A stretch of DNA of 64,000 bases from an uncultured Anaerolineaceae bacterium (GTDB taxonomy: Bacteria; Chloroflexota; Anaerolineae; Anaerolineales; UBA11579): positions 126,081 to 190,080 of the forward strand of contig CAZUTS010000002.1 of the NCBI GenBank assembly GCA_964623375.1, given 5' to 3'. Of the stretch, positions 1 to 64,000 are shown in pieces. The translations under genes and the position numbers were made by a program. A model generated the notes under the pieces. That model made no database searches, was not told the origin of the DNA, and saw nothing but the letters and a program-made list of their open reading frames with translations. Each line of letters opens with the position of its first letter. Positions within the stretch are counted from its first letter, which is position 1.

Positions 1-24
1 GGGCGAAGCATGCTTCGCCCTTGA

Positions 25-130
25 GTGTCATTATGAGCGGCAGCGTTGGCGAAGCGACGCAATGCTTGTCATTGCGAGGAGTAGTGCCGCTAAGCGGGGC
101 CGCTTGCGGCAAACGGACGAAGCAATCTGC
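25..130. repeat. Two adjacent copies of the dispersed 'GTCATTGCGAG...GAAGCAATC' REP/MITE-like element (family A)
   Basis: 25-65 gtgtcattatgagcgg...gaagcgacgcaatgc. 66-130 ttgtcattgcgaggagtagtgccgc...aaacggacgaagcaatctgc, which is the reverse complement of near-identical copies at 10006-10056 and 35337-35388. Confidence 0.8.
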
Positions 131-219
131 TCTTGGCAACCATTAGCGGCGTACGCTGCTCCGCAGCGTAGCATGCCTCGCAGATTGAACTCCTGCGAAT
201 TAGAAGAATAGCAAGCCGA

Positions 220-600
220 CTAGCGCAGGACCTTGGTTATGTACTTAACGCCAGCCAAACCTGCAAAATCTGCATCCTGGGTCCATATCACTGCGTTGTT
301 AGCATAGCCGCTGGCGTAGATGATGCTGTCTGCCATCGGGAGCTTGAGTTCCAGCGAAAACTTGGCTGCCAGTAAGGCCAGCTCTGCATCCAGCTCAACG
401 ACCAAGCCCTCGTGCATGATGGACACAGCTTGCAGCGCTGCGCCTTCTCCACGCTGATGATGAATGCGCTTAAAGACCTCGTAAAGGCATACGCTTGGCA
501 CAATTAACTGGCTGGCTTTCTTGATGGGTGCGGCGAAGAAAGCCGCGTTGGGGCCATCGGCAAGATACTCTAGCCACCCTGATGAATCGATGAGGTTCAT
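220..600 (-). CDS. vapC: PIN-domain ribonuclease toxin (VapC family)
   Basis: 126 aa. N-terminal 'LIDSSGWLEY', C-terminal 'IWTQDADF' acidic PIN-type residues. 4-nt overlap with the upstream AbrB-type antitoxin ORF. Confidence 0.8.
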   Translation of the reverse strand: MNLIDSSGWLEYLADGPNAAFFAAPIKKASQLIVPSVCLYEVFKRIHHQRGEGAALQAVSIMHEGLVVELDAELALLAAKFSLELKLPMADSIIYASGYANNAVIWTQDADFAGLAGVKYITKVLR

Positions 601-803
601 TCGCGGTCTGGCTCGCGCTCTACATCTGTATCAATCCCCTTATACAGCCCGCGCGCTTCGGCAATGCCAATTTGAGGAATGAGCTCGATACGATCCCCAT
701 ATTGAATTACGCGTACTGTCTGCCCGGGCTTGATGCCCAGTGATTTGCGAATGGCCTTGGGAATGACGATTTGGAACTTGGGGGATACTTTTACACTTGT
801 CAT
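597..803 (-). CDS. vapB: AbrB/SpoVT-type antitoxin (VapB family)
   Basis: 68 aa. 'VSPKFQIVIPKAIRKSLGIKPGQTVRV' is a typical SpoVT/AbrB looped-hinge-helix motif. Overlaps vapC. AGGAG RBS upstream. Confidence 0.8.
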   Translation of the reverse strand: MTSVKVSPKFQIVIPKAIRKSLGIKPGQTVRVIQYGDRIELIPQIGIAEARGLYKGIDTDVEREPDRE

Positions 804-826
804 ACGTTTCTCCTATCGATGAGAAA

Positions 827-843
827 ATCGTATGACGATTATA
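827..843 (-). promoter_or_regulatory. Candidate vapBC promoter -10 (TATAAT, 838-843 on minus) overlapped by palindrome ATCGT-ATG-ACGAT (827-839)
   Basis: Perfect 5-3-5 inverted repeat overlapping a TATAAT hexamer about 35 nt upstream of the vapB ATG. This is the typical autoregulated TA operator layout. Confidence 0.45.
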
Positions 844-850
844 GCTTACT

Positions 851-2047
851 CTAGGCCAACTGCCCGTTGTCAATCTCCCAGCGGGCTGCGTTCTCTAGAA
901 ACTCTGGCGTGAATAAATTGAAGTCGGTGGTGGTGAGCAGCACCTGGTCGCTGTTGGCTTTGAGGCGCTCGAGCAGATCGGCGCGGCGGCTCTCATCCAG
1001 CTCGGCCAACACTTCGTCCAGCAGCAGCACCGGGCGCTGGCCGCTGCGAGCGTGCATCCATTCCAGCTCGGCCAGCTTCAGGGTCAGCAGGGCGGTGCGC
1101 ACCTGGCCGCGGCTGCCGTAGCTGCCCAGGTCGATGCCGTTACCCAGGAAGCGCAGCTCATCGCGGTGCGGGCCGAGGCTGGTGGTGCCGCGCGCCAGAT
1201 CCTCACGGCGCGCTTTTTGCAGCGCGGTCAGGTAGCCCGTCTCGATCTTCTCAGCGGAGATACCGCTACGGTCGGTGGGGGCATCCAGCAGCATGCGCTG
1301 GCCTGCCGGGGCGGGCAGCGGGTCGTAGCTGGGTTGGTAGCTCAGACGCAGCACCTCGGCGCCGCGGGTGAGGTCGTGATGCAGGCGGGCGGCGGCTTGC
1401 TCCAGTTCTTGGATGGCGCGGAAGCGGCCGGCTAGCACCTGTGCCCCGCGGGCGGCCAGGCGCTGGTCCCAGAAATCGAGCTGGCTGTGGTCGCCACCGT
1501 TTTCGTTGAGCTGGCGCAGCAGAGCATTGCGCTGGGTGAGCACGCTCTCGTACTCGCTGAGGTTCTCGCTATATTGCGTTTGCACCTGCGCCAGCGCCAG
1601 GTCCAGGTAGCGGCGGCGGTGGCGCGGCGTGCCGTCTACGATCTGCAGCATCTGCGGCAGGAACAGCACCGCCTGGAACTGGCCGATGACCTCGTTGCTC
1701 TTCTTTTTGGCGCCATCCAGCAACACTTCCTTGCGGCTGCGCTCAACGCCGTTGCGCGTCTGCTCTTTGATGACGCGAATCTCAAGCTGATGCTCGCGTC
1801 TGTTGCGCTCGTAGGTGGCTTGCAGACGCGCAACGGCCAGCGGATTGCGCGCTTCGATGAAATTGATCAGTTGGCGGTCTGTATCGGCGTGAAAAGAGTT
1901 GAGCGTGGCCAGGAAGTAGATAGCTTCCAGCAGGCTGGTTTTGCCCTGGGCGTTGCGGCCGACGATAAGCACCGCCTGCGGCGGCACTTGCACGTCCAGG
2001 CGCGCAAAGTTGCGAAAATGAGTGAGCGAGAGACGCTTGAGCTGCAT
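851..2047 (-). CDS. recF: DNA replication and repair protein RecF
   Basis: 398 aa. 'LSLTHFRNF...GRNAQGKTSLLEAIYFLA' Walker A, 'PVLLLDEVLAELD' Walker B and signature region. Confidence 0.9.
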   Translation of the reverse strand: MQLKRLSLTHFRNFARLDVQVPPQAVLIVGRNAQGKTSLLEAIYFLATLNSFHADTDRQLINFIEARNPLAVARLQATYERNRREHQLEIRVIKEQTRNGVERSRKEVLLDGAKKKSNEVIGQFQAVLFLPQMLQIVDGTPRHRRRYLDLALAQVQTQYSENLSEYESVLTQRNALLRQLNENGGDHSQLDFWDQRLAARGAQVLAGRFRAIQELEQAAARLHHDLTRGAEVLRLSYQPSYDPLPAPAGQRMLLDAPTDRSGISAEKIETGYLTALQKARREDLARGTTSLGPHRDELRFLGNGIDLGSYGSRGQVRTALLTLKLAELEWMHARSGQRPVLLLDEVLAELDESRRADLLERLKANSDQVLLTTTDFNLFTPEFLENAARWEIDNGQLA

Positions 2048-2059
2048 GCGGCCGTGGCC

Positions 2060-2590
2060 TCAGGCAGCTGAGTTTTCAGCTTGGGGGTCTTCGGGTTCGA
2101 TCGTGTAGACCTTCTCAGCGCGCTCGGTGAACAGTACCCCGTTGAGGTGGTCAATCTCGTGCTGGAAGATGCGTGCCAGCCAGCCCTCGGCCTTGATCTT
2201 GAGTGGCTCACCGTTGCGGTCCTGCGCTACCACCGTGACCGCCAGGGCGCGCTCAACCTCAGCGAGGATGCCGGGGAACGAGAGGCAGCCTTCGGTGCCC
2301 ATCTCTTTCTCGCGGCTCATGCGGCTGATCTCGGGGTTGATGAGGGTGAAGAGCTGCTTTTCAACGGTCTCTTCTTCCTCTTCGCTCTCGGCCTCGCCGT
2401 ATTCGATGACCACAATACGCAGCGGCACGTTGACTTGTGGCGCGGCCAGGCCAACGCCGGGCGCCTTGCGCATGGTCTCGATCATGTTGTCGATCAGGGT
2501 CTGGGTCTCGGCGTCAATACGCTCTACGCGCTGTGCCTTCTGCTCCAGAATGTTGTTAGGGTATTTGATGATGTCTAGTGTTGTTGCCAT
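2060..2590 (-). CDS. def: Peptide deformylase
   Basis: 176 aa with 'GVGLAAPQV', 'EGCLSFPG', 'HEIDHLNG' motifs. Acidic insert 'EAESEEEEETVEK'. Confidence 0.95.
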   Translation of the reverse strand: MATTLDIIKYPNNILEQKAQRVERIDAETQTLIDNMIETMRKAPGVGLAAPQVNVPLRIVVIEYGEAESEEEEETVEKQLFTLINPEISRMSREKEMGTEGCLSFPGILAEVERALAVTVVAQDRNGEPLKIKAEGWLARIFQHEIDHLNGVLFTERAEKVYTIEPEDPQAENSAA

Positions 2591-2605
2591 GTGATGTCCA
2601 AAAAT

Positions 2606-4273
2606 CTATTCTACCGCTTCGTCACCTTCGCCGTTCAGGCGCAGGCCGCGCGTGCGTTCTTCTTCGTAGACTTTGAGCCACTCGGCCATGCGGCTGCGTT
2701 CATCCAGATCGCGCTGCTTCTGCATCTTGAGCTTGAAGGCCTCGATGCGCGCGAAGATGTCTTGCTGCACCTGGGCCGGGTCGTGCACGCCGTCAAAATC
2801 TAGCCAGCTGTCGCCTACGTTGATGCGCACAACGCCAAAGTTGAAGATTAGCCCCAGCAGGCCAATACGGTGATTTTCTAAACTGAGCACGTTGGCCAGC
2901 GGCGCGGTCTTAGTGATGAGGCTGCCTAGCGGCTTCTTTTCGGAGTCCATCAGGCTCTCCGGCGTGAGCATATAGATATCGTTCTGCCAGTCCACATAGT
3001 GGTAGACGATGAAGCCCACCGGCACCAGCAGCGCGCCCAGCATGATCAGCCAGCCTGTGCCGCTGCTGGGCAGGCCGTTGTATACGTATTCCACCGCCCA
3101 CAGCACGCCGGCAAAAGCCAGCACGGGATAAATGAGCGTGCCGAACAGTTTGGCCCAGTGCTTGTGATAGATGATCTTGTCGCCATCGATGGTGCGCGTG
3201 GGGAACATCCACAAGCGCTCTGTGCGGCTGGGCGCCTGGTACACCGAGGCGGTGGGGCGGGCGGGGGCGCGGTTGTGCGGCGCGGTGCCTAGGCTCTCGC
3301 GCACGGCCTGGCGGATGCCATCATGGCGGCTGACGCGGGCGCCGCGCCGTTGGCGCAGCACGTATTCCTCGACCAGAAACTTGGTGGTGAGCGGGTCGCC
3401 CACTTTGGGCATGGAGACGGTGCTGGTAAAGGTCTGGATCATCACATCGCCAAAGCCAAGAATGCGCCCCAGCAGAGTGGTGTGCGTGTTGACGGATTGC
3501 ACCGTCTCCAGCGGGGCCTCCACGCGGCTGGCGGAGCGCAGCAGCTTTTGCTCCAGCCACACCACGCGCTGGTCGGTCAGCACATAGAAATCATTGGTCC
3601 AATCCAAGTATTCCCAGGCGGCCCAGCCGCCGGCACCCAGCAGCAGGCCGAAGGCGGCCAGCAGCCACGGGATCGGGTTGGCAGCGTCCAGGCCGAAGAG
3701 CAGGCACAACAGGCTGACGATGGCCAGCAGCATGGCGCGCGCCAGGCGCAGCCACAGGGCGGCAGGGTGCTTGCGCATCACGAATTGGATCGATTCATCA
3801 CGCCCCAGCCATTCAAACTCGCTCTCGGGTTTGAGGCTGCGCCCCGCCGCCAGCGTGAGCATGCGCTCCGCCAGGGTGGGGAAGGCTTGCAGCATGCGCT
3901 CCAGGTCGCGGCGTGGCAGGTAGAGCAGACGCGTGCTGTGCAGGGCTTTGACGCGGGAGACTGCACTGCCATCCAGTTGCAGGCTGCGGGCGCCAAATAC
4001 ATCGCCGTTTTGCAGGCCGGAGGCCACAACTTGGTCATGCTCGTTCACCAATTCGCAGCGCATGTGCCCGTTGAGCACAATGTAGAGGTTCTCCGCCAGC
4101 TCGCCCTGCTCGTACAGATCCTGGCCGCGGCCGAGTTGATATTCAATGAAGCGGGCAGCCAGGTGCTCTGTATCCGCTTCGCTCAGGTCTCGAAAGAGGG
4201 CCAGTTCCTTTAATAGCGCCACACGTTCGGCCAGCGTGGCCGGTGGGCTGGCAGTGGCGTTTTCTGCAGGCAT
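2606..4273 (-). CDS. Membrane protein with an N-terminal cyclic-nucleotide-binding (CAP_ED-like) domain and two bPH_2/YdbS-YdbT-like (DUF304) modules
   Basis: 555 aa. N-terminal 'LFRDLSEADTEHLA...GDVFGARSL' is cNMP-binding-like. Two repeats of a TM hairpin plus 'DWTNDFYVLTDQRVV' / 'DWQNDIYMLTPESL', typical of bPH_2. Confidence 0.6.
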   Translation of the reverse strand: MPAENATASPPATLAERVALLKELALFRDLSEADTEHLAARFIEYQLGRGQDLYEQGELAENLYIVLNGHMRCELVNEHDQVVASGLQNGDVFGARSLQLDGSAVSRVKALHSTRLLYLPRRDLERMLQAFPTLAERMLTLAAGRSLKPESEFEWLGRDESIQFVMRKHPAALWLRLARAMLLAIVSLLCLLFGLDAANPIPWLLAAFGLLLGAGGWAAWEYLDWTNDFYVLTDQRVVWLEQKLLRSASRVEAPLETVQSVNTHTTLLGRILGFGDVMIQTFTSTVSMPKVGDPLTTKFLVEEYVLRQRRGARVSRHDGIRQAVRESLGTAPHNRAPARPTASVYQAPSRTERLWMFPTRTIDGDKIIYHKHWAKLFGTLIYPVLAFAGVLWAVEYVYNGLPSSGTGWLIMLGALLVPVGFIVYHYVDWQNDIYMLTPESLMDSEKKPLGSLITKTAPLANVLSLENHRIGLLGLIFNFGVVRINVGDSWLDFDGVHDPAQVQQDIFARIEAFKLKMQKQRDLDERSRMAEWLKVYEEERTRGLRLNGEGDEAVE

Positions 4274-4279
4274 GGGGGC

Positions 4280-4285
4280 ATTTTA
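4280..4285 (-). promoter_or_regulatory. -10 box TAAAAT 6 nt upstream of the ATG (4273); leaderless-type promoter
   Basis: Minus strand reads gcTAAAATgcccccATG. Confidence 0.4.
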
Positions 4286-4354
4286 GCATGCGCAGAATTT
4301 GGGCGCATTTGGGTGGCGTGCGGAGAAAAGACGGCGGCGGTTGCGCGGGTGAGT

Positions 4355-4363
4355 GTTAGAATT
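4355..4363 (+). promoter_or_regulatory. Extended -10 (TGtTAGAAT) for the PGM/PMM gene
   Basis: gagTGTTAGAATtt about 41 nt upstream of ATG 4405. 'gaggt' SD-like sequence before the ATG. Confidence 0.4.
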
Positions 4364-4404
4364 TTTGTATCCCCTAGACACATACATCGACGAGGTTCAC
4401 ACAA

Positions 4405-5850
4405 ATGCCCATTCACTTCGGTACAGACGGCTGGCGCGCCGTAATCTCCGATACTTTCACCTTTGCCAACCTGCGTATGGTGGCCCAGGCCATTGCTGAT
4501 GCCATGCGCGCCGACCTGCAAAATGGGAACGGCGCCCAGTCGCCGCTGGTAGTGGTGGGCTTTGATACGCGCTTTCTGTCGGACCGTTTCGCTGGCGATG
4601 TGGCCCGCGTGCTGGCCGCTAACGGATTCAACGTGCTGCTCTCGATGGCGGATGCACCGACCCCGGCCATCTCCTACGCCGTGCGTGAGCACAAGGCCAT
4701 CGGCGGGGTGATGATCACCGCCTCGCACAACCCGCCGCGCTACAACGGCGTCAAGCTCAAGGCCGCTTATGGCGGCTCGGCCCCGCATGAGCTGTGCCAC
4801 CGCGTGGAGATTTACCTGAACGATAACGAAGCGCGCGGCCGCGGCGCCTCGGTAATGGACTTCAAGCAGGCCATCGAGCAAGGCCTGATCACGCGCTTTG
4901 ACCCCATGCCTGCCTACAAGGCGCATTTGGCCACCTTGATTGACTTTGACATCATTCGCAAGCACCCGCAAAAGGTAGTGGTCGATTCGATGTTTGGCTC
5001 CGGCCGTGGCCATATCGCCGCCATGTTGCGCGAGGCTGGCTGCGATGTCGTGGAGATCCGTGGTGACATGAACCCTGGCTTCGGCGGCGTGCACCCTGAG
5101 CCGATCATGCCGCATCTGCAGGCGCTGGCGGATGCCATCGCTGGGCTCCCCGGCTATTTTGGCGTGGCCACGGATGGCGATGCCGACCGCGTGGGGGCGA
5201 TGGACGAAGACGGCGTCTTCGTTGACCCGCACAAGATCATGTCGCTGGCGCTGCGCCACCTGGTGGAGGCACGCGGGCACAAGGGCAAGGTCATCCGCAC
5301 TGTATCCACCACGCGCATGATCGACCGCCTGGCCGCCAAGTACGGCTTGCAGGTGGAGGAGACCCCGGTGGGCTTCAACCACATTGCCGACCATATGCTG
5401 GCGGGCGATGTGCTCATCGGCGGGGAAGAGTCAGGCGGTATCTCGTTCACCGGCCACATCCCCGAAGGGGATGGTGTTCTCATGGGCCTACTGGTGGTGG
5501 AGATGGTGGCGCGCTCCGGCAGCAGCTTGCGTGCCCTGGTGGCCGATCTGCTGGCCAGCGTTGGCCCGGCGCACTACGCCCGCAAGGATCTGCGCTTGAG
5601 CCGCCCGGTAGAGAAGAAGACCATGACCGCCAAGCTCACCGAAGAAGCCCCTGAGTCGATTGGCGGGGAAAAGGTGCTGGAAGTGGTCAGCCGTGATGGC
5701 AGTAAATACATTATGGCGGATGACTCATGGCTGCTCATCCGCCCGTCTGGCACGGAGCCGGTGCTGCGTGTGTATGCCGAAGGACGCACGCCAGAGATGG
5801 TCACGGCGCTGATGGCCTACGGCGAGCAGGTGGCCGCCAGCGTGTCGTAG
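4405..5850 (+). CDS. Phosphoglucomutase/phosphomannomutase family protein
   Basis: 481 aa. Active-site 'TASHNPPRYNGVK', metal loop 'ATDGDADR', 'GGEESGG'. Confidence 0.9.
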   Translation: MPIHFGTDGWRAVISDTFTFANLRMVAQAIADAMRADLQNGNGAQSPLVVVGFDTRFLSDRFAGDVARVLAANGFNVLLSMADAPTPAISYAVREHKAIGGVMITASHNPPRYNGVKLKAAYGGSAPHELCHRVEIYLNDNEARGRGASVMDFKQAIEQGLITRFDPMPAYKAHLATLIDFDIIRKHPQKVVVDSMFGSGRGHIAAMLREAGCDVVEIRGDMNPGFGGVHPEPIMPHLQALADAIAGLPGYFGVATDGDADRVGAMDEDGVFVDPHKIMSLALRHLVEARGHKGKVIRTVSTTRMIDRLAAKYGLQVEETPVGFNHIADHMLAGDVLIGGEESGGISFTGHIPEGDGVLMGLLVVEMVARSGSSLRALVADLLASVGPAHYARKDLRLSRPVEKKTMTAKLTEEAPESIGGEKVLEVVSRDGSKYIMADDSWLLIRPSGTEPVLRVYAEGRTPEMVTALMAYGEQVAASVS

Positions 5851-5885
5851 TGGCGTAGGTAGTGAGCAGTGATACGTAATCAGTA

Positions 5886-5913
5886 AAGGGCGAGGTACTC
5901 CTCGCCCTTTTTA
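5886..5913 (+). terminator. Rho-independent terminator
   Basis: gggcgagg-tact-cctcgccc followed by ttttt, 36 nt after the PGM stop. Confidence 0.75.
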
Positions 5914-5957
5914 TGGTTACTGGTTGCATTGCCATTTGCTGCAAGCCATTTGGCTCT

Positions 5958-6000
5958 CTGTCATTCCGAACGAGGCCGCAGGCCGAGGAGGAATCCGTGA
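5958..6000. repeat. Dispersed 'CTGTCATTCCGA(A/G)CG...GAGGAATCC' element (family B)
   Basis: ctgtcattccgaacgaggccgcaggccgaggaggaatccgtga. Related copies at 32028-32068, 32110-32140 (inverted), 35401-35432 and 36782-36822. Confidence 0.8.
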
Positions 6001-6045
6001 AGGCAGCGTTGCCTATGCATTTGTCTGTCTAGTACAGTGCCAAAG

Positions 6046-6744
6046 TTATGCCAATAACTGAGTCAGATCAAACACTGGCCCATTGGCACAAGCCAACTGC
6101 GCGCGGCGGGCGGTGGCAAAGCTGCACACCCCGCACTGCGCCAGCCCGCCGCACGGCATCGGCGGCGTGATCAGTGCTTGCCCGCTCAGCGTCTTGGGCA
6201 CGCGTTCTTTGAAGCCCAGCAGACCGGGTAGGTCTTCGGCCAGCGCTGGCGGCAGATCCAGCGCTATAAAGTCGGCCCAGGCCAGCGCGGCGGGCAGCGC
6301 CGCCAGCGGTTGCACTTCAATATGGCTGGGCAACTCCCCAAGAGGTTCATCGCAGAATACGGCCACCTCAGCAGCGGACTCGGCCAGCGGCAGCAGGCGG
6401 GTGGCGTTGCGCCTCCAGGCGGCCAAGGCCAGACGCCGCATGTGTGGCGGCAGGCTGAAGCCGCGCCCCAGCGGGCCGCACGCCAACAGCGGCTGCCCCA
6501 GCTGCCAGGCTGGCGGCAGCGCGCCAGCTACGTTAAGCTCTGCAACATTTCCGTTGAGGGTAACAGGCTGCCAGCCAGCGGCGAACAGCTGGCTGGCGAT
6601 CACGGTCTGGCTGTCGGCGGGGTCATGCACTTGTAAGTACTGGCCGGGCCGCGGCAGGGCGGCCAGCGGCAACTGCAGGCGCGCCGCGGCGTTCTGATAC
6701 GGTTCTAACAAGAGGGCGGAAAGGCGCACCGTATAATGACTCAT
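6046..6744 (-). CDS. PyrK-like ferredoxin-reductase-type protein with a C-terminal Cys cluster
   Basis: 232 aa. C-terminal 'MPCGGLAQCGVCSF...ACANGPVF' resembles the PyrK 2Fe-2S motif (CGxGxCxxC...C.dGPVF). The N-terminal FAD motif is not evident. Confidence 0.4.
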   Translation of the reverse strand: MSHYTVRLSALLLEPYQNAAARLQLPLAALPRPGQYLQVHDPADSQTVIASQLFAAGWQPVTLNGNVAELNVAGALPPAWQLGQPLLACGPLGRGFSLPPHMRRLALAAWRRNATRLLPLAESAAEVAVFCDEPLGELPSHIEVQPLAALPAALAWADFIALDLPPALAEDLPGLLGFKERVPKTLSGQALITPPMPCGGLAQCGVCSFATARRAQLACANGPVFDLTQLLA

Positions 6745-6837
6745 AGCTAACTATTGGCATGCTACCATGCCCAATCGCTCGCAACACCTGGGCGCGGTCT
6801 GCCGTTTTAGAGACAACAGTACTCTTGAGGAGGAGTA

Positions 6838-7860
6838 ATGGAACTTGTAAATATTCTTGCCTTCCTATCCGTAGTGGCCTGGATCGTGGTCATTGGCGTG
6901 GTCACCCTGGTGGTGGTGCGCTCGATCCGCACCCGCACAGGCGCTAAAGGCATCGCCAGCAGCGGTCTGATGATTGCCGTCTCCGTCATTGCCGCGGTGC
7001 TCATCAGCACGCTGGCAGCGGGCCTGGTCTTCATTCAGCCCAGTGAGCGCGGTGTGGTCATCAGTGCTACGCAGGGCGGTATTCGTGATGAGGCTTTGCA
7101 GCCCGGTTTGCACTGGGTCGTGCCGTTTGCTGAGAACGTCATCCCCTATACCATCTCGCGCCAGACCTACACCATGTCTGTAGTCCCTGAGGAAAGTGAT
7201 GTCTTCCGTGATGATGCTGTTGAATCACGCACCTCGGATGGGCAGATCGTGCATGTAGATGCCTCAGTGATCTTCTCCATCAAGCCAGAAGAGGTCGTCA
7301 ATGTGCATATTCGTTGGCAGAACCGCTACATCAACGGCATGGTGCGCCCCATCGCGCGTGGCATCATTCGGGACGCGGTGGCACAGTTTGGCATCGAGCA
7401 GGTCTATAGCACGCATCGTCTGGAGCTAACCGAGATGATCTCGGCTGAGCTGCAGCGCCGTTTTGAAATGAACGGTTTGGAGCTGGCAGATTTCGTGGTG
7501 CGTAACATCGCCTTCTCGGCTGAGTATGCTGACTCGGTGGAGCAGAAGCAAATCGCTGAGCAGCAGGCGCAGCAGGCCGCCTTTGTGGTGGAACAGCGCC
7601 GCCAGGAAGCCGAGCAGGCTCGCCAGGTGGCAGAGGGTGTTGCCGATGCGGCCGTCATCCGTGCTCAGGGTGAGGCGGAAGCGCGCCTGATCCAGGCGGA
7701 GGCTGAGGCCGAAGCGCTGCGCATGCTGGCCGAGGCGATTGCCCAGAACCCGGACATTTTGACCCTGGAGTACATCCAGAAGCTGGCGCCGAATATCCAG
7801 GTGATGTTGGTGCCAACGGATAATCCCTTCCTTCTGCCCTTGCCGAGCACCAACCCCTAA
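6838..7860 (+). CDS. SPFH/Band 7 (prohibitin/HflC-like) membrane protein
   Basis: 340 aa. N-terminal TM, 'ERGVVISATQGG...LQPGLHWVVPF' SPFH core, Ala/Glu/Gln-rich coiled coil. GAGGAGG RBS. Confidence 0.85.
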   Translation: MELVNILAFLSVVAWIVVIGVVTLVVVRSIRTRTGAKGIASSGLMIAVSVIAAVLISTLAAGLVFIQPSERGVVISATQGGIRDEALQPGLHWVVPFAENVIPYTISRQTYTMSVVPEESDVFRDDAVESRTSDGQIVHVDASVIFSIKPEEVVNVHIRWQNRYINGMVRPIARGIIRDAVAQFGIEQVYSTHRLELTEMISAELQRRFEMNGLELADFVVRNIAFSAEYADSVEQKQIAEQQAQQAAFVVEQRRQEAEQARQVAEGVADAAVIRAQGEAEARLIQAEAEAEALRMLAEAIAQNPDILTLEYIQKLAPNIQVMLVPTDNPFLLPLPSTNP

Positions 7861-7883
7861 GCGGGTAGCTCATAACAACCAAA

Positions 7884-7908
7884 GGCCAGCCGCGAGGCTG
7901 GCCTTTTT
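7884..7908 (+). terminator. Rho-independent terminator
   Basis: ggccagcc-gcga-ggctggcc followed by ttttt. Confidence 0.75.
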
Positions 7909-7922
7909 GTTGGCTGAATATC

Positions 7923-7938
7923 TATGATATAAATCATA
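7923..7938. promoter_or_regulatory. Fur-box-like palindrome TATGAT-ATAA-ATCATA in the A/T-rich ferritin upstream region
   Basis: Perfect 6-4-6 inverted repeat within the A/T-rich stretch 7915-8000. Resembles the core of the GATAATGATAATCATTATC Fur consensus. Confidence 0.35.
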
Positions 7939-8030
7939 ATAAATATAAGGAGATTTTGAATTTAGTTGGTTTTAATTATCAACTAGGTTGAAAATATGGT
8001 AGACTGATGGCCACACGAAAAGGAGCAAAA

Positions 8031-8546
8031 ATGTTAATTAGCAAAACGCTTGAAAAAGCGATCAATGAACAAGTAGGGCGTGAATTTGGCGCCGCAATGC
8101 AGTACGTCAACATCGCTTCCTACTTCACGGCCGAGAACATGCTCATGTTCGGCAAGCTGTTCTTCGAGCAGGCTGCCGAAGAGAATGCCCACGCCATGAA
8201 GTTTGTGCGCTACGTCTTGGATGCGGGCGGCACCATCGGTGTGCCGGCCATCCCTCAGGCGCGCGCTGATTTCAAAACCCCCGAGGATGCTGTGGGAGCG
8301 GCCCTGCAATGGGAAGAAGAAGTCACGCGCCAGATCAACGCCCTGATGGATATTGCCGTCACGGAGAAAGACTACATCGCCCAGGAATTCCTGGGCTGGT
8401 TCGTCAACGAACAGCTGGAGGAAGTCTCCAAGATGAGCACTATTCTCAGCGTGATCGAGCGTTCGAATGGCAACCTGCTGTTGGCCGAACAATACGTGCA
8501 GAGCACGCTGGCGGATATCGAATCCGTTGAAGGCGGAGCGAAGTAA
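8031..8546 (+). CDS. Ferritin (non-heme, Ftn-type)
   Basis: ATG 8031 preceded by AAAGGAG. 'LEKAINEQVGREFGAAMQYVNIASYF...EENAHAMKF...ALQWEEEVT' ferroxidase-centre pattern. Confidence 0.9.
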   Translation: MLISKTLEKAINEQVGREFGAAMQYVNIASYFTAENMLMFGKLFFEQAAEENAHAMKFVRYVLDAGGTIGVPAIPQARADFKTPEDAVGAALQWEEEVTRQINALMDIAVTEKDYIAQEFLGWFVNEQLEEVSKMSTILSVIERSNGNLLLAEQYVQSTLADIESVEGGAK

Positions 8547-8577
8547 CGCAATCTGGAATGCAAGTTGTATAATGCAA

Positions 8578-8602
8578 CTGTTAGCTGTTAGCTGTTAGCT
8601 AG
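8578..8602. repeat. Short tandem heptamer (gctgtta)x3
   Basis: ctgttagctgttagctgttagctag. Similar low-complexity 'agct/gatt' strings occur in other intergenic regions (22920-23010, 35200-35290, 35500-35530, 36730-36940). Confidence 0.6.
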
Positions 8603-8610
8603 TTTAGACA

Positions 8611-8636
8611 ACTGAATACTCTTCGGTGGCAGGTGC
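8611..8636 (+). repeat. Partial duplicate of the 5' end (P1/P2 5' strands) of the downstream FMN riboswitch
   Basis: actgaatactcttcggtggcaggtg (8611-) versus actaaatactcttcggggcagggtg (8698-). Followed by hairpins 8640-8657 and 8653-8679, not by the rest of an aptamer. Confidence 0.6.
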
Positions 8637-8702
8637 GCAGCTTCGCTGTGCGGGCGTTTCGAAAAATCACGAAACGCCATGCTGCCGGGTTTATACAACT
8701 AA

Positions 8703-8892
8703 ATACTCTTCGGGGCAGGGTGATTACGCATCGATAGCCAAAGCGGTGGAGTTTGCGTAGCAAACTCCATTAGCAGCGGCGCCAGCCGCTGCGTAAAATT
8801 CCCGATCGGTGGTACAGCCCACGAGCGCTCCATGAGCGCAGGATCCGGTGAAACTCCGGGGCCGACGGTATAGTCCGGATGAAAGAAGACGC
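8703..8892 (+). promoter_or_regulatory. FMN riboswitch (RFN element) with a 73-nt insertion in L2
   Basis: Matches the RFN consensus blocks: ctcttcggggcagggtga[..]aattcccgatcggtggtacagcccacgagcg ... ggatccggtgaaactccggggccgacggtatagtccggatgaaagaag. Confidence 0.88.
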
Positions 8893-8970
8893 GGAGTTCG
8901 AAGACTCCGCAAGGCAAGTGGCCTGCTTTTACGCAAGCTGCTGGCCTGCGCATTGTGCGTAGCTCTTTCT

Positions 8971-9006
8971 ATGCCCCAAAAGCATTTGCTTTTGGGGCAT
9001 TTTGTT
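8971..9006 (+). terminator. Intrinsic terminator 1 of the riboswitch expression platform
   Basis: atgccccaaaagca-tt-tgcttttggggcat (14-bp perfect stem) followed by tttgtt. Confidence 0.75.
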
Positions 9007-9046
9007 GGAGCGCGTGCCACGTGCTGTTTGTGCTATGCACAATCCA

Positions 9047-9082
9047 CAGCCCCGATGGATTCTATCGGGGCTGTTTTGTTTT
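9047..9082 (+). terminator. Intrinsic terminator 2 (tandem)
   Basis: cagccccgat-ggattct-atcggggctg followed by ttttgtttt, 20 nt before ATG 9103. Confidence 0.7.
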
Positions 9083-9102
9083 GCGAGAGGTTGCAAGTAC
9101 GT

Positions 9103-9909
9103 ATGAAACGTAGTCGAGATCACAAGGGGATGCATGCTGGGTTACTGGCTCTGCTGACGGCTGCTGTGGCCTTGCTGGCCTGGGAGCTGGTGGTGCGTGT
9201 TTCCCAGCTGCCCGCCTTCATTTTGCCCGGCCCGGGTATCGTGTGGGCGCGGCTGCTGACTGCACTGGCCGATGGCAGCCTACTGCGCCACTTGTGGGTC
9301 ACTCTGCAAGAGGTGCTGCTCGGTCTGGCTCTCGGCACGCTAGTGGCCAGCCTGCTGGGATACTGGTTGGCGCGCTCGCCGCGCTGGGAACGTTTGCTGG
9401 CCCCATTCGTGGTGGCCAGCCAATCGGTGCCTATCGTGGCGCTGGCGCCGCTGCTGGTGATCTGGTTCGGGCCCGGTTTGCTCTCCAAGACGCTCATCTG
9501 CGCACTCATCGTTTTCTTCCCTATCCTTATCAACACCATCATTGGCCTCAAGAGCGTGCCGCAGGACTTGCGTGACCTGATGCGCTCCTTGCAGGCCAGC
9601 CGTGCGCAGACCCTGTGCCTGCTCGAGCTGCCCGCCGCGCTGCCCGTGCTGCTGGGCGGGCTGCGTATCGGCGCTACGCTCTCGGTCATTGGCGCGGTGG
9701 TGGGCGAGCTGGTGGGCGCTGACCGCGGCCTGGGCTTCCTCATCAACGTCGGCCGCGGCCAGTACGACACGGCGCTCGTCTTTGTGGCCGTGTTCGCTTT
9801 AGTTGCTATGGCTTTGCTGCTGTACGGCTTGGTTGTGCTGGCGGAGCGCCGCTGGTTATGGTGGCAACAAAAATCCAATTCACTCTCATTATTTTCTGGA
9901 GAACAATGA
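9103..9909 (+). CDS. ABC transporter permease, NitT/TauT (BPD_transp_1) family; candidate riboflavin importer permease (RibX-like)
   Basis: In-frame ATG at 9103, downstream of the terminators; the track ORF start at 8848 would run through the riboswitch. Multi-TM. Downstream of the FMN riboswitch. Confidence 0.75.
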   Translation: MKRSRDHKGMHAGLLALLTAAVALLAWELVVRVSQLPAFILPGPGIVWARLLTALADGSLLRHLWVTLQEVLLGLALGTLVASLLGYWLARSPRWERLLAPFVVASQSVPIVALAPLLVIWFGPGLLSKTLICALIVFFPILINTIIGLKSVPQDLRDLMRSLQASRAQTLCLLELPAALPVLLGGLRIGATLSVIGAVVGELVGADRGLGFLINVGRGQYDTALVFVAVFALVAMALLLYGLVVLAERRWLWWQQKSNSLSLFSGEQ

Positions 9910-11045
9910 AAAACTCTGATTCACTCACTGTCTTTGCGAGCCGCTTTACGGCGAAGCAATCCCCAATTGGGATTGCAAGACAGGCTTGGGGATTATGCAA
10001 TCTAAGATTGCTTCGTCCGTTTGCCGCAAGCGGCAATACTCCTCGCAATGACAAAGCTCCTAGACGCGCTACCCGTGTGACTTTAACCCTGATCGCGGCT
10101 AGCTTGCTGTTGGCCGCCTGTGGCGCAACGGCTGCACCAGCGGGGCCGGTGGAAACTATCCGCCTGCCGATGGGATACATTCCCAACGTACAGTACGCAC
10201 CGTTCTATGTTGCCGTTGAGCGCGGGTACTTTGCCGAGGCAGGCTACGCCATTGAGTTTGACTACAGCTTCGAAACAGATGGCGTGGCTTTAGTGGGCGC
10301 GGGCCAGCTACCCTTTGCGGTCGTCTCCGGCGAGCAGGTACTGCTCGGCCGTGCGGCAGGTTTGCCCATCGTCTATGTGGGCGCGTGGTACCAGGAGTTT
10401 CCGGTGGCTGTGGTGGCGATGGCGGACAGTGGCATCAGCGCCCCACAGGATCTCAAAGGCGCGCGCATTGGCCTGCCCGGCCTGTTCGGCGCTACCTACA
10501 TCGGCCTGCGTGCGCTGTTGAGCCAGCGCAGCATTCTCGAAGCCGATGTGCAGCTCGATTCGATTGGCTTCAATCAAGTGCAGGCGCTGGCCGCCGGGCA
10601 AGAAGATGCCGTGGTGGGCTACGTCAACAATGAGCCTATCCAGCTAGAGGCCCAAGGCTACGACGTCACCGTGCTGCACGTGGCCGATTATGTGGACCTG
10701 GCTGCCAATGGCATCCTCACCAACGAGAGCATGCTGGCTGAGCAGCCTGAGCGCGTGCGCGGCTTTGTGCGTGCCTTCCTGCGCGGCCTGGCCGACACCA
10801 TTGCTGACCCTGAGGCCGCGTACCAGATCTCCACAAAATACGTAGAAGGGCTGGCCGCGCTGGACAAAGACACCCAGATGGCCGTGCTGACCCTATCCAT
10901 TGAATCGTGGCAGGCCGAGCCGCTGGGTTACTCCAGCCCGCAAGCCTGGGAGAACATGCACGCCGTGTTGCTGGAGATGGGCATGCTGACCCAGCCGCTG
11001 GATGTGAGCGCCGCCTTCACCAACGAGTACCTGCCGGCTGACTAA
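9906..11045 (+). CDS. ABC substrate-binding lipoprotein, NMT1/THI5/ThiY-like; candidate riboflavin-binding RibY-like
   Basis: ATGA overlap with the permease stop and GGAG RBS. Lipobox 'LLLAAC'. 'GYIPNVQYAPFYVAVERGYF' is typical of NMT1/ThiY-type SBPs. Confidence 0.7.
   Translation: MKNSDSLTVFASRFTAKQSPIGIARQAWGLCNLRLLRPFAASGNTPRNDKAPRRATRVTLTLIAASLLLAACGATAAPAGPVETIRLPMGYIPNVQYAPFYVAVERGYFAEAGYAIEFDYSFETDGVALVGAGQLPFAVVSGEQVLLGRAAGLPIVYVGAWYQEFPVAVVAMADSGISAPQDLKGARIGLPGLFGATYIGLRALLSQRSILEADVQLDSIGFNQVQALAAGQEDAVVGYVNNEPIQLEAQGYDVTVLHVADYVDLAANGILTNESMLAEQPERVRGFVRAFLRGLADTIADPEAAYQISTKYVEGLAALDKDTQMAVLTLSIESWQAEPLGYSSPQAWENMHAVLLEMGMLTQPLDVSAAFTNEYLPAD
9928..10056. repeat. Composite family-A repeat (unit, spacer, inverted unit) lying in frame inside the 5' end of the SBP gene
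   Basis: ctgtctttgcgagccgctttacggcgaagcaatcccc ... gattgcttcgtccgtttgccgcaagcggcaatactcctcgcaatgacaaag. Same architecture as 35295-35388. Confidence 0.8.
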
Positions 11046-11806
11046 TGCCTGCTGCCAAGACCGCTCCCTTGCTTTCGGTAGAGAAGCTCTCGGCCAGCTT
11101 TGCTGACCGCACGGGCCAGCTCTCCGTGCTGCGCAACGTGACTTTCAGCGTGCCGCGCGGCCAGTTCCTGTGCGTGCTCGGCCCGTCTGGCTCGGGCAAG
11201 AGCACGCTGCTGCGCCTCTTGGCGGGCTTGTTGCCCGCCAACCGCGGCCGCATTCACTTCGCTGGCCAGCCTGTGGACGGCGCACAGGCTGGGGTGGGGC
11301 TAGTGTTCCAGGACGCCAACCTGATGCCCTGGCGCACCGCGCTCGATAACGTGGCCCTACCGCTGGAGCTGCGCAATGACCCTGATGCGATCGACCGTGC
11401 CTGGGACATGCTGCAGCTCGTCGGCTTGCAGGGTTTTGAGCAGGCGCTGCCCAGCCAACTTTCCGGCGGTATGGCGCAACGCGTGGCGATTGGCCGCGCC
11501 TTGGTGCAAGACCCGCAGCTGCTGCTGCTGGACGAGCCGTTTGGCTCGTTGGATGCGCTCACGCGCGAGAAGATGGGCGAGGAGCTGCTGCGCATCTGGG
11601 AGCTGGAGCACAAGACGGTGGTGATGGTCACGCATGACATCAACGAGGCGCTCTACCTTGCGGACCGCGTGCTGGTGCTCGGCAAGCGCCCGGCCAGCAT
11701 CAAGCTGGATATGCCTGTCAGCCTGGCGCGCCCGCGCCGCCCCGAGCTGCGCTATTCGCCCGCCTTTGGGCGCATGGCGGCGCAATTACGCGCAGCCATC
11801 GAATAG
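11045..11806 (+). CDS. ABC transporter ATP-binding protein (NitT/TauT family)
   Basis: 253 aa. 'GPSGSGKSTLL', 'LSGGMAQRVAIGRAL', 'LLLLDEPFGSLD'. TAATG overlap with the SBP stop. Confidence 0.9.
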   Translation: MPAAKTAPLLSVEKLSASFADRTGQLSVLRNVTFSVPRGQFLCVLGPSGSGKSTLLRLLAGLLPANRGRIHFAGQPVDGAQAGVGLVFQDANLMPWRTALDNVALPLELRNDPDAIDRAWDMLQLVGLQGFEQALPSQLSGGMAQRVAIGRALVQDPQLLLLDEPFGSLDALTREKMGEELLRIWELEHKTVVMVTHDINEALYLADRVLVLGKRPASIKLDMPVSLARPRRPELRYSPAFGRMAAQLRAAIE

Positions 11807-11843
11807 CAGGCGGTATAATCTCTCTGAAAGTGAGAGATTGCAC

Positions 11844-12368
11844 ATGAGCAGCACAAGTCTTGCACAGCCTCTACCCACCGGTCTCGGCAACAAGAAGTTC
11901 ATCATCGGTGGTGTGCTCATCCTGGCCGCGGTGGTTTATCTGATTATTAGCTCTACCGCTGCAGGCGCTCAATTCTTCTTCACAATTGACGAACTTAACG
12001 AGCGCGGCAGCGAAGCTGTGGGCAAACCCGCCCGCGTGGCTGGCGCCGTGCTGGGTGACACGATTGAGTACGACCCTGAAACGCTCACCCTGACCTTCAC
12101 CATGGTGCACATGCCCGCCGATACCCGCCTCATCAACGATGACGGCGGCTTGGCCAAGGCGCTGTACGAAGCCGTGAACGACCCCACGCGTGCCCGCTTG
12201 CAGGTGCAGTATGTGGGCGTCAAGCCTGATTTGCTGGCCCATGAGGTGGAAGCCATTGTGGCGGGCAAACTGGGCGAGGATGGCATGTTCTACGCCGACG
12301 AGAACGGTTTGCTGCTGCGCTGCCCCACGCGCTATGAAGAGGCTTTGCCTGCCCAGGCCGGCGAATAG
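11844..12368 (+). CDS. ccmE: Cytochrome c maturation heme chaperone CcmE, CxxxY variant
   Basis: 174 aa from ATG 11844. N-terminal TM. 'VQYVGVKPDLL...IVAGKL' aligns to E. coli '[23 protein letters not shown]'. 'LLRCPTRY' sits in place of 'LAKHDENY'. Confidence 0.8.
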   Translation: MSSTSLAQPLPTGLGNKKFIIGGVLILAAVVYLIISSTAAGAQFFFTIDELNERGSEAVGKPARVAGAVLGDTIEYDPETLTLTFTMVHMPADTRLINDDGGLAKALYEAVNDPTRARLQVQYVGVKPDLLAHEVEAIVAGKLGEDGMFYADENGLLLRCPTRYEEALPAQAGE

Positions 12369-12389
12369 CCTTCTCAACCCCAACGTACA

Positions 12390-14501
12390 ATGATTGCAGA
12401 TCTTGGTTTCTTTGCGCTGCTGGTGGCTTTCCTGCTGGCGCTGTATGCCTGCGTGGCTGCTGCCGTAGGGCACTGGCGTAAGCAGCAACGCTGGGTTAGC
12501 AGTGCGCGTGCTGCCGCCATGCTCGGTTTCCCGCTGCTCACCGTAGCGTGTGCCAGCTTGGTCTATTCGCTGGTCACTCTTGATTTCCACTTGCAGTACG
12601 TCACCCAGGTGAGCAGCCACAGCATGCCGCTCTACCTGCGTGCTACCGCGTTGTGGGGTGGGCAGGCCGGCTCGCTGCTCTTCTGGTCCTGGCTGATGGC
12701 CGCCTTCACCTTTGCCGTCATGCTGCGTGAATGGCGGCGTGATCGTGACCTGCAGCCGTGGGTCATCATCGTCACCTCCGCCACGTTGGCCTTCTTCCTG
12801 ACGCTCATCCTCTTCTTTGAGAATCCCTTCCTGCGCTACTGGCAGGGCATCACTGGCACGGTGTGGACGGCGATGTGGCAGCCCGCAGGCGCCCAGGCGT
12901 ACATCCCCATGGACGGCAACGGCCTCAATCCGCTGCTACGCCACCCGGGCATGATCATTCACCCGCCCATGCTGTATATCGGCTTTGTGGCCTTTGTGGT
13001 GCCGTTCGCTTTCGCCATCGCTGCCCTGGTCACCGGGCGCAGCGATGACCGCTGGATCCGTGTCACGCGCCGCTGGACGCTGATCGCCTGGCTGTTCCTC
13101 TCGCTCGGCCTGATCCTGGGCAGCCGCTGGGCCTACGATGTGCTGGGCTGGGGCGGCTACTGGGGCTGGGACCCGGTGGAGATCGCTGCGTTCATGCCCT
13201 GGCTCACCGGCACGGCCTTTTTGCATTCGGTGATGATCCAGGAGAAGCGCGGCATGTTCAAGCACTGGAACATGCTGCTCATCATCTTGACCTATTGTCT
13301 GGTCATCTTCGGCACCTTCCTCACACGTTCGGGGGTGCTGTCGTCTGTGCACGCCTTTGCGCAAAGCGCCATCGGGCCGATGTTCTTTGGCTTCATAGCG
13401 CTCACTTTCATCATTTCGCTGGCGCTGCTCAATAAGCGCTGGGGCACGTTGAGATCCGAAGTGGAGATGACCTCGCTGCTCTCACGCGAGTCGCTCTTCC
13501 TTATAAATAATCTGCTCTTCATGGGCATTCTGCTGATCTGCTTCTGGGGCGTAGTTTTCCCTATCGTGAGCGAAGCCAGCGGCGGCATTGGCCGCGCCAT
13601 CCCCGCCCTGGCGCACATTTTTACCGGGCAGCGCGCCACGGTTGGCCCCATCTTCTATGAGAGCGCCACCGGCCCGCTGTGGGCGGCCTTGCTGCTGCTG
13701 ATGGGCGTGGCCCCCTTGGCCGCCTGGCGCGCCTCCACGGCGCGCACGCTGGGGCGCGCCATCTGGAAGCCCTTCATCGTCTCGCTGGTGGTGCTGGCTG
13801 GCATGCTGCTGGGCGGCATGCGCAACGCGCTGGGCTTGCTCTCGCTGTGGATCTGTGCGTTTGTGCTGCTGGTGACCGTCTACGAGTTCTGGCGCGGCGC
13901 GCAAGCTCGCGTGAACCGTGGCGAGACCCCCTTACAGGCTTTCTGGCGCCTGATTGGCCGCAACCGCCGCCGCTATGGCGGCTATATCATTCACCTCGGC
14001 GTAATCCTTATCGCGGTGGGCATTATTGGTATTGAGCTCTTCCAGCAAGAGACGCAGGGCAGCCTGGCTGTGGGCGAGCGCATGCACCTGGGCAGCTACA
14101 GCGTGGAGTACGAATCACTAGCGGAGTTTGAAACGCCGGATGGCCGTTTGGTGGACCGCGCCGTGGTCAACGTCTACAAAGACGGGGCGTACCTGACCCA
14201 GCTCTACCCACGGCGTGACTTCTATTACGAATCACAGCAAGCCATGACCATTCCCGGCTTGCGCAGCACCGTTGAGAACGATGTGTACATCCTGCTGGTG
14301 GATTGGGAAGTGGTGAGCGCCAGCAGCGCCACCTTCAAAGTGTATGTCAATCCGCTGGTGAATTGGATCTGGTACGGCGGCTTTGTCTTCATCTTCGGCA
14401 CGCTGGTCGCTTCGTGGCCGGATGCCGAGCTGCGCCCGGCGCGCCAACGCGTGCGCGCCAGCAGCAACGCGAGGCGGGCTAGCAATGTGGAGCGCGCATG
14501 A
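12390..14501 (+). CDS. ccmF: Cytochrome c-type biogenesis protein CcmF (heme lyase)
   Basis: 703 aa polytopic. WWD motif 'WGGYWGWDPVE'. Confidence 0.9.
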   Translation: MIADLGFFALLVAFLLALYACVAAAVGHWRKQQRWVSSARAAAMLGFPLLTVACASLVYSLVTLDFHLQYVTQVSSHSMPLYLRATALWGGQAGSLLFWSWLMAAFTFAVMLREWRRDRDLQPWVIIVTSATLAFFLTLILFFENPFLRYWQGITGTVWTAMWQPAGAQAYIPMDGNGLNPLLRHPGMIIHPPMLYIGFVAFVVPFAFAIAALVTGRSDDRWIRVTRRWTLIAWLFLSLGLILGSRWAYDVLGWGGYWGWDPVEIAAFMPWLTGTAFLHSVMIQEKRGMFKHWNMLLIILTYCLVIFGTFLTRSGVLSSVHAFAQSAIGPMFFGFIALTFIISLALLNKRWGTLRSEVEMTSLLSRESLFLINNLLFMGILLICFWGVVFPIVSEASGGIGRAIPALAHIFTGQRATVGPIFYESATGPLWAALLLLMGVAPLAAWRASTARTLGRAIWKPFIVSLVVLAGMLLGGMRNALGLLSLWICAFVLLVTVYEFWRGAQARVNRGETPLQAFWRLIGRNRRRYGGYIIHLGVILIAVGIIGIELFQQETQGSLAVGERMHLGSYSVEYESLAEFETPDGRLVDRAVVNVYKDGAYLTQLYPRRDFYYESQQAMTIPGLRSTVENDVYILLVDWEVVSASSATFKVYVNPLVNWIWYGGFVFIFGTLVASWPDAELRPARQRVRASSNARRASNVERA

Positions 14502-14971
14502 AGCGGCTCGGCCTCTTGTTTGCGTTGAGCCTGCTGTTGGCCGCCTGTGCTGGCAGCCCGGCGGCAATTCAGTCTGCGCAGCAGGGTAGTGCTCCAAGCG
14601 CAGATCGGGTCAATGCGGTTGCCAAGAACCTGTACTGCCCGGTGTGCGCCAACGTGCCGCTGGATGTGTGCGGCACGGCGGCCTGTGTCCAGTGGCGCGG
14701 CCAGATCGCTGAGCTGCTTGCCGAAGGCTACAGCGAGCAGCAAGTCTATGACTATTTTGCCGCCCAGTACGGCCAGGGCGTGCTGGCGCTGCCGCCGGCG
14801 CGTGGCCTGAACTGGCTGGTCTATCTCATTCCCCCGCTGGGTATTGGCGTGGCCGCACTCTTCCTTGGGCGCAACCTCAAACGCTGGAAGCAGCCTGCGG
14901 CCACCAGCCAGACGAAGCTCGATGATGACTATGCGCGCAAGCTTGAAGAAGAGCTCGAGGCGCGCCGGTAA
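14498..14971 (+). CDS. ccmH: Cytochrome c biogenesis protein CcmH/NrfF family
   Basis: 157 aa. Signal peptide 'LLLAAC', 'LYCPVCANVPLDVC' (CxxC). 'QIAELLAEGYSEQQVYDYFAAQYG' aligns to the E. coli CcmH N-domain. C-terminal TM. Confidence 0.8.
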   Translation: MKRLGLLFALSLLLAACAGSPAAIQSAQQGSAPSADRVNAVAKNLYCPVCANVPLDVCGTAACVQWRGQIAELLAEGYSEQQVYDYFAAQYGQGVLALPPARGLNWLVYLIPPLGIGVAALFLGRNLKRWKQPAATSQTKLDDDYARKLEEELEARR

Positions 14972-14976
14972 CGGTA

Positions 14977-15522
14977 ATGACTGAAAACAAGAAACCTGTA
15001 TCCATTGTAGGGCGCGTGCTGGCCTGGGGTCTGCTGTTGGCCTTGCTAACCCTGGTGGCCATCCAACTGCGCAGCTCGCTGCAAGGTATCCTGACGCGCG
15101 GTGAGCAGGCGCCGGCCTTCACGCTCACCACCTTTGACGGCCAGACTGTGCGCAGCGAGGATTTGCTCGGCAAAGTCGTGCTGCTCAATATCTGGGCCTC
15201 GTGGTGTGCGCCCTGTATCGAAGAAGCTGCTCATCTGGAGCAGGCCTGGCAGCATTATAAGGACCGCGGCGATGTGGTCTTCCTCGGTTTGGCCTATGTG
15301 GACACTGAAAAAGAATCGCTGGCCTTTATTGAGGAGCACAATATCACCTACCTGAACGGGCCAGACCTCGGCACTACCATTTACACCGCTTTCCGGGCGC
15401 GTGGTGTGCCGGAGACCTTTGTCATCAACAAATATGGTGAGATTGCCTCGGTCAAGATCGGGCCATATCTCTCTGTTGAAGAAATCACCACGGTCATTGA
15501 CCGTTTGCTTGAGCTTGAATAA
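14977..15522 (+). CDS. Thiol:disulfide oxidoreductase, TlpA/ResA/CcmG (DsbE) family
   Basis: 181 aa. N-terminal TM, 'WASWCAPC' thioredoxin motif, 'GVPETFVI'. Confidence 0.85.
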   Translation: MTENKKPVSIVGRVLAWGLLLALLTLVAIQLRSSLQGILTRGEQAPAFTLTTFDGQTVRSEDLLGKVVLLNIWASWCAPCIEEAAHLEQAWQHYKDRGDVVFLGLAYVDTEKESLAFIEEHNITYLNGPDLGTTIYTAFRARGVPETFVINKYGEIASVKIGPYLSVEEITTVIDRLLELE

Positions 15523-15917
15523 TGGATCTCGGTTCACTACTCCTGTTTGTCGCGCTGCTGGTCATTTGCGCGCTGTACGTCGCCCGCCCGCTGCTCTCTG
15601 AGGCTGATGAGGACATCAGCCCTGAACTAGCCAACCTGCAGGCTGAGCACGCCCGTGTGCTGGAAGCCTTGCTGGAGCTGGATGCGGACTGGGAACTGGG
15701 CAAAGTGCCTGAGGAGATCTACCACCCCCAGCGCCAGCAACTGCTGGCCGAGGGTGCGGCCGTTTTGCGTGCCCTTGAAAAAGTGGATGTGGATACAGTG
15801 CCTGCCGCCAGCCAGCCGGCGGATGCCGATGAGCTCGAAGCCATGATCGCCAGCTACCGCAAACAGGCCAAGAAGACTTCCAAGCCAGCGCCCAAGAAGG
15901 GCGGGCGCAAGAAGTGA
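15522..15917 (+). CDS. Small membrane protein, CcmI/CycH N-terminal-like, with a polybasic tail
   Basis: 131 aa. N-terminal TM, then 'LDADWELGKVPEEIYHPQRQQL' (CcmI-like juxtamembrane helix). C-terminal 'KQAKKTSKPAPKKGGRKK'. Confidence 0.45.
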   Translation: MDLGSLLLFVALLVICALYVARPLLSEADEDISPELANLQAEHARVLEALLELDADWELGKVPEEIYHPQRQQLLAEGAAVLRALEKVDVDTVPAASQPADADELEAMIASYRKQAKKTSKPAPKKGGRKK

Positions 15918-17617
15918 GCCGCCGCATAGCAATATTGCTCCTGCTGGCGTTGGCGCTCAGCGCTTGCGAATTCTCGCTGGCCGGGGATGTAACCCCACCG
16001 CCGGATGCCATCATCAGCGGTGCGGAGAGCACGCCCGTGCCGGTGGAGTATCCGCCGGCGCCCGCAGACCCGATCGCTGGCGCTTTACTGTACGCGCAGA
16101 GCTGTGCGCCGTGCCACGGCGATAACGGCCGCGGCGATGGCCCCCAGGCCAACATGCTGCCTGTGCAGCCTGTGCCGATTGGCGTGAGTGAGCGCGCTGA
16201 TGCCGCCACGCCGGCCAACTGGTATCTGGCGATCACCCAGGGCAACCTGGATAACTTTATGCCCCCGTTTGTCAACCAACTCAGCTTGCAGCAGCGCTGG
16301 GATGTGCTCGCCTATGTCTATTCGCTCAGCCAGGATTCGTTGGCGGCCGAAGGCGGCGAGCAACTCTATACTGAGTACCAGGCGGCTGTGCAGGCCGCAC
16401 TGCCGCTGGCCGATATTCGCCAGATGGCCGGCTACAGCCGCAATGACATCCTGGCCGCCGTCGAGCCGGCTGTGCCCAGCCTGTCTTCGGCACAGCTGCT
16501 GGCGCTGACCTCGTACCTGCAAGCTATTTCGCTCGGTACACCGCCGCAACAGGCTCCCTCTGCTGAGGAGGAGAGCGCCCTCGGCAGCTTCCGTGGCCAG
16601 GTGGAAGACGGCACGGATGGCGAGCTGGCGGCCGGTTTGCAGGCGACCTTGTTTGGCTATGATGGCCAGACGCTGGCCTACACGGATGCAGTGAGCGTGG
16701 GCGCAAACGGCCGCTTCGCCTTTGATGCTGTGCCGCTGGGCGAAGGGCGCACTTTCTTTGCCTCGGTGGATTACTTGGGGCTGAGCTACTTCTCTGAATT
16801 TCTCGCCGATGGGCAAACCGAGTTTGAACATCCCATCACGGTCTACGAAACCACGCAGGACACCAGTCAGTTGGCCGTGGAGCGGCTGACCCTGATCCTG
16901 GAATTCGACACGCCCGGCTTTGTGCGCGTGGTGCAACAGTACCTGGTCTCCAATATCGGCACGCATGCTGTCACCCCGAATGCGGATGGCACACCGGTGC
17001 TGCTGTTCGACCTGCCGAGTGAAGCTACGGAGCTGGCCTTCAACGAGGGCCTCTTCGGCGAGCGTTACCTGCCCAGCGAGGGCGGCTTTGGTGACCTGCG
17101 TGCCATCCTGCCCGGCATGCAGAGCTACCAGTTGCTCTATGCCTACCAGATGCCCTATACGCGCAGCCTTGAGCTGCCGCTGAGTTTCAACATGCCAGCC
17201 CGCTCGGTAGTGGTGCTGGTGCAAGACAGTGATGTCACTTTGCACAACACAGACTTCAGCGAGATCGGCTCGCAAGAGATTGACGGCACCACCTACACTG
17301 CCTACCTTTCCAACCAGCCTTATTCTGTGGATGAGCAGCCCGAGTTGCAGCTGCGCGGCCGCAACCCGGCGGGCGGCGGCGGCTTGCAGGCCGTGCTGGC
17401 CAGCGACAATGTGGTCATCGGCCTGGCGGCGCTCACCGTGGCGGTAGGCTTGCTGTGGCTGTGGCTGCGCCGCATGCAGGCCGGGCCGGACCAGTTGCTG
17501 GCGCAGATCACGCGCCTGGATGAACGCTTTGCCCGCGGCGACATGGCCGAGAATGCGTACAAGCGCCAGCGTGCTGCCCTCAAGGCCCAACTGCGCCGCA
17601 GTGTAAAAGGTAAATGA
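15914..17617 (+). CDS. Membrane-tethered mono-heme c-type cytochrome lipoprotein with a beta-rich middle domain
   Basis: 567 aa. Lipobox 'LALSAC', heme motif 'CAPCHG', C-terminal TM 'VVIGLAALTVAVGLLWLWL' followed by 'LDERFARGDMAENAYKRQRAAL'. Confidence 0.7.
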   Translation: MSRRIAILLLLALALSACEFSLAGDVTPPPDAIISGAESTPVPVEYPPAPADPIAGALLYAQSCAPCHGDNGRGDGPQANMLPVQPVPIGVSERADAATPANWYLAITQGNLDNFMPPFVNQLSLQQRWDVLAYVYSLSQDSLAAEGGEQLYTEYQAAVQAALPLADIRQMAGYSRNDILAAVEPAVPSLSSAQLLALTSYLQAISLGTPPQQAPSAEEESALGSFRGQVEDGTDGELAAGLQATLFGYDGQTLAYTDAVSVGANGRFAFDAVPLGEGRTFFASVDYLGLSYFSEFLADGQTEFEHPITVYETTQDTSQLAVERLTLILEFDTPGFVRVVQQYLVSNIGTHAVTPNADGTPVLLFDLPSEATELAFNEGLFGERYLPSEGGFGDLRAILPGMQSYQLLYAYQMPYTRSLELPLSFNMPARSVVVLVQDSDVTLHNTDFSEIGSQEIDGTTYTAYLSNQPYSVDEQPELQLRGRNPAGGGGLQAVLASDNVVIGLAALTVAVGLLWLWLRRMQAGPDQLLAQITRLDERFARGDMAENAYKRQRAALKAQLRRSVKGK

Positions 17618-18318
17618 TCCAGGTCAAGAATCTCAGCAAGCGTTTTGGTTACCGTATGGCGCTGCACGGAGTAGATCTGCACGTACGCCGTGGGGAAGTG
17701 GTGGCCCTGCTCGGCCCCAATGGGGCGGGCAAGAGCACGCTGCTGCGCATTCTGGCCGGGCTGGCACAACCCACCGCCGGCCGCGTGCAGGTGGACGGCT
17801 GCCTGCTGCCACAGCAGGCGGCGGCCGCCCGCGCCCAGCTCGGTTACCTGGGCCACCAACCGCTTTTATATGATGACCTGACCGCTGACCAAAACCTGGA
17901 TTTCTTTGCACGCCTCTATAACGTACCCGCACCTGCAGAGCGCATTACTGAACTGCTGGAACTGGTAGCGCTGGACCACCGCCGCCGTGAAGCCGTGCGC
18001 GGCTTCTCACGCGGCATGCAGCAGCGCCTGGCGCTGGCGCGTGCGCTGTTGCACCGCCCACGCGTGCTGCTGCTGGATGAGCCGCACAGCGCTCTGGATC
18101 TGCAGACCGCTGATCTGCTGGATGAGGTTCTGCGCGCCGAAGCGCGTGCTGGCGCCAGCATCCTCATCGCCAGCCATGACCTGGGGCGGGTAGGTGGCCT
18201 GGTGCAGCGCGCTGAGCTGCTGGCCGATGGCCGCATCGCCGCCACCCTGCCTAAGGCCAAGCTGGGCGGCAAGCTGCCCGCGCATTATGAGAGGGCGCTC
18301 GAGGCTGCCAATGGCTAG
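17614..18318 (+). CDS. ccmA: Heme exporter ATP-binding protein CcmA
   Basis: 234 aa. 'GPNGAGKSTLL', 'FSRGMQQRLALARAL', 'LLLDEPHSALD'. Position directly upstream of ccmB/ccmC. Confidence 0.8.
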   Translation: MIQVKNLSKRFGYRMALHGVDLHVRRGEVVALLGPNGAGKSTLLRILAGLAQPTAGRVQVDGCLLPQQAAAARAQLGYLGHQPLLYDDLTADQNLDFFARLYNVPAPAERITELLELVALDHRRREAVRGFSRGMQQRLALARALLHRPRVLLLDEPHSALDLQTADLLDEVLRAEARAGASILIASHDLGRVGGLVQRAELLADGRIAATLPKAKLGGKLPAHYERALEAANG

Positions 18319-18985
18319 CTTCGTCTCCGCCGTCTGGGCCATCCTGCGCAAAGACCTGGCCGCCGAATGGCGCAGCCGCCAACTGGTCACCGCCATGCTG
18401 GTCTTTGTGGTGCTGGTCATCTTCATCTTTGCTTTCACGCTGGATATTGACACGCTCACCCGCCGCCAGATCGCCGCCGGCGTGCTGTGGACCACCTTTG
18501 CCTTCGCCGGCACCCTGGGGCTCAACCGCACCCTGGCCAGCGAGGGCGAGCGCGGCTCGCTGGATGGCCTGTTGCTGGCCCCGGTGGAGCGCAGCGCCAT
18601 CTACTTTGGCAAAACCCTGGCGAACTTATTTTTCATGCTGGTTGTGGAAATTTTCACGCTGCCGCTTTATGCTGTTTTCTACGATATGAACCTGGCACAG
18701 CCCGGCCTGTGGTTGGTGCTACTGCTGGGTTCGTGGTGCTTTTGCAGCGTGGGCACACTGTTGGCGGCCATGGCTGCCCAAGCCCGCAGCCGTGAACTGC
18801 TGCTGCCGGTGCTATTGTTCCCGCTGGTGCTGCCCGTGCTGGTATCCGCAGTGCGTGCCAGCAGCGCCTTTCTTAACGGCCTGGGTTTGGAGTACGCTCT
18901 GCCCAGCCTGAACATTTTGATCGCGTACGGCATCATCATGCCCGCCCTGGGCTTTATGGTTTTTGATTTCATTGTGGAGGAGTAG
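18311..18985 (+). CDS. ccmB: Heme exporter protein CcmB
   Basis: Start ATG 18311 (8-nt overlap with ccmA). 6-TM protein. 'SEGERGSLDGLLLAP' resembles the CcmB signature. Confidence 0.8.
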   Translation: MASFVSAVWAILRKDLAAEWRSRQLVTAMLVFVVLVIFIFAFTLDIDTLTRRQIAAGVLWTTFAFAGTLGLNRTLASEGERGSLDGLLLAPVERSAIYFGKTLANLFFMLVVEIFTLPLYAVFYDMNLAQPGLWLVLLLGSWCFCSVGTLLAAMAAQARSRELLLPVLLFPLVLPVLVSAVRASSAFLNGLGLEYALPSLNILIAYGIIMPALGFMVFDFIVEE

Positions 18986-18991
18986 TTTTAC

Positions 18992-19708
18992 ATGGCATCA
19001 ACTTCGTTAGACCGCAAGCCGCGCGCCTTGCATGCGCTGGACATTGTGTCCGCCCTGCTGATGGCGGCCACTATTTACATGGTGCTCTTCTATGCGCCTA
19101 CCGAGCGCGTGATGGGGCAGGTGCAACGCCTGTTTTACCTCCACGTGGCCAGCGCCTGGGTCAGTATGGCTGTGCTGATCCTCGCTGCTATTCTCGGCAT
19201 CGTGTATCTCGTTCGCCCGCAGAACAAGATCGATATCTGGGCCGTGGCCTGCATTGAGCTCGGCCTGGTGTACGCTTTCATCTGCGTCACCACCGGTGCC
19301 ATCTGGGCGCGCCCGGCCTGGAACACGTGGTGGACCTGGGATCCGCGTGTGGTGACCTTCACCATCCTCATTCTGGTCTACCTGGCTTATATGCTGCTGC
19401 GCCAGGGCATTGAAGACCCGCAGCGCCGTGCTCGCTTCGGCGCCATCTACGCCATCATGGCTTCGGTGACCGTGCCGCTGACCTATTTCTCGATCCGCAT
19501 TTGGCGCACCCTGCACCCGGTGGTGATCGGCAGTGGCGATCCCAGCGCACAGGGCACCTTTGACATGACGCGCCCCATGCTGCACACCCTGCTGTTCAGT
19601 CTGCTGGCTTTCAGCATTTTCGGCTTCACCTTGCTGTGGCACCGTGTGCGCCTGGGCTGGCTGGCCGATAGGGTAGAGCAACTGCGCATGAAGGCCCTGG
19701 GCCGCTAG
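18992..19708 (+). CDS. ccmC: Heme exporter protein CcmC
   Basis: 238 aa. WWD motif 'WARPAWNTWWTWDPRV'. Confidence 0.85.
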   Translation: MASTSLDRKPRALHALDIVSALLMAATIYMVLFYAPTERVMGQVQRLFYLHVASAWVSMAVLILAAILGIVYLVRPQNKIDIWAVACIELGLVYAFICVTTGAIWARPAWNTWWTWDPRVVTFTILILVYLAYMLLRQGIEDPQRRARFGAIYAIMASVTVPLTYFSIRIWRTLHPVVIGSGDPSAQGTFDMTRPMLHTLLFSLLAFSIFGFTLLWHRVRLGWLADRVEQLRMKALGR

Positions 19709-19717
19709 GAGAGAGAC

Positions 19718-19999
19718 ATGCCCATTGAAACCACCAACTACATGCTGCTCGGCTTTGCCGTAGCTTTCATCACTATTGGATTACATCTGGTGAGCTTCCC
19801 GCTGCGCACGCGCAACCTCAAGGCCGATCTGCAAGCGTTGGAGACCGTACCCAAGGCCAGCGCCAAAGCGACTGGCAAGAAGGTAGCTGCCAAGAAGGCC
19901 GCGCCCAAAAAGACGGCGAAGAAGGCTGCGAAGAAAGTAGCTAAGAAGACGGCCAAGAAAACTGCCAAGAAAACTGCTAAGAGGACAGCCCGCCGTTAG
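19718..19999 (+). CDS. CcmD-like single-TM protein with a long Lys/Ala-rich (AKKT)n tail
   Basis: 93 aa. TM 'YMLLGFAVAFITIGLHLVSF' immediately after ccmC. Tail 'KKVAAKKAAPKKTAKKAAKKVAKKTAKKTAKKTAKRTARR' is encoded by 12-nt tandem repeats. Confidence 0.5.
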   Translation: MPIETTNYMLLGFAVAFITIGLHLVSFPLRTRNLKADLQALETVPKASAKATGKKVAAKKAAPKKTAKKAAKKVAKKTAKKTAKKTAKRTARR

Positions 20000-20075
20000 G
20001 CCGACACCACTAGGCGCACACCCCTGGGTGTAGCTTAGTGGCGTATGCTGCCTACCATAGGTAGCAGTACAGTAC

Positions 20076-20116
20076 ACGGGTGGGGCATTCACGCAGTGAG
20101 TGCTCCACCCGTTTTG
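20076..20116 (+). terminator. Terminator hairpin after the ccm cluster
   Basis: acgggtgg...ccacccgt outer stem with inner gcattcac/gtgagtgc pairing, followed by tttt. Confidence 0.55.
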
Positions 20117-20127
20117 CATTTCTACGC

Positions 20128-20133
20128 TAGAAT
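20128..20133 (+). promoter_or_regulatory. -10 box TAGAAT 6 nt upstream of ATG 20140; leaderless-type
   Basis: cgcTAGAATgcaaaaATG. Confidence 0.4.
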
Positions 20134-20139
20134 GCAAAA

Positions 20140-21471
20140 ATGCCCACAACTAAGAAAGCCTCCGCCACCAAAGCAGCGCCCGCCAGCCGTTGGTCTTCCA
20201 CCACCAAGTTGGTGGTGGGTCTTAGCCTGGTCGCCATGTTGGCCGCCATCCTGGTGCGCTTCAACTACTTGATCGGCCCGTTGCTGCTGGCTTTCATCAT
20301 TTCATACCTGCTGCATCCCTTGGTAACCAGGCTGTCTGAAGCCACGCGCTTGAAGTGGCGTGCGGCGGTCAGCCTTATCTTCGTCTTGTTCCTGGGGGCC
20401 GTGGTGTGGCTCTCCATCCTGGGCGGCTCGGCCGCGGTGGAGCAGATCGGTGCACTGATCACGGCCGGGCAGGAGCTGGTGACCGGCCTGCCCGAATTTG
20501 CCAGCCAGTTGGCTGAGCAGACCATCCATATTGGCCCGTTCAATATTCAGTTTGCTGATATAGAGCGCCTGCTGGAAGAAGAGTTCAGTCTTGACTTCGT
20601 TGCCCTCGGGCAGCAGCTGCTGTCTGCGCTGCAGCCGCTGCTGGGGCAGGCCGGCAGCCTGCTGGGTCGCCTGGCCACCGGTGCGCTCAGCACGCTGGGC
20701 TGGGCTGCCTTCATCTTCATCATCTCGTATTTCCTGTTGGTCGATTCGGAGAGCTTTCCCTCCTTCTTCGCCCAGATCGCCAGCACCGGCTATGACGCCG
20801 ATGTGCGCCGTATCGGGCGTGAGCTCTCGCGCATTTGGGATACCTTCTTGCGCGGCCAATTGGTCATCATCTCCCTTGTGGTAGTGAGCTATTTCATTCT
20901 GATGACAGTGCTGGGTGTGCACAATGCCATTGGTCTGGCTTTCCTGACTGGCCTAGCCAAGTTTGTTCCCTATGTCGGCCCGGTGGTGGCAGGCGGCACC
21001 GCTGCCTTGGTGGCGTACTTTCAGCAGGGCGGTAATTATCTGGGTATTGAGCCGTTTACCTACTCGGCCATTGTGGTGATTGGCACCTTGGTGTTGGACC
21101 AGGTCTTCGATAACCTGGTCAGCCCGCGCATCTTTGGCAAATCCCTGGGCGTGCACCCCGCCGCCGTGCTGGTGGCGGCCCTGGTGGCCACCAGCCTGCT
21201 CGGCTTTGTGGGGCTGCTGATGGCAGCCCCCGTGCTGGCCAGCTTGCAGATGTTGCTGCGCTTTGCCATCCGCAAGATGCTGGATCTCAACCCCTGGCCT
21301 GAGCGTGAAGTTCGGCAGTTAGAGCCGGTGGGGGCAGGGTTGGCACAACGCTTGCAAGGTCAATGGCAGGTATTGCGCACGCGTCTGCAGCAGTGGTACA
21401 AGGCATGGCGCAAGCGCAACACTACGCGCACCGCTGCGCGTAGTACGCCTGCCAAACGCAAGCAGAAGTAG
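20140..21471 (+). CDS. AI-2E family transporter (PerM/UPF0118)
   Basis: 443 aa polytopic. 'LAKFVPYVGPVVAG' is a typical AI-2E motif. Basic N- and C-termini. Confidence 0.8.
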   Translation: MPTTKKASATKAAPASRWSSTTKLVVGLSLVAMLAAILVRFNYLIGPLLLAFIISYLLHPLVTRLSEATRLKWRAAVSLIFVLFLGAVVWLSILGGSAAVEQIGALITAGQELVTGLPEFASQLAEQTIHIGPFNIQFADIERLLEEEFSLDFVALGQQLLSALQPLLGQAGSLLGRLATGALSTLGWAAFIFIISYFLLVDSESFPSFFAQIASTGYDADVRRIGRELSRIWDTFLRGQLVIISLVVVSYFILMTVLGVHNAIGLAFLTGLAKFVPYVGPVVAGGTAALVAYFQQGGNYLGIEPFTYSAIVVIGTLVLDQVFDNLVSPRIFGKSLGVHPAAVLVAALVATSLLGFVGLLMAAPVLASLQMLLRFAIRKMLDLNPWPEREVRQLEPVGAGLAQRLQGQWQVLRTRLQQWYKAWRKRNTTRTAARSTPAKRKQK

Positions 21472-21489
21472 CTTGTAAAAAACTTGGCC

Positions 21490-21517
21490 GCAAGATTCTT
21501 ACTAGCAAGAATCTTGC
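21490..21517 (+). terminator. Perfect 11-bp hairpin after the AI-2E gene (terminator or operator)
   Basis: gcaagattctt-actagc-aagaatcttgc. The downstream T-tract is weak (tagtttgg). Confidence 0.35.
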
Positions 21518-21550
21518 TAGTTTGGCGTATACTTTAATGCCCTTTTTGGG

Positions 21551-22918
21551 GTGTATTTTTTGATGTCTATGGTCAAAACTGCCATTGTTCTCACCCCCAG
21601 CCCCGGCTTTGGCGAAATGGTACGCCAACTGCTTGCGGACGCACAGGATGTGCGCCCGCAAGTTTTGGCGTCTCCCGATGCCGCCCTCAAAGCGGCCACA
21701 AATGGCTTGGATCTCCTGGTGCTGGACACTGATTTTGCAGACATGGACATTGCCGCCTACCTGGCCAGCGTGCAGCAAGCCGCACCGCAGGCCAAAACCA
21801 TCTTGATCCTGTCTGAAGACACTCCCGCCGATGGCTGGGAGCAGGCTGGCGCCAGCGCGGTGCTGCCGCAGCCTTTTTACCTGCCTGACTTGGCCGCGGC
21901 GATTGAAGTCTTATATGGCCCGCTGCACGTGCGTGAAGAGGCTGCCACGGCGCGCTTCGGTAGCGCTGCCGTAGCAGTACGCCCGGCGCAGGCGCCAAGC
22001 CGTGCCGCCCCGGCATGGCTTGCTGATACGGCGCTCTCGGTGCAGCATTTGGCGCAACTTTCGATGGAGTCGGCTTCGCAGGCGGCGCTGATCACGCGTG
22101 GCTCGCAGGTGTGGGCCTATGCTGGCGAGCTGCCCCAGGCGGCCGCCAACGAATTGGCGGCCGCCGTGTCCAACGGCGGTGAAGCCGCTGCAGACGTGGC
22201 GCGCTTCGTGCGCCTAGAAGCTACTGGCGCCGATTACATGCTATATGCCACCCCGCTGGGCAGCGATTACAAGCTGGCCGTGGTATTTGATACGCAAGTG
22301 CCGTTCAGCAAGATGCGCACGCAGGTAGACAAGATGGCTACGGCGATGAGCGCGGTAACGGCGAAGAGCGCGGTGGTTGAGGTGCAGGCCGTGACCGCTG
22401 CCAACGCCCCAGCCGCTAAGACACCAAGCATGCCCGCTGCCGACTTTGCTGGCGAGCCTGCCATGCCGCCTTCAAACGCACCACCGCGCGTGCGCTGGCT
22501 GCCCGCCAGCGAGGCAAGTGCCGCTGGCGGCCAGACGCTGCTGAGCTATGCCTATGTGCTGGCGCCGCGCCTGCCGGAGCACCGTTTGGAAGGTGACCTG
22601 GCCGAGAAGCTGGCCGCCTGGCTGCCGCAGCTGTGCGTGGCCTTCGCCTGGCGGCTGGAGCATCTCAGCATTCAGCCGGGCTTCATCCAATGGATGGTGA
22701 GCCTGCCAGCGGAGACGGCGCCTGAGCGCGTGGTGCATATGCTGGAAACGCACCTCTCCGAGCGCGTCTTCGAAGAGTTCACCCGCCTCAAGCGAGACAA
22801 TCCCTCAGGCCAATTCTTTGCACCAGGATTCCTGATTATGAATGGCGGCTTGCCCACGGATGCGCAGGTGACGGATTTCATCAAGCACACGCGCACTCGC
22901 CAGGGTATTCCAACATAG
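21551..22918 (+). CDS. Three-module protein: degenerate receiver (REC)-like, Roadblock/LC7 (MglB)-like, and catalytically inactivated IS200/Y1-transposase-like C-terminal domain
   Basis: 455 aa. aa 8-125 have a REC pattern ('LDLLVLDTDFADMD', 'ILILSED', 'PQPF'). aa 165-265 'ALITRGSQVWAYAGELP...DYMLYATPLGSDYKLAVVFD'. aa 328-452 align colinearly to IS608 TnpA, but HUH becomes 'FIQW' and the catalytic Tyr becomes Phe ('TDFIKH'). Confidence 0.5.
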   Translation: MYFLMSMVKTAIVLTPSPGFGEMVRQLLADAQDVRPQVLASPDAALKAATNGLDLLVLDTDFADMDIAAYLASVQQAAPQAKTILILSEDTPADGWEQAGASAVLPQPFYLPDLAAAIEVLYGPLHVREEAATARFGSAAVAVRPAQAPSRAAPAWLADTALSVQHLAQLSMESASQAALITRGSQVWAYAGELPQAAANELAAAVSNGGEAAADVARFVRLEATGADYMLYATPLGSDYKLAVVFDTQVPFSKMRTQVDKMATAMSAVTAKSAVVEVQAVTAANAPAAKTPSMPAADFAGEPAMPPSNAPPRVRWLPASEASAAGGQTLLSYAYVLAPRLPEHRLEGDLAEKLAAWLPQLCVAFAWRLEHLSIQPGFIQWMVSLPAETAPERVVHMLETHLSERVFEEFTRLKRDNPSGQFFAPGFLIMNGGLPTDAQVTDFIKHTRTRQGIPT

Positions 22919-23024
22919 TGAGCTGTGAGCAGGGAACAGTGAATAGTGAGCAGTCGCTAAGTTTTGCTGATTCCTGATTACTGTTCACTCCTCACTCCTC
23001 ACTAGTTACTCGCCTCTCCCCTAG

Positions 23025-23030
23025 TACAAT
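23025..23030 (+). promoter_or_regulatory. -10 box TACAAT 6 nt upstream of the polA ATG; leaderless-type
   Basis: ctagTACAATctttgcATG. Confidence 0.4.
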
Positions 23031-23036
23031 CTTTGC

Positions 23037-25832
23037 ATGCCCCAAACGCTCTATCTCATCGATGGCCATGCTTTGGCCTACCGCACCTACTTCGCGCTCA
23101 CCAGTGCCGGGGCGGGCAGCAGCCGCTGGACCACCAGCTCTGGCGAGCCCACCGCTGGCGTGTTCGGCTTCACCTCCGTATTGCTGCGCATCCTCGAGCA
23201 GGAGCGGCCGGAGTACATGGCGGTGGCCTTCGATGTCGGCAAGACTTTTCGTGATAAGCGCTACCCTGAATACAAAGCCACCCGCGAGAAAATGCCGGAT
23301 GACTTGCGCGTCCAAATGGAGCGCATCCGCGAGATGGTGGATGCTTTCAACTTTCCGCGCCTGGAGATGGAAGGCTTCGAAGCCGACGACGTGATCGGCA
23401 GCATTGCCAAGAAGGCCGCCAGCGAAGGGGTGGGGGTCAAAATCATCACGGGCGATAAGGATTTGCTGCAACTGGTAGACAAGCGCATTATCGTCAGCCT
23501 GCCGGGCAAGCAGCTTGCCGACGGCAAAGATTATGGCCCACAAGAGGTATTCGAGTTTCTGGGGGTGATGCCGGAGCAGGTAGTGGACTTCAAAGCCATG
23601 ATTGGCGATAAGTCTGACAATATTCCCGGCGTCTCCGGCATTGGTGAGAAGACCGCCGCTGGCCTGCTGGCCGAGTACAAGACGCTGGATAATATCTACG
23701 CCAACTTAGACAAGCTCAAACCGGCCCAGCGTCAAAAATTCGAAGATGGCCGCGAGAAAGCCTACCTGAGCTACGAGCTGGCGCGCATCGTCACGGATAT
23801 GGATATTGATTTCCACATTCAACAGGCGCGCACAGACCGCATCAAAGCCCAAGACGTGCAAGAGCTCTTCCGCCAGTTGGAGTTCCGCTCGTTGATGAAG
23901 CGCCTCACCACCGTGCTGGAGCTGGGCAACATGCCCCAGGACACCAAGCTCGGCCAACTGGGCATGTTCCCTGAGGACAATCCTGCGCCGCGTGGCCCGG
24001 CGGTGGATATTGACGTTGAAGTGGTGGATACACCCGAAAAGCTGGCCAGCCTAGCCAAAACGTTGGCAGATGCGCCACGCATTGCCTTTGATACCGAGAC
24101 CAGCAGCACCGATCACATGCAATGTGACCTGGTGGGCATTTCGCTGGCGGTGGAGGAGGGTAAGGGCTACTACATTCCCATCGGGCACGAACCGATGCTC
24201 GGCCGCCAACTGTCCATCGAGGAGGTGGTGGCAGCGTTGCGCGGCCCGCTGACTGACCCCAAGATCCCCAAGCTGGGTCATAACCTCAGCTTTGACTACG
24301 TCATCCTGGCGCGCCACGGCCTCAAAGTGCACCCGCTGAGCATGGACAGCATGATCGCCGAGTGGGTGGCTGACAGCGGCTCGCGCAACCTCGGTCTCAA
24401 GGGGTTGGTATGGGTGCGCCTCAACAACGAGATGACCGAGATCCAAGACCTGCTGGGCAAAGGCCGCAAGCAGATTACCATGGCGCAAGTGCCCATCGAG
24501 CAGGCCGCCGCCTATGCCGCTGCCGATTCGGAAGTGGTGCTGCGTCTGGAGCCTGTGCTCGCCGAGCGTATTCAGCAGGTGAAGGGCGAGCGTGTCTTCG
24601 CCGAGCTGGAGATGCCGCTGGTGCGCGTGCTCTCAGACATGGAAATGACCGGCATCATGCTGGATACAGCCTTCCTGGCCGAGATGGGCGCCGAGCTCAA
24701 CAAGGAGCTGGAGCGCATCGGCACTGAGGTCTATCAACAGGTGGGCGAGGAGTTCAATCTCAGCTCGCCGCAGCAGCTGGCGCACATGCTCTTTGACCGC
24801 CTCAAGCTGCCGCCGCCGGCTGGCGTGCGTAAGACCGCCAGCGGCGCCTACTCCACCTCGGCAGACATCCTTGAGGCGATGAGCGAGCAGCACCCGATCG
24901 TGGACCTCATCCTCAGCCATCGTGAGTATTCCAAGCTCAAGACCACCTATGTGGACGCGCTGCCGCTGGAAGTCAACCCGGCTACCAACCGCGTGCATAC
25001 CTCGTACAACCAGGCCGGCACGGTGACGGGGCGCATTGCCTCCAGCGAGCCCAATCTGCAAAACATTCCCATTCGCACGGAACTCGGCCGCCGCGTGCGC
25101 CGCGCTTTCATTGCCGCCCCCGGCCACAAGCTGCTGGGCGTGGACTATTCGCAGGTGGAGTTGCGCATCGTGGCGCACATCGCGCAAGACGAGGCCATGC
25201 TCAACGCCTTCCGCAACAACGAAGATATTCACATCACCACGGCTGCCGCTATCCTAGGCATTCAGCCCGGCCAGGTAACAGGTGAGCAGCGCCGCAACGC
25301 CAAGGCGGTGAACTTCGGCCTGATCTATGGCATGAGTCCCTTTGGGCTGACGCGCAGCACCGATCTCACGCTGGCCGAAGCTGAGAACTTCGTCAAAGCG
25401 TATTTTGAGAAGTTCCCCGGTGTGCGTGCCTATATTGACAATACGAAGAAGAAAGCTGCCGAGCTGGGCTACATCGAAACGCTGCTCGGCCGCCGCCGCC
25501 TGTTCCAGGGGCTGAAAGATGGCACCAATTATGTGCTCAAGAGCCGTCTCGAGCGCGAGGCGATCAACAGCCCCATCCAGGGCACTGCGGCCGATATCAT
25601 GAAGCTGGCCATGCTGCGCGTGGATGCGGCGCTGGCCGCATCCACGCTCGGCGCGCGCATGCTGCTGCAGGTGCATGATGAGCTGGTGCTGGAAGTGCCT
25701 GAGGCTGAGCTGGCCGAGACGGCGGCACTGGTGGGGCGCGAGATGAGCAACGCCTACGAACTCAGCGTGCCGTTGCAAACCGAAGTCAAGGTGGGCAAAA
25801 ACTGGGGGCAGATGGAGCTGTTGGCTGGGTAA
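23037..25832 (+). CDS. polA: DNA polymerase I
   Basis: 931 aa. 5'-nuclease N-terminus, 3'-5' exo 'IAFDTETSS', pol motifs 'DYSQVELRIVAH', 'RRNAKAVNFGLIYG', 'LQVHDELVLE'. Confidence 0.97.
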   Translation: MPQTLYLIDGHALAYRTYFALTSAGAGSSRWTTSSGEPTAGVFGFTSVLLRILEQERPEYMAVAFDVGKTFRDKRYPEYKATREKMPDDLRVQMERIREMVDAFNFPRLEMEGFEADDVIGSIAKKAASEGVGVKIITGDKDLLQLVDKRIIVSLPGKQLADGKDYGPQEVFEFLGVMPEQVVDFKAMIGDKSDNIPGVSGIGEKTAAGLLAEYKTLDNIYANLDKLKPAQRQKFEDGREKAYLSYELARIVTDMDIDFHIQQARTDRIKAQDVQELFRQLEFRSLMKRLTTVLELGNMPQDTKLGQLGMFPEDNPAPRGPAVDIDVEVVDTPEKLASLAKTLADAPRIAFDTETSSTDHMQCDLVGISLAVEEGKGYYIPIGHEPMLGRQLSIEEVVAALRGPLTDPKIPKLGHNLSFDYVILARHGLKVHPLSMDSMIAEWVADSGSRNLGLKGLVWVRLNNEMTEIQDLLGKGRKQITMAQVPIEQAAAYAAADSEVVLRLEPVLAERIQQVKGERVFAELEMPLVRVLSDMEMTGIMLDTAFLAEMGAELNKELERIGTEVYQQVGEEFNLSSPQQLAHMLFDRLKLPPPAGVRKTASGAYSTSADILEAMSEQHPIVDLILSHREYSKLKTTYVDALPLEVNPATNRVHTSYNQAGTVTGRIASSEPNLQNIPIRTELGRRVRRAFIAAPGHKLLGVDYSQVELRIVAHIAQDEAMLNAFRNNEDIHITTAAAILGIQPGQVTGEQRRNAKAVNFGLIYGMSPFGLTRSTDLTLAEAENFVKAYFEKFPGVRAYIDNTKKKAAELGYIETLLGRRRLFQGLKDGTNYVLKSRLEREAINSPIQGTAADIMKLAMLRVDAALAASTLGARMLLQVHDELVLEVPEAELAETAALVGREMSNAYELSVPLQTEVKVGKNWGQMELLAG

Positions 25833-27443
25833 TTACTGGCGCAGGAACACCAGGCCGAAATCATCTTCATAGATCAGCTGGTACCGGCTGAAGTCATCCA
25901 GAAGGGCGGCACGGTAGAAGCGGTGCATCGGCTCCAGGCGTTCGGGGTCAGGTGCGCTAGCCAGATAGTCTGCATCTCCGTAGGCTTCCACATTCTCGCG
26001 TTCCAGCAGCAGCACATCAGGCTGCTCAGAGTTGAGCATATCGTGGCTGCCCAGATCCCAATCCATGAACACGGACATATCGTCTTCGGCTGGAAAGTAC
26101 ACCTTCCAGTCACGGTAGATGTGTAGCGGTGAGGTTTGCTCGGCCAGCAGCGGCTGCACGCTGTGGTAGAAACGCAGGCTGGGCGAAGTCTGCTCGCGCT
26201 GCAGGTTGTGCAGGTAGTGTCCCCCGCTGCTGACAGCAAACTGGCTGGCCTGCCAGGCCAGGAAGGCCACCAGCGCCCACTGCAGCACGACGCGGGCTTT
26301 GCCCGGCCCCGGGCGCAGGTCTTGCCAGCGCTCCGGCAGCACGAAGACCAGCGCCGTCATGGCGGGCAGCATGATCGGCAGCCAGTAGTGGATGCGCCAT
26401 GACGAAGCATTGAGCATCACGACCAGGTTGGGCAGCAGCCAGGCGGTGAGCAGCGCGGCGTGCAGGAGCGGTTCGCCGCCTTTGCGCCAGCCGATCACTA
26501 GGGCCACACCGAGCAGGGCGAGAAATAACGGGCTGCCGAAGTTTGTGGTTAGCCAGCTGGGCAGGCGGCCATTCTGCAAAAAGCCACTCGGCCCCATCAA
26601 GATGCCCTGGCTGGTCTGTTCAAATTGCAGGCGCTGGTTGGCAATCAAATCGGCGCGCTGCGGAAATAGCAGCAGCGGATTGGTGATCACGAAGGTGACT
26701 AGCATCAGCGCCACAAAGCCGGCTGCATAACCTGCAAAGCGTGCCGGGGTCAGCGCTTTACGTGCTAGCCCCAGCAAAAGATAGAGGGGAATGGCGAAGA
26801 CGAAGAAGCCGCCTACATACTTGATACCCAAGCCAATACCAGCCGCGACCGCACTGAGCCAAAAATAGCGGCCAAAGCGCAGCCGGTCTACACGCAGGCA
26901 GAAGAACACCAGCGCCATGAACAGCAAGCCCAGCCCATCGGCGTGCCACCATAAGCTATTGCCGGTGAGGCCTGGCAATAGCAGCATCAGTACAAACAGA
27001 AGGATGGTTTTAAAGCTGGATTTAAACTCAGTGGCGGCGTAGGTGAGCAGCCACACGCTGAGTAGATTAGGCAGCACATTGATGAGCTGGCGCAGCACCA
27101 CAACGATGGTGCTGGTGTGTTCAGCCCATCCGCTGCCCAGCAACAAGCGCAGCGGCAGCAGTACCAGCGCTGAGAAGAAGTAAAACGGATAGCCGTAGAA
27201 GTAGTGCTGATAGACCACAAACTCGCGCAGGCTGTCACGCCAGTTGTCATTGCCGCTGGCCATACGCACAGCGTGCTCGTATTGGGCAAACTCATCCACC
27301 TCAAAGATGGCGAGCATCTCAGGCGTTTGTGCGCCGGTTAGGTTGGGAAAAATAAATAGGACAAAATACAGCAAGCTGCAGACGAGCAGTAGCCATATCG
27401 TACGAAAGTGCCTTGGCTGCGTATTAGACGAACTTTTTTTCAT
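25833..27443 (-). CDS. GT-C fold membrane glycosyltransferase (family 39/ArnT/PMT-like)
   Basis: 536 aa, about 12 TM. First-loop acidic motif 'FEVDEFAQYEH'. Large C-terminal soluble domain. Its stop abuts the polA stop. Confidence 0.6.
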   Translation of the reverse strand: MKKSSSNTQPRHFRTIWLLLVCSLLYFVLFIFPNLTGAQTPEMLAIFEVDEFAQYEHAVRMASGNDNWRDSLREFVVYQHYFYGYPFYFFSALVLLPLRLLLGSGWAEHTSTIVVVLRQLINVLPNLLSVWLLTYAATEFKSSFKTILLFVLMLLLPGLTGNSLWWHADGLGLLFMALVFFCLRVDRLRFGRYFWLSAVAAGIGLGIKYVGGFFVFAIPLYLLLGLARKALTPARFAGYAAGFVALMLVTFVITNPLLLFPQRADLIANQRLQFEQTSQGILMGPSGFLQNGRLPSWLTTNFGSPLFLALLGVALVIGWRKGGEPLLHAALLTAWLLPNLVVMLNASSWRIHYWLPIMLPAMTALVFVLPERWQDLRPGPGKARVVLQWALVAFLAWQASQFAVSSGGHYLHNLQREQTSPSLRFYHSVQPLLAEQTSPLHIYRDWKVYFPAEDDMSVFMDWDLGSHDMLNSEQPDVLLLERENVEAYGDADYLASAPDPERLEPMHRFYRAALLDDFSRYQLIYEDDFGLVFLRQ

Positions 27444-27535
27444 AGCATTCCGTGCCGCACAGTACGTGGCAGCGGTGGAAAAATGCTAGAAAATTCTATC
27501 CCCCGAGATTTTTAGTTGTAGCGACAAAAGTACTG

Positions 27536-28315
27536 TTATTCGTCTGCGCGGTTGTAAAGCAGCAGCCAGGCGCCCCAGGCGGGGTCGCCGGCCTCAGTGA
27601 TGCAGGCGGCAGGCTGTAGGCCCGCCAGCGTTTCCGTGCCGGCGATGGAGAGAATGTAGGTCTCGCCGGGGGTCATTTCATATTCCGTATAGCCGGGGCC
27701 AAAATCTGGCCGTGCGCCGGTGAAGAACTCATTGCTGCTTTCGCCATCGTGCATGGCCAGGCGCACGCCGGCCTGGGCCTGGCCGCTCTCATCGAAGATG
27801 AATAGCTTGACCAGCGGCGGAGCCTCACTGCTTTCACACAACAGCTCGCGGCTGGAGAGGGTGTAGCTTCCGCCTTCTTCCTGAGCCGCAAAGGGTGTGG
27901 GGGCGGCATTGGCATTTTCAGGATTCGGCGTGTTCACCGCCACCGAGGTGGATTGTGCGCTGGCCTGGAACGCTTCGAGGTCACGCGCCAGGCTGGCCAG
28001 CGCACGCGCCTCGCGCTGCGTGGCGCTATTGCCCAGCGCCAGCTGGGCTTGGGCGCTGAGGGCACGCGCCGGGTCGGCATCGCCCAGTTGCGCCAGGCGC
28101 GCTTGGGCGCGGTTGATGTCGCCGCTGGAGGCATAGGCCAGGGCGATCATCAGACGGTATTGGTCCTGATGCTCATCGGCAAGATGGCTGGGGCCAACGC
28201 TGCTGACCTGCAGCGGGAAAATGATGAAAGAGAGCAGGCAGCCAAAGAGCAAGCCGAGCACCAGCCCGGTGATGAGATACAGCGGTGGCCGCTTGGAAGA
28301 TTCTTTGGTCATCAT
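27536..28315 (-). CDS. Single-TM protein with a TPR-like helix pair and a C-terminal beta domain (hypothetical)
   Basis: 259 aa. TM 'LYLITGLVLGLLFGCLLSFIIF'. 'MIALAYASSGDINRAQARLAQL' is paralogous to the upstream 120-aa ORF. Confidence 0.5.
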   Translation of the reverse strand: MMTKESSKRPPLYLITGLVLGLLFGCLLSFIIFPLQVSSVGPSHLADEHQDQYRLMIALAYASSGDINRAQARLAQLGDADPARALSAQAQLALGNSATQREARALASLARDLEAFQASAQSTSVAVNTPNPENANAAPTPFAAQEEGGSYTLSSRELLCESSEAPPLVKLFIFDESGQAQAGVRLAMHDGESSNEFFTGARPDFGPGYTEYEMTPGETYILSIAGTETLAGLQPAACITEAGDPAWGAWLLLYNRADE

Positions 28316-28674
28316 GGTGTGGGTGTGTGCGAGAGGCTGGGCACTTGCTCACGCAGCGCGCTGGCGAGTGCGGCCAGTAGATTGAGATCGGCTTCGGAGT
28401 AGTTGTGCTCCTGGCCGAACTCCATCGCTGTCACCAGCGGGGCGAGCACATTGCCGGGGTTGAGGTACTCAAGATGCTCGATGGCGCGGTCGAGATTGCC
28501 GTCGGCAGCGTAGGCTTCAGCGGCCATCAGGGCATAGTCTGCGGCGTAGTCCTCGCGCAGCAGACTGGGGGCAGCATCAGTCGCCGACAACGGGCGCAGC
28601 TCCCAGCCGAGGTAGAGGCTGGCCATGAGGCCGAGCAGGATGGTGAGGCCGAAGATGGCGTAACGGGTGACCAT
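28312..28674 (-). CDS. Single-TM TPR-like protein (hypothetical), short paralogue of the downstream gene
   Basis: 120 aa. 'LMAAEAYAADGNLDRAIEHLEYL'. ATGA overlap with the next gene. Confidence 0.5.
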   Translation of the reverse strand: MVTRYAIFGLTILLGLMASLYLGWELRPLSATDAAPSLLREDYAADYALMAAEAYAADGNLDRAIEHLEYLNPGNVLAPLVTAMEFGQEHNYSEADLNLLAALASALREQVPSLSHTPTP

Positions 28675-28769
28675 AGCTTTTGATATGCAAGAATGCGGCC
28701 AACTTACCTAGCCACCCTGGAAGTGTAGCCATTTTTGCAGCACTGGCAGCGATAAAAGAGCGCCGGATT

Positions 28770-29201
28770 CTAGAACAACCTGGTGATGACATCACCCAGG
28801 ATAAATAGCAGCGTGCCTGACAGCAGCCACAGAACACCTGGCTTCCAGGCGGCCAGCATCATGCGCAGGATGGTGCCCTGCAAGGCGCGGCGCTCTGCGC
28901 TGCTTGAGCGGGTCTGGCGCAGCTGCTGCATGCGCAGCCACTCCGGCTTGGTCTGCAGCCGGGCCGTTTCCTGCAGAAAGCGCCAGCCACCCCAGAACAG
29001 CACTCCCGTGGCGCACAGAATGATGGGGATGCCGATTAGGTTGCTGACGAAGGCCGCCCACTGCTCGGTGCGTAACAAAGGCAACAGCGTCTCAAAAAAA
29101 ACTGAAAGAATGACGCTGCTAACGAGGCCAATCGCAATCAGGATCAGCAGTGTATTCAAAGTAAAAAATCGTCTCACTATGCCAGCTTGTTTTTCACCCA
29201 A
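28770..29201 (-). CDS. Hypothetical 4-TM membrane protein
   Basis: 143 aa. Hydrophobic segments. Overlaps the alaS 3' end by 25 nt. Start uncertain. Confidence 0.45.
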   Translation of the reverse strand: MGEKQAGIVRRFFTLNTLLILIAIGLVSSVILSVFFETLLPLLRTEQWAAFVSNLIGIPIILCATGVLFWGGWRFLQETARLQTKPEWLRMQQLRQTRSSSAERRALQGTILRMMLAAWKPGVLWLLSGTLLFILGDVITRLF

Positions 29202-31903
29202 TTGCCAGCTACGGCCAGCGCTTCGTCGAGCTTGCCGTTATCGGTGCCGCCACCCTGGGCCAGCTCGGGCTTGCCGCCGCCACGGCCATCCAGCACGGCG
29301 GCGGCTTGCTTGGCCAGCTCGCCAGCCTGCAAACCGCGGGCCACCAAGTCTTTGGTGACGGCGGCGATGAGCGTGACGCTGCCATCCACCACGGCGGCCA
29401 GCAGGGCAACGCCGCTGGCGTGCTGCTGGCGGAACTTGTCGGCCAGAGAGCGCAATGCGTCTGCGTCAGCGTCGGGGACAGCAGCGGCCAGCACGGGCAC
29501 GCCGGAAACTTGGGGAACGTTGCTGAGCAGGTCGCCCAGGCTCTCTTGTGCCTGGGCGCGGCGCTGGGCGGCCAGCTCCTTGGTGAGCTGGTTGAGCTCG
29601 CTCTGCAGGGCGGCGGTCTTGGCCGGCACTTCGTCTGGCGTGGTCTTGAGGGCGCGGGCTGCCTCTTGCAACGCAGCGTTGCGCGCCTTGGCCAAGGCGT
29701 AGGCCTCGCGGCCGGTCACCGCCTCAATGCGGCGGATGCCGGCCGCGGCGCTGCCTTCGCTCACGATGAGGAACAAGCCAATGTCGCCGGTGTGCTCAAC
29801 GTGCGTGCCACCGCACAACTCATACGAGAACGGCGCGTCTTCATTGCCGATGGCAATCGTGCGCACTTTCTCGCCGTACTTCTCGCCGAACAGGGCGGTT
29901 GCGCCTTCTTGTTTGGCTTGCTCCAGCGATTTGGTCTCTTTCTCGAGTTCGTAGTTGTCCAGCACCCAGGCATTGACCTGGTCTTCGATGTTAGAGAGCG
30001 CGTCTTTGCTGACGGCTTCGGGATTGTTGAAGTCGAAGCGCAGACGGTCGGGCGCCACCAGCGAACCTGCCTGACGCGCATGCTCACCGACGACTTGATG
30101 CAGTGCAGCGTGCAGCAGGTGCGTGGCGGTGTGGTTGCGCATGATGTCCTGACGGCGGCGGGCATCCACGCGGGCGATGACTTTGTCGCCAACCTTGGGG
30201 GTGCCGCTCACTACTTCGCCAATATGCACGATGGCGCCAGCCGCCGGCTGCTGCATCTCGGTGATACGAATGCCCCAGCTGCCGTCTGCGGCCTGAATGA
30301 CGCCAGTGTCGCTCACCTGGCCGCCGGCGGCAATGTAGAACGGCGTTTCCGGCAGGATGACGGCAACGATGTCACCTTCGGCGGCTTGCTGCTGCGGCTG
30401 GCCGTCCTTCACCAAGGCTAGCACTTCACCCTTGGTATCCAGTTCGTCGAGATCTTCGTAAGGGTCGTACTTCACGCCCTTGTCGCTCAGTTTCTTCTCG
30501 GCCTGCAATTGCTGCACCACGGCGGCAAAGGCTTCCGCCTGCTCGCCGCCCAGCGCGCCCATGGCCTGGCCCGCACCGGAGGCGGTGCGGTGCTGCTCCA
30601 TGGCGGCGTGGAAGCCAGCCTCGTCTACGGCGAAGTTGCGCTCACGCGCCACGTCACGGGTGAGCTCCAGCGGCAAACCGTAGGTCGCGTACAGGTCAAA
30701 GGCCTGCGCGCCATCTAGCGTGCCGCCAGCGGGCAGGCTGGCGAACAGTGCATCTAATTTCGCCATGCCGCTTTCGACGGTGCGCTGGAACTGCTCCTCT
30801 TCACGCGTCAGACCATCCAGGATGGCTTTGCGGTTCTTGACCAGCTCTGGGTAAGCCTCGCCATAATGCTCGATGATGGCTTCGGCCACCTGGGCCATGA
30901 ACGGCTCAGTGAGGCCAAGCTTGGTGCCGAAGCGGGCGGCGCGGCGGATGATCATGCGGGCCACATAGTTGCGGCCCACGTTGCCGGGCACCACGCCTTC
31001 GGCGATGAGGAAGGTGGCGGCGCGCGCATGGTCGGCGATCACGCGGTAGGGCGTAAAGTTGGCGTCACGCTCGGCATCGCTCTGCCCGGCCAGTTGCTGC
31101 ACCTTGGCAATGAGCGGCGTGAACAGATCCGTGCGGTAGTTGCCCTGCACCTTCTGCAGCACAGAGACGATGCGCTCTAGCCCCATACCGGTATCGACGT
31201 GCTTAGCGGGGAGCGGCTTGAGCTCTTTGGGGCCAGTGCGGTTGTACTGAATGAAAACTAAGTTCCAGATCTCTACAAAGCGCGGGCTATCCAGCGCCAA
31301 TTCGCCATCGGCGTTCTTTTGGATCTCGCCATACTCCGGCCCGAAGTCGTAATAGATCTCGCTGTTGGGGCCGCAGGGGCCGGTATCGGCCATCTCCCAG
31401 AAGTTGTCTTTGCGCCCGTAGTACACAAGGTGCTCAGGCACGAAGCCGGGCTGAGCCAGCCAGTTGTCGGCGGCCTCTTTGTCGGTCTCGATCTCGCCCT
31501 GGTCATCCTTGAATACGGATGCGTACAGGCGGTCTGCTGGCAAGCCCCATGTCTGGGTCAGCAGTTCCCAGGCCCAGGCGATGGCCTCTTTTTTGTAATA
31601 GTCGCCAAAGGACCAGTTGCCCAGCATCTCAAAAAAGGTGTGATGCGTGTCATCCGTGCCAACATCTTCAAGATCGTTGTGTTTACCCGCCACGCGCAGA
31701 CACTTCTGCGAGTCCACGGCGCGTGAGTAGTCACGCTTGTCCGTGCCGAGGAACACGTCTTTGAATTGCACCATGCCGGAGTTGGTGAACAACAAGGTGG
31801 CGTCGCCACCCGGCACCAGCGAGGAGGAAGGTACCTCGGTGTGGCCGCGGTTAACGAAGAAGTTCAGGTAATCCTGGCGGATTTGGTTGGCAGTTTTCGA
31901 CAT
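29177..31903 (-). CDS. alaS: Alanine--tRNA ligase
   Basis: 908 aa. 'IRQDYLNFFVNRGH', 'FTNSGM', 'HHTFFEMLGNWSFGDYYK', editing 'HTATHLLH', 'CGGTHV', C-terminal DHHA1. Confidence 0.97.
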   Translation of the reverse strand: MSKTANQIRQDYLNFFVNRGHTEVPSSSLVPGGDATLLFTNSGMVQFKDVFLGTDKRDYSRAVDSQKCLRVAGKHNDLEDVGTDDTHHTFFEMLGNWSFGDYYKKEAIAWAWELLTQTWGLPADRLYASVFKDDQGEIETDKEAADNWLAQPGFVPEHLVYYGRKDNFWEMADTGPCGPNSEIYYDFGPEYGEIQKNADGELALDSPRFVEIWNLVFIQYNRTGPKELKPLPAKHVDTGMGLERIVSVLQKVQGNYRTDLFTPLIAKVQQLAGQSDAERDANFTPYRVIADHARAATFLIAEGVVPGNVGRNYVARMIIRRAARFGTKLGLTEPFMAQVAEAIIEHYGEAYPELVKNRKAILDGLTREEEQFQRTVESGMAKLDALFASLPAGGTLDGAQAFDLYATYGLPLELTRDVARERNFAVDEAGFHAAMEQHRTASGAGQAMGALGGEQAEAFAAVVQQLQAEKKLSDKGVKYDPYEDLDELDTKGEVLALVKDGQPQQQAAEGDIVAVILPETPFYIAAGGQVSDTGVIQAADGSWGIRITEMQQPAAGAIVHIGEVVSGTPKVGDKVIARVDARRRQDIMRNHTATHLLHAALHQVVGEHARQAGSLVAPDRLRFDFNNPEAVSKDALSNIEDQVNAWVLDNYELEKETKSLEQAKQEGATALFGEKYGEKVRTIAIGNEDAPFSYELCGGTHVEHTGDIGLFLIVSEGSAAAGIRRIEAVTGREAYALAKARNAALQEAARALKTTPDEVPAKTAALQSELNQLTKELAAQRRAQAQESLGDLLSNVPQVSGVPVLAAAVPDADADALRSLADKFRQQHASGVALLAAVVDGSVTLIAAVTKDLVARGLQAGELAKQAAAVLDGRGGGKPELAQGGGTDNGKLDEALAVAGNWVKNKLA

Positions 31904-31911
31904 AGACGCAA

Positions 31912-31917
31912 ATTATA
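31912..31917 (-). promoter_or_regulatory. -10 box TATAAT 8 nt upstream of the alaS ATG
   Basis: Minus strand: cgTATAATttgcgtctATG. Confidence 0.35.
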
Positions 31918-31941
31918 CGCAATGACAGGGCGGAGAAGGCT

Positions 31942-31968
31942 AACCACAAGGACACAAAGAGCACGAAG
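31942..31968. repeat. 'AACCACAAAGNCACAAAG' element, single arm
   Basis: aaccacaaggacacaaagagcacgaag. Related to the arms at 39197-39240 and 47408-47480. Confidence 0.6.
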
Positions 31969-32027
31969 AAAACTCTTTTCTGTTAGTTGGCTGGTCGATA
32001 CTAGGGCTACCCCTGATGCAAGGCTAC

Positions 32028-32140
32028 CTGTCATTCCGAACGAGCGGCGAAGCCGTGAGGAGGAATCCTTTAGGCCACTCCTAACACCAGCTTGACTCTG
32101 AATGACTTAAAGGATTTCCCACTTCGTTCGGAATGACAGG
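32028..32140. repeat. Inverted pair of family-B elements forming a long hairpin
   Basis: cctgtcattccgaacga (32028-) and tcgttcggaatgacagg (-32140) are perfectly complementary 17-mers flanking about 75 nt. Confidence 0.8.
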
Positions 32141-32303
32141 GATTTGGAAATTGGGGTGGTGTTGCATCCTGGCGCCCCTCACCCGTCGAATTTGCATCAG
32201 GACTGGTTGCTGCCTCCCCTCCCCCTTGGGGAGAGGGAAACTCCCGCAGAGAGTTGGAGTTAGAGGTCAGCGTTTGCAGCCTATAATTACTTGGGGAGTC
32301 CAT

Positions 32304-33497
32304 ATGAAACGTGTACTCAATCTAGTTATCGTCTTATTGCTAGCAGCCTGTACAACGCCTGCAAGCCAGACTGCCACCGCGACGATGGCAGCCACGACCA
32401 CCGAAACACAGTTGCCAACGGAAACACCCACGCCAGATCCTACTCCAACCGTGGATTTGCAAACTTTGCCCATGAGCGAGGTAGCGCGACTGCTAACTGA
32501 AGGACAAATCAGCTATCCAGCGCACTGGAACAACGAGCAGCGCAAAGAGTTTGGTATTGCCATGGCGGAATACGTCAACAATGAAGTGGCAGGGGACAAA
32601 GTGTATGTAGATATGTACTTTCCCGAGATTGGAGATACTAAAATTGCTTTCACCACAGATTACGGCGGCTTTTGGCGATCGAGCCATAACACTCCAGAAG
32701 ACAAACTGGACCTAACAGGCGAAAACTTACCACCCATGTTTGTGGCTGGGTATACAAATACAGAAGGCCAAGAGATATTTATCAATGAACAGGGGCAAGA
32801 AGTAATTGTGCCAAAAATCAACTTCCCCGGTCTTGGAGAAATATCTATCACTGAGCTTTATGCCATGGGTATAAATAATCTAAAAAACTATGCTATTGAC
32901 ACTATGCTGGGTGCGGATGGCATGAATGACTACGCTAAGCAGGTAATTGAAGGGAGGAGAAACACACAATTCGCCCTCCCGGTGGTGCTGTATAAAAATG
33001 CAGCTCAAAACAATACTATTTATGCTCATCAGGGGCCCGGGTTACTGGGTGATGAAAATCAAATTCCAGAGGCAAATGCCGCTTTCATGTCCTCTAGGAC
33101 TAACAATGTTCTGATGCCAATACTAGAACCTCGTTCTCAACAACTTATGGGTTGGGTAAGCGTCCAACAGGGTTTGCGCTTTATTGGTATGGATTCTTTC
33201 ACTTTTCAGTCCGGCGAGAATCCAAGATTCTTTTTTTCTGCTGACAAAGCAGACCCCAATACCTTCGGATACGACACTAGCGACTCTGTTGCCCTAACTA
33301 TGATGGGGAAAACCATGGCTGATACCTATAGCACTGGTAACGTGACTTATTTCCTGGAGCGATCTGAGTATATTGGTAGTGCCGCAGAAATCCAACAGAT
33401 AATAAATGCAAAAAGCGTGCCAGAAATCATGAAAATCCTTTATGGTCTGAGACTCTTTGTTTCTTATCCTACTGGATATCTCTACCCCGTTCAGTGA
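32304..33497 (+). CDS. Lipoprotein of unknown function (A/T-richer than its surroundings)
   Basis: ATG 32304 with GGGGAG RBS and TATAAT at 32282. 'MKRVLNLVIVLLLAAC' lipobox, Thr/Pro-rich linker. No motif recognised. Confidence 0.7.
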   Translation: MKRVLNLVIVLLLAACTTPASQTATATMAATTTETQLPTETPTPDPTPTVDLQTLPMSEVARLLTEGQISYPAHWNNEQRKEFGIAMAEYVNNEVAGDKVYVDMYFPEIGDTKIAFTTDYGGFWRSSHNTPEDKLDLTGENLPPMFVAGYTNTEGQEIFINEQGQEVIVPKINFPGLGEISITELYAMGINNLKNYAIDTMLGADGMNDYAKQVIEGRRNTQFALPVVLYKNAAQNNTIYAHQGPGLLGDENQIPEANAAFMSSRTNNVLMPILEPRSQQLMGWVSVQQGLRFIGMDSFTFQSGENPRFFFSADKADPNTFGYDTSDSVALTMMGKTMADTYSTGNVTYFLERSEYIGSAAEIQQIINAKSVPEIMKILYGLRLFVSYPTGYLYPVQ

Positions 33498-33557
33498 TTC
33501 TCCGTGTTGGTTTTACTAAGTGCTGATTTACTTCTGTTCTTTGTGGTGAAACTCACA

Positions 33558-34154
33558 CTACGACAAAAACTCCAACAGAGCCGCCTGCTCCGTATGCGTT
33601 AGCTCGTGGCCGCCGGGGTGGGCGAAGGTGTCCACATCGGCGCCGCCGGCGCGCAGCACGGCGGCCACGTTGATGGCCTCAGCAGCGGGGATCAGTGGGT
33701 CGCGCTCGCCATAGGTCACCAAGAAGCGCTTGCTCATCAAATTGAGCTGCGGCGGGTCAAAGGGCAACATGCTGTGCAGCAGAGCCGCATTGGTGATGAC
33801 AGCAGGGTGGCGCAGCAGGGTAGCCAGAATCATGTTGGCGCCGTTGGAGTAGCCCACGAAAGTGGCCGACTTGGCGTCAGTATCATGCTCGGTGTACCAG
33901 CGAGCGAGGAAGGTGGCCAGCTTATCGGTCTCGACCTCGATGCTGGCCTGGTCGAACACGCCCATGGCCAGGCGGGCGAAGAAGCGCGGCATGCCGCCTT
34001 CGGAGATGTTGCCGCGCAGGCCCACGATGTTGTAGCTCTCGCTGACCGGCTCCACCAGCGGGATAAGGTCGTGCTCATCGCCGCCGGTGCCGTGCAGCAG
34101 GAACAGCGTACGCGCCTGGCCGCGGTCCTGGTGAGTGTAGATGAACTCGCTCAT
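33558..34154 (-). CDS. Phospholipase/carboxylesterase family alpha/beta hydrolase (MhqD-like)
   Basis: 198 aa. 'LFLLHGTGGDEHDL', nucleophile elbow 'VGYSNGANM', C-terminal 'GGHELT'. Confidence 0.8.
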   Translation of the reverse strand: MSEFIYTHQDRGQARTLFLLHGTGGDEHDLIPLVEPVSESYNIVGLRGNISEGGMPRFFARLAMGVFDQASIEVETDKLATFLARWYTEHDTDAKSATFVGYSNGANMILATLLRHPAVITNAALLHSMLPFDPPQLNLMSKRFLVTYGERDPLIPAAEAINVAAVLRAGGADVDTFAHPGGHELTHTEQAALLEFLS

Positions 34155-34166
34155 GCTGGCGATGCG

Positions 34167-35117
34167 CTAAGGCAACGGGCGCACGGTGACGGGGGCCAGG
34201 CCGGCTTCGATCTGTGCACGATGTTCTTCGAGGAAGGGCGGCAGCGAGAGTGCTTCGCCTAACGTTGCCAAATCTTCGTCAGCCGTGAAGCCCGGCCCCA
34301 TCGTGGCCAGTTCGAACAGGATGCCGGCGGGCGTGCGGAAATAGATGGACTTGAAATAGAAGCGGTCGATCATCTTGGTGGGGTGCAGTCCCATGCCAGC
34401 GATGCTCTGGCGCACAGCCTGCTGGGCGGCCTCATCGGACACCGAGAAAGCGATGTGGTGCACGGTACCAGAGGCGTTGAAGCCGGCCGGTTTGCTGGGG
34501 TCTTCTTCGAGCTCCACGAATTCGGCGCGTTGCAGGCCGGGCAGATGGTAGCGGGTCAGGTTGCCTTCGCTGCTCTCGACCGCGTAGCCGAAGGCGGCCA
34601 GGATGGGCTCCACAAGTTGCTTGTCGTGTACGCTGAGCAGGGCGGAGTGGAACTGGCGGATGGCGTGCTCGGCGTTGATGTCTGGTGTGGTCCACAAGTC
34701 TTTGTCGTCAAAGTTGGCGGGATCCACTTCCACCAGCTCGAGGCGCTGGTCGTCGTAATCGTAGAAGACGATGCGCTGCCAGCCGAGCTGGGTGATGATG
34801 CCCTCGTGCTTGACGCCCAGCGTGTCGAAGCGCTCCTTCCAGAACGGCAGCGCGCCCGTGGGCACGGCCAGGCTGATGTTGGTGACCAATCCGTTGCCGC
34901 GGCTGCCGGGGGAGGCCGGCAGGAATGTGAAGAAGGTGAGGTCCATGCCGGGGCCACCCTCGCGGTCACCGAAGAACAGGTGATAGGCGCTGACATCGTC
35001 TTGATTGACGGTCTTCTTAACCAGGCGCAGGCCGAGGATTTGCGTATAGAAATCGACCAGGCGCTGCGGGTCAGAGCCGATGGCGGTGATGTGGTGAATA
35101 CCGAGGGTCGGGGTCAT
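34167..35117 (-). CDS. Ring-cleaving dioxygenase, VOC/glyoxalase superfamily (MhqA/E/O-like)
   Basis: 316 aa. Two VOC repeats: 'GIHHITAIGSDPQRLVDFYTQILGLRLVKKTVN' and 'GTVHHIAFSV...YFRTPAGILFELAT'. Confidence 0.8.
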   Translation of the reverse strand: MTPTLGIHHITAIGSDPQRLVDFYTQILGLRLVKKTVNQDDVSAYHLFFGDREGGPGMDLTFFTFLPASPGSRGNGLVTNISLAVPTGALPFWKERFDTLGVKHEGIITQLGWQRIVFYDYDDQRLELVEVDPANFDDKDLWTTPDINAEHAIRQFHSALLSVHDKQLVEPILAAFGYAVESSEGNLTRYHLPGLQRAEFVELEEDPSKPAGFNASGTVHHIAFSVSDEAAQQAVRQSIAGMGLHPTKMIDRFYFKSIYFRTPAGILFELATMGPGFTADEDLATLGEALSLPPFLEEHRAQIEAGLAPVTVRPLP

Positions 35118-35294
35118 GGGTACTCGCTTTCGTGTGCGGAATACTGACTAGATGGGTGCTGCGGGCGTGCTCTTACATCAGAGCTATGGTAGCAGATAGC
35201 GGTTGGCTACTAGCTATTAGCTTTCGGTATTCAGTGGTCAGCGTTAGCTTTTACAGCCGTAGGCTATAAGCCATAAGCGGTAAGCAAATTCGGT

Positions 35295-35432
35295 CTGTCA
35301 TTGCGAGCCGGCGAAGCAATCTCCAAGCCGATACTGGGATTGCTTCGTCCGTTTGCCGCACAGCGGCAATACTCCTCGCAATGACAAGTTGCCTGTACCT
35401 GTGTCATTCCGAGCGCAGCGAGGAATCCGTGC
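35295..35432. repeat. Cluster of a family-A composite (unit + inverted unit) and a family-B unit
   Basis: ctgtcattgcgagccggcgaagcaatctcc ... gggattgcttcgtccgtttgccgcacagcggcaatactcctcgcaatgacaag ... gtgtcattccgagcgcagcgaggaatccgtgc. Confidence 0.85.
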
Positions 35433-35530
35433 AAGGCTGATTTGTTTTACTCCAAATATGGGGTAAGACAATCCTCGCTATGAAGGATTATTGTTGCTGC
35501 AACCAGTTGCTGACTGCTGACTGCTGATTG

Positions 35531-36190
35531 CTAAAAAGTGACGCCCTCAAGCTTGAGCAAACTCAACTTGCGGGCATCGCGCATCTTGCCGCCGTAGCCG
35601 CCCAGCGTACCGTCGGAGGCCACTACACGATGGCAGGGCACCACAATGGGGATGGGGTTATGGCGCAAGGCTTGACCGACGGCGCGCACGGCCTTGGGGT
35701 TGCCGATACTGTTGGCAATTTGCATGTAGGTGCGCACTTGGCCGCGCGGCACGCGGCGCGTCTCTTGCAGCACGCGCTGCTGGAACGGTGTGAGATGACT
35801 GAGGTCTACGGGCAGGTCCACTGCTTGTGAATCGCCAAGCAGGTACAGGCGCACCTGCTCCGCGGCAGCGGCCACCGGCTCGGCAGAGCGAATGGCGGTG
35901 CCGCCCAGCTTGTGCAAGTAAGCGCGCAGGCTGTCCTCGCTGCTCTCGTACTCGATGGCCAGTAAGCCGTGCTCGCCGACGGCGATCCACAGCGGGCCGA
36001 GCGGCGTGTCTTGCACCAGGTCGTAGAACATGGGTGTGCCAGCCTGGGCGGCCAGCGTTTGGCGTACGGCGGCCTGCGCCTGTTTGATGGTAGCCGCACT
36101 TGGCCCGGTGGCATAGGCCGCGTCAAGGGCGTGTTCCAGAGAGGTGCTGGCAGGGGCGTTGTACTCTAGCCAGTTATTGTCTTTAGCCAT
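35531..36190 (-). CDS. ogt: Methylated-DNA--protein-cysteine methyltransferase (Ogt/Ada C-domain) with an extended N-terminus
   Basis: ATG 36190 (8-nt overlap with the sigma gene stop). 'PCHRVV' active site, 'TPFQQRVLQETRRVPRGQVRTY'. Confidence 0.85.
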   Translation of the reverse strand: MAKDNNWLEYNAPASTSLEHALDAAYATGPSAATIKQAQAAVRQTLAAQAGTPMFYDLVQDTPLGPLWIAVGEHGLLAIEYESSEDSLRAYLHKLGGTAIRSAEPVAAAAEQVRLYLLGDSQAVDLPVDLSHLTPFQQRVLQETRRVPRGQVRTYMQIANSIGNPKAVRAVGQALRHNPIPIVVPCHRVVASDGTLGGYGGKMRDARKLSLLKLEGVTF

Positions 36191-36698
36191 AATCTTCCTC
36201 GCTAAATTGTGCGCGCAGCTTCTTGAGCGCCTGGTAGACGTGGGCGCGGGCGGCCTGCTCGCTGCAGCCCAGCGCCGCGGCCACTTCGGCATACTCCAGA
36301 CCCTGATACTTGCGCAGCAGCAGAGCGGCTTGCTGCTGGCGCGGTAAGCGGCCCACAGCGGCTTTCACCGCCTCGGCGTTCAGGCGCTGCAACACCTGGG
36401 TTTCGACGCGCGCTTCGCCGGGGGCGTGCTCTTCGTGCAGCTCGGCCTGGCGGCCGGCTTGGCGCCCGTTGCGCTGCTGGCGGGTGCGCGCCGCATTGGT
36501 GGCAATTTTGTACAGCCAGGCGCGCAGGTTATCTGGCTCGGTGCGCGGGTAGGCCTTGTAGGCGCGCAAGTAACTATCCTGCAGGCAGTCTTCCGCCTCG
36601 GCCTCGTCGCCCAGCAGGCGCCACAGGTAGCCGAACAGTTCACCGCCGTAGGCATCTACTAAGGTTTCAAAGTCAGGTTTGGTGGCCACCAGCATCAC
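36183..36698 (-). CDS. ECF-type RNA polymerase sigma-70 family factor
   Basis: 171 aa. Region 2 'AEDCLQDSYLRAYKAY', region 4 'LLRKYQGLEYAEVAAALGCSEQAARAHVYQALKKLR'. Confidence 0.85.
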   Translation of the reverse strand: MMLVATKPDFETLVDAYGGELFGYLWRLLGDEAEAEDCLQDSYLRAYKAYPRTEPDNLRAWLYKIATNAARTRQQRNGRQAGRQAELHEEHAPGEARVETQVLQRLNAEAVKAAVGRLPRQQQAALLLRKYQGLEYAEVAAALGCSEQAARAHVYQALKKLRAQFSEEDYG

Positions 36699-36781
36699 TC
36701 TCTATAACCATCATAGCGGGGAAATGTGAAACAGTTGACAGCTTACAGTCGACAGCTAACAGCCAAAAAACTCCTTATGTA

Positions 36782-36822
36782 CTGTCATTCCGAGCCTGAG
36801 CGAAGCGAATGGCGAGGAATTT
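36782..36822. repeat. Family-B element
   Basis: ctgtcattccgagcctgagcgaagcgaatggcgaggaattt. Confidence 0.7.
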
Positions 36823-36932
36823 ACAAGAGGCGGTGTTTGTTTCAGGATGTATCTGCCTGCAGCAGCCTAAAGCTTACAGCTTAAGGCTTAGAGCTGATTG
36901 CTGACCGCTGATGGCTGAACGCTGCTCCCCGC

Positions 36933-36938
36933 TATAAT
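36933..36938 (+). promoter_or_regulatory. -10 box TATAAT 6 nt upstream of ATG 36945; leaderless-type
   Basis: ccgcTATAATtcgcccATG. Confidence 0.45.
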
Positions 36939-36944
36939 TCGCCC

Positions 36945-38513
36945 ATGACCCGCCGCTACCTCACCTTCGCCGTATTTGCCTCTGGGCTCACCACCCTGGG
37001 TGTGGAGCTGACTGCCTCACGCTTGCTCGGTAACGTGTTTGGCACCAGCAACCTGGTGTGGGCCAGCATCATTGGCCTCATCCTTATTTATCTAACGCTC
37101 GGCTACTTCATCGGTGGCCGTTGGGCCGATCGCTCGCCGCACTTTGAGACCTTCTATAAGATCCAGCTGTGGGCGGGCTTCACCGCCGGCATCGTGCCGC
37201 TGGTGGCGCGCCCGGTGCTGCGCGCCGCCGCGGATGCCTTCGATCAGCTGCAGGTCGGCGTGCTGGCTGGCTCACTGGTGTCTGTGCTGATCCTGTTTAT
37301 CGTGCCCATCACGCTGATGGGCACGGCGTCTCCCTTCGCAATTCGCCTTGCCATCACAGACCAGAAAGAAGCTGGGCAGACCTCTGGCCGTATCTACGCC
37401 TTCTCCACGCTGGGCTCAGTCATCGGCACCTTTTTGCCAGTGCTGGTTCTCATTCCCGTATTCGGCAGCACGGCCACTATCCTCATCTTTAGCTTCGTAC
37501 TGATGGCAGTCGGCCTGGTGGGGCTGGGGCTTTCGGTCAGCTGGCGCACCGCCGCCCGCTGGCTGGCGCTGCCAGCCGTGCTGGCTGTGCTGGCGGCGGT
37601 GTGGGCGCAGGGCAACCTCAAAGCCACCACCGGCCAGATCTACGAAGACGAGACGGCGTACAACTACATCCAGGTGCTCGAGTTCAACGGTGTGCGTTAC
37701 CTGCGCCTGAACGAGGGCCAGGGTGTGCATTCCATCTATCATCCCGAGGTGCTTGATTTCCATGGGCCGTGGGAGCAGTTCCTGGTTGGCCCGTTCTTCA
37801 ACCCTGACTACGCGCCCGAAGATATCTCCGCCATAGCCATCATCGGACTGGCGGCAGGCACCAGCGCCCGCGGCGCCACGGCCGTGCTGGGCGAGGGTGT
37901 ACCGATGGATGGCTACGAGATCGATCCTGACATCATCGCCGTGGGGCGCGAATACTTTGGCATGACCATGCCTAATCTCAACGCCGTGGCCGTAGACGGC
38001 CGCTGGGGGCTGGAGCACAGCGAGCGAATATACTCACTGATCGAGATTGATGCCTATCGCCCGCCCTACATTCCGCCGCATCTCACCACGGTAGAGTTCT
38101 TCACCCTGTGTCGTGAACGACTGACCGAAGACGGTGTGCTGGCTATCAATGTCGGCCGTGCTCCCAATGACCGCCGCCTCATTGAAGCTCTGGTAGCCAC
38201 GCTCTCAGAAGTTTTTCCCAGCGTGCACGTGATGGATATTCCTGATACGTTCAATTCGCTGGTTTACGCTACCGTGCAGCCCACCAGCTTTGCGAACCTG
38301 GAATCCAATTTTGCGGCTTTGGCAAAATTGGATTCCCCCGAAGGGGGTACTCATCCACTGCTGCTGGCTGCCATGCAGCGCACGCTGGAGCATCGCCGTG
38401 AGACACCCAGCGGCGGCCAGGTGCTCACTGATGACCGCTCGCCCATCGAGTGGATCATCAACAGCATGGTGCTGCGCTTTGTCCTCTCCGGTGAAGTCGA
38501 GAGCCTGCAATGA
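36945..38513 (+). CDS. Membrane-fused spermidine/spermine synthase-like protein
   Basis: 522 aa. About 7 N-terminal TM segments, then the aminopropyltransferase-like 'YNYIQVLE...LRLNEGQGVHS...IIGLAAGT...YEIDP'. Confidence 0.65.
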   Translation: MTRRYLTFAVFASGLTTLGVELTASRLLGNVFGTSNLVWASIIGLILIYLTLGYFIGGRWADRSPHFETFYKIQLWAGFTAGIVPLVARPVLRAAADAFDQLQVGVLAGSLVSVLILFIVPITLMGTASPFAIRLAITDQKEAGQTSGRIYAFSTLGSVIGTFLPVLVLIPVFGSTATILIFSFVLMAVGLVGLGLSVSWRTAARWLALPAVLAVLAAVWAQGNLKATTGQIYEDETAYNYIQVLEFNGVRYLRLNEGQGVHSIYHPEVLDFHGPWEQFLVGPFFNPDYAPEDISAIAIIGLAAGTSARGATAVLGEGVPMDGYEIDPDIIAVGREYFGMTMPNLNAVAVDGRWGLEHSERIYSLIEIDAYRPPYIPPHLTTVEFFTLCRERLTEDGVLAINVGRAPNDRRLIEALVATLSEVFPSVHVMDIPDTFNSLVYATVQPTSFANLESNFAALAKLDSPEGGTHPLLLAAMQRTLEHRRETPSGGQVLTDDRSPIEWIINSMVLRFVLSGEVESLQ

Positions 38514-39175
38514 AGCAACTCATTCGCATCCCGGTCCCGATTCTGGTGCCGCTGGCGATCGTGCTGACTGCCACGCGCCTCTTGCTCACTCCGCTATTCG
38601 TCAACATCGAATATCACATGCCCGGCTTCCCCGAGGATAGCTATGGCATGACGCAGGCCGAGCGCCTGCAGTATGCGCCGCTGGCGCTGGACTACTTGAT
38701 GAACGATGAGGACATCAGCTTCCTGGGTGACCAGACCTTTGAAGACGGCACACCGCTGTATAACGAACGAGAGCTCAGCCACATGTACGATGTGAAAGTG
38801 CTCACCCAGCAAGCGCTCAAGGTTTGGGTGGGTGTGCTGCTGGCGCTGGCCGCGCTAGGCGTCCTCGCCTGGCGTCAGGGCTTGGTGGCCGAGTTTCGCG
38901 CCGCGCTGGGGCAGGGTGGTGCCTTTACCGTGGGCCTGATCCTGGCGCTGCTCGTGCTGATCGCCCTGAGCTTTGACTGGCTCTTTACTGAATTTCATGG
39001 CGTCTTCTTTGAAGGCGATACCTGGCTGTTCCTGTTCTCAGATACGCTCATTCGTCTGTTTCCGATGCGCTTCTGGCAAGATGTGTTCTTTGCGCTGGGT
39101 GGTCTTTCGTTGCTGGGTGGGTTGGGGTTGTGGAGAGGGTTGCGTCCACAGCTGAAGAAAAATAAACACAGATAA
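38510..39175 (+). CDS. TIGR01906/DUF1461 family integral membrane protein (Lit-like)
   Basis: 221 aa. 4-nt overlap with the upstream gene. 'FTEFHGVFFEGDTWLFLFSDTLIRLFPMRFWQD' matches my recollection of the DUF1461 core. Confidence 0.45.
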   Translation: MKQLIRIPVPILVPLAIVLTATRLLLTPLFVNIEYHMPGFPEDSYGMTQAERLQYAPLALDYLMNDEDISFLGDQTFEDGTPLYNERELSHMYDVKVLTQQALKVWVGVLLALAALGVLAWRQGLVAEFRAALGQGGAFTVGLILALLVLIALSFDWLFTEFHGVFFEGDTWLFLFSDTLIRLFPMRFWQDVFFALGGLSLLGGLGLWRGLRPQLKKNKHR

Positions 39176-39196
39176 AATCAAAACTAACCAAAGACA

Positions 39197-39240
39197 CAAA
39201 GGGCACAAAGAAAAACATAAGCATTTCTTTGTGCCCTTTG
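39197..39240. terminator. Bidirectional terminator-like hairpin built from the 'CACAAAG' element
   Basis: caaagggcacaaagaaa-(10 nt)-tttctttgtgccctttg, a perfect 17-bp stem between convergent genes. Confidence 0.6.
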
Positions 39241-39259
39241 TTGTTAAACTTTTTAAGTT

Positions 39260-39763
39260 CTAAATCACAAAATACTCAGACAGCACCATGCCAAGTAGAG
39301 AGAGTGTCATCAGTATCGTTGCGATGGCGCTGTTGCGCGCCATCCCTTCCTGCAGCGCGGCTATGCGTGCTTGTAATTCGGGTTTTGGGCCATCCGCCAT
39401 CTCGGCGGCAGTGGCCTGGATCTGCTTAACATAGCGCCCCGTGCGCCCGCCGACATAGCCCGCCAGAATACCGAGCAAGCCGCCCAGCGTCAAAGCTAGC
39501 CCTGTGCCGGTGTTGAGCGGCGCAAGGCCGTGAAAGAGCAGCCCGTACAACAGCAAGCCAGACAGCAGGGTGAGCCCGCCGGCCATGCCCAGCCGCTTGG
39601 ACATTTTGCCCTTCTCGGCCATGATGCGCATAAAAGTTTGGCCATCCGCGCCCAGTGCGTGCACGGTGGGGGTAACAAAGAGCGCCATGGTGTAGCTGGC
39701 GCCGACCCACAGCACGCCGGCAAAGATATGGATGATGCGTAGGATGATTAATGCCCAGGCCAT
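39260..39763 (-). CDS. Hypothetical 4-TM membrane protein
   Basis: 167 aa. GAGGAG RBS. No motif recognised. Confidence 0.55.
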   Translation of the reverse strand: MAWALIILRIIHIFAGVLWVGASYTMALFVTPTVHALGADGQTFMRIMAEKGKMSKRLGMAGGLTLLSGLLLYGLLFHGLAPLNTGTGLALTLGGLLGILAGYVGGRTGRYVKQIQATAAEMADGPKPELQARIAALQEGMARNSAIATILMTLSLLGMVLSEYFVI

Positions 39764-39784
39764 CGCTCTCTCCTCTTTAGCTAG

Positions 39785-40996
39785 TTACGCGCCGAACTTT
39801 TCCAGGCGGCCGGCGTGCGCTAGCGCCAGTGCCATCAGCTCGGTGGCCGGAATGGTGCCTAGGCCGCCGTGCGTGCAGGCGCGCTCGCCGAAGCGAGTCT
39901 GCTCATCAGGCAGGTCGCGTTCCGGTGCCCAGAACAGCAAAGGCACCGGGTGCCAGGAGTGGCTGCGCATCTTCACCGGTGTGCTATGGTCACCGGTGAC
40001 CATGAGCACATCCGGTTTCAGCGCCAGTAGTTGTGGCAGCGCCTGGTCTACACTCTCGATCACCTTGACCTTGCCGTCAAAGTTGCCATCCTCACCCATG
40101 CTGTCGGTCTTCTTGATGTGGATGAACAGGAAGTCGTACTCATCCCACACCTTGGCGGCCGCGGCGAACTCATCGGCGGGGGTTTCGCCATCGAACAGGA
40201 TGGTCTGCATGCCCACCAGTTTCGAAACGCCGCGGTACATCGGATATACGGCCACGCAGGCAGCTTTGAGGCCATAGGCATCCTGGTAGCTGGGTAGCTG
40301 CGGGTCGCCACCGAAGCCGCGCAGGGTCATGCCGTTGGCCTTGGGCTGTGCTGCCAGCACCTTGTGCGCCTCAGCGATCCATTGGTTGAACAGCTCGGCC
40401 GTTTTGGCGGAGCGGTCATCGCGCGCCACGGCGGGCAGCGGCTTCACGCCGGTGGCCTGCGGGTCGGTATCATCGATCTCGCCGTGCAAATCTTCACCGT
40501 GCATCACCAAGGCAAAGCGATATTCCTTGACGTGGCGCACGTCCATGCGCACGCCGGGAATCTGGATCTTTTGCAGCTGCTCTACGATGGGGGCGGCCTC
40601 CTCGGAGGCGATACGCCCGGCGCGCCGGTCACTGATGTTGCCGTCCGCATCCAGCGTGCAGAAGTTGCCACGCGCGGCGATAGCGCCGGTGGGGACATCC
40701 AGCCCCACGCCCAGCGACTCCATCACGCCGCGGCCCACGGGGTAGTACAGCGGGTCGTAGCCGAACAGGGCCAGATGCGCCGGGCCGGAGCCGGGGGTGA
40801 TGCCGTGGCGCACCGGGATGGTGCGGCCCAGCGTGCCCTCGGCGGCCAGGCGGTCCAGGTTGGGGGTCTGCGCTGCCTCTAGCGTGGTCGGGCCGCCGGG
40901 TACTAACGGCAGGCCGCCAAGGCCATCCAGCACTAGCAGCACGATCTTGCTGTTGGATCCTTTGATCAGTAAGTCAGGCACGTAGTCATAGGGCAT
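39785..40996 (-). CDS. apgM: Cofactor-independent phosphoglycerate mutase, archaeal-type (ApgM, alkaline-phosphatase superfamily)
   Basis: 403 aa. 'VLLVLDGLGG', 'FLFIHIKKTDSMGEDG', 'LMVTGDHSTP'. Confidence 0.75.
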   Translation of the reverse strand: MPYDYVPDLLIKGSNSKIVLLVLDGLGGLPLVPGGPTTLEAAQTPNLDRLAAEGTLGRTIPVRHGITPGSGPAHLALFGYDPLYYPVGRGVMESLGVGLDVPTGAIAARGNFCTLDADGNISDRRAGRIASEEAAPIVEQLQKIQIPGVRMDVRHVKEYRFALVMHGEDLHGEIDDTDPQATGVKPLPAVARDDRSAKTAELFNQWIAEAHKVLAAQPKANGMTLRGFGGDPQLPSYQDAYGLKAACVAVYPMYRGVSKLVGMQTILFDGETPADEFAAAAKVWDEYDFLFIHIKKTDSMGEDGNFDGKVKVIESVDQALPQLLALKPDVLMVTGDHSTPVKMRSHSWHPVPLLFWAPERDLPDEQTRFGERACTHGGLGTIPATELMALALAHAGRLEKFGA

Positions 40997-41009
40997 GGGG
41001 AAGTCCTTT

Positions 41010-41057
41010 ACAAAACAAAAACGGTGTAAGGTGCCTATTCGGACACCTTACACCGTT
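41010..41057 (-). terminator. Rho-independent terminator (minus strand)
   Basis: aacggtgtaaggtg-(10 nt)-caccttacaccgtt, followed on the minus strand by tttttgttttg. Confidence 0.8.
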
Positions 41058-41076
41058 ATATATCACAAAGCGACCA

Positions 41077-42174
41077 CTAGCGGATGGCCTGCTCGCTGTC
41101 CTTATCAAACAGGTGCAGGTTGCTGGTGTTGAACACCACCTGGGCCTTGTCACCCACCTTGTATTCCGAGCGGGGATCGACACGCGCCACAAAGTCAGCA
41201 TTGCCAGCCTTGAGGTAGGCCACGATCTCGTTACCCATCAGCTCAACGATATCCACCTTGGCTTCCACCTTGGCCGGGGTGATGTCCGCCGGGGTGAACT
41301 TGCTGTTGTGGATGTCTTCGGGGCGAATGCCCAGGGTCACTGCTTTGCCCGCATAGGCCTCGGCGGCTTTGTTGTCCTTGGGTACGTCCACCTGGAAGCT
41401 GCCTGCATCGGCCACCAGCTTGCTGCCGTCTTTCACCAGCTTGGCGTCGAAGAAGTTCATCGCCGGGGAGCCAATGAAGCCCGCAACAAACTTGTTGGCG
41501 GGGCGCTCGTACAGGTTGTGGGGAGTATCGATCTGCTGCAGCACACCGTGGTTCATCACGGCGATGCGCGTGGCCATGGTCATGGCCTCCACCTGGTCAT
41601 GCGTTACATAAATGAAGGTGGTCTTGAGGTCCTGGTGCAGCTTGCTGATCTGGGCGCGCGTTTGCACGCGCAGCTTGGCATCCAGGTTCGAGAGCGGCTC
41701 GTCCAGCAGGAAGACGTTGGGCTCGCGCACGATGGCGCGGCCTACAGCCACACGCTGGCGCTGGCCGCCGGAGAGCTGGCGCGGCTTGCGCTGCAACAGC
41801 TCCTCAATGCCCAGGATGGCGGCGGCATTGTCCACGCGGCGCTTGATCTCAGCCTTGTCCATCTTACGGAGGCGCAGACCAAAGGCCATGTTCTCAAAGA
41901 CCGACATGTGCGGATACAGCGCATAAGATTGGAACACCATGGCAATATCGCGGTCTTTGGGCGCCAAGTCATTGACAACACGGTCACCAATGCGGATCTC
42001 GCCGCCACTGATCTCCTCCAAGCCTGCCAAAAGGCGCAGGGCGGTGGATTTACCGCAGCCCGAAGGGCCTACCAAAACAAGAAATTCTTTGTCCTCTACG
42101 TGAATATTCAAGTCGTTTACGGCGAGGACGTCTCCGAAACGCTTTGTGACATGGTCATACGTTACGCTGGCCAT
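41077..42174 (-). CDS. Sugar ABC transporter ATP-binding protein (MalK/UgpC/MsmX-like, orphan)
   Basis: ATG 42174 with GGAGG 8 nt upstream. 'GPSGCGKST', 'LSGGQRQRVAVGRAI', 'FLLDEPLSNLD', C-terminal TOBE-like domain. Confidence 0.9.
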   Translation of the reverse strand: MASVTYDHVTKRFGDVLAVNDLNIHVEDKEFLVLVGPSGCGKSTALRLLAGLEEISGGEIRIGDRVVNDLAPKDRDIAMVFQSYALYPHMSVFENMAFGLRLRKMDKAEIKRRVDNAAAILGIEELLQRKPRQLSGGQRQRVAVGRAIVREPNVFLLDEPLSNLDAKLRVQTRAQISKLHQDLKTTFIYVTHDQVEAMTMATRIAVMNHGVLQQIDTPHNLYERPANKFVAGFIGSPAMNFFDAKLVKDGSKLVADAGSFQVDVPKDNKAAEAYAGKAVTLGIRPEDIHNSKFTPADITPAKVEAKVDIVELMGNEIVAYLKAGNADFVARVDPRSEYKVGDKAQVVFNTSNLHLFDKDSEQAIR

Positions 42175-42287
42175 AGTCTGAACCTCCAATTCTCAAAAGT
42201 ATAGTGATTAGATTATAAGACCAATCCCTAATCCCAATAAATCGATTAATCGATTGGCTTTGATTATTGGATTGCCCTTTTGACGGT

Positions 42288-42293
42288 TAGAAT
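42288..42293 (+). promoter_or_regulatory. -10 box TAGAAT 7 nt upstream of mutS ATG 42301; leaderless-type
   Basis: ggtTAGAATttcgcccATG. Confidence 0.4.
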
Positions 42294-42300
42294 TTCGCCC

Positions 42301-44877
42301 ATGAGCAACGAGCCTTCGCTCAATGAGGCCCTTACCCCCGTACGCCAGCAATATCTGGATATCAAGCGCCAGCATCCCGGGGCTATTTTGTTCTTCCGCC
42401 TGGGCGACTTTTACGAAACCTTTGACGAAGATGCCGAGCTGGTGGCCAAAGAGCTGGATATTGTGCTCACCTCGCGCAATGTGGCCAAAGGGGCGCGTGT
42501 GCCCATGGCGGGTGTGCCGCACCACGCTGCTGAGAGCTACCTGGCGCGCCTGATCGAGCGCGGCCACCATGTGGCCATTTGTGAGCAGGTGGGCACCGAG
42601 CCCATTAAGGGGCTGATGCCGCGCGAAGTAGTGCGCATCGTCACCCCTGGCACCGTGGTGGAGCCCGGCCTGCTGCCCGGCGATGCTAACAATTACCTGG
42701 CCGCCGCTCTGGTGCACGAGGGGCGCGCTGGCCTGGCCTATGCCGACCTCACCACCGGTGAGTTTGCTGCCACGGAGTTGGACGCCGCCGCCCTGCGCGC
42801 AGAGCTCGGCCGCCTGGCGCCGGCCGAGACGGTGCATATTGACAAAGAACTCGATCTGCTAGGGCTGCCGGGGCACGGCAGCGCCTGGCCAGCCTATCGT
42901 TTCGAGCCCGCCCGCGCCAGGGATGCGCTGCTCACCCACTTCAAGACCAGCACGCTGCAGAGCTATGGCTTGGACAGTCGCCCGTTGGCGGCGCGTGCCG
43001 CCGGGGCGCTGTTGCAATATGTGCAAGAGACCCAGCCCACCAGCCTGGCGCTGCTGAATAGCTTGCGCGCCTATACGCTGGATGAGTTCATGAACTTGGA
43101 TGCTTCCGCGCGGCGAAATCTGGAGCTCACCGAGACGCTGCGCGGCGAGCAAGCCGGCTCGCTGCTGGGCACGCTCGACCGCGCCGTCACGCCGATGGGG
43201 CGCCGCTTGCTGCGCCAATGGGTGGGCAAGCCGCTGCTGGAGTTGGACGCCATTCACGCCCGCCAGGAGGGTGTGGCCTGGCTGCATGGCGACGGCATGC
43301 GCCGCGCTGAGCTGCGTAGCGCGCTCAAACCGCTAGGTGACCTGGAGCGCATGGTCAACCGCGTGCTGGGCGGCACTGCCCAGCCGCGTGACCTGGCCGC
43401 CATGCGCAGCACGCTGGAGGCGTTGCCAGCCGTACTCAAGCTCGCCTTGGATCTCAAATCTCCAGTTGCCAATCTCTTGGTCGGTTTATTAGACTGTGCT
43501 GCTGAGCTCAAACTCCTGCAATCCGCCATCGCCGACGAACCACCTGCTGTGCTTGGACATATGGGCGTGATCCGCGCCGGATATTCCAGCGAGCTTGACG
43601 AGTTGATGGCGGCAACCAGCCATGCGCGCGAATGGATCGCCAATTTGGAAGCGGCCGAACGTGATCGTACTGGCATCAAGTCGCTCAAGGTGGGCTACAA
43701 CCGAGTGCACGGCTATTACATTGAGGTCACCAAAGCCAAGGACGATGGCAACTTGCCCGCCGAGTACATTCGCAAGCAGACGCTGGTGAATGCCGAGCGC
43801 TACATCACGCCCGAGATGAAAGAGGTGGAGACGCAGGTGCTCAATGCCGAGGAACGCATCTTGGCGGTCGAGACGCGCGTGTTCAAGGAGCTGTGCGCGC
43901 AGCTGGCCGCCAGCGCCGAGCTGCTGCTGGCCTGCGCCCGTGCGCTGGCCACGCTGGATGTGCTCGCCGCGCTGGCCGAAGTGGCCGCGCTGATGGGCTA
44001 TGTACGCCCCAGCGTGAAAGACGATGGCTCGCTAAACATCATCGCTGGCCGCCACCCTGTCGTCGAGCGCTGGCTGCCCGCCCAAGAGCGCTTTGTGCCC
44101 AACGACACCGTGTTTGAGGATGGTGAGTGTGTGCGCCTGATCACTGGCCCCAACATGAGCGGTAAGTCTACGTATCTGCGCCAGGTGGCGCTGATCGTGC
44201 TGCTGGCGCAGATGGGAAGCTTTGTGCCCGCCGAGAGCGCAAGCATTGGCCTGGTGGATCGCATCTTTACGCGCATCGGCGCGCAGGATGAGTTGCATGC
44301 CGGCCACTCCACCTTCATGGTTGAGATGGTGGAGACGGCCAGCATCCTCAACCATGCCACCTCGCGAAGTTTGCTGATCCTGGATGAAATCGGCCGCGGC
44401 ACCAGCACCTATGACGGCCTCTCGATCGCCTGGTCGGTGATCGAATACATTCACAACGAGCCGCGCCTCAAAGCCCGCACCCTGTTCGCCACGCATTATC
44501 ACGAGCTTACCGCGCTGGCTGATAGTCTGCCCGGCGTGCGCAATTACAACGTTGCGGTCAGCGAAGCCGATGGCAACGTAGTGTTCTTGCACAAGATCGT
44601 GCCCGGCGGGGCTGACCGCTCGTACGGCATCCACGTCGGCCAGCTGGCCGGGTTGCCGCGTCCTGTGCTATCGCGGGCGCAGGAGATATTGGCCGAACTC
44701 GAGACCAATGGGCAGCAGCCCGCAGCTGGCGGGCTAGCGGCCCGCGAGCACCAGGCGCCGCTTTTTGCATTGGAACACCCCCTGGCTGAGGAGCTCAGGA
44801 AACTAGACCTGGACGGCTTGTCGCCGATCGAGGCGCTGAACAAGCTCGCTGAATGGAAGCGTAAGTTCAGTAAGTAG
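42301..44877 (+). CDS. mutS: DNA mismatch repair protein MutS
   Basis: 'TPVRQQYLDIKRQHPGAILFFRLGDFYETF', 'ITGPNMSGKSTYLRQ', 'DEIGRGTSTYDG'. Confidence 0.97.
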   Translation: MSNEPSLNEALTPVRQQYLDIKRQHPGAILFFRLGDFYETFDEDAELVAKELDIVLTSRNVAKGARVPMAGVPHHAAESYLARLIERGHHVAICEQVGTEPIKGLMPREVVRIVTPGTVVEPGLLPGDANNYLAAALVHEGRAGLAYADLTTGEFAATELDAAALRAELGRLAPAETVHIDKELDLLGLPGHGSAWPAYRFEPARARDALLTHFKTSTLQSYGLDSRPLAARAAGALLQYVQETQPTSLALLNSLRAYTLDEFMNLDASARRNLELTETLRGEQAGSLLGTLDRAVTPMGRRLLRQWVGKPLLELDAIHARQEGVAWLHGDGMRRAELRSALKPLGDLERMVNRVLGGTAQPRDLAAMRSTLEALPAVLKLALDLKSPVANLLVGLLDCAAELKLLQSAIADEPPAVLGHMGVIRAGYSSELDELMAATSHAREWIANLEAAERDRTGIKSLKVGYNRVHGYYIEVTKAKDDGNLPAEYIRKQTLVNAERYITPEMKEVETQVLNAEERILAVETRVFKELCAQLAASAELLLACARALATLDVLAALAEVAALMGYVRPSVKDDGSLNIIAGRHPVVERWLPAQERFVPNDTVFEDGECVRLITGPNMSGKSTYLRQVALIVLLAQMGSFVPAESASIGLVDRIFTRIGAQDELHAGHSTFMVEMVETASILNHATSRSLLILDEIGRGTSTYDGLSIAWSVIEYIHNEPRLKARTLFATHYHELTALADSLPGVRNYNVAVSEADGNVVFLHKIVPGGADRSYGIHVGQLAGLPRPVLSRAQEILAELETNGQQPAAGGLAAREHQAPLFALEHPLAEELRKLDLDGLSPIEALNKLAEWKRKFSK

Positions 44878-44898
44878 CTTTATTGTCTGGGGTTGAGG

Positions 44899-45639
44899 CT
44901 ATTCGTCGATCTGGAACTCAAAGACCCAGGGGCCGCGAACACCGTTCAGGTCTAGAAAGAATTCACTATCCATAAGTGCCTGTGCTTCACGTTCGTTCAT
45001 CGAGCTGGGCCAGGCAACTATCTTTAGCCCTGAACTGACCCCGCCGCCTTCATGTTCTTGTAGAAAGCAATCCGCCTCGAGCTCGGCGTGATGCCTAGCC
45101 AGCAGCGTATTGACCCGCGCCAGATACGCCGGGTCACATATCTCCGACTCATACGGCTCGGCTATCAGGGCGCCGATGTGCACGGTAATAGCTTGGTCGG
45201 TTGGCAATATCTCCAGCGGGCGCACAAGGTCACAGCGCACGCCGCCGCCATCGTTCTGGTCAGCCTCCATGCGCTCTTCGCCAAGTGTGATCACATTTTG
45301 CTGCCCATCCACAGCAGGCAGACGAAGTTCGATCAGCACCATTTCCACAGCCTGTGAATTTTGCAAGCCTGCGGTGATCTCAACATTCGAGATCATCCAG
45401 CTACGTGCATCCGGGATTTCGTAGCACACGTCTAGCGCGATGCGGCCATTCTCCAGGCGAAAATCGCTGGCCTCAATTCGGATACCGTTCACATCCTGGA
45501 CTTGTTGCTCCGGGTCGTGGGATAGAGGCTCAAGTTGGTTGTTGGGCGTAGGAGGCTGCGGCGCTTGCTGTTGGGGTGCGGGAGTGCAGGCGGCAATGAT
45601 GAAGCAAGCTGCTATCAGGAAGATGGCTAGCTTTTTCAT
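44899..45639 (-). CDS. Lipoprotein, hypothetical
   Basis: 246 aa. 'MKKLAIFLIAACFIIAAC' lipobox. No motif recognised. Confidence 0.6.
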   Translation of the reverse strand: MKKLAIFLIAACFIIAACTPAPQQQAPQPPTPNNQLEPLSHDPEQQVQDVNGIRIEASDFRLENGRIALDVCYEIPDARSWMISNVEITAGLQNSQAVEMVLIELRLPAVDGQQNVITLGEERMEADQNDGGGVRCDLVRPLEILPTDQAITVHIGALIAEPYESEICDPAYLARVNTLLARHHAELEADCFLQEHEGGGVSSGLKIVAWPSSMNEREAQALMDSEFFLDLNGVRGPWVFEFQIDE

Positions 45640-45645
45640 AGACCG

Positions 45646-45651
45646 ATTCTA
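45646..45651 (-). promoter_or_regulatory. -10 box TAGAAT 6 nt upstream of ATG 45639; leaderless-type
   Basis: Minus strand: gaTAGAATcggtctATG. Confidence 0.4.
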
Positions 45652-45660
45652 TCGTCTGGA

Positions 45661-46395
45661 TTATGGAATGTGCTTAGCCCACACCCCCGTAAACTCAGGC
45701 ACGCGTTGCCAGCCATTGGCACGCACGCGCTCGGCCATCTCTTCGCCAAAGAAGAAGGTGCACAGTTCAACGGCGCGCTCCACGCTGCCAAAATCGTAGT
45801 CGGTGGCCACGGTGGTACGCACGAAGCCATGCTCGTTTTCCAGCCAGGCGTAGTAGGCTGCCAGCCCAGCGTGCGGCGGGGCGGGCTGCAGCACGCCAGT
45901 GCCCAGCGTTTCCATAATGATCAACGTGCCGCCGGGTTTGACCGTGCGTTGCATTTCGGCGATGGCGCGGCCAGCGTGCTGCTGCCAGGCATCGGGATAC
46001 CAACCCACCAGGTGCCCGAAGGCCCAGCCGGCCGTGACCACATCGGCCCAGCCGCTGGCGAAGGGGGTCTGGCGGCCGTCGGCTTGCACGAGGGGCCAGC
46101 TGGCTTGGGGATTGCTTCGCTCGCTAGCGCTCGCTCGCAAAGACGCGTCTTCCATTTGCTTCTTTTGCTCACGCAGCATAGCCATGTGCAGATCAGAGGC
46201 CACGATGTGGCAATCCAGCCCGCGCAGCAGCAACGGGATGCGCCCGCTGCCACTGCCAAGGTCGAGCAGACGTGCACCAGCCAGCGGGGTGATGGCTTGC
46301 AAGGCGGGCAGCAAATTACCGTCGGTGTCCTCGGCGGCGATCAGCGCATGGTAGGCGGCGGCTTTGTTGGTATAGACGTTGCGGAAGTGATCCAT
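45661..46395 (-). CDS. Class I SAM-dependent methyltransferase
   Basis: 244 aa. Motif I 'RLLDLGSGSGR', 'VKPGGTLII'. Contains an in-frame repeat-derived insert. Confidence 0.8.
   Translation of the reverse strand: MDHFRNVYTNKAAAYHALIAAEDTDGNLLPALQAITPLAGARLLDLGSGSGRIPLLLRGLDCHIVASDLHMAMLREQKKQMEDASLRASASERSNPQASWPLVQADGRQTPFASGWADVVTAGWAFGHLVGWYPDAWQQHAGRAIAEMQRTVKPGGTLIIMETLGTGVLQPAPPHAGLAAYYAWLENEHGFVRTTVATDYDFGSVERAVELCTFFFGEEMAERVRANGWQRVPEFTGVWAKHIP
46107..46144. repeat. Family-A-like repeat in frame inside the methyltransferase CDS
   Basis: ggggattgcttcgctcgctagcgctcgctcgcaaagac. Its reverse complement gtctttgcgagcgagcgctagcgagcgaagcaatcccc matches the gtcattgcgag...gaagcaatc pattern. 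Encodes 'SLRASASERSNPQ'. Confidence 0.65.
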
Positions 46396-46420
46396 TTGTT
46401 TAGTCCAGTAAATGCTTCAA

Positions 46421-46465
46421 GGAGATTGGAGATTGGAAATTTTACAAACCAATCTCCAGTCTCTA
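46421..46465. repeat. 'GGAGATTGG / CCAATCTCC' hairpin element
   Basis: ggagattggagattgg-aaattttacaaa-ccaatctccagtctc. The 15-mer ccaatctccagtctc recurs inside the CDS at 49613-49627. Confidence 0.65.
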
Positions 46466-46469
46466 CTCC

Positions 46470-47348
46470 CTATCCTGCAATGATTTCCTTCAAATACGCT
46501 ATATGCTCTGGCGTAGTGCCGCAGCAGCCGCCGATGAGCGTGGCGCCGTCCGCCAGCCATTGGCGGGCGAACTCGGCATAGCCTTCGGGCTGCTCGGCCG
46601 CGGTGGGGTCCCAGTTCACGTAGTCCTCGGTCTCGCTGGGGTTGGCATAGGCGCTGATGGGTAAGCTGGTGGCGGCGCGCAACTCGTGCAGCGCGTTGTG
46701 CAAATAGGGCGCAGCCGTACAATTGATGCCAATGAAGGCTGGGCCGTGCGGTTCGATGGCGCGGGCCGCATCGGCGATGCTCTCGCCCGAGAACAGGCGG
46801 CCGTCCAGCTTGCAGATAAAGCTCACGCCAAAGGGTAGGCCAGTAGCCTTGGCGGCTTCGGCGGCAGCTTCAGTCTCAGCAATGTCCTTCATCGTCTCGA
46901 GCAGGAGTAAATCCACGCCGGCGGCTGCCAGCGTGCGGGCGATCTCGCCGTGCTCGCGCAGGTAGACCTCGCGCGGCAACGGCGCCATCGTATAGCTATC
47001 CTCCAGCGGGGCAATGCCGCCGGCCACATAGGCGGGTTTACCGCTGGCACGCACCGCCGCCTGGGCGATGGCGACCGCCAGCGTGGTCAGGCGGGCGGCT
47101 TCATCGCCCAGGCCGACCTGCTCAAGATTACGGCGATGCGTACGGAAGGTGTTGGTGATGATAACTTCGGCGCCCGCATCGAGATAGTCACGGTGCACCT
47201 GCTCTACTAGCTTGGGCGACTCGAGCAGCGCCAGCGCGCTCCAGATGGAGGTGCTGGTGTCGATGCCGCGGTGCTGCAATTCGGTGCCGGTTGCGCCGTC
47301 TAAGAGGATGGGGCGGGGGTCAGCCAGACGTTGTAGAAAGCGATTCAT
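46470..47348 (-). CDS. Homocysteine S-methyltransferase (MmuM/YbgG family)
   Basis: 292 aa. 'LLDGATGTEL', 'INCTAAP', 'GGCCGTTPEHI' Zn-binding Cys motifs. Confidence 0.85.
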   Translation of the reverse strand: MNRFLQRLADPRPILLDGATGTELQHRGIDTSTSIWSALALLESPKLVEQVHRDYLDAGAEVIITNTFRTHRRNLEQVGLGDEAARLTTLAVAIAQAAVRASGKPAYVAGGIAPLEDSYTMAPLPREVYLREHGEIARTLAAAGVDLLLLETMKDIAETEAAAEAAKATGLPFGVSFICKLDGRLFSGESIADAARAIEPHGPAFIGINCTAAPYLHNALHELRAATSLPISAYANPSETEDYVNWDPTAAEQPEGYAEFARQWLADGATLIGGCCGTTPEHIAYLKEIIAG

Positions 47349-47354
47349 GGGTGA

Positions 47355-47360
47355 ATTTTA
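47355..47360 (-). promoter_or_regulatory. -10 box TAAAAT 6 nt upstream of ATG 47348; leaderless-type
   Basis: Minus strand: gtTAAAATtcacccATG. Confidence 0.4.
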
Positions 47361-47407
47361 ACCACAGATAAACACGGATGCACGCAGAAAGACCAAGGCA
47401 AAACCAT

Positions 47408-47480
47408 AACCACAAAGGCACAAAGAGCACAAAGTTGCTTTCCCTCGATTCTTCTTTGTGTCCTTTGTGTCTTTGTGGTT
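47408..47480. repeat. Long imperfect hairpin of the 'AACCACAAAGNCACAAAG' element in a divergent promoter region
   Basis: aaccacaaaggcacaaagagcacaaag ... ctttgtgtcctttgtgtctttgtggtt (24/27 complementary). Confidence 0.75.
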
Positions 47481-47485
47481 GCTTT

Positions 47486-47491
47486 TATAAT
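47486..47491 (+). promoter_or_regulatory. -10 box TATAAT 6 nt upstream of ATG 47498 (3 nt upstream of ATG 47495)
   Basis: gcttTATAATctcATGATGctt. Confidence 0.45.
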
Positions 47492-47497
47492 CTCATG

Positions 47498-47617
47498 ATG
47501 CTTAAACGCCTACTCTCCCGCGAGAATCTCTACGCGGTACTGCTCTGCCTGATTGTGATTGCGTTGCTGATCGTCACCAGTGACAGCGCCCCGCTGTGGA
47601 TCTATCAAGGCTTTTAG
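47498..47617 (+). CDS. DltX-like micro-protein (39 aa, single TM, C-terminal WIYQGF)
   Basis: MLKRLLSRENLYAVLLCLIVIALLIVTSDSAPLWIYQGF*. The stop lies 1 nt before a TTG in the MBOAT frame. The upstream part of track ORF 47378-47617 is the hairpin repeat. Confidence 0.6.
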   Translation: MLKRLLSRENLYAVLLCLIVIALLIVTSDSAPLWIYQGF

Positions 47618-49016
47618 TTTGACACTCCATCAGATCCTGCTCTTTGCAGTTATAGGCCTCTTGGCTGGCCGAACCTATGCCCGTATCAGCCGCGCCTGGC
47701 TGTTGTTCGCTGCCTCGGCGCTGGCGGTTTTCTGGCTGCAGCCCGCCGCACTGGTGCGCGGCTTTGATTTCTGGCTGCCCGCCGCCAGCCTAAGTTTGGC
47801 GGCCATCGTCTGGGGGCTCACCTTGCCAGCCGGTGCCAGCTTCACGCGTGAAGACAAGCTGGCCGCGGGCGGACTCGCCCTCGGTGGCCTGCTGCTGGCG
47901 GCCACGCGCTATCTGCCCACACCGCTGCTCACCGCCAGCCGCCCACCGCAGTTGGAGCTGGTGTTGGCACTCGCAGTCGTGCTGGGCGTGCTGGCTTGGC
48001 TGGCTGCCCGTTTGGGCCGCGGCCGTGCTGCCGTCCTGGGCGCTGCTACGCTGGCCGTGTTGGCCGCGCTGGTCGCCCTCAAGGCTGAGCCGCTGGCGCA
48101 CAGCCTGAACGCGGCACTGCGCAGCCTCAGCGGGCAGGATGCTGCGTTGGCCACCGCCTTTGACCTAAACTGGCTGGGTTTCTCGTATATCGCCTTTCGG
48201 TTGGTACATGCGCTGCGTGACCGTGCCGCCGGACGCCTGGGGCAGTATGGCCTGCGTGACTTTGTCACTTACATTACCTTCTTCCCCGCACTCACTGCTG
48301 GCCCGATTGAGCGCGTGGAGCGTTTCGTGCCGCAAGTGCAGGCCAGCTTTCTGCTCGGAGCGGCCGAGCTGTATGCCGCAGGCCAGCGCTTGGTAACCGG
48401 CCTGTTCATGAAATTTGTGCTGGCCGATGCGCTGGCCTACTTTGCCCTCAATCCGGCGCTGGGCGCGCAGACCACCTCCACGTTATGGATGTGGGTGCTG
48501 CTGCTTGCATATGCCTGGCGCATCTTCTTCGATTTTGCGGGCTACACCCACATTGCCATCGGCCTGGGTCTGTTATTTGGCGTGCGTCTGCCAGAGAACT
48601 TTGCCCGCCCCTACAGCCAGCCCAATCTCACCGCCTTCTGGAACAGTTGGCACATCACGCTGGCGCAGTGGTTCCGTGCTTACTTCTTCAACCCGCTCAC
48701 GCGCTTTCTGCGCACGCACCAATGGCCCGTATGGGCTGTGGTGCTGGTGGGGCAGGTGAGCACGATGGCGCTCATCGGCTTGTGGCACGGCGTCACATGG
48801 AACTTTCTCATCTGGGGCCTGTGGCACGGCATCGGCTTGTTCGCCCACAGCCAGTTCGCCGCTGCCCGCAAAGGCGCAGCGGCGCCCGCCCGCTGGCAGC
48901 ACGCGCTATCAGTGCTGGCAACTTTCATCTATGTAGCCCTGGGCTGGGTGTGGTTCGTACTGCCGCAGCCAGCGCAGGCCTTGCACGTGCTGCGTGTGCT
49001 GTTTGGACTGAGCTAA
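47580..49016 (+). CDS. MBOAT family membrane O-acyltransferase (DltB/AlgI-like)
   Basis: 'FPALTAGPIERVERF', 'FFDFAGYTHIAIGLGLLFGVRLPENFARPYSQPNLTAFWNSWHITLAQWFRAYFFNPL', 'GLWHG'. Start ambiguous: GTG 47580 (overlapping) or TTG 47619. Confidence 0.85.
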   Translation: MTAPRCGSIKAFSLTLHQILLFAVIGLLAGRTYARISRAWLLFAASALAVFWLQPAALVRGFDFWLPAASLSLAAIVWGLTLPAGASFTREDKLAAGGLALGGLLLAATRYLPTPLLTASRPPQLELVLALAVVLGVLAWLAARLGRGRAAVLGAATLAVLAALVALKAEPLAHSLNAALRSLSGQDAALATAFDLNWLGFSYIAFRLVHALRDRAAGRLGQYGLRDFVTYITFFPALTAGPIERVERFVPQVQASFLLGAAELYAAGQRLVTGLFMKFVLADALAYFALNPALGAQTTSTLWMWVLLLAYAWRIFFDFAGYTHIAIGLGLLFGVRLPENFARPYSQPNLTAFWNSWHITLAQWFRAYFFNPLTRFLRTHQWPVWAVVLVGQVSTMALIGLWHGVTWNFLIWGLWHGIGLFAHSQFAAARKGAAAPARWQHALSVLATFIYVALGWVWFVLPQPAQALHVLRVLFGLS

Positions 49017-49019
49017 ACA

Positions 49020-50150
49020 ATGGAAACGCAACCCATCTCCCCTTTACGCTTATTGGCTAAGGCCGCTCTTCTTTTCCTTGGCCTGAATATGCTGTTTGCC
49101 GCCATCCATCCGATGCCCGCGCTCGGTGGGCTGAGCCTGTACAACCGCGTGCTGCCCGGGCGCCAACGTTTGCCGTATGGCGACGATCCACAGCGCTCGT
49201 ACAACCTGAACCTGTATAGCGTCGAGGCCATGTTTGCCAGCCATGTGCTGGCTGGCACGCCCAAGGCAGCGGATGAGTACCGCGTCTTTGTCATCGGCGA
49301 TTCGTCGGTATGGGGCTTCCTGCTTGAGAACAAAGATACGTTAGCAGCGCAGCTCAACGCCGCCAACTTGCACAGTGCCGATGGCCGCCGCGTGGTCTTC
49401 TACAACCTCGGCCATCCGACGATCTCGCTGACCAAGGACCTGACGATCTTGGACGCGGCGATGCAATACCAGCCTGACCTTATCCTGTGGCCGACCACGC
49501 TCGAGGCCTTCCCGTGGGAGAAGCAGCTCGCCTCACCGCTGGTGCAGAACAATCCCCAGCGCATTTCCACGTTGGTTACTAATTACCAATTACCAATCAG
49601 TGTGTCTCAATCTCCAATCTCCAGTCTCGACTCTTTGGTTTCCAAACTCTTCTTTATCTCCCAGCGTCGTAATCTAGCCGACCTGCTGCGCTTGCAGCTC
49701 TACGGCTTCGCCTGGGCTGCCACCGGCATTGATGTCTACATTCCTGAGGAATACGAGCGCCACGCAATAGACCTTGAAGCCAGCGAGACCTACGGCAGCC
49801 TGCAGCCGCCGCTGCTGGCCAGCCAGCTGGCCTTCGATGTGCTGGCGGCCGGGGTGGCGCGCGCTGGCGATGTGCCCGTGCTGATCATCAACGAGCCCAT
49901 CTTCGTCAGTGATGGCGCCAACAGCAACATGCGCTACAACTCCTTCTATCCCCGCTGGGCCTACGATGGCTACCGCAGCCTGCTGGCCACCGAGGCCGAG
50001 GCGCAGGGCTGGCACTACGCTGACCTGTGGCAGGCCGCCGCCAACGATGAGTTCACCAATACGCCAATTCACCTGACCCCGCAGGGTACACTTCAACTAA
50101 CTTATGAACTCCTCAAGACGCTCTCTACCCAGTTTGACCTCACTCCCTAA
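49020..50150 (+). CDS. N-terminally anchored SGNH/GDSL-like protein (DltD/AlgJ-X functional analogue)
   Basis: 376 aa. TM 'LLAKAALLFLGLNMLFAAI', block I 'RVFVIGDSSVWG', C-terminal 'TNTPIHLTPQG' (block V-like). Confidence 0.6.
   Translation: METQPISPLRLLAKAALLFLGLNMLFAAIHPMPALGGLSLYNRVLPGRQRLPYGDDPQRSYNLNLYSVEAMFASHVLAGTPKAADEYRVFVIGDSSVWGFLLENKDTLAAQLNAANLHSADGRRVVFYNLGHPTISLTKDLTILDAAMQYQPDLILWPTTLEAFPWEKQLASPLVQNNPQRISTLVTNYQLPISVSQSPISSLDSLVSKLFFISQRRNLADLLRLQLYGFAWAATGIDVYIPEEYERHAIDLEASETYGSLQPPLLASQLAFDVLAAGVARAGDVPVLIINEPIFVSDGANSNMRYNSFYPRWAYDGYRSLLATEAEAQGWHYADLWQAAANDEFTNTPIHLTPQGTLQLTYELLKTLSTQFDLTP
49574..49633. repeat. Intergenic-type low-complexity repeat in frame inside the SGNH CDS
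   Basis: ggttactaattaccaattaccaatcagtgtgtctcaatctccaatctccagtctcgactc. Encodes 'LVTNYQLPISVSQSPISSLDS'. Shares ccaatctccagtctc with 46449-46463. Confidence 0.6.
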
Positions 50151-51396
50151 GCTGCTCTTCCTCACATGGCTCCTCGCCGCATGCTCCGGCGGCGGAGCGG
50201 CTGGCTCACCAGCCTCCGCTGTGGAAACCTACTTGCAGGCACTCGTCTCAGTTGATGAAGTTGGTGCGATCAACGCATCCTGCTCCGCTTGGGAGGCGCA
50301 AGCGCGCCTTGAAGCGGCTGCCTACCAGGGTGTGCAGACCCAGCTTGAGAATCTGGAGTGCAGTCTGCTGGAGCAGGACGGCGACTCGGCCCTGGTGAGT
50401 TGCACTGGCCAGGTGCGCTACAGCTATGCGGGCGGCGAGGACCAGCTGGATGAGCTTGGCGGCCGCGTCTTCAGCGCCGTGGTGGATGGCGGCGAGTGGA
50501 AGATGTGCGGCCTGGCCAGCAATTCGCAGCTGGCCGAGGCGCAGGCCACCGCCACCGTACAGCCCCCCGAGCCGGCCACCAGCACGCCCGCCGCGTCCAC
50601 GCCGCCAGCCGCCCTTGGCTACACCGCCACGCCAGACACGCGCCCGCTGCCCCCCGATTGGCGCAGTTGGCCCATCATCCCGGAACCAAGCGAGTGGCTG
50701 GGGCAGGTGTATGCCGCGGGCTTGGCGCAAGGCAGTAACCCACAGCACTTCTCCGTAGCCGGAGACTGCCAGAACATTCCCGAAGCTTTCATGGGCGTCT
50801 ACGACATCCCCGAGCGCTTTTCTTTCCCCACCAATCAACAGTACCTGCTGGAGACGGTGAGCCACTTTACCGGCTCCTTCAACCGTGATGGCTTGGCGGT
50901 GGATGGCGGCTACAACTTCCCCGCCATCTTCACCCCGCTGCGTGCTGACCCGGCCGAGTGCGAGAACGGTGAAGATCCGCTGGCCTGCGAGATCCGCACC
51001 TGGCAGCCCTCCTTCATCTTCATCTCAATGGAATTTGTCTACGAGGGCCGCACCGCTGAGAACTATGAGCAGTACCTGCGTCAGGCGGTGGATTATGCGC
51101 TGCAGCACAACGTCATTCCAATTCTGCTCACCAAGGCGGATAACGTTGAGGGCGGCCATGCCATCAACGAGGCAACCGCACGCGTGGCCTACGAGTACGA
51201 TATCCCGCTAGTCAACTGGTGGCGTGCGGCTCAACCGCTGCCCAATCACGGTCTGGATCTTGACCGTGACAAGGGTTTGCGGCCGCCTGACTTTCACATC
51301 ACCTACGAAGCCTGGAGCGTGCGCTCCTACGTTGGCCTCAAGACCCTCGATACCCTGCGCCAGTCGCTGATAGACTGGGGTGTGGAGACACCATGA
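50104..51396 (+). CDS. Lipoprotein with N-terminal NTF2/DUF4878-like module, Pro/Thr linker and C-terminal SGNH-like module (GDC in the block I position)
   Basis: 430 aa. 'LLAACSGG' lipobox. 'FSVAGDCQNIPEAF', 'LLTKADNVEGG', 'PPDFHIT'. 47-nt overlap with the upstream gene. Confidence 0.45.
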   Translation: MNSSRRSLPSLTSLPKLLFLTWLLAACSGGGAAGSPASAVETYLQALVSVDEVGAINASCSAWEAQARLEAAAYQGVQTQLENLECSLLEQDGDSALVSCTGQVRYSYAGGEDQLDELGGRVFSAVVDGGEWKMCGLASNSQLAEAQATATVQPPEPATSTPAASTPPAALGYTATPDTRPLPPDWRSWPIIPEPSEWLGQVYAAGLAQGSNPQHFSVAGDCQNIPEAFMGVYDIPERFSFPTNQQYLLETVSHFTGSFNRDGLAVDGGYNFPAIFTPLRADPAECENGEDPLACEIRTWQPSFIFISMEFVYEGRTAENYEQYLRQAVDYALQHNVIPILLTKADNVEGGHAINEATARVAYEYDIPLVNWWRAAQPLPNHGLDLDRDKGLRPPDFHITYEAWSVRSYVGLKTLDTLRQSLIDWGVETP

Positions 51397-51650
51397 CCGA
51401 TAAAAACGAAATCATTTCCAAGCTGAATGCCTACATCGTCACCGAGCTGCTTAAGCGCCCGGACAAGACGATTGGCGCTGACGACGCGCTCATCTCCGGC
51501 GGTCTGATCGACTCGTTCTCGCTGGTCGATCTGGCCCTCTTCGTTGAGCAGAGCTGGGGCGCGCGTATTGACGACACTGAGCTCAATACCGAAACGTTTG
51601 ATTCGCTGGGCCAATTGGCCGATTTGATTGCAGCGCGTGCAAACTCGTGA
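51393..51650 (+). CDS. Acyl/peptidyl carrier protein (DltC/ACP-like)
   Basis: 85 aa. 'GGLIDSFSLVDLALFVE' phosphopantetheine attachment Ser. ATGA overlap with the upstream gene. Confidence 0.8.
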   Translation: MTDKNEIISKLNAYIVTELLKRPDKTIGADDALISGGLIDSFSLVDLALFVEQSWGARIDDTELNTETFDSLGQLADLIAARANS

Positions 51651-51716
51651 CTAGCCGACAAACAGACTAGATGACGTCTGCTAGTCGCTTGGTCAGTTAG
51701 TCGTACCCAGCTCAAG

Positions 51717-53375
51717 ATGTCTACCCTTGCATCCACCCTCATCGCCCGTGCCACCGAGGCGCCCCAGCAGCCCGCGCTCACCTTCGTTGAGCGCGGCGGC
51801 GAGCACACCATCAGCCGCGGCGAATTCTTGCAGGCCGCGCAGGCCTACAGCAGCCGCCTGGCCGCCGCTGGCCTGGGGGCGGGCGACCTCGTCATTTTGG
51901 TGCTGCAGCACTCGCTGGATCTGGTCTATGCCTTCTGGGGCGCCAGCTTGCTGGGCGCGGTGCCTTCTATCTTTCCATTTTTGACCGAGAAGCTCGACCC
52001 TGACTTGTACCGCCAGCGCGTCAAGACGCTGGTTGAACATTCGGACGCCAGAGCCATCATCACTTACCCCGAAAACGCCGAGCCGCTTTTGGAGCTGCTT
52101 AGCGAGTTGCCGGTTCAAATTCTGGTCACGGGCGCAACGGCTGCTGACTTCAAACTTCCTGCTTCTGAAATCTCACTTCGAAGTGAGGGCCTTGCTCCTG
52201 AAGCCATTGCCCTTCTTCAACACAGTAGCGGCAGCACCGGCCTGCAAAAGGGTGTGGCCCTTTCGCACCGCGCCGTGCTGCGCCAGGTGCAAGCCTACGG
52301 CAAGGCGATTGCGCTCAACCCACGCACAGATGTCGTCGTCAGCTGGCTACCGCTGTATCACGACATGGGTCTGATCGCTGGCTTTGTTATGCCGGTGCTC
52401 ACCGGCACGCACCTCGTGCTCATGTCGCCGTTTGAGTGGGTGCGCCAGCCCACCAGCCTGCTGGAGGCCATCGGCCGCCACCGCGGCACGCTGTGCTGGC
52501 TGCCCAATTTTGCTTATAAGCTGATCGCCCGCAGCGTGCGCCCCGGCGCTGAGTTTGACTTGTCTTCGTGGCGCGCCGTGATCAACTGCTCTGAGCCGGT
52601 ATACGATGAGAGCCACCAGGTTTTCGTGGAGAAGCTGGCTCCCTTTGGCTTCTCGGCGGATGCGCTGGCCGTCAGCTATGCCATGGCGGAGAACACCTTC
52701 GCCGTCACACAGACTGCCGTGGGCAAGCCGCCCACGGTAGACGTGGTGGAGATTGCCGCGCTGCAAGAACGCGGCGAAGCCATCCCCGCCGCGGAGGGCA
52801 AGCGCGTGGTGAGCTGCGGTGCGCCGATCGAGAGCGTTGAGCTGGCCATCTTCGATGCGGAACGCAAACCGCTGCCCGAACGCAGGGTGGGGGAGATTGG
52901 TCTGCGCAGCGAATTCATGCTCAGCGGCTACTACAAGCGGCCCGAGCTCAGCGAGCAGGCCATCACCGCCGATGGCTGGTACCTCACCGGCGACATGGGC
53001 TACCTGGCGGATGGCGAGCTCTACATCAGCGGGCGCAAGAAAGACCTGCTCATCGTGGGTGGCAAGAACATCTACCCGCAAGACCTCGAGGATATTGCCA
53101 ACCGCACCACAGGCGTCTACCCCGGCCGCGCCGTGGCCTTCGGCGTGCTGGACGAGCGCCTGGGCTCTGAGAAAGTCATCATCCTCTGCGAGCTGCAGGA
53201 GAGTGCTGACCCGGCGGCCGCCGAGCAGGAGCTGCGTGCCAAAGTGGTGCAAGAAACCGAAGTGACTGTGGGCGACTTGCGCTTTGTGCCGCGCGGCTGG
53301 ATCTTGAAGACCTCCAGTGGCAAGCACGCCCGCACCGACACCCGCGAGAAGTACCTGCGCGAGTTTACAGGCTAA
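51717..53375 (+). CDS. Adenylate-forming enzyme, fatty-acyl-AMP ligase (FAAL)-like
   Basis: 552 aa. 'LQHSSGSTGLQKGVALSH', 'WLPLYHDMGLI', 'YAMAENTFAV', 'GWYLTGDMGY', 'ISGRKKDLLIVGGKNIYPQDLE'. Confidence 0.8.
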   Translation: MSTLASTLIARATEAPQQPALTFVERGGEHTISRGEFLQAAQAYSSRLAAAGLGAGDLVILVLQHSLDLVYAFWGASLLGAVPSIFPFLTEKLDPDLYRQRVKTLVEHSDARAIITYPENAEPLLELLSELPVQILVTGATAADFKLPASEISLRSEGLAPEAIALLQHSSGSTGLQKGVALSHRAVLRQVQAYGKAIALNPRTDVVVSWLPLYHDMGLIAGFVMPVLTGTHLVLMSPFEWVRQPTSLLEAIGRHRGTLCWLPNFAYKLIARSVRPGAEFDLSSWRAVINCSEPVYDESHQVFVEKLAPFGFSADALAVSYAMAENTFAVTQTAVGKPPTVDVVEIAALQERGEAIPAAEGKRVVSCGAPIESVELAIFDAERKPLPERRVGEIGLRSEFMLSGYYKRPELSEQAITADGWYLTGDMGYLADGELYISGRKKDLLIVGGKNIYPQDLEDIANRTTGVYPGRAVAFGVLDERLGSEKVIILCELQESADPAAAEQELRAKVVQETEVTVGDLRFVPRGWILKTSSGKHARTDTREKYLREFTG

Positions 53376-53387
53376 GAAGCAAGACAA

Positions 53388-53420
53388 CAAAAAAAGACCG
53401 GCTATGCCGGTCTTTTTTTA
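53388..53420. terminator. Bidirectional rho-independent terminator
   Basis: aaaaaaagaccggc-tat-gccggtcttttttt between the convergent ligase and ftsH genes. Confidence 0.85.
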
Positions 53421-53433
53421 TCTTCTGCTTGCA

Positions 53434-55317
53434 CTACTTGGCGCTGCGGCCGTTGGCTCCCACGAACACCGGCGTGCCGCCGATGCGCTTGGGCGCCTTG
53501 GGCATCAGCTTCTCGAACTCTTCGCGGGAGATGGATTCAACTTCCACCAGCTTCTCCGCGATCTTCTTGAGCTCTTTGCGATACTTGGTCAAGATCTTCT
53601 TGGCCTGAGCATAGGCACCGTTGACCAACTTCAGCACTTCACGGTCAATCTCTTCGGCAATCGCCTCAGAGTAGTCCTTCTGCTCAGAGATCTCACGGCC
53701 CAGGAACACCAGCTCTTCCTTCTGGCCATACACGCGCGTACCCAGTTTCTCGCTCATACCCAGGCGCATCACCATCTGACGGGCGATCTGGGTCACGCGC
53801 TGGATATCGCTGGATGCGCCGGAGGTGATGTCGTCAAAGATCAGCTCTTCGGCGGCGCGGCCACCCAGGGCTACGGTCATCGCGTCGTTGAACTTGTTGC
53901 GGCTCCACATCTCGCGGTCTTCTTCCGGCAGGGCCAGCATGTAGCCGCCAGCCGCGCCACGCGGGATGATGGTCACCTTGTGCACAGGGTCGGCATTGGG
54001 CAGCACATGGCTGAGCACAGCGTGGCCAGCCTCGTGGTAGGCCACGATCAGCTTCTCTTCAGGGCTGATGATCTTGCTGCGGCGCTCAGGGCCGCCCAAC
54101 ATCACGCGCTCCACGGCCTCTTCCAGCTCTTCCTGCCCGATGGTCTTCTTGTTGCGGCGGGCAGACAGGATGGCGGCTTCGTTCACCATGTTTTCCAGGT
54201 CAGCACCTACGAAGCCCGGGGTGGCACGCGCCAGTGTGATCAGTTTGACTTCCTTGGCCAGCGGCTTGCCGCGTACATGCACCTTGAGGATAGCTTCGCG
54301 TCCGGTGACATCGGGCGGATCCATCGTTACGCGGCGGTCAAAGCGGCCGGGGCGCAACAGGGCCGGGTCCAGAATGTCGGGGCGGTTGGTGGCGGCGATC
54401 ATGATGATGTTGGTGTCGGTATCGAAACCGTCCATCTCCACCAGCATTTGGTTCAGGGTCTGCTCACGTTCATCGTGGCTGCCACCCAGGCCCGCGCCAC
54501 GTTGGCGGCCCACGGCGTCAATTTCGTCGATGAAGATGATGCACGGGGAGTGGCGCTTGGCCTGGTCAAACAGGTCACGCACGCGGCTGGCGCCCACGCC
54601 CACAAACATTTCAACGAACTCAGAGCCAGAGATGGAAAAGAACGGCACGCCTGCTTCACCAGAGACGGCTTTGGCCATCAGGGTTTTACCGGTGCCGGGT
54701 TGGCCCACCAGCAGCACACCTTTGGGGATGCGCGCGCCGAGGGCGATGAACTTCTCAGGCTCTTTGAGGAACTCAACAATTTCCTGCAGGTCTACCTTGG
54801 CTTCGTCTGCACCGGCCACGTCACTGAAGGTGACGGTGGGGTTCTCACCAGAGAACATGCGGGCGCGTGACTTGCCAAAGGACATGGCAGCGTTGTTGCT
54901 GCCCTGCGCCTGGCGCATCACAAACCAGAAGATCAGACCTACGAAGATGAGGGGGCCGAGGTAGGTCAGCACCGTCAGGATGCCGAGCCAGGCGCTGGGC
55001 GGGCGCACCTCGAGCTCGAGGCTTTGCGCGCTCAGTTCCTCGGCAGTCACACCAAGGTCCAGCAGCTGCTGTACGGTGGTCTGGCCGGGCTCACGCAGCG
55101 CGGTGCGCTCCGTGCCGTCTTTGTAGACCAGGCGCAGAGTTTCATCATCGGTGACCAGGCGGGTTACTTGCCCAGCCTTGATGTCTGCGGCGACTTGGTT
55201 GAGGGTAAGGGTCTCCTGTGCGCCGGTCTGCTGCTGCAGGCTGAACACCAGAAAGAAGGCTAGTGCAGCCAGGAACAGGATATAGATAAGGGATACTCGC
55301 GTGCGAGGGCTATTCAA
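53434..55317 (-). CDS. ftsH: ATP-dependent zinc metalloprotease FtsH
   Basis: 627 aa. '[13 protein letters not shown]', '[12 protein letters not shown]', 'HEAGHAV'. TTG start with GGAGG 8 nt upstream. Confidence 0.95.
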
Positions 55318-55485
55318 GCGGGGCCTCCGGAAGGTAGAACAATCGCGGGATTATACCAACCTCGCCCCCTCTTATATGCCCTGCGCTTACTTCTTATACA
55401 TCTCTTACGTGCCGGCCGGGGTGACAGCTTGCTGGAAAATTTGCCACAGATGAACGCAGATAGACGCCGATAACTGCAAAAACCA

Positions 55486-55513
55486 GATTGCTTCGCTTCG
55501 CTCGCAATGACGG
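55486..55513. repeat. Family-A element, single unit
   Basis: gattgcttcgcttcgctcgcaatgacggg. Confidence 0.7.
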
Positions 55514-55520
55514 GATGGGC

Positions 55521-55562
55521 AAAATAAAAACACGCTGCCGAAAGGCAGCGTGTTTTTATTTT
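55521..55562 (-). terminator. Rho-independent terminator downstream of fabH (A/T tracts on both sides)
   Basis: aaaaacacgctgcc-gaaa-ggcagcgtgttttt. Confidence 0.8.
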
Positions 55563-55585
55563 GCGAGGTCTGGGGCGTGCGGGAA

Positions 55586-56689
55586 TCAGCCCTTGCGGCC
55601 CCACAAGAGCCCTTCGATGCGCCGCCAGATGCGGCGCATCAGCGAGCGCAGCCAGGCGAAGCGTGTGTAGCGGTGAATGCGGATAGGCTCGGCCTCGGCA
55701 AACGGCCCAGACCATTGCAGGGCCAGTGAGCCCCAGGTCAGCCCGGCACCAAAGCCCACCAAGACGGTATTGTCGCCCTTGTTCAGAAGGCCTTCTTCCA
55801 CGGCTTCGCACACCGCAATGGGGATGGAGGCGGTGGAGGTGTTGCCGTAACGGTCAATGTTGACCATGAAGCGTTCCATGGGCAGCTTCAAGCCGCGGGC
55901 GGCGGCTTGAATGATGCGGAAGTTGGCCTGGTGCGGCACGATGAGCGAAACATCCTCAACGTTCAGGTTGGCCTTGTCCATGGCTTCTTTGGAGGCGGCT
56001 GCCATCACGCGGGTGGCAAAGCGAAAGACTTCATTGCCGTTCATGTGAATGAAGTGCAGGCCAGCATCGATCGTGGCTTGCGAGGCTGGCTTGGCGCTGC
56101 CGCCAGCCGGGATGGTGAGCAAGCCACCGCCGGAGCCGTCTGAGCGCAGCACGGAGGAGAGCACGCCACCCGGTTGGTCAGAGGCTTGCAGCACAAAAGC
56201 GCCAGCGCCGTCACCAAACAAGATACAGGTGGTGCGGTCGTTCCAGTCCACCAGGCGCGAGAGTGTCTCTGAGCCGATCACCAGGGCGTTCTTGATGGCG
56301 CCACTGCGAATCGATTGCGAAGCCATGCTGACTGCGTATATGAAGCCAGTGCACGCCGCGGAGAGGTCAAAGGCGCCAGCGCGGTCCGCACCGATGCGGT
56401 CCTGCACCAGGCTGGCGGTGGAGGGGAACAAGTGCTCCGGCGAGGAGGTGGACACGATGATGAGGTCAAGCTCGTTCGGCGGCAGCTTGGCCACGCGCAG
56501 GGCGTTGATGGCGGCTTCAGCGGCCAGTGAGGCCGTGGTCTGGCCCTTGGCGGCGATGCGGCGCTCACGGATGCCGGTGCGCTCACGGATCCACGCGTCA
56601 TTTGTTTCCACGATTTTGGCCAGATCGTCATTGGTCATGACTTTCTCTGGCACGCTCATGCCCCAGCCGGTGACGTGTGCGTAAGGCAT
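55586..56689 (-). CDS. fabH: 3-oxoacyl-ACP synthase III (FabH) with a ~41-aa basic/aromatic C-terminal extension
   Basis: 367 aa. 'TNDAWIRERTGIRERR', 'SAACTGF', 'PHQANFRI', 'GNTSTASIP', 'GFGAGLTWG'. Then the extra 'SGPFAEAEPIRIHRYTRFAWLRSLMRRIWRRIEGLLWGRKG'. Confidence 0.9.
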   Translation of the reverse strand: MPYAHVTGWGMSVPEKVMTNDDLAKIVETNDAWIRERTGIRERRIAAKGQTTASLAAEAAINALRVAKLPPNELDLIIVSTSSPEHLFPSTASLVQDRIGADRAGAFDLSAACTGFIYAVSMASQSIRSGAIKNALVIGSETLSRLVDWNDRTTCILFGDGAGAFVLQASDQPGGVLSSVLRSDGSGGGLLTIPAGGSAKPASQATIDAGLHFIHMNGNEVFRFATRVMAAASKEAMDKANLNVEDVSLIVPHQANFRIIQAAARGLKLPMERFMVNIDRYGNTSTASIPIAVCEAVEEGLLNKGDNTVLVGFGAGLTWGSLALQWSGPFAEAEPIRIHRYTRFAWLRSLMRRIWRRIEGLLWGRKG

Positions 56690-57945
56690 TATGCAGCTGC
56701 TTTCAAGTCCTGCGCTGCGCCCAGGATGATGGTGGCGTTGTGGCCGCCAAAGCCAAACGAGTTAGACATGACCGTGTGCATCTCTTTCTGCGCTGCCTTG
56801 TTGGGAGTGTAGTTGAGGTCACACTCCGGGTCAGGCACTTCATAGTTAATCGTGGGTGGCACTATGCTATCGCGCATGGCCATCAATGAAAACACGGCTT
56901 CCAAGGCGCCGCCGGCGCCCATCAGGTGGCCGGTCATCGATTTAGTGGAGGAGATGGCTACATCGTAGGCGCGCTCGCCAAACACAGCTTTGATGGCTGC
57001 CGTCTCACTCTTGTCGTTCAGCGGGGTGCTGGTGCCGTGGGCGTTGATGTAATCGATCTGCGCGGGCTGCATGCTGGCTTGTTCCAGGGCCATGCGCATA
57101 CAGTCGGCCGCGCCGCGCCCATTCTCAGACGGGGCGGAGATGTGGAAGGCATCGTTGGTGCTGCCGTAGCCCAGCACTTCGCCGAGGATATTGGCACCGC
57201 GTGCCTGGGCGTGCTCAAGCGACTCGAGCACCAGCACCGCCGCGCCTTCGCCCATCACGAAGCCGTCGCGTTCTTTGTCGAAGGGGCGTGAAGCATGCAA
57301 GGGGTCGTGGTTACGCGTGCTCAAGGCGGTCATGTTACCCAAGCCGGCCACCGAGGGTTGCACGATGGCAGCTTCGGAGCCGCCGGCCAGCATTACGTCA
57401 GCCTGGCCGCGGCGGATCACCTCGGCGGCCTCGCCAACAGCGTTGGTGCCGGTGGCGCAGGCCGTCACGACGGCGAAGTTAGGGCCTTGAATTTGCAGGT
57501 GGATGGCGATCATGCCACCCACGGTATCGGCCAGCATCATCGGCACCATGAAGGGACTAACGCGGTCTGGGCCTTTTTCGACCAGGGTCTTGATCTGCTC
57601 ATACAGCGTATGAGCCCCGCCGATGCCGGTGCCCACAATGGCGCCGATGCGCAGGCGGTTGCTGTCATTGATCTCCAGCTTGGCATCGGCCACGGCCTGA
57701 ATGGCGGCAGCCAGCCCGAGCTGGCTGTAGCGGTCCATACGGCGCGCCTCACGCGTGCCGTACAGCGCCGCGCCGTCAAAACCCTTCACCTCGCAGGCGA
57801 TTTGGGTCTTATAGCCAGTGGGGTCGTAGTGCGTAATGCGGCCAGCGCCAGACACACCCGCCACGGCGTTTTGCCATGAGGTGGAGATGTCATTACCAAG
57901 CGGGCTTAGGCAGCCTAAGCCGGTGATTACGATGCGTTTTTTCAT
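56689..57945 (-). CDS. fabF: 3-oxoacyl-ACP synthase II (FabF)
   Basis: 418 aa. 'VVTACATG', 'INAHGTSTPLND', 'KSMTGHLMGAGG', 'NSFGFGGHN'. Confidence 0.95.
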   Translation of the reverse strand: MKKRIVITGLGCLSPLGNDISTSWQNAVAGVSGAGRITHYDPTGYKTQIACEVKGFDGAALYGTREARRMDRYSQLGLAAAIQAVADAKLEINDSNRLRIGAIVGTGIGGAHTLYEQIKTLVEKGPDRVSPFMVPMMLADTVGGMIAIHLQIQGPNFAVVTACATGTNAVGEAAEVIRRGQADVMLAGGSEAAIVQPSVAGLGNMTALSTRNHDPLHASRPFDKERDGFVMGEGAAVLVLESLEHAQARGANILGEVLGYGSTNDAFHISAPSENGRGAADCMRMALEQASMQPAQIDYINAHGTSTPLNDKSETAAIKAVFGERAYDVAISSTKSMTGHLMGAGGALEAVFSLMAMRDSIVPPTINYEVPDPECDLNYTPNKAAQKEMHTVMSNSFGFGGHNATIILGAAQDLKAAA

Positions 57946-58040
57946 TTGTATAAACCCTTTGTTGGAGCTTTAAGTTTATAACCCAACCCTATAGGCAGGG
58001 ATACGCAGCAGTTTGGCGCGTTGTGGGATTTTGTGCAGCT

Positions 58041-58931
58041 CTACGCTTTGGCTGAACTACCTTTTGGCTTCAACTGCACCAGGGCTGTGCCTACCGCGGC
58101 CAACAACAGGCCGATGCCTTGGATGGGCGTGATACGCTCTCCCAGGAAGACCCAGGCCAGAATGGCAATTTGGATCAGCATGGTGTTATTGATCACGCCC
58201 GATTCGGCTGCGGGCAGAATACGCTGGGTTTGATTCCATAGAATGAAGGCGAAGGCCGTATTGACTGCCGCCAACCAAAAAATGATGAGCACTTCACGCC
58301 CGCTGAGGCTCGGCCACGGCTCATAAACAAATGCCAGTGCCAGCAGAACCGCCGCACCCACGCCGATGCTCAGCGCTGTGACAGTGAGTGCGCTAAGTTT
58401 GGTCTTGCGGTTGAAGGCACGCCCTTGGATAGCACCAACTGAGGTGGCCAGCACGCCCAGCGCGCCAATACCCAGCCCTAGCGGTGGCGCTGCCTCGAGC
58501 CGGCCAAAGTATATGAAGGCGCCAATGATTGAGACGGCAACGCCCATCCATTGCAAGCCGCGCAGCCGCTCGCCGAGGAACAGTACACCCAGGAACGCGA
58601 TCACTGGCGTGCTCATGCTCAACATTAGGCTCAGAGTGGGGGCGGGCAGGTGGGCCAGCGCCAGGAACTGCGCGCCTTGCGTGATGGTGATCATCACCAG
58701 GCCCAGCAGCACCAACGCCAGCACATCATTGCGCTGTAGGCTAGCCAGCTGGCGGCGGCCGCTGGGCCGCAGCAGCCAGGGCAGCAGGATCAGCGCAGCC
58801 AGCCCGTAGCGCAGGCCGGCAAACAGCAGCGGCGGAATTTCGCCCAAGCCGAATTTGATCAACACCCATGAGGTTGACCACAGGAAGGTAACGAGGAGCG
58901 CTTGCCAGATAGCTTTGGTATGGTTAGTCAT
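58041..58931 (-). CDS. EamA/DMT superfamily transporter
   Basis: 296 aa, 10 TM, two EamA-like halves. Confidence 0.75.
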   Translation of the reverse strand: MTNHTKAIWQALLVTFLWSTSWVLIKFGLGEIPPLLFAGLRYGLAALILLPWLLRPSGRRQLASLQRNDVLALVLLGLVMITITQGAQFLALAHLPAPTLSLMLSMSTPVIAFLGVLFLGERLRGLQWMGVAVSIIGAFIYFGRLEAAPPLGLGIGALGVLATSVGAIQGRAFNRKTKLSALTVTALSIGVGAAVLLALAFVYEPWPSLSGREVLIIFWLAAVNTAFAFILWNQTQRILPAAESGVINNTMLIQIAILAWVFLGERITPIQGIGLLLAAVGTALVQLKPKGSSAKA

Positions 58932-59065
58932 GGTGAAGAGGTGCGAAGCCGAAAGTCTAACTCAAAGGCAAGTAAGAATGCGGAAGTCGGAATTGTGAAG
59001 TGGCGCTTGGATGCAAAGAAAATTCTCACTGCTTCATTCTAAAATCTAACTTGCTTTTGGCCTTT

Positions 59066-59428
59066 TTATTCCGGCCCGACCACAAAGACTGGAGGCAGCG
59101 GATGGCACTGGCCACAGCCGATGCGCGGCTCTTCTACGCTGGCCTGGCTCAGGCTGCATTCGGCTTTGATCTGCACCGCCGGCTTCATAAAGAAGAGCGG
59201 CTTATGAATGCTCGGTATCAAGGTCTGGTGTTCACAGGCGTTGGCGGCAAGGATGCCGGGCACCGGGCACTCATTGCACAGGCTCGGCTCCCACTGCAGG
59301 CGATACGCATCCAGCAGGCGGCAGCGTTCGACGTTGCGGCCGCGGAAGTAATCGCCGTGAAAGTGCTTGCACTCTTTGCCTGCTGGCGTGATCATGCGAG
59401 GATTATAGCGGGGCAGAAAGCTATCCAC
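59066..59428 (-). CDS. Cys-rich small protein, hypothetical
   Basis: 120 aa (or shorter from 'MITPAGKEC'). 'CKHFHGDY...CRLL...CNECPVPG...CEH...CGQCH'. No family recognised. Confidence 0.4.
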   Translation of the reverse strand: MDSFLPRYNPRMITPAGKECKHFHGDYFRGRNVERCRLLDAYRLQWEPSLCNECPVPGILAANACEHQTLIPSIHKPLFFMKPAVQIKAECSLSQASVEEPRIGCGQCHPLPPVFVVGPE

Positions 59429-59511
59429 AGATGAATACAGATTTTAACTGCGATAAACACAGATAATTGTTATCTGTGTTTATCGGTCTATGCATCTGTG
59501 TATATCTGTGG
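59425..59511. repeat. Nested palindrome of the 'CCACAGAT / AAACACAGATAA' element
   Basis: Inner perfect 16-bp hairpin cgataaacacagataa-ttg-ttatctgtgtttatcg (59451-59485). Outer arms ccacagatgaatacagat / atctgtgtatatctgtgg. Confidence 0.75.
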
Positions 59512-59512
59512 A

Positions 59513-60070
59513 TTAAACGCGGGTGACGTACTCGCCGGTGCGGGTGTCCACACGAATGACATCGCCCTGGTTCACGAAGGCAGGCACCTGAACTTGCAGG
59601 CCGGTCTCGGTGGTCACGGTCTTGTTCACACCGGTGGCGGTATCGCCGCGCACGGCGACTTCGGCCTGGGTCACTTCCAGGTCTACCGCGGTAGGCAGCT
59701 CCACATCCAGCGCCTCGCTGCCGTAGAAGGTCAGCTTCACTTCCATGCCTTCCTTCAAGTACTCGGCAGAGTCACCGAGCACCTCGGAGGGCAGGGCGGG
59801 CTGCTCGTAGGTTTCCTGGTCCATGAAGATGTAGTTGTCGCCGTCTTTGTAGAGGAACTGCACGTTGTGATAGTCCAGACGCACGTCTTGCACGCGCATA
59901 CCGGAGTTCCAGGTCTTTTCAATGTTGGAGCCGGTGCGCAGGTTGCGCGCCTTCACGCGGATGGTGGCGCTGCCGCGGCCGGGTTTGTTGTGGGAGTATT
60001 CAAATACCTTATAGAGCTGGCCGTCTTCTTCAAAGACAACCCCTTTGCGCAGGTCATTTACATCGATCAT
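59513..60070 (-). CDS. efp: Elongation factor P
   Basis: 185 aa. 'DLRKGVVFEEDGQLYKVFEYSHNKPGRGSATIRVKARNLRTG'. AGGAG RBS. Confidence 0.95.
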   Translation of the reverse strand: MIDVNDLRKGVVFEEDGQLYKVFEYSHNKPGRGSATIRVKARNLRTGSNIEKTWNSGMRVQDVRLDYHNVQFLYKDGDNYIFMDQETYEQPALPSEVLGDSAEYLKEGMEVKLTFYGSEALDVELPTAVDLEVTQAEVAVRGDTATGVNKTVTTETGLQVQVPAFVNQGDVIRVDTRTGEYVTRV

Positions 60071-60251
60071 TAATACGCTCCTGTATGTAGACGCTCCCTA
60101 GGGGCGCCAATGAGGCTCACAGGCGCCTACGGGCACATCACCCGCAAAGCGGGCGGCATTATAGCTCAGAATTGGCCATCGCAGATAGTACGTTTGGACA
60201 GGTAGTACAGCGGGGCAAAGATGGTAAACTCTACTTGTTGTAGAGGTAGCT

Positions 60252-60662
60252 GTGGCCGAACAAACCCGCAAAGTGGTGTGTGTTGAAGACGAGCAGGAGA
60301 TGATTGACCTGATTCGGCTTATTTTGAGCCGGAGGGGCTTCGAAGTGCTTGGTGCCAACGGCGGAGTGCGTGGTTTAGAGCTTATTCGTGCCGAAAAGCC
60401 CGATATTGTCCTGCTCGATCTGATGATGCCAGAGATGGACGGTTGGCAGGTTTACCAGCAGCTGAAAGCTGACCCGTCCACCGAGCATATTCCCGTGGTG
60501 GTGGTCACCGCCAAAGCCCAGAATATTGACAAAGTGCTTGGCCTGCACATTGCCAAGGTGGATGATTACATTTCCAAGCCGTTCAGCTTGCAAGAGCTGG
60601 TAGACCGCGTAGAGGCGGTGCTGGCACGCCAGACCCAGGCTCAAGACAGTTCCGCCGTCTAA
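60252..60662 (+). CDS. Single-domain response regulator (CheY-like receiver)
   Basis: 136 aa. 'VVCVEDEQEM', 'DIVLLDLMMPEMDGW', 'VVVVTAK', 'YISKPF'. Confidence 0.85.
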   Translation: MAEQTRKVVCVEDEQEMIDLIRLILSRRGFEVLGANGGVRGLELIRAEKPDIVLLDLMMPEMDGWQVYQQLKADPSTEHIPVVVVTAKAQNIDKVLGLHIAKVDDYISKPFSLQELVDRVEAVLARQTQAQDSSAV

Positions 60663-60688
60663 CTGCTGGCCGCCGGGCGGCCGTTTTC

Positions 60689-61057
60689 ATGCGCCACGTT
60701 GAAATCCAAAACCTCACTTGCCCGCTGGCTGGGCCGCTGCGCGCCGCCGTAGCGGCCAGTTTTGGCGCCAAGCTGCGCGGGCTAATGTTCCGCCGCACGC
60801 TCGCCGTGGGCGAGGGCCTGTTGCTGGCCGAGCCAGCCGAGAGCCGCGCCGGCGCCGGCATCCATATGTTCTTCATGCAGTTTGACTTGTGCGTGGTGTG
60901 GCTGGATCGCGATTTGGTGGTCGTAGACCGCCAAATCGCACAGCGCTGGCGCAGCCTGCTGCTGCCCGCCAAACCCGCCCGCTATGTGTTAGAGTGTTCG
61001 CCGTCTCGCTATGCAGAATTTGAAATTGCTGACCAGATTGCTTTCAAAGACGCCTAG
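60689..61057 (+). CDS. DUF192 (COG1430) family protein
   Basis: 122 aa. 'KLRGLMFRRTL..GEGLLL...MFFMQFDLCVVWLDRDLVVVD' fits my recollection of the DUF192 pattern. Confidence 0.55.
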   Translation: MRHVEIQNLTCPLAGPLRAAVAASFGAKLRGLMFRRTLAVGEGLLLAEPAESRAGAGIHMFFMQFDLCVVWLDRDLVVVDRQIAQRWRSLLLPAKPARYVLECSPSRYAEFEIADQIAFKDA

Positions 61058-62468
61058 ACCGTCTTTGCGAACCAGCGGCAGATTAAAGCCAGCCGTTGTT
61101 GTATTGCTGGCACTGCTATTGCTGGCTTCTGTTGCACAGCCTGCCTATGCCCAACAAGAGGAAGAAGAAGGCTTGCGCTACCCCGTGCAGTCCGGCGACA
61201 CGCTCTCCAGCATTGCCTTGCGCTTCAACACCTCCGTGGACGAGATCGTGCGTGCTAGCAACCTGGCCAACCCCAACAGTCTGAACGTTGGCGATATCCT
61301 CATCATCCCCGGTGTGGATTGGGTGGAAGGCACGCTCTTCTTTCAGAATGTGCCGCTGGGCGAAACCTATCTCAGCCTGAGGCGCCGCTACCTCCTCAGC
61401 GATGAGAGCATGGCGTTACTCAACCAACTCACCAGCCCCGACCAGTTGTATTACAACTTCTCCGCCATGCTTGCCAGCGACCGCGGCGAGCTGACCAATA
61501 GCGGCCGCGCCGCGGTTGGCGCCGGGCAGCCGCTGTGGGAGCTGGCCGCCATCAGCGGCGACAATCCCTGGGCGCTGATGGCCTACAACCAGCTGCCGGG
61601 CGCCTGGGCTGTACCGGGTGATGTGCTCTTTACCCCGGCGCAGCAAAGCGCGGGCCCGGGCGGCTTGCCCAGCGGTGTGCAATCTGTTGAAGTTGAAGGC
61701 ATTGGCTTCGTGCAAGGCCGCACCCTGGTGGTGAACGTGGCCTCAGACGCCGGCACACAACTGGGCGGCGAATTCTTTGGCTTCCCCTTGCACTTCTTTA
61801 ATGAAAGCGAAACTCAGCAGGTGGCGCTGCAGGGTATCCCTCTGTATGCGGAGAGCGGCGTGTTCAACTTCACCCTCGTGGGCACATTGCCCGATGGGGC
61901 AAACTTCTCGCTGACCCAGCCGGTGCGTATCAGCAGCGGCGGCTACGAGAGCGAAAACCTCACCGTGAATGACCCCGCGCTGCTCAACCCTGAATTGTCT
62001 GAGCGCGAATCGGCTGAGGTGTATGCCCTGGTGGCCGAGGCTACGCCAGACAAACGGTGGGCCGGCTACTGGGGCGCGCCGCATCCGTACATCAACGTGA
62101 TCAATTCGGGCTTTGGTATCCACCGCAGTTACAACGGCGGCGAGTATGAGAACTATCACTACGGCGTAGATTTTGGCGGCGGGGTAGGTATCGAGATCTG
62201 GGCACCCGCGCCCGGCACCGTCATCTTCGCCGGGCCGATGGATGTGCGCGGCAACATGACTGTGATCGACCACGGCTGGGGCGTGTACACCGGCTACTTC
62301 CACCAATCACAGATTCTGGTGAACGTGGGTGACCAGGTGCAGACCGGCCAGGTTATTGGCCTGGTGGGCGCAACCGGCCGCATCAGCGGCGCGCACTTGC
62401 ATTGGGAAGTATGGGTGGGGGGTGTAGCGGTGGAGCCGATGGATTGGCTGAACCGGGTGTATCCGTAG
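61011..62468 (+). CDS. Secreted LysM-domain M23 family metallopeptidase
   Basis: 485 aa. Signal peptide. LysM 'YPVQSGDTLSSIALRFNTSVDEIVRASNL...GDILIIP'. M23 'HYGVDFGG...GNMTVIDHGWGVYTGYFHQS...GATGRISGAHLHWEV'. Confidence 0.9.
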   Translation: MQNLKLLTRLLSKTPRPSLRTSGRLKPAVVVLLALLLLASVAQPAYAQQEEEEGLRYPVQSGDTLSSIALRFNTSVDEIVRASNLANPNSLNVGDILIIPGVDWVEGTLFFQNVPLGETYLSLRRRYLLSDESMALLNQLTSPDQLYYNFSAMLASDRGELTNSGRAAVGAGQPLWELAAISGDNPWALMAYNQLPGAWAVPGDVLFTPAQQSAGPGGLPSGVQSVEVEGIGFVQGRTLVVNVASDAGTQLGGEFFGFPLHFFNESETQQVALQGIPLYAESGVFNFTLVGTLPDGANFSLTQPVRISSGGYESENLTVNDPALLNPELSERESAEVYALVAEATPDKRWAGYWGAPHPYINVINSGFGIHRSYNGGEYENYHYGVDFGGGVGIEIWAPAPGTVIFAGPMDVRGNMTVIDHGWGVYTGYFHQSQILVNVGDQVQTGQVIGLVGATGRISGAHLHWEVWVGGVAVEPMDWLNRVYP

Positions 62469-62484
62469 CGTTTTTTAGTGCGCT

Positions 62485-62721
62485 CTATTCTTCAACCGAG
62501 AAAAACTCATCCACCACCGCCTTCGCTGCCTCTTCGTGTTCGTCGGCAACATAGATCTCGATCTCGCCCATGCGGCCCACGAAGGTGCCGTACACCTGGC
62601 CCGCAGCTTCCTTGGAGAGCAGCACCTGCATGCCCTGTGCCTCGAGCATGCCGCGCAGCACTTCGGCTTGGGCCGGGTCGTGCAGAGTGATGAGTTTTAT
62701 GAAGTTAGGTTTGCTAGTCAT
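62485..62721 (-). CDS. DUF2007-like small protein (putative signal-transducing fold)
   Basis: 78 aa. 'LITLHDPAQAEVLRGMLEAQGMQVLL...IEIYVADEHEEAAKAVV'. Confidence 0.5.
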   Translation of the reverse strand: MTSKPNFIKLITLHDPAQAEVLRGMLEAQGMQVLLSKEAAGQVYGTFVGRMGEIEIYVADEHEEAAKAVVDEFFSVEE

Positions 62722-62927
62722 TGGGAGAGTTTAACTCTAAAGGCACGTAAGAATACAGAAGCGAGAATGCAGAACTGAACCTTGTCTTTGGGATGGTCTA
62801 GCCACAAACAGAGTGGAATGCAGTACTGTGAATTCAGAGCTGCCGTAAATGCAACCCAAATCTGCATTCAAAAATCAAAAATCTCACTTGCTTCTTCTGC
62901 CTTACTCCTTCATCCCTCATCCTTTGG

Positions 62928-62933
62928 TATAAT
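62928..62933 (+). promoter_or_regulatory. -10 box TATAAT 16 nt upstream of ATG 62950
   Basis: ttggTATAATtccgccgctgtttctcATG. Confidence 0.35.
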
Positions 62934-62949
62934 TCCGCCGCTGTTTCTC

Positions 62950-64000
62950 ATGCAACGAAGTACAGACCCCATCGACTGGCAAACTTTCTCCATCGAAGAC
63001 GCAGATCTCGAGTTTCTGTCCGCATACCTGCTGGAACACGAGACCCCACTCGGGCCGGAGGCGCTGGCGCAGCACTTGATCGTGCAGCGCATTACCAACC
63101 CGCGCCCGCAAGCCAAAGACGGCGCGGAAGAGAAAGCTTACTTGCCCAAAGACACGTATGCCGTAGGCGACCGTGTTTACTTCCCCGCGCTCAAGAATAT
63201 TGGTGGGCAAGTGGCCGCCGTGCGCCCGGCAGATACGATTGGCAATGCCAGCTTTGACGTAGTGCAGGTCAAGATGGAAGACGGCCGCACGCGTGAATTT
63301 GCCGCCAACTTGGCCGAGCATGTGCTCAACGACCCGCCGAAACAAGAAGCGACTGGCGTGGATCCGCTCACCGAAGCCAAGCAGCACGCCAAAGACATCG
63401 TGCCTGCCATGGTGGAGGCGTTGCAATCCAGCCCCGAATTTGTCTACATTGCTGGCCGCTGGTTCCCCAAGGCCCTCATCGTTGACGTCGACCCCGGCCA
63501 ACTCAACGTGGCCGAGGCTATTTTGGATATGGCCGGCGGCGGCCCGCTGCCTACCAGCCAACTGCTCGGCGAGGTGGAGCTGCCCGACGGGGTGAACCCC
63601 AAGCTCGCCGAGTTCTCGCTCGACCTGGCGCTGCAGAACGACCCGCGCTTCGATGAAGTGGGCTCGACTGGCGAGGTGGCCTGGTTCCTACGCCGCCTCG
63701 AGCCGGAGGCCGTGCAGAAGCTCCCGCTGTTCTTGCAGTATGCGCCAGTTGGCTTTGACCCCAGCCCGCTCAGCGAGGATATGCGTGACCTGGTGCGCTC
63801 GCTGGATGACGAGCTTTCCTTCCATGATCTTCTCGACGACAACGCTCCCGAAGTGGTCGAGGTGTCGCTCATCTTCCCGCATTGGCGCGGTGGCACCCTG
63901 CCGCTGACGCCCAAGATGGCCAAGCTGTTCCCCAGCGCCATCGAATCGCCGCGCGTGCGCTTCACCTTTGTGGACGAGAAAAGCGGCGAGAGCTTCCCGG
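62950..64000 (+). CDS. Hypothetical protein, 3'-truncated by the window edge (not in the supplied ORF track)
   Basis: I translated the frame by hand from ATG 62950 and found 350 sense codons with no stop to position 64000 (MQRSTDPIDWQTFSIEDADLEFLSAYLLEHETPLGPEAL...). Codon usage is GC3-rich like its neighbours. The listed ORFs here (62917-63561 minus, 63444-63965 minus) are antisense or off-frame. Confidence 0.7.
   Translation, partial: MQRSTDPIDWQTFSIEDADLEFLSAYLLEHETPLGPEALAQHLIVQRITNPRPQAKDGAEEKAYLPKDTYAVGDRVYFPALKNIGGQVAAVRPADTIGNASFDVVQVKMEDGRTREFAANLAEHVLNDPPKQEATGVDPLTEAKQHAKDIVPAMVEALQSSPEFVYIAGRWFPKALIVDVDPGQLNVAEAILDMAGGGPLPTSQLLGEVELPDGVNPKLAEFSLDLALQNDPRFDEVGSTGEVAWFLRRLEPEAVQKLPLFLQYAPVGFDPSPLSEDMRDLVRSLDDELSFHDLLDDNAPEVVEVSLIFPHWRGGTLPLTPKMAKLFPSAIESPRVRFTFVDEKSGESFP

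Follow-up and report, generated by a model that had tools for sequence, protein, structure and literature searches.

The closest described relatives of the element analysed here are the FMN riboswitches (RFN elements, Rfam RF00050), known from the F. nucleatum impX structure 3F2Q and from B. subtilis ribD. Loop L2 of these RNAs is a T-loop, UGAAA, in which the L6 adenine A90 intercalates between positions 4 and 5 (PMC3764141; the intercalation is also described in PMC3201879), and T-loops are defined with an unstacked nucleotide at position 3 (PMC6158498). Helix P3 bears a further optional helix, P3a, with its loop L3a, which emerges from a loop of the form U-R-A/A-A-N-N and is part of both the Rfam consensus and the crystallised RNA (PMC3201879). 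Barrick and Breaker (2007; PMC2258182) described the helix-interrupted T-loop, in which two G-C pairs close the loop, a U and an A form a lone pair (U...A), a helix splits a GNR triloop at one position and two 3' nucleotides are bulged, and a helix of the L2 type in FMN riboswitches was already noted there in general terms. The P6-P7 bulge of AdoCbl riboswitches (PMC2258182) has a U-A closing pair, a GNR triloop interrupted by a helix at one position and two bulged 3' nucleotides, and the helix emerging from it leads to a functional peripheral extension. With regard to gene context, RibXY with an upstream FMN riboswitch is a riboflavin importer, as supported by complementation in Chloroflexus (PMC4418817).

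The riboswitch studied here lies in a window of 64 kb, the whole stretch of DNA that was analysed, and resembles RF00050 members in its six-helix junction nucleotides, its L5 T-loop, its P1 switching helix, its terminator-type expression platform, the riboflavin-related operon downstream and a score above the gathering threshold. It departs from the standard form in that its L2 T-loop is broken by a 73-nt multi-hairpin domain and its P1 comprises only 5 bp; moreover, Rfam mis-registers its 5' end, and some relatives with large inserts score below threshold. The L2 helix resembles P3a/L3a in being an optional helix that leaves a loop of the same kind, at the equal loop position, in the pseudo-symmetric partner domain; in contrast to P3a, it is represented in Rfam alignments as a local end and not as a consensus feature. 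At the sequence level it also shares the three features of the AdoCbl P6-P7 bulge given above, although cobalamin riboswitches belong to another class. Like the RibXY loci of Chloroflexus aurantiacus and other Chloroflexi (PMC4418817), the locus places an FMN riboswitch before an NMT1-type binding protein and a permease, presumably for riboflavin import; unlike the C. aurantiacus locus, it belongs to the Anaerolineales, its genes run from permease through binding protein to ATPase, and two terminators stand in tandem behind its aptamer. As an analogy only, rRNA expansion segments are likewise lineage-specific helices at fixed, solvent-exposed sites, with gain and loss of hairpins around a constant core; they concern a different molecule and scale, and no homology is implied.

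We estimate a probability of about 85% that positions 8707-8889 constitute a functional FMN OFF switch of a ribXYZ-type riboflavin importer in which the 73-nt insert is a tolerated peripheral expansion. A tolerated expansion domain was one of the options raised in an earlier note on this DNA, and the distribution among orthologs, the covarying closing helix and the intact core and terminators argue for it.

Anatomy of the aptamer and of its L2 domain

RF00050 was the sole family to reach its gathering score across the whole 64-kb window (75.8 bits against 66.2). The aptamer occupies 8707-8889 of the forward strand, from the 5' strand to the 3' strand of P1, as delimited by the RF00050 match, whose 5' end is mis-registered, together with manual registration against orthologs. 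All conserved RFN blocks that the earlier note had listed can be read directly from the sequence: CUCUUCGGGGCAGGGUGA at 8706-8723 is followed by the insert at 8724-8796 (73 nt), by AAUUCCCGAUCGGUGGUA at 8797-8814 and then by the other blocks up to the 3' strand of P1. The true 5' end is marked by the 15-nt CUUCGGGGCAGGGUG (8708-8722), which is identical or nearly identical in every ortholog examined. The 5' strand of P1, UCUUC (8707-8711), pairs with GAAGA (8885-8889), and P1 covaries in orthologs.

Loop L2 is split as GGGUGA (8718-8723), 73 nt and AAUUCCC (8797-8803), with a one-nucleotide ambiguity in the insert boundary caused by a run of A. Upstream of the insert, the 5' strand of P2, GGG (8718-8720), and T-loop positions 1-3, U-G-A (8721-8723), are near-invariant in orthologs, position 3 being either A or C; downstream of it, 8797-8803 begin with A-A at T-loop positions 4-5, continue with two bulged U and end in the 3' strand of P2, CCC (8801-8803), and in the orthologs the A of position 5 is invariant while position 4 is mostly A. 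The assignment of L2 as a T-loop is taken from PMC3764141 and PMC2258182. The remainder of the core, at 8807-8877, comprises the junction pairs, P3 (8809-8812/8819-8822), P4 (8825-8830/8834-8839), P5 with the L5 T-loop (8844-8848/8856-8860) and P6 (8866-8868/8875-8877), all on the forward strand and supported by the Rfam alignment at high posterior probability and by the consensus fold of the orthologs. The junction sequences GGGGCAGGGUG, CCCGAUCGGUGGUA, CCCACGAG and GAUCCGGUGAAACUCCGGGGCCGACGGUAUAGUCCGGAUG are all present, giving the six-way P1-P6 arrangement. At the sequence level, the L5 T-loop UGAAACU is intact, and L2 keeps U-G-A and A-A-U-U on the two sides of the insert.

According to the earlier note, the interruption of P2-L2 could be undone by removing 8724-8796, and this was confirmed. 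The comparison with and without the insert relied on natural insert-free orthologs, scored with the Rfam model, and on pairwise alignment of the insert-deleted sequence. The 117-nt aptamer that remains after deletion is 81-84% identical, end to end, to the insert-free orthologs L025 and L052, which themselves score 107-110 bits against the Rfam FMN model.

The insert, for which we use the name P2a domain (our literature search found no paper using 'P2a' for FMN riboswitches), is strongly folded (-35.9 kcal/mol, z = -5.4), and its delimitation is supported by folding, by covariation among orthologs and by compensatory changes relative to L021 and L085. It is closed by a covarying helix of five pairs (8724-8728 with 8792-8796) that can be extended to 7 bp. 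This helix is followed by a weak segment (8729-8745) and by two hairpins, both predicted by folding: hairpin 1 at 8746-8770, with the core GGAGUUUGC-GUA-GCAAACUCC (arms 8748-8756/8760-8768), and hairpin 2 at 8773-8792, GCAGCGGC-GCCA-GCCGCUGC (arms 8773-8780/8785-8792). Both hairpins had been proposed from the sequence and are real. The self-closing stem proposed with them holds in part: the closing helix covaries, but the full 7-bp stem (8724-8730/8790-8796) shares three nucleotides (8790-8792) with hairpin 2, and therefore they cannot both form at full length. The folds with a shorter closing stem or with a shorter hairpin 2 are only 0.5 kcal/mol apart.

At the sequence level, the arrangement GGG-U-G-A-helix-A-A-UU-CCC, with constant position and flanks and a covarying helix, follows the pattern of a helix-interrupted T-loop. 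We propose that the insert is a peripheral domain of helices that leaves the T-loop (U1-G2-A3-A4-A5 plus two bulged U) between its positions 3 and 4, a counterpart of P3a in L3; FMN T-loops with a tolerated helix at this site are known. In several orthologs (e.g. L069, L072, L039, L056) the P3 loop reads U-A-A-helix-A-A-G-C, which is P3a; because the P3 loop has this same helix pattern, the L2 helix can be regarded as a mirrored P3a within the pseudo-symmetric P2-P6 domain. The elements on which the L2-L6 clamp depends, namely U1, G2, A5 and the 4/5 gap into which the L6 adenine fits, are all retained beside the insert, and this suggests that the clamp, and with it the three-dimensional form of the T-loop, is preserved.

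Expression platform, promoter and transporter genes

The aptamer lies in the leader, 214 nt upstream of ribX-ribY-ribZ-like genes, and is followed by an expression platform. All of the features described in this section are on the forward strand. A TATAAT -10 box read from the sequence at 8568-8573 likely marks the promoter; it was not scored by the promoter consensus scan because there is no match to a -35 hexamer, and an equivalent (G)TTATAAT stands upstream of the riboswitch at most orthologous loci. Immediately after the aptamer, folding predicts a hairpin, GCGGAGU-UCGAAG-ACUCCGC (8890-8911), that is kept in relatives with a variable 5' arm. The terminator scan identified two strong intrinsic terminators, at 8971-9000 and at 9046-9074; the elements as a whole span 8971-9008 and 9046-9083. 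The 5' arm of terminator 1 (8971-9008), GCCCCAAAAG, is complementary to CUUCGGGGC at 8708-8716, the start of the aptamer, and the 5' arm of terminator 2 (9046-9083), GCCCCGA, is complementary to the UCGGGGC of CUUCGGGGC. The platform as a whole is highly structured (z = -9.2). Terminators of the form CCCC(G/A)A...GGGG recur in the orthologs, and their complementarity to the start of the aptamer is conserved. A crude pattern search found two such tandem terminators in at least 11 of the 81 orthologous leaders.

These elements are consistent with regulation by transcription termination following the standard FMN logic. With FMN bound, P1 would hold CUUC, and the adjacent GGGGC would be kept in the aptamer; with both held, the two downstream terminators would therefore form and expression would be off. 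Without FMN, CUUCGGGGC would be free to pair with the GCCCC(A/G)A arms of the terminators. This antiterminator pairing is inferred from complementarity and its conservation, and the ligand response is a predicted one.

The downstream reading frames are intact and encode a ribX-like ABC permease (BPD_transp_1; 9103-9909), 99% identical to a protein of an 'Anaerolineales bacterium' MAG, a ribY-like NMT1/THI5 substrate-binding protein (9906-11045), whose start is placed by the overlap seen in relatives, and a ribZ-like ABC ATPase (11045-11806).

Distribution of L2 helices and their annotation by Rfam

To place the insert in context, we collected 80 orthologous loci from species-representative genomes and, in addition to these, close relatives found by exact-protein look-up; the counts below refer to 81 riboswitch copies upstream of the ribX of the same ribXYZ-type transporter in Anaerolineae. 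An L2 insert is present in 73 of the 81 copies, always at the same position. Eight copies have the canonical L2, GGGUG-AAA-UUCCC, 59 carry an insert of 13-34 nt and 14 an insert of 56-111 nt. The inserts follow a common rule, U-G-(A/C)-helix-N-A-U-U: U1 is invariant, G2 nearly so and A5 invariant, with the helix between A3 and A4.

Covariation in the closing helix was evaluated on a pseudo-alignment (A3) in which, for every distinct insert, the initial 6 nt and the final 7 nt are connected by a dummy GAAA loop, and the figures depend on this construction. Double-sided changes occur at all five pairs, and the covariation score of 0.464 compares with 0.139 in shuffles, none of which reached it (0/500), and with at most 0.168 for slid partners. 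RNAalifold, applied to 29 natural aptamers, predicts the closing helix independently, together with P1-P6, with 4-11 compensatory changes per closing-helix pair.

The same architecture is widespread in metagenomes. The pattern AGGGYG-N(10-40)-TTCCCNAYCGGYGGTA matched at least 120 stretches, from which at least 115 FMN riboswitches with a genuine L2 insert of 7-36 nt were obtained; the GC content of the loci lies between 0.28 and 0.75, and human-gut contigs are among the samples. Sorted by the first downstream gene, the matches listed comprise 52 loci with ribX/ribY, 24 with the ECF gene ribU, 12 with ribD, seven with CarboxypepD_reg plus an outer-membrane barrel, two each with ribBA and ribH, one with ribE and three whose downstream gene had no match to the reference set, in addition to 17 stretches too short for a call. 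For nine examples upstream of genes other than ribX, Rfam confirmed the FMN assignment with scores of 83-102 bits and located the additional nucleotides in L2. Among the matches listed, 97 further distinct inserts form closing pairs 1-5 in 96, 95, 94, 79 and 76% of cases, and they have A (83) or C (13) as the 5' flank and AA (85) as the 3' flank.

Two side observations concern individual loci. L154, L107 and five other metagenome loci (GC 0.57-0.65) carry L2-helix FMN riboswitches upstream of CarboxypepD_reg and beta-barrel genes resembling TonB-dependent receptors, which could encode outer-membrane flavin receptors. In L035 (2499-2860), two identical riboswitch 5' parts are separated by an N run within one MAG contig, probably a scaffolding artefact.

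The earlier note had regarded L2 as universally uninterrupted and an insertion there as unexpected. That premise proved wrong, with 73 of 81 orthologs and at least 115 metagenomic FMN riboswitches interrupted, and the insert is therefore not unexpected; L2 inserts are common at the same site and, as described above, were noted in general terms in 2007 (PMC2258182). The note had named a high frequency of such inserts as one outcome that would change its view, and this is essentially what we found. The other such outcome, that the nucleotides belong to P3, did not materialise: when it aligns shorter orthologous inserts, at 83-101 bits, the Rfam model accommodates the additional nucleotides as a local end within the hairpin loop of P2, in agreement with the note's own placement. 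Optional helices in the L2 T-loop are thus widespread, previously noted and little advertised, and the window element carries a large one.

Large inserts affect how these riboswitches are scored. In the window, the RF00050 match is reported at 8774-8894, with hairpin 2 taken as a false P1 containing several non-pairs; along the 3' 110 nt of the match the posterior probability of the alignment is high. Once inserts reach 56 nt, the 5' end is generally mis-registered and the score is 69-76 bits: the 5' end is truncated or mis-registered in the window and in L085, L018, L034, L003 and L021, and three of the eight scanned loci with inserts of this size (L033, L006 and L001) fall below the gathering threshold. 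These three missed loci have L2 inserts of 61-104 nt, and L006 and L001 have P4 insertions as well. Our own covariance model R1, for which 29 orthologs were used and P2a was included among the consensus helices, still mis-registered the window when run with filters off (8750-8892, 84.9 bits), which we attribute to the way local-end or banded alignment deals with long inserts and not to biology. Since neither the Rfam model nor R1 aligns the full aptamer across the insert, the registration rests on manual and ortholog comparison.

The false model alignment suggested that the insert might duplicate the P1-P2 5' segment in degenerate form, an idea that was rejected, as only 6 of 9 insert positions match, which is not significant. 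Second matches to 'GGGCAGGGT' in some loci were likewise dismissed as chance matches within coding sequence. A permissive Rfam scan of 8550-9110 returned nothing credible besides FMN, and no RNA family nested in the insert.

History of the insert and its possible roles

The 3' 54-60 nt of the window insert recur with 97-98% identity in the nearest relatives of the locus (L085, L086, L081, L084 and L208); in flanking genes, L085 and L086 are about 94-95% identical to the window at the nucleotide level. The L2 insert of these relatives measures 110-111 nt and has five hairpins, including two additional ones, GCAUCGGC... and CAGAGUUGC-UUCG-GCAACUCUG. The window has GCAUCG-AUA-GCC where the relatives have about 40 nt more, and the window insert is therefore interpreted as a deletion derivative of the 110-111-nt version. 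In the more distant L021, the closing stem shows a compensatory U-A to C-G change, and GCAGC/GCUGC of hairpin 2 has become GCUGC/GCAGC.

The earlier note had also considered a small mobile insertion with terminal inverted repeats that inactivated the switch, such as a MITE- or REP-like element landed in L2. The inverted repeats UUACGCA/UGCGUAA and the internal hairpins do have this appearance, but the 'inverted repeat' is the closing helix, which covaries, and no target-site duplication is evident at the insert. No further copy of the 73-mer or of its hairpins was detected in the 64-kb window (up to 3 mismatches; short-word BLAST), and we therefore do not regard the insert as a mobile element; in 1.28 Mb of fetched related loci, the search for the 73-mer and its hairpins outside L2 and P4 loops was negative as well. 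The orthologous locus was found in relatives, carrying inserts of unrelated sequence and of graded length, from 0 to 111 nt, and unrelated inserts occupy the identical site in hundreds of FMN riboswitches of different phyla; the position is orthologous across lineages. In view of this evidence, a mobile origin appears extremely improbable. Evolution by local duplication and deletion of hairpins fits better and is favoured because two AGUU(U)GC...GCAA(A)CU hairpins of the relatives look like paralogs. The L2 domain would accordingly be a plastic expansion rather than foreign DNA, present in most relatives at 13-111 nt and growing or shrinking by whole hairpins.

The leader of the window strain has features of its own. 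A period-7 tandem repeat, CTGTTAG x3.3, lies at 8578-8600 on the forward strand, and period-7 repeats are found between the TATAAT box and the riboswitch throughout the window's subclade, with differences in unit and copy number; this array is a variable-number repeat in the 5' leader. Examples are TGAGCAG x9.4 in L081 (1001-1066) and TCAGCTA x4.6 in L084 (1024-1055); a period-7 repeat is also present in L208 (1-50), and the tail of L212 has one copy more than the CTGTTAG x3.3 of the window. Downstream of the repeat, comparison with relatives revealed an 87-nt strain-specific segment (8602-8688, forward strand) that contains a degenerate copy of the riboswitch 5' end and two hairpins. Its positions 8602-8635 match 8689-8722 over 34 nt at 82% identity, copying the leader, P1 and the 5' strand of P2 with a degenerate GGUGGCAGGUG. 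The segment is missing in L085, L086, L081, L084 and L208, and the first 25 nt equal the relatives' leader at 100%, which places the effective insertion of the extra DNA between CUCUUCGG and GGCAGGG.

These differences raise the question of whether the window copy is damaged, that is, whether regulation has been impaired or re-wired through the loss of about 40 nt from the insert and through the 87-nt pseudo-copy. The relatives have the 110-111-nt insert and no upstream duplicate, and the upstream segment repeats the P1 5' strand ACUCUUCGG. In principle, this segment could interfere with folding. In addition, the weakly structured stretch 8729-8745 resembles the stump of a deleted hairpin and the closing stem competes with hairpin 2, for which reason the window copy could be somewhat destabilised. 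However, all conserved aptamer positions, both terminators and the antiterminator complement are intact, as are the ribXYZ reading frames; the GGGGCAGGGUG consensus is no longer present in the upstream copy, which forms a closed three-way junction by itself; and the same 87-nt arrangement recurs, 100% identical, in a second assembly (Logan contig L211, run ERR2586217). We consider a damaged switch very unlikely.

A further question is whether the large L2 domain has a function of its own. In the large-insert subclade, the proximal 6 bp of the hairpin at 8746-8770, GGAGUU/AACUCC, are unchanged in the window and in L085, L081, L084, L208, L021, L003, L210, L034 and L048, whereas its distal stem and loop and the neighbouring hairpins vary or covary. 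This invariance exceeds what a purely neutral spacer predicts, and among relatives whose proteins are 82-99% identical, conservation in the 3' half of the insert equals that in the aptamer core. L210 (about 1080-1130), L006 and L001 have multi-hairpin insertions in the P4 loop too. The P4 hairpin GCAGUUUGCGUAGCAAACUGC of L210 is near-identical to the window L2 hairpin GGAGUUUGCGUAGCAAACUCC, with a compensatory G-C to C-G swap, and similar GGAGUU...AACUCC-type modules occur in P4 of L006 and L001, which suggests that hairpin modules were duplicated between peripheral loops of one riboswitch. Furthermore, the AAACUCC of the insert equals the L5/P5 3' sequence at 8851-8857.

Taken at face value, these observations could indicate a functional module that braces the tertiary structure, assists co-transcriptional folding, binds a protein or RNA, or tunes the switch as a decoy for L5/P5 pairing. 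Against this, eight orthologs lack an insert altogether, a further 59 have no more than a 13-34-nt hairpin whose sequence is arbitrary, whole hairpins are gained or lost between genomes that are 94-95% identical, and the conservation could come from the shared ancestry of a small subclade combined with hairpin duplication. The decoy pairing of the insert's GGAGUUU with the AAACUCC of L5/P5 was rejected: L048 has AAAUUCC in L5 and still AAACUCC in the insert, and the pairing therefore does not co-vary. The second sensor or protein-binding module suggested in the earlier note found no direct support; no Rfam family matches the insert, and the sole hint is the one sequence-conserved hairpin. A functional module is, in our assessment, unlikely, and it is similarly unlikely that the 56-111-nt L2 domains of this Anaerolineales subclade form a distinct add-on built on the GGAGUU...AACUCC hairpin. 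If they did, the add-on could brace the tertiary fold, time folding or dock a protein or another RNA segment and so tune the FMN response, and the riboswitches would represent a structurally elaborated subclass instead of a neutral expansion. The reading that we prefer is that of a tolerated, and probably neutral, peripheral expansion of a working switch.

The analysis reveals no new regulatory principle, and its main value is corrective and practical. FMN riboswitch L2 commonly bears an optional helix at a fixed T-loop position, following the rule U-G-A/C-helix-N-A-UU, which matters for anyone relying on L2 conservation in design, drug targeting or annotation. FMN riboswitches with large L2 inserts are under-annotated or mis-delimited in Chloroflexota MAGs, a systematic blind spot. 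Finally, the natural series of inserts at one site, of 0, 13-34 and 56-111 nt, could show how much load a T-loop-mediated tertiary clamp tolerates.

Follow-up and report, generated by a model that had tools for sequence, protein, structure and literature searches.

How does a dispersed palindromic repeat come to lie inside the signal peptide of a binding lipoprotein, and is it translated there? The case arises in a 64-kb stretch of Anaerolineales (Chloroflexota) DNA, here called the window, in an operon whose relevant features are the following.

8774–8894, plus strand: FMN riboswitch aptamer at the head of the operon (Rfam RF00050; 75.8 bits, gathering score 66.2).
8946–9074: terminator-like hairpins after the FMN riboswitch, found by the terminator scan.
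9103–9909, plus strand: ABC permease gene, 268 aa (PF00528, E = 1.4e-31).
9898–9908, plus strand: GGAG Shine–Dalgarno sequence (SD; 9898–9901) and ATG (9906–9908), read from the sequence.
9906–11045, plus strand: binding lipoprotein (SBP) gene, encoding an NMT1/THI5-like lipoprotein precursor of 379 codons counted from ATG 9906.
10008–10010, plus strand: in-frame TTG, an alternative start without an SD, within the hairpin stem.
10077–10079, plus strand: in-frame GTG (ATG in the L003 haplotype), an alternative start without an SD.

The 379-aa SBP product matches protein-collection entry P0241 exactly and has its SBP domain at residues 94–305 (PF09084, E = 5.8e-49). Permease orthologues are 267–268 aa long in L002, L003 and L090. 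The FMN riboswitch together with BPD_transp_1 (PF00528), NMT1 (PF09084) and ABC_tran (PF00005) domains, in a gene order kept in relatives, supports the prediction of an FMN-riboswitch-controlled, RibXY-like importer of riboflavin type, the substrate being predicted from riboswitch and domains; the riboflavin-type label of the original prediction is thus upheld.

The permease stop TGA (9907–9909) shares bases with the SBP ATG in an ATGA overlap behind GGAG, as had been claimed, and GGAG..ATGA is common to alleles empty of the repeat (L002, L007 and L091) and to all alleles filled by it. This site is predicted to be the ancestral SBP start, translationally coupled to the permease. GGAG is found upstream of ATG 9906 only, and the 16 nt 5' of TTG 10008 and of GTG 10077 contain no SD. 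Initiation at 10077 would give MTLTL.., with no K or R in the n-region, as had been pointed out; GTG 10077 is not, however, the sole in-frame alternative, TTG 10008 having been overlooked. All 78 species-level orthologues with a resolvable start combine a strong SD with K/R in the first residues. Annotations conflict: NCBI proteins of relatives begin MTLTL or MTLIA at the position of 10077 (P0242, P0243 and P0250), whereas de novo gene callers choose ATG 9906. An antisense ORF (9806–10186, minus strand) was dismissed as a by-product of the palindrome.

Between the start and the hydrophobic region lie the following elements.

9909–9929, plus strand: left flank, codons 2–8 (KNSDSLT), which differs among haplotypes (4 of 6 variable sites synonymous).
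9930–9961, plus strand: unit L, GTCTTTGCGAG-CCGCTTTACGG-CGAAGCAATC, of the same type as 35297–35321.
9971–10002, plus strand: middle unit M (GATTGCA...TGCAATC), a single match in the 64-kb window.
10006–10052, minus strand: unit R, inverted, with near-identical units at 35338–35385 and 68–127.
10053–10076, plus strand: right flank AAAGCTCCTAGACGCGCTACCCGT (KAPRRATR), basic residues adjoining the h-region.
10077–10121, plus strand: h-region and lipobox (VTLTLIAASLL-LAAC), placed by aligning the lipoboxes of about 120 orthologues.

The repeat at 9930–10052 is a composite of three units, L, M and R, of a dispersed REP/REPIN-like family. All three are in frame and free of stops; ATG 9906 precedes them, and the h-region and lipobox come after. 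The uninterrupted ORF from 9906 translates as MKNSDSLTVFASRFTAKQSPIGIARQAWGLCNLRLLRPFAASGNTPRNDKAPRRATRVTLTLIAASLLLAAC. A REP/MITE-like composite read through without a stop in a lipoprotein n-region, as originally proposed, thus agrees with both the sequence and the empty-site alleles; the repeat is real, although it consists of three units, of which M is site-specific and present in every filled allele. Of the two further copies that had been cited, 35297–35385 is a true L+R doublet, but at 66–130 there is just an R-type unit, whose interior is longer by 13 nt. Complementarity is 100% between 10005–10034 and 99–128 and 96% between 10029–10054 and 66–91. The outer termini of the composite are 11-nt inverted repeats; that of R pairs with that of L and closes a long hairpin. 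Folding, proposed earlier as a check for a stable hairpin, gave for 9930–10052 a single long hairpin (−62.1 kcal/mol, z = −2.6) starting 24 nt downstream of ATG 9906, which is unpaired in the MFE fold. Unit R is complete in the window haplotype only, short alleles lacking 48 nt there. The terminator and promoter scan returned nothing inside the insert, and a role for it as an intrinsic terminator was therefore rejected.

Other members of the family in the window include the following.

28–127, plus strand: two intergenic units, one at 28–66 and an R-type unit at 68–127.
35297–35385: intergenic L+R doublet of the same family, 35297–35321 (plus strand) and 35338–35385 (minus strand).
35403–35427: GGAATC-type unit after that doublet.
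46110–46144, minus strand: single unit (SLRASASERSNP) in frame in a class I methyltransferase ORF (45661–46395, minus strand).
55486–55511, minus strand: minimal intergenic unit, GTCATTGCGA-GCGAAGC-GAAGCAATC.

Units have the form YGTCATTGCGAG, a variable self-complementary interior and CGAAGCAATC; they are 25–60 nt long, with ATTGC/GCAAT termini. The 64-kb window contains 15 copies of the terminus GTCATTSCGAG (≤1 mismatch) against 2.1 expected, a count reached in none of 100 shuffles, and nine full units were listed there. The unit tag is YGTC, with CGTC in L021, L026, L027, L132 and the window unit ending at 55511 and TGTC in most others. Plus/minus pairs 15–17 nt apart were found in the window (35297–35385) and in L021, L026, L027, L031, L040, L051 and L073, and the doublet pattern recurs in at least 120 metagenome stretches. 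In distant species, doublets fill untranslated permease–SBP spacers and are followed by AAGGAGA and ATG. Doublets lie between a stop and the next SD both upstream of the SBP gene (L009, L021, L031, L040, L060, L069 and L081) and downstream of it (L023, L036, L040, L051 and L073).

Copies that are in frame and stop-free, and have orthologues without the insert, were found in the SBP, the methyltransferase and a PFL-like protein in L164, where a full 87-nt doublet lies within the PFL-like domain. Many methyltransferase orthologues carry a single unit in frame, some of them the same R-type unit (SLRGVLPLAANGRSNPQA). L164 was the only metagenome doublet accepted as intragenic: the other 16 of 17 long ORFs through metagenome doublets were set aside. 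Most of these resembled spurious Arg-rich ORFs of high-GC DNA, whereas in the real genes for PBP1C (L142) and PPK2 (L113) the doublet is placed upstream of the Pfam domains and probably before the true start. No transposase was found among the 10 repeat-adjacent ORFs scanned in the 64-kb window. A literature search with the terminus sequences returned unrelated primer matches only and no published family name. Rfam searching of the window at the gathering threshold gave only the FMN riboswitch, and a permissive search of 9800–10200 gave noise.

The alignment with insert-free orthologues that the original prediction had called for could be made among near-identical genes. Empty alleles in L091 (P0244), L002 and L007/L008 read ggagatgtATGAAGACTCGATTG.., that is MKTRLF..SLLLAAC, from the same ATGA, and the mature protein of L091 is 97.4% identical to the window SBP. 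Filled alleles fall into five haplotypes from 13 assemblies drawn from NCBI, ENA, JGI and Logan (the window; L001; L092; L090; and L003 with L004–6 and L093–97), all five open from ATGA and with synteny intact around them. The long form, with its complete R, was seen once, in the window genome, and its length difference from the short forms, 48 nt, equals 16 codons exactly. Sequence differences between empty and filled alleles also affect about 30 nt upstream and the first half of the h-region, and a single clean insertion is therefore too simple a history. The left flank AACTCTGATTC and right flank ACCCGTGTG loosely resemble the empty-site ACTCGATTG, a possible duplication too degenerate to call. 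The relatives listed by a related-locus search of genome contigs were all at ≤70% identity, and the closest genomes were reached via exact-protein matches. An insertion-specific 25-mer gave no match in the metagenome collection although JGI contig L093 carries the sequence, so that collection is incomplete for haplotype searching.

Substitutions among the five related haplotypes follow a coding pattern. Of the 15 variable sites in the first 108 nt, the ORF frame renders 10 synonymous, compared with 4 of 14 and 3 of 14 in the other frames (binomial P = 0.0015 for the ORF frame; P = 0.0008–0.0034 in permutations preserving nucleotide identity). In these haplotypes the mature region shows 166 synonymous sites and 65 non-synonymous ones, and the synonymous proportion does not differ between insert and mature region (Fisher P = 0.77). 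As a control, 4 of 6 true-spacer doublets (L009, L021, L031, L040, L069 and L081) contain in-frame stops, as expected without selection.

Read from 9906, the precursor has the sequence features of a lipoprotein (SPase II) signal, ..RRATR-VTLTLIAASLL-LAAC, with RRATR (short form: RLPRA) adjoining the h-region and hydropathy climbing to 2.3 over the last 15 residues. What lies about 57 codons after the start is the h-region, which begins at codon 58 (10077), and not the lipobox, as had been stated; LAAC occupies codons 69–72 (10110–10121), with the Cys codon at 10119–10121. The n-region of 57 aa is atypically long for a lipoprotein signal peptide and contains 11 K/R against 2 D/E. A Tat signal was rejected: RRATRV fits S/T-R-R-x-F-L-K poorly, and orthologues lack RR.

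Because the frame is conserved in all five haplotypes, the synonymous excess is specific to that frame and the only SD is at 9906, we conclude that the insert is probably translated and lengthens the signal-peptide n-region by an Arg/Lys-rich stretch, which would later be cleaved off; of the options raised originally, the N-terminal extension is thus favoured. We consider it unlikely that the repeat is instead an untranslated intercistronic spacer, with the SBP starting at GTG 10077 or TTG 10008 and the open frame a coincidence of stop-poor units. Stops are indeed absent from 5 of the 6 frames in single units and from 2 in the composite, the L003 haplotype carries ATG at position 10077, the same doublets occupy untranslated spacers in distant species, relatives are annotated by NCBI from MTLTL/MTLIA, and most REPs at ORF N-termini have been argued to be misannotations (Di Nocera et al. 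2013, PMC3733652). Against this, every orthologue has an SD, which 10077 and 10008 lack, and a signal peptide beginning MTLTL.. would be without the K/R seen in all orthologues; TTG 10008 is moreover enclosed in the stem of the hairpin. At 9906 both the ancestral SD and the ATG survive intact, with nothing to halt ribosomes that start there. The confinement of the synonymous excess to the ORF frame and the frame-preserving length of the 48-nt indel also speak against a spacer. Given the ATG at 10077 in the L003 haplotype group and the NCBI starts, internal initiation may also occur there.

Quite improbable, in our view, is a second alternative, in which the element is kept for an RNA role, its REP/BIME-like hairpin setting the stability or processing of the permease/SBP mRNA, with translation incidental. 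REPs in malE-malF and hisJ-hisQ of Escherichia coli stabilise upstream mRNA and offer a parallel, doublets recur between a stop and the SD that follows it, upstream as well as downstream of SBP genes, in many Anaerolineales species, and the window form is strongly folded. Terminus matches also adjoin the SBP gene in 17 of 60 cases in 80 loci, but this enrichment is modest (about 28% against about 18% if spread evenly over intergenic junctions). Four of the five haplotypes lack the outer R arm, fold like shuffled sequence (z = −1.55) and yet persist, and conserved RNA structure is therefore not what is kept. Substitutions track codon position rather than stem pairing, and empty alleles occur in near-identical backgrounds. 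The earlier suggestion of an RNA structure between coupled cistrons thus fits the spacers of distant species but not the haplotypes here. An assembly artefact, or a decaying pseudogene in the insert-bearing genomes, is highly improbable: the window does come from a metagenome-assembled genome and its long form was seen once, but the filled allele is present in 13 independent assemblies, synteny is intact and the mature region is under strong purifying selection. For the short form this explanation is effectively refuted.

If the insert is translated, the locus probably arose as follows. A REPIN-like doublet of this Anaerolineales family would have landed at its usual site, a few bases after a stop within an operon, its two inverted units forming a long hairpin to which the SBP copy adds a middle unit. 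Because the permease stop overlaps the SBP start in ATGA, that landing site would fall in the first SBP codons, where only an in-frame, stop-free copy could survive. Initiation would occur at the coupled ATG 9906, no other start having an SD, and ribosomes would translate the element, lengthening the preprotein n-region by 43 residues (about 27 in short alleles); the n-region so extended is strongly basic. Next come a canonical h-region and lipobox, so that the residues encoded by the repeat would be lost on processing by Lgt and signal peptidase II, with the mature binding lipoprotein unaltered. The element is probably selfish DNA, and its position is a tolerated oddity of a known sort, like intragenic REPs and the Rickettsia palindromic elements (RPE), that calls for no new mechanism.

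In 2000, Ogata and co-workers reportedly found RPE in frame within protein-coding genes. As with RPE and intragenic REPs, the Anaerolineales insert is a short dispersed palindrome, in frame and stop-free in a functional gene with orthologues that lack it. It differs from RPE in sequence family and phylum, in lying in a cleavable lipoprotein n-region at an ATGA-coupled junction, and in that its translation is backed by a population-level synonymous excess rather than assumed. Long basic N-terminal extensions before a normal h-region are also known from the ESPR of autotransporters, a conserved functional motif; the SBP extension is likewise unusually long and basic, but is repeat-derived, polymorphic (present or absent) and putative as to any function. 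REP/BIME doublets occur in the malE-malF and hisJ-hisQ intercistronic spacers of ABC-transporter operons. Likewise, Anaerolineales doublets recur beside SBP genes, just after stops between co-directional genes. The family resembles REP/REPIN elements in its imperfect palindromes or stem-loops, its many dispersed, mostly intergenic copies in the 64-kb window and its inverted doublets, which, as in REPIN/BIME, have a spacer of about 16 nt and form a long imperfect hairpin; REPIN doublets are credited to Bertels & Rainey 2011 as cited in PMC3733652. Unlike REPIN/BIME, its tag is YGTC and not GTAG, its unit interiors are highly variable, the window doublet is inside an ORF and not in a spacer, and the 10 repeat-adjacent window ORFs scanned include no RAYT transposase.

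Clusters of palindromic repeats encoding 43–82 aa are known, as are N-terminal copies, and some RPE-1 are expressed (PMC3733652). Published CGTC-tagged REP families lack a dedicated transposase (Di Nocera et al. 2013, PMC3733652). Like that super-family, the Anaerolineales units have a stem starting AT (ATTGC..GCAAT) and a tail ending ..CCA (GCAATCCCCA, GCAATCTCCA), and a minority carry CGTC; unlike it, most carry TGTC, and the conserved stem is 5 bp with a variable inner hairpin, compared with stems of 8–9 bp and loops of 4–5 nt. Bacterial MITEs such as Correia/NEMIS, RUP, Nezha and ERIC (listed in PMC3733652) are similarly small and non-coding, with inverted termini, an RNA fold and positions in or beside genes, but the Anaerolineales units are much shorter and modular, with no target-site duplication identified. 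As far as the literature search with terminus sequences showed, this REPIN-like family of Chloroflexota is undescribed.

When a REP is found at the 5' end of an ORF, it is usually written off as start misannotation. Here the repeat is probably translated, and filled and empty alleles that occur naturally in near-identical backgrounds, combined with coding-type substitution, make a concrete case, and a caution that re-annotation to a downstream start is not always right. A preferred post-stop landing site collides with an overlapping start, and a cleavable signal peptide is a safe location for extra residues; the alleles offer a simple system for asking what n-region length is tolerated by Sec/Lsp processing. 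On a wider reading that we consider improbable, the repeat peptide is more than tolerated: because constraint on the insert seems to match that on the mature protein, it could serve as a functional pro-region or extended signal-peptide region, for example tuning export or coupling. In the same reading the family may be a coding-competent module that colonises ORFs, and a targeted or templated process may exchange its interiors at fixed sites, as is suggested by the methyltransferase site, where at least five different interiors occur between identical termini across orthologues.

The gene for the NMT1-type binding lipoprotein (SBP) follows an ABC permease gene and an FMN riboswitch, downstream of which a terminator scan found terminator-like hairpins.

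Operon features (window positions)
8774-8894, FMN riboswitch (RF00050, 75.8 bits)
9103-9909, ABC permease (PF00528)
9906-11045, NMT1/THI5-like binding protein, SBP (PF09084)
11045-11806, ABC ATPase (PF00005)

The probable SBP start codon (ATG 9906-9908) is overlapped by the permease stop (TGA 9907-9909) and has a Shine-Dalgarno (SD) sequence, GGAG, at 9898-9901. Reading from this ATG encounters no stop and gives MKNSDSLTVFASRFTAKQSPIGIARQAWGLCNLRLLRPFAASGNTPRNDKAPRRATR-VTLTLIAASLL-LAAC. The original prediction, of a composite repeat in an open frame behind an ATGA-overlap start with GGAG, was therefore accurate. The h-region and lipobox are also in frame downstream, although their positions needed correction: the h-region runs from codon 58 and the lipobox cysteine is codon 72. 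GTG 10077 had been named as the sole in-frame alternative start, which overlooked TTG 10008.

Start calls vary here. The mechanical ORFs 8848-9909 and 9858-11045 are too long at the 5' end for the permease and SBP; the former begins within the riboswitch, and the permease really starts at about 9103, which gives a 268-aa product like those of relatives. An in-frame ATG at 9858, upstream of the SBP start, sits within the permease gene, and its counterpart in a relative carrying a shortened repeat was used for database entry P0245. Public annotations of SBP differ likewise: NCBI proteins P0242, P0243 and P0250 begin MTLTL.. or MTLIA.., from a GTG, ATG or TTG that follows the repeat, whereas the de novo gene calls P0241, P0001 and P0248 start at the ATGA. 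An antisense ORF through the composite (9806-10186, minus strand, 126 aa) was rejected as a palindrome by-product; two of the six composite frames are open.

The composite is real and matches other copies in the window, but it has three units (L, M and R), not two. Positions 10005-10034 are complementary to 99-128 at 100%, and 10029-10054 to 66-91 at 96%. The terminus GTCATTSCGAG (at most one mismatch) matches the window 15 times where 2.1 matches are expected; none of 100 shuffles had as many. A full unit consists of GTCATTGCGAG, a variable GC-rich self-complementary interior and CGAAGCAATC.

Repeat units in the window
68-127, full unit
9930-9961, full unit; unit L of the SBP composite
9971-10002, middle unit M of the SBP composite, site-specific
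10006-10052, minus strand, full unit, inverted; unit R of the SBP composite
35297-35321, full unit
35338-35385, minus strand, full unit, inverted
46110-46144, minus strand, full unit
55486-55511, minus strand, full unit
5960-5995, 32030-32067 and 35403-35427, sister-type repeat GTCATTCCGA..GGAATC

As anticipated, the composite is predicted to fold as a single long hairpin (-62.1 kcal/mol, z = -2.6), in which ATG 9906 is unpaired and TTG 10008 lies within the stem. An Rfam search returned no family matching the repeat, and a literature search by repeat sequence found no match. The sister type, as GTCATTCCGA(A/G)..GAGGAATC, also occurs in 32030-32137 and 36784-36830, in intergenic regions common to the GCAATC type. 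Two further intergenic families were seen: CACAAAG-like words (..AACCACAAAGGCACAAAGAGCACAAAG..; 31941-31968, 39183-39210 and 47407-47434), partly as inverted pairs (47407-47434 has its partner near 47445-47480), and CCACAGATGAAYRCAGAT.. (55446-55470, 47357-47385 and 59423-59513), which forms a 44-nt inverted pair, 3 nt apart, at 59423-59513. The minimal unit at 55486-55511 contains GCGAAGC, an exceptionally stable DNA mini-hairpin; with the separate perfect palindrome GGGCGAAGCATGCTTCGCCC at 1-20, it hints at a role as single-stranded DNA.

We aligned SBP with orthologues lacking the insertion, as had been proposed. The closest of these empty alleles, L091 (protein P0244), L002 (P0004) and L007/L008 (P0002), lack the repeat residues, and the mature part of P0244 matches that of the window at 97.4% identity, nearer than any filled allele. 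All of these read ..GGAGATGT-ATGA-AGACTCGATTG.., with MKTRLF..SLLLAAC directly from the ATGA overlap; the ancestral start was therefore ATG 9906, with no spacer. Filled alleles came from 13 independent assemblies (NCBI GCA_019637755.1, GCA_026129255.1 and GCA_026129365.1, ENA, JGI and Logan assemblies, and the window) and form five distinct haplotypes, all open from the ATGA. Four of the five are a short form, in which R and its right flank are shorter by 48 nt (exactly 16 codons); complete R occurs in the window alone, so the long form was seen once. Filled (window, L001, L003, L090, L092) and empty (L091, L002, L007) alleles are present in each of two mature-protein clades about 12% diverged, so the 5' segment has its own genealogy, presumably by recombination. 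Further differences between the two kinds of allele lie in the permease tail (SLSLFSGEQ* vs SSIYGDV*) and in the h-region, over its first half. This distribution suggests an old polymorphism shuffled by recombination.

Comparative support for translation of the SBP repeat is unusually direct. The five haplotypes vary at 15 sites within the 108 nt that follow the ATG; 10/15 are synonymous in the ORF frame, compared with 4/14 and 3/14 in the other two. With an expected synonymous fraction of 0.27 the binomial P is 0.0015, on only 15 sites. Permutations moving each observed change to another same-base site, optionally excluding stop-creating changes or using only variable positions of the repeat family, gave P = 0.0008-0.0034. 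In these haplotypes the mature region varies at 166 synonymous and 65 non-synonymous sites (72% synonymous), from which the insert (67%) does not differ (Fisher P = 0.77). By this control SBP is functional in insert-bearing genomes, which, with the 13 independent assemblies, makes an artefact or a pseudogene extremely improbable.

Could SBP instead start purely downstream of the repeat? This is unlikely: only ATG 9906 has an SD, with none upstream of GTG 10077 (tagacgcgctacccgt) or TTG 10008, and among the matches listed a strong SD was present in all 78 of 80 orthologous loci with a resolvable start. Moreover, a start at 10077 gives MTLTLIA.., which, as first noted, lacks a basic n-region; K/R is found among the early residues of every orthologue among the matches listed. 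Read from 9906, RRATR (RLPRA in the short form) adjoins the h-region, and the extension is strongly basic (11 K/R vs 2 D/E). Besides 9906, some ribosomes may also initiate internally at 10077, a position that is ATG in one haplotype. An RNA-level role as the reason for retention is quite unlikely, since the outer hairpin arm is missing from the short alleles, whose predicted folding is no stronger than that of shuffled sequence (z = -1.55); what was kept in the window lineage was the reading frame, not RNA structure. We conclude that the repeat is probably translated.

Under translation from 9906, ribosomes would couple from the permease stop to the ATG and unwind the hairpin, yielding a preprotein with a basic n-region of 57 residues (about 41 in short alleles). 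From there the usual h-region and lipobox would direct Sec export, lipidation and cleavage by signal peptidase II, and the repeat-encoded residues would be discarded with the mature lipoprotein unaffected, making the n-region a safe place for insertion. It is unusual for such a repeat to sit at an ATGA junction within the cleavable signal peptide of a lipoprotein, and this is readily explained: where the start overlaps the stop and leaves no gap, an element that lands a few bases past the permease stop necessarily falls in the SBP ORF.

To survey the family we compared 80 species-level Anaerolineales loci with the orthologous operon, among the matches listed, and at least 120 stretches of metagenome. 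Units there are normally paired as an inverted doublet, YGTCATTGCGAG-interior-CGAAGCAATC-TCC, a gap of about 10-16 nt and GGA-GATTGCTTCG-interior-CTCGCAATGAC-A, a layout that is, on sequence grounds, REPIN architecture. Doublets typically occupy the gap from a stop codon, often directly joined (TGA|TGTC...), to the AAGGAGA SD of the following gene.

Doublets in the orthologous operon
permease-SBP gap: L009, L021, L031, L040, L060, L069, L081
SBP-ATPase gap: L023, L036, L040, L051, L073

In species with a permease-SBP doublet, SBP carries a separate SD and begins MFRKL.. 3' of the doublet, and 4/6 of these spacers contain SBP-frame stops; in these more distant species the doublet is clearly untranslated. 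Tandem arrays, quite unlike the dispersed doublets, occur in L132 (3969-4886; doublet plus 35-40 nt linker, period 121-124 nt, at least eight copies), L166 and L142.

GTAG- and CGTC-tagged REPs, and intragenic REPs in several species, including Rickettsia RPEs, have been described (Di Nocera et al. 2013, PMC3733652). Intragenic REP clusters can code for 43-82 aa; at N-termini, many apparent cases probably reflect misannotated starts, and some RPE-1-decorated N-termini are expressed (PMC3733652). Judged by its sequence, the SBP insertion belongs with these in-frame palindromic repeats in genes. Like CGTC-type REPs, the Anaerolineales family has a stem beginning AT, a tail ending ..CCA and CGTC in some units; however, most units have TGTC, with a short conserved stem and variable inner hairpin, for which reason we leave it outside the CGTC type. 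No RAYT was found among ten window ORFs scanned.

Other family members also lie in frame, and set precedents for translation of the SBP repeat. A class I SAM methyltransferase (ORF 45661-46395, minus strand) contains a single unit at 46110-46144 (..DASLRASASERSNPQA..). Many orthologues have a unit in that position, which in some is the R-type unit itself (SLRGVLPLAANGRSNPQA), and roughly half of 40 aligned lack any. Across orthologues this site has the same termini with different interiors (SASE, EPQAQ, VLPLAANG), and also double units. In metagenome locus L164, a complete 87-nt doublet (719-805, 29 codons) lies inside a PFL-like (glycyl-radical enzyme) domain, and the Pfam match spans it as a single stretch (residues 218-494).

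Follow-up and report, generated by a model that had tools for sequence, protein, structure and literature searches.

A Ccm operon encoding CcmH together with a predicted cysteine-type CcmE in an Anaerolineales bacterium

The ccm operon and its gene products

In the window, that is, the whole 64-kb stretch of DNA analysed here, one tightly packed ten-gene operon was found at 11844-19999, in which several start and stop codons overlap. The genes of this operon, together with two features within ccmE, are as follows:

11844-12368, + strand: ccmE, 174 aa; PF03100, E=1.9e-17 over residues 43-166
12108-12194, + strand: insertion of about 29 residues (89-117) in the OB fold of CcmE, located by alignment, hmmalign insertion counts and the AF2 model
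12321-12335, + strand: C-P-T-R-Y motif, Cys160-Tyr164 of CcmE
12390-14501, + strand: ccmF, 703 aa, unsplit; PF01578 and PF16327
14498-14971, + strand: ccmH, 157 aa, Ccl2-type; PF03918, E=1.1e-22
14977-15522, + strand: ccmG-like gene for a TlpA/ResA-family thiol:disulfide oxidoreductase; AhpC-TSA/Redoxin/Thioredoxin_8
15522-15917, + strand: orf131, a small membrane-anchored helical ORF (131 aa) with no Pfam match
15914-17617, + strand: cytochrome c, 567 aa, with one CAPCH heme motif; Cytochrome_CBB3/Cytochrom_C
17614-18318, + strand: ccmA, ABC ATPase; TIGR01189, 152 bits (cutoff, 131.6)
18302-18985, + strand: ccmB, ABC membrane subunit; PF03379, E=2.4e-33; start codon approximate
18992-19708, + strand: ccmC, WWD protein loading CcmE with heme; PF01578
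19718-19999, + strand: ccmD-like small single-pass ORF, named for its position and architecture

The ccmE gene starts with an ATG codon at 11844, and its product is a member of the Pfam CcmE family, scoring 63.9 bits against PF03100 (cutoff, 24.6). None of the NCBIfam CcmE equivalog models attained its cutoff with this protein, and these models evidently miss this lineage. CcmF contains the WWD domain (motif WGGYWGWDPVE), the CcmF_C domain and four histidines, two being b-heme ligands and two flanking WWD; in a pairwise alignment, its H191, H279, H321 and H535 were aligned with H173, H261, H303 and H491 of E. coli CcmF, respectively. The start of ccmH overlaps the stop of ccmF by 4 nt. The CcmH protein, which has no fused TPR/CcmI domain, scored 80.3 bits against PF03918 (cutoff, 25) and shows the CcmH/Ccl2 layout of a periplasmic CxxC followed by a transmembrane helix. 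Its redox motif, L-Y-C47-P-V-C50, is kept in 76 of 76 copies, and LYCPVC is aligned with LRCPKC of PDB 2kw0/2hl7, while the C-terminal hydrophobic stretch LNWLVYLIPPLGIGVAALFLG is aligned with the transmembrane helix of the E. coli protein.

Two further cysteines, C58 and C63 ('DVCGTAAC'), are present in CcmH, the region from C47 to C63 being encoded at 14636-14686. All 76 Anaerolineae copies have them, as does the Chloroflexota locus L083, whereas CcmH of E. coli and of P. aeruginosa does not. A structural disulfide may link them, or they may serve as a further redox pair. The four cysteines of Anaerolineae CcmH are new here and mildly interesting.

The ccmG-like gene was kept in all 72 loci reaching it. 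Its product carries the motif W-C77-A-P-C80, and its matches to the ResA and DsbE subfamilies were under cutoff. No CcdA/DsbD homologue was found in the 64-kb window by tblastn with two Chloroflexota CcdA/DsbD queries, and the supplier of reductant must therefore be encoded elsewhere. In other Chloroflexota ccm clusters, CcdA/DsbD adjoins the TlpA-like gene.

The product of orf131, composed of an N-terminal transmembrane helix and a helical region, is likewise kept in 72 of 72 loci. Its match to the CcmI model TIGR03142 was marginal (E=0.078), and it may be a relative of the N-terminal portion of CcmI. Orthologues of orf131 end in an FCPxCG zinc ribbon, which is missing in the window copy and in that of its nearest relative (121 aa, L089). 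In CcmH-less Chloroflexota clusters, an ORF with a transmembrane segment and a zinc ribbon lies directly after ccmF.

The 567-aa cytochrome is the sole plausible CXXCH protein in the window, and a monoheme cytochrome gene lies inside the ccm operon in all 66 loci reaching it. This protein is likely a substrate or an accessory protein, perhaps dedicated or lineage-specific. Its C-terminal ~270 residues (16799-17608) share 28% identity with an ORF that is not a cytochrome but takes the corresponding place in the operon of locus L084. Among the remaining genes, the ccmC product matched TIGR01191 (ccmC) with E=3e-37, under the cutoff of the model. The ccmD-like ORF was detected in 42 loci and had no CcmD family match in Pfam or NCBIfam at E up to 10; in other Chloroflexota clusters, the corresponding place after ccmC is taken by small ORFs (46-61 aa). 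The 93-aa product in the window consists of a single transmembrane helix and a Lys/Ala-rich, histone-H1-like tail (AKKTAKKAAKKVAKKTAKK...).

A first-pass annotation, made from the letters of the window, had described a clear CcmH/NrfF homologue, a TlpA/CcmG protein and a CcmABC(D) set in the order E-F-H-G...A-B-C-D. The family matches listed above agree with this description, with CcmD-like assigned by position only, and for CcmH the alignment with 2kw0/2hl7 points the same way.

Outside the operon, the upstream region 851-11806 is syntenic with positions 1-9937 of L089 (JGI metagenome contig 3300048589; CcmE 92% identical) and encodes an SMC_N ATPase, a cNMP-binding protein, a phosphoglucomutase, a Band_7 protein and an NMT1-type ABC transporter. 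This synteny assigns the window to an Anaerolineales lineage that is uncultured. Downstream, at 21551-22918, lies an ORF of 455 aa, in which an IS200-like Y1 transposase domain (PF01797, E=5e-8) was recognised in the C-terminal ~115 residues, and the N-terminal ~330 residues have no family match.

A cysteine at the position of CcmE's heme-binding histidine

When CcmE chains in the PDB were searched with the single sequence by phmmer, only the OB-fold core was aligned and the alignment ended before the motif; a profile alignment was therefore used instead. An HMM was built from 21 CcmE sequences (the window protein and 20 orthologues), and E. coli K-12 CcmE, taken from NC_000913, was aligned to it. 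In this alignment, 'adelllrCptrY' of the window protein lies opposite 'akevlakHdenY' of E. coli, so that Cys160 (TGC, 12321-12323) corresponds to His130 and Tyr164 (TAT, 12333-12335) to Tyr134, which in E. coli serve in covalent heme attachment and as an axial ligand, respectively. The replacement of His130 by Cys160 with the tyrosine retained had previously been read from an alignment by eye, and the profile reproduces its register.

The AlphaFold (AF2) model of CcmE (mean pLDDT 75) has a helix at residues 15-41, beta strands within 62-159 and a low-confidence, disordered tail at 164-174. The protein is anchored in the membrane by its N-terminus, and comprises in addition an OB-fold beta-barrel and a flexible C-terminal tail bearing C160-P-T-R-Y164. 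A Foldseek search with this model returned CcmE structures as the top four PDB matches (8ce8_E, 1lm0, 1j6q and 1sr3), and CcmE of D. vulgaris (2kct) was also among the PDB matches. As judged from its sequence, the window CcmE is a Cys-type (System I*-type) chaperone, having Cys at the His130 position followed by xxx-Tyr.

The cysteine is strictly conserved. It is present in 120 of the 120 best homologues, all of which end in [KR]-C-P-T-R-Y. In a profile search over 1.84 billion cluster representatives, which gave 2260 matches, the best 150 were inspected; the motif column was covered by 98 of these, with Cys in 98 and His in none, and C...Y was found in 91 and C...F in 4 of them. Among the best 80 GTDB species of Anaerolineae, Cys was present in all 80, within CPTRY (40 species), CPTKY (39) or CPSKY (1). 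In these species the cysteine is encoded by TGC (52) or TGT (28) and the tyrosine by TAC (48) or TAT (32); the use of both synonymous codons shows that it is the amino acids Cys and Tyr that are under selection. The first-pass annotation had allowed that the cysteine might prove not to be conserved in orthologues, which these counts contradict, or that a histidine elsewhere, such as His133 in 'LLAHEVE', might occupy the heme-binding position. His133 was rejected as the true heme ligand, since orthologues have D or K there. An artefact of sequencing or assembly was rejected as well, because two other, independent assemblies encode an identical CcmE protein, and a fully syntenic 44-kb contig carries a CcmE that is 92% identical.

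The insertion at residues 89-117 is absent from E. coli CcmE and from more distant Cys-CcmEs, and was modelled by AF2 as a pair of short helices. It is among the best-conserved parts of CcmE, with the pattern GGLA..AL..A..D..R: G101, G102, L103, A104, A106, L107, A110, D113 and R116 are invariant, and H89, P91, A92 and D93 are near-invariant, His89 being kept in at least 90% of the sequences of the insertion-bearing clade. This conserved 29-residue insertion in an Anaerolineae clade is new here and, like the cysteines of CcmH, mildly interesting.

CcmH beside cysteine-type CcmE in Chloroflexota and in the literature

The best 80 GTDB loci from the profile search are all from Anaerolineae and include those of the isolates Thermanaerothrix daxensis and T. 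solaris and of MAGs that carry the labels Brevefilum fermentans and Longilinea sp. In all 75 loci that extend beyond ccmF, ccmH follows it immediately, and these 75 Anaerolineae loci, which are of sufficient length for the comparison, all share the syntenic order E-F-H-G-orf-cytc-A-B-C-(D). Ten further Chloroflexota loci, whose Cys-CcmE has no insertion, were inspected, with CcmH checked by a six-frame HMM search. In one of them (L083), CcmH-CcmG is located 9 kb downstream. Five (L084, L087, L092, L093 and L094) have the arrangement E-F(-Zn-ribbon-X)-A-B-C-D without CcmH, three have E-cytc-A-B-C-D-DsbD-TlpA, and one has E-A-B only. The co-occurrence of a CxxxY CcmE with CcmH, pointed out for the window by the first-pass annotation, therefore extends to all 75 informative loci with insertion-bearing CcmE but, within 10 kb, to only 1 of the 10 with insertion-less CcmE, a comparison (80 Anaerolineae loci, L002-L081, against L082-L088 and L092-L094) that is small in sample, phylogenetically confounded and based on neighbourhoods rather than whole genomes. 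Both states, with and without CcmH beside Cys-CcmE, occur in Chloroflexota.

System I* was first defined by Allen et al. 2006 as having a Cys-CcmE with CcmH absent from the genome, and archaea and Desulfovibrio are described as having no CcmH. The window, with CcmH encoded at 14498-14971, falls outside this definition. The group's own later review (Stevens et al. 2011, FEBS J 278:4170, PMC3601427) dropped the absence of CcmH as a criterion. According to its passage on these proteins, which draws on more genomes, the main holders of Cys-CcmE are delta-proteobacteria, with chloroflexi and firmicutes also represented; CcmH is present in about one-third of Cys-CcmE bacteria, and most of the motifs (25 of 36) read CPSKY. 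The earlier statement that the variant System I lacks CcmH thus reflects what was written in 2006 but is superseded by the 2011 survey. Profile searches aimed at Cys-CcmEs of Desulfobacterota, archaea and Firmicutes gave matches among which only Chloroflexota were listed, and the cross-phylum figure of one-third therefore rests on Stevens et al. 2011. Within the literature searched, CcmH and Chloroflexi appeared together in the context of Cys-CcmE only in that review, and no biochemically studied Cys-CcmE system including CcmH was found in the papers that could be searched.

Heme delivery through Cys160 and comparison with known systems

We consider the operon in the window to be an ordinary System I/Ccm operon of an Anaerolineales bacterium with a Cys-type chaperone, to which we assign a probability of roughly 0.85. 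The role and chemistry of Cys160 are inferred from work on D. desulfuricans, whose CcmE is reported to bind heme covalently, and on M. acetivorans, in which the CcmE C120A mutation is reported to abolish both heme-stainable holo-CcmE and cytochrome maturation. By analogy, CcmC, the CcmAB ATPase and the CcmD-like peptide would present heme to membrane-anchored CcmE, which would hold it via Cys160, probably through a thioether to a heme vinyl group, with Tyr164 as an axial ligand. After ATP-dependent release, holo-CcmE would dock on CcmF with its four histidines and WWD domain, while the CcmG-like thioredoxin would keep the CXXCH motif of the apocytochrome reduced. CcmF and CcmH (CPVC), with the CcmG-like protein, would then act as the synthetase that transfers heme to apocytochromes. 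This scheme assumes that heme bound to Cys160 is compatible with CcmF/H here. The H130C variant of E. coli CcmE is reported to bind heme with transfer to CcmFH blocked (cited in PMC9084895); it can be presumed, therefore, that a natural Cys-CcmE which works with CcmF/H has adaptations that compensate for this.

The step of this scheme most open to another explanation is the covalent one. For CcmE of D. vulgaris, a review (PMC3884852) cites non-covalent binding of ferric heme via C127, which makes covalent attachment at Cys160 uncertain, and a heme-Cys thioether is described as chemically hard to reverse (Stevens et al. 2011). Cys160 might accordingly be a non-covalent or purely axial ligand, or a different residue, e.g., the well-conserved His89, might participate in binding the heme, with handover proceeding without a thioether intermediate. 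Against the non-covalent alternative stand the covalent adduct of D. desulfuricans and the C120A phenotype of M. acetivorans, and since the insertion containing His89 is missing from most Cys-CcmEs, this residue cannot be a general ligand. We regard this alternative as unlikely. A less probable one still concerns the partners of CcmE. The best NCBIfam matches of CcmF and CcmH carry nrfE and nrfF names (TIGR00353, TIGR03145 and TIGR03147), as would be expected if the pair were an NrfE/NrfF-type lyase for an unusual motif, e.g., CXXCK, and the Cys-CcmE system proper were without CcmH. All of these scores, however, are far under the trusted cutoffs: TIGR00353 gave 425.8 bits on CcmF, under its cutoff, TIGR03145 gave 390 against 927 and TIGR03147 gave 35.9 against 159, so that neither protein belongs to the NrfE or NrfF family by these models. 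The pair is also flanked immediately by ccmE and ccmG; the operon is translationally coupled and its own cytochrome has CAPCH, and neither an NrfA-like gene, a credible CXXCK cytochrome nor a second CcmF was found in the 64-kb window. On scores and context, the NrfEF reading was rejected as very improbable.

The first-pass annotation had regarded the locus as a hybrid between the canonical and variant systems. In terms of gene content this wording is fair, as the window does combine both feature sets, and the message of Allen et al. 2006, with CcmH missing in archaea and Desulfovibrio, would make such a combination appear to be a new maturation system. It is not anomalous, however, nor is it new. 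About one-third of Cys-CcmE bacteria having CcmH, with chloroflexi listed among the Cys-CcmE bacteria, is already on record from 2011, and the arrangement is found in 75 of 75 Anaerolineae loci and also in the insertion-less lineage L083. A previously unrecognised hybrid of System I (with CcmH) and System I* (with Cys-CcmE) is thus the least credible of these alternatives, and we give it hardly any weight. The combination of Cys-CcmE and CcmH in the window is lineage-typical and ordinary. It is also doubtful that the Anaerolineae operon, with its 29-residue helical insertion in Cys-CcmE and its four-cysteine CcmH, constitutes a distinct sub-variant of System I, although the association of the insertion with an in-operon ccmH (75/75 loci against 1/10) counts in favour of this. 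If the insertion did enable the handover of Cys-linked heme to CcmF/H, the operon would be a natural system to probe the role of CcmH, and would also suit asking how the heme-Cys adduct of CcmE is resolved.

The ordinary Ccm operon that we favour has little novelty as a discovery, the Cys-for-His CcmE being a known variant and its pairing with CcmH being standard in Anaerolineae. Its residual value is that of a model in which a natural Cys-CcmE is accompanied by complete CcmF/H/G, and which could serve to examine CcmH function and the chemistry by which heme is released from cysteine, because E. coli H130C fails with CcmFH and the Cys-CcmE systems studied so far (Desulfovibrio and Methanosarcina) are without CcmH.

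Compared with System I of E. coli (CcmABCDEFGH), all functional classes are found in the window, the CcmD-like ORF by position. The window operon differs from it in having Cys where E. coli CcmE has His130, in a CcmH with two additional cysteines and without a fused TPR (CcmI) domain, and in the gene order E-F-H-G-x-cytc-A-B-C-D. With the System I* CcmEs of D. desulfuricans, D. vulgaris (2KCT) and Methanosarcina acetivorans, the window CcmE shares the PF03100 OB fold and the tail K/R-C-P-[ST]-[KR]-Y, and all 98 of its nearest cluster representatives reaching the motif (among the best 150) are of the Cys type. Unlike these, it has CPTRY rather than the majority motif CPSKY and contains the conserved 29-residue insertion in the OB fold, and its operon carries CcmH and a CcmG-like protein. 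In archaeal System I*, moreover, CcmF is split as CcmF1/F2, whereas it is unsplit in the window. The bacteria with Cys-CcmE and CcmH noted by Stevens et al. 2011 have exactly the same combination as the window. They are treated there in a single paragraph, with neither lists of genes nor operon structures nor experiments, and the Anaerolineae insertion, the four-cysteine CcmH and the operon order are not described in it. The CcmH-less clusters of Chloroflexota (L084, L087, L092, L093 and L094) are unlike the window in having no ccmH after ccmF and a CcmE without the 29-residue insertion, but they resemble it in the succession of Cys-CcmE, CcmF, a small transmembrane/zinc-ribbon ORF, a protein of ~300-570 aa and CcmA-B-C-D, the backbone being the same.
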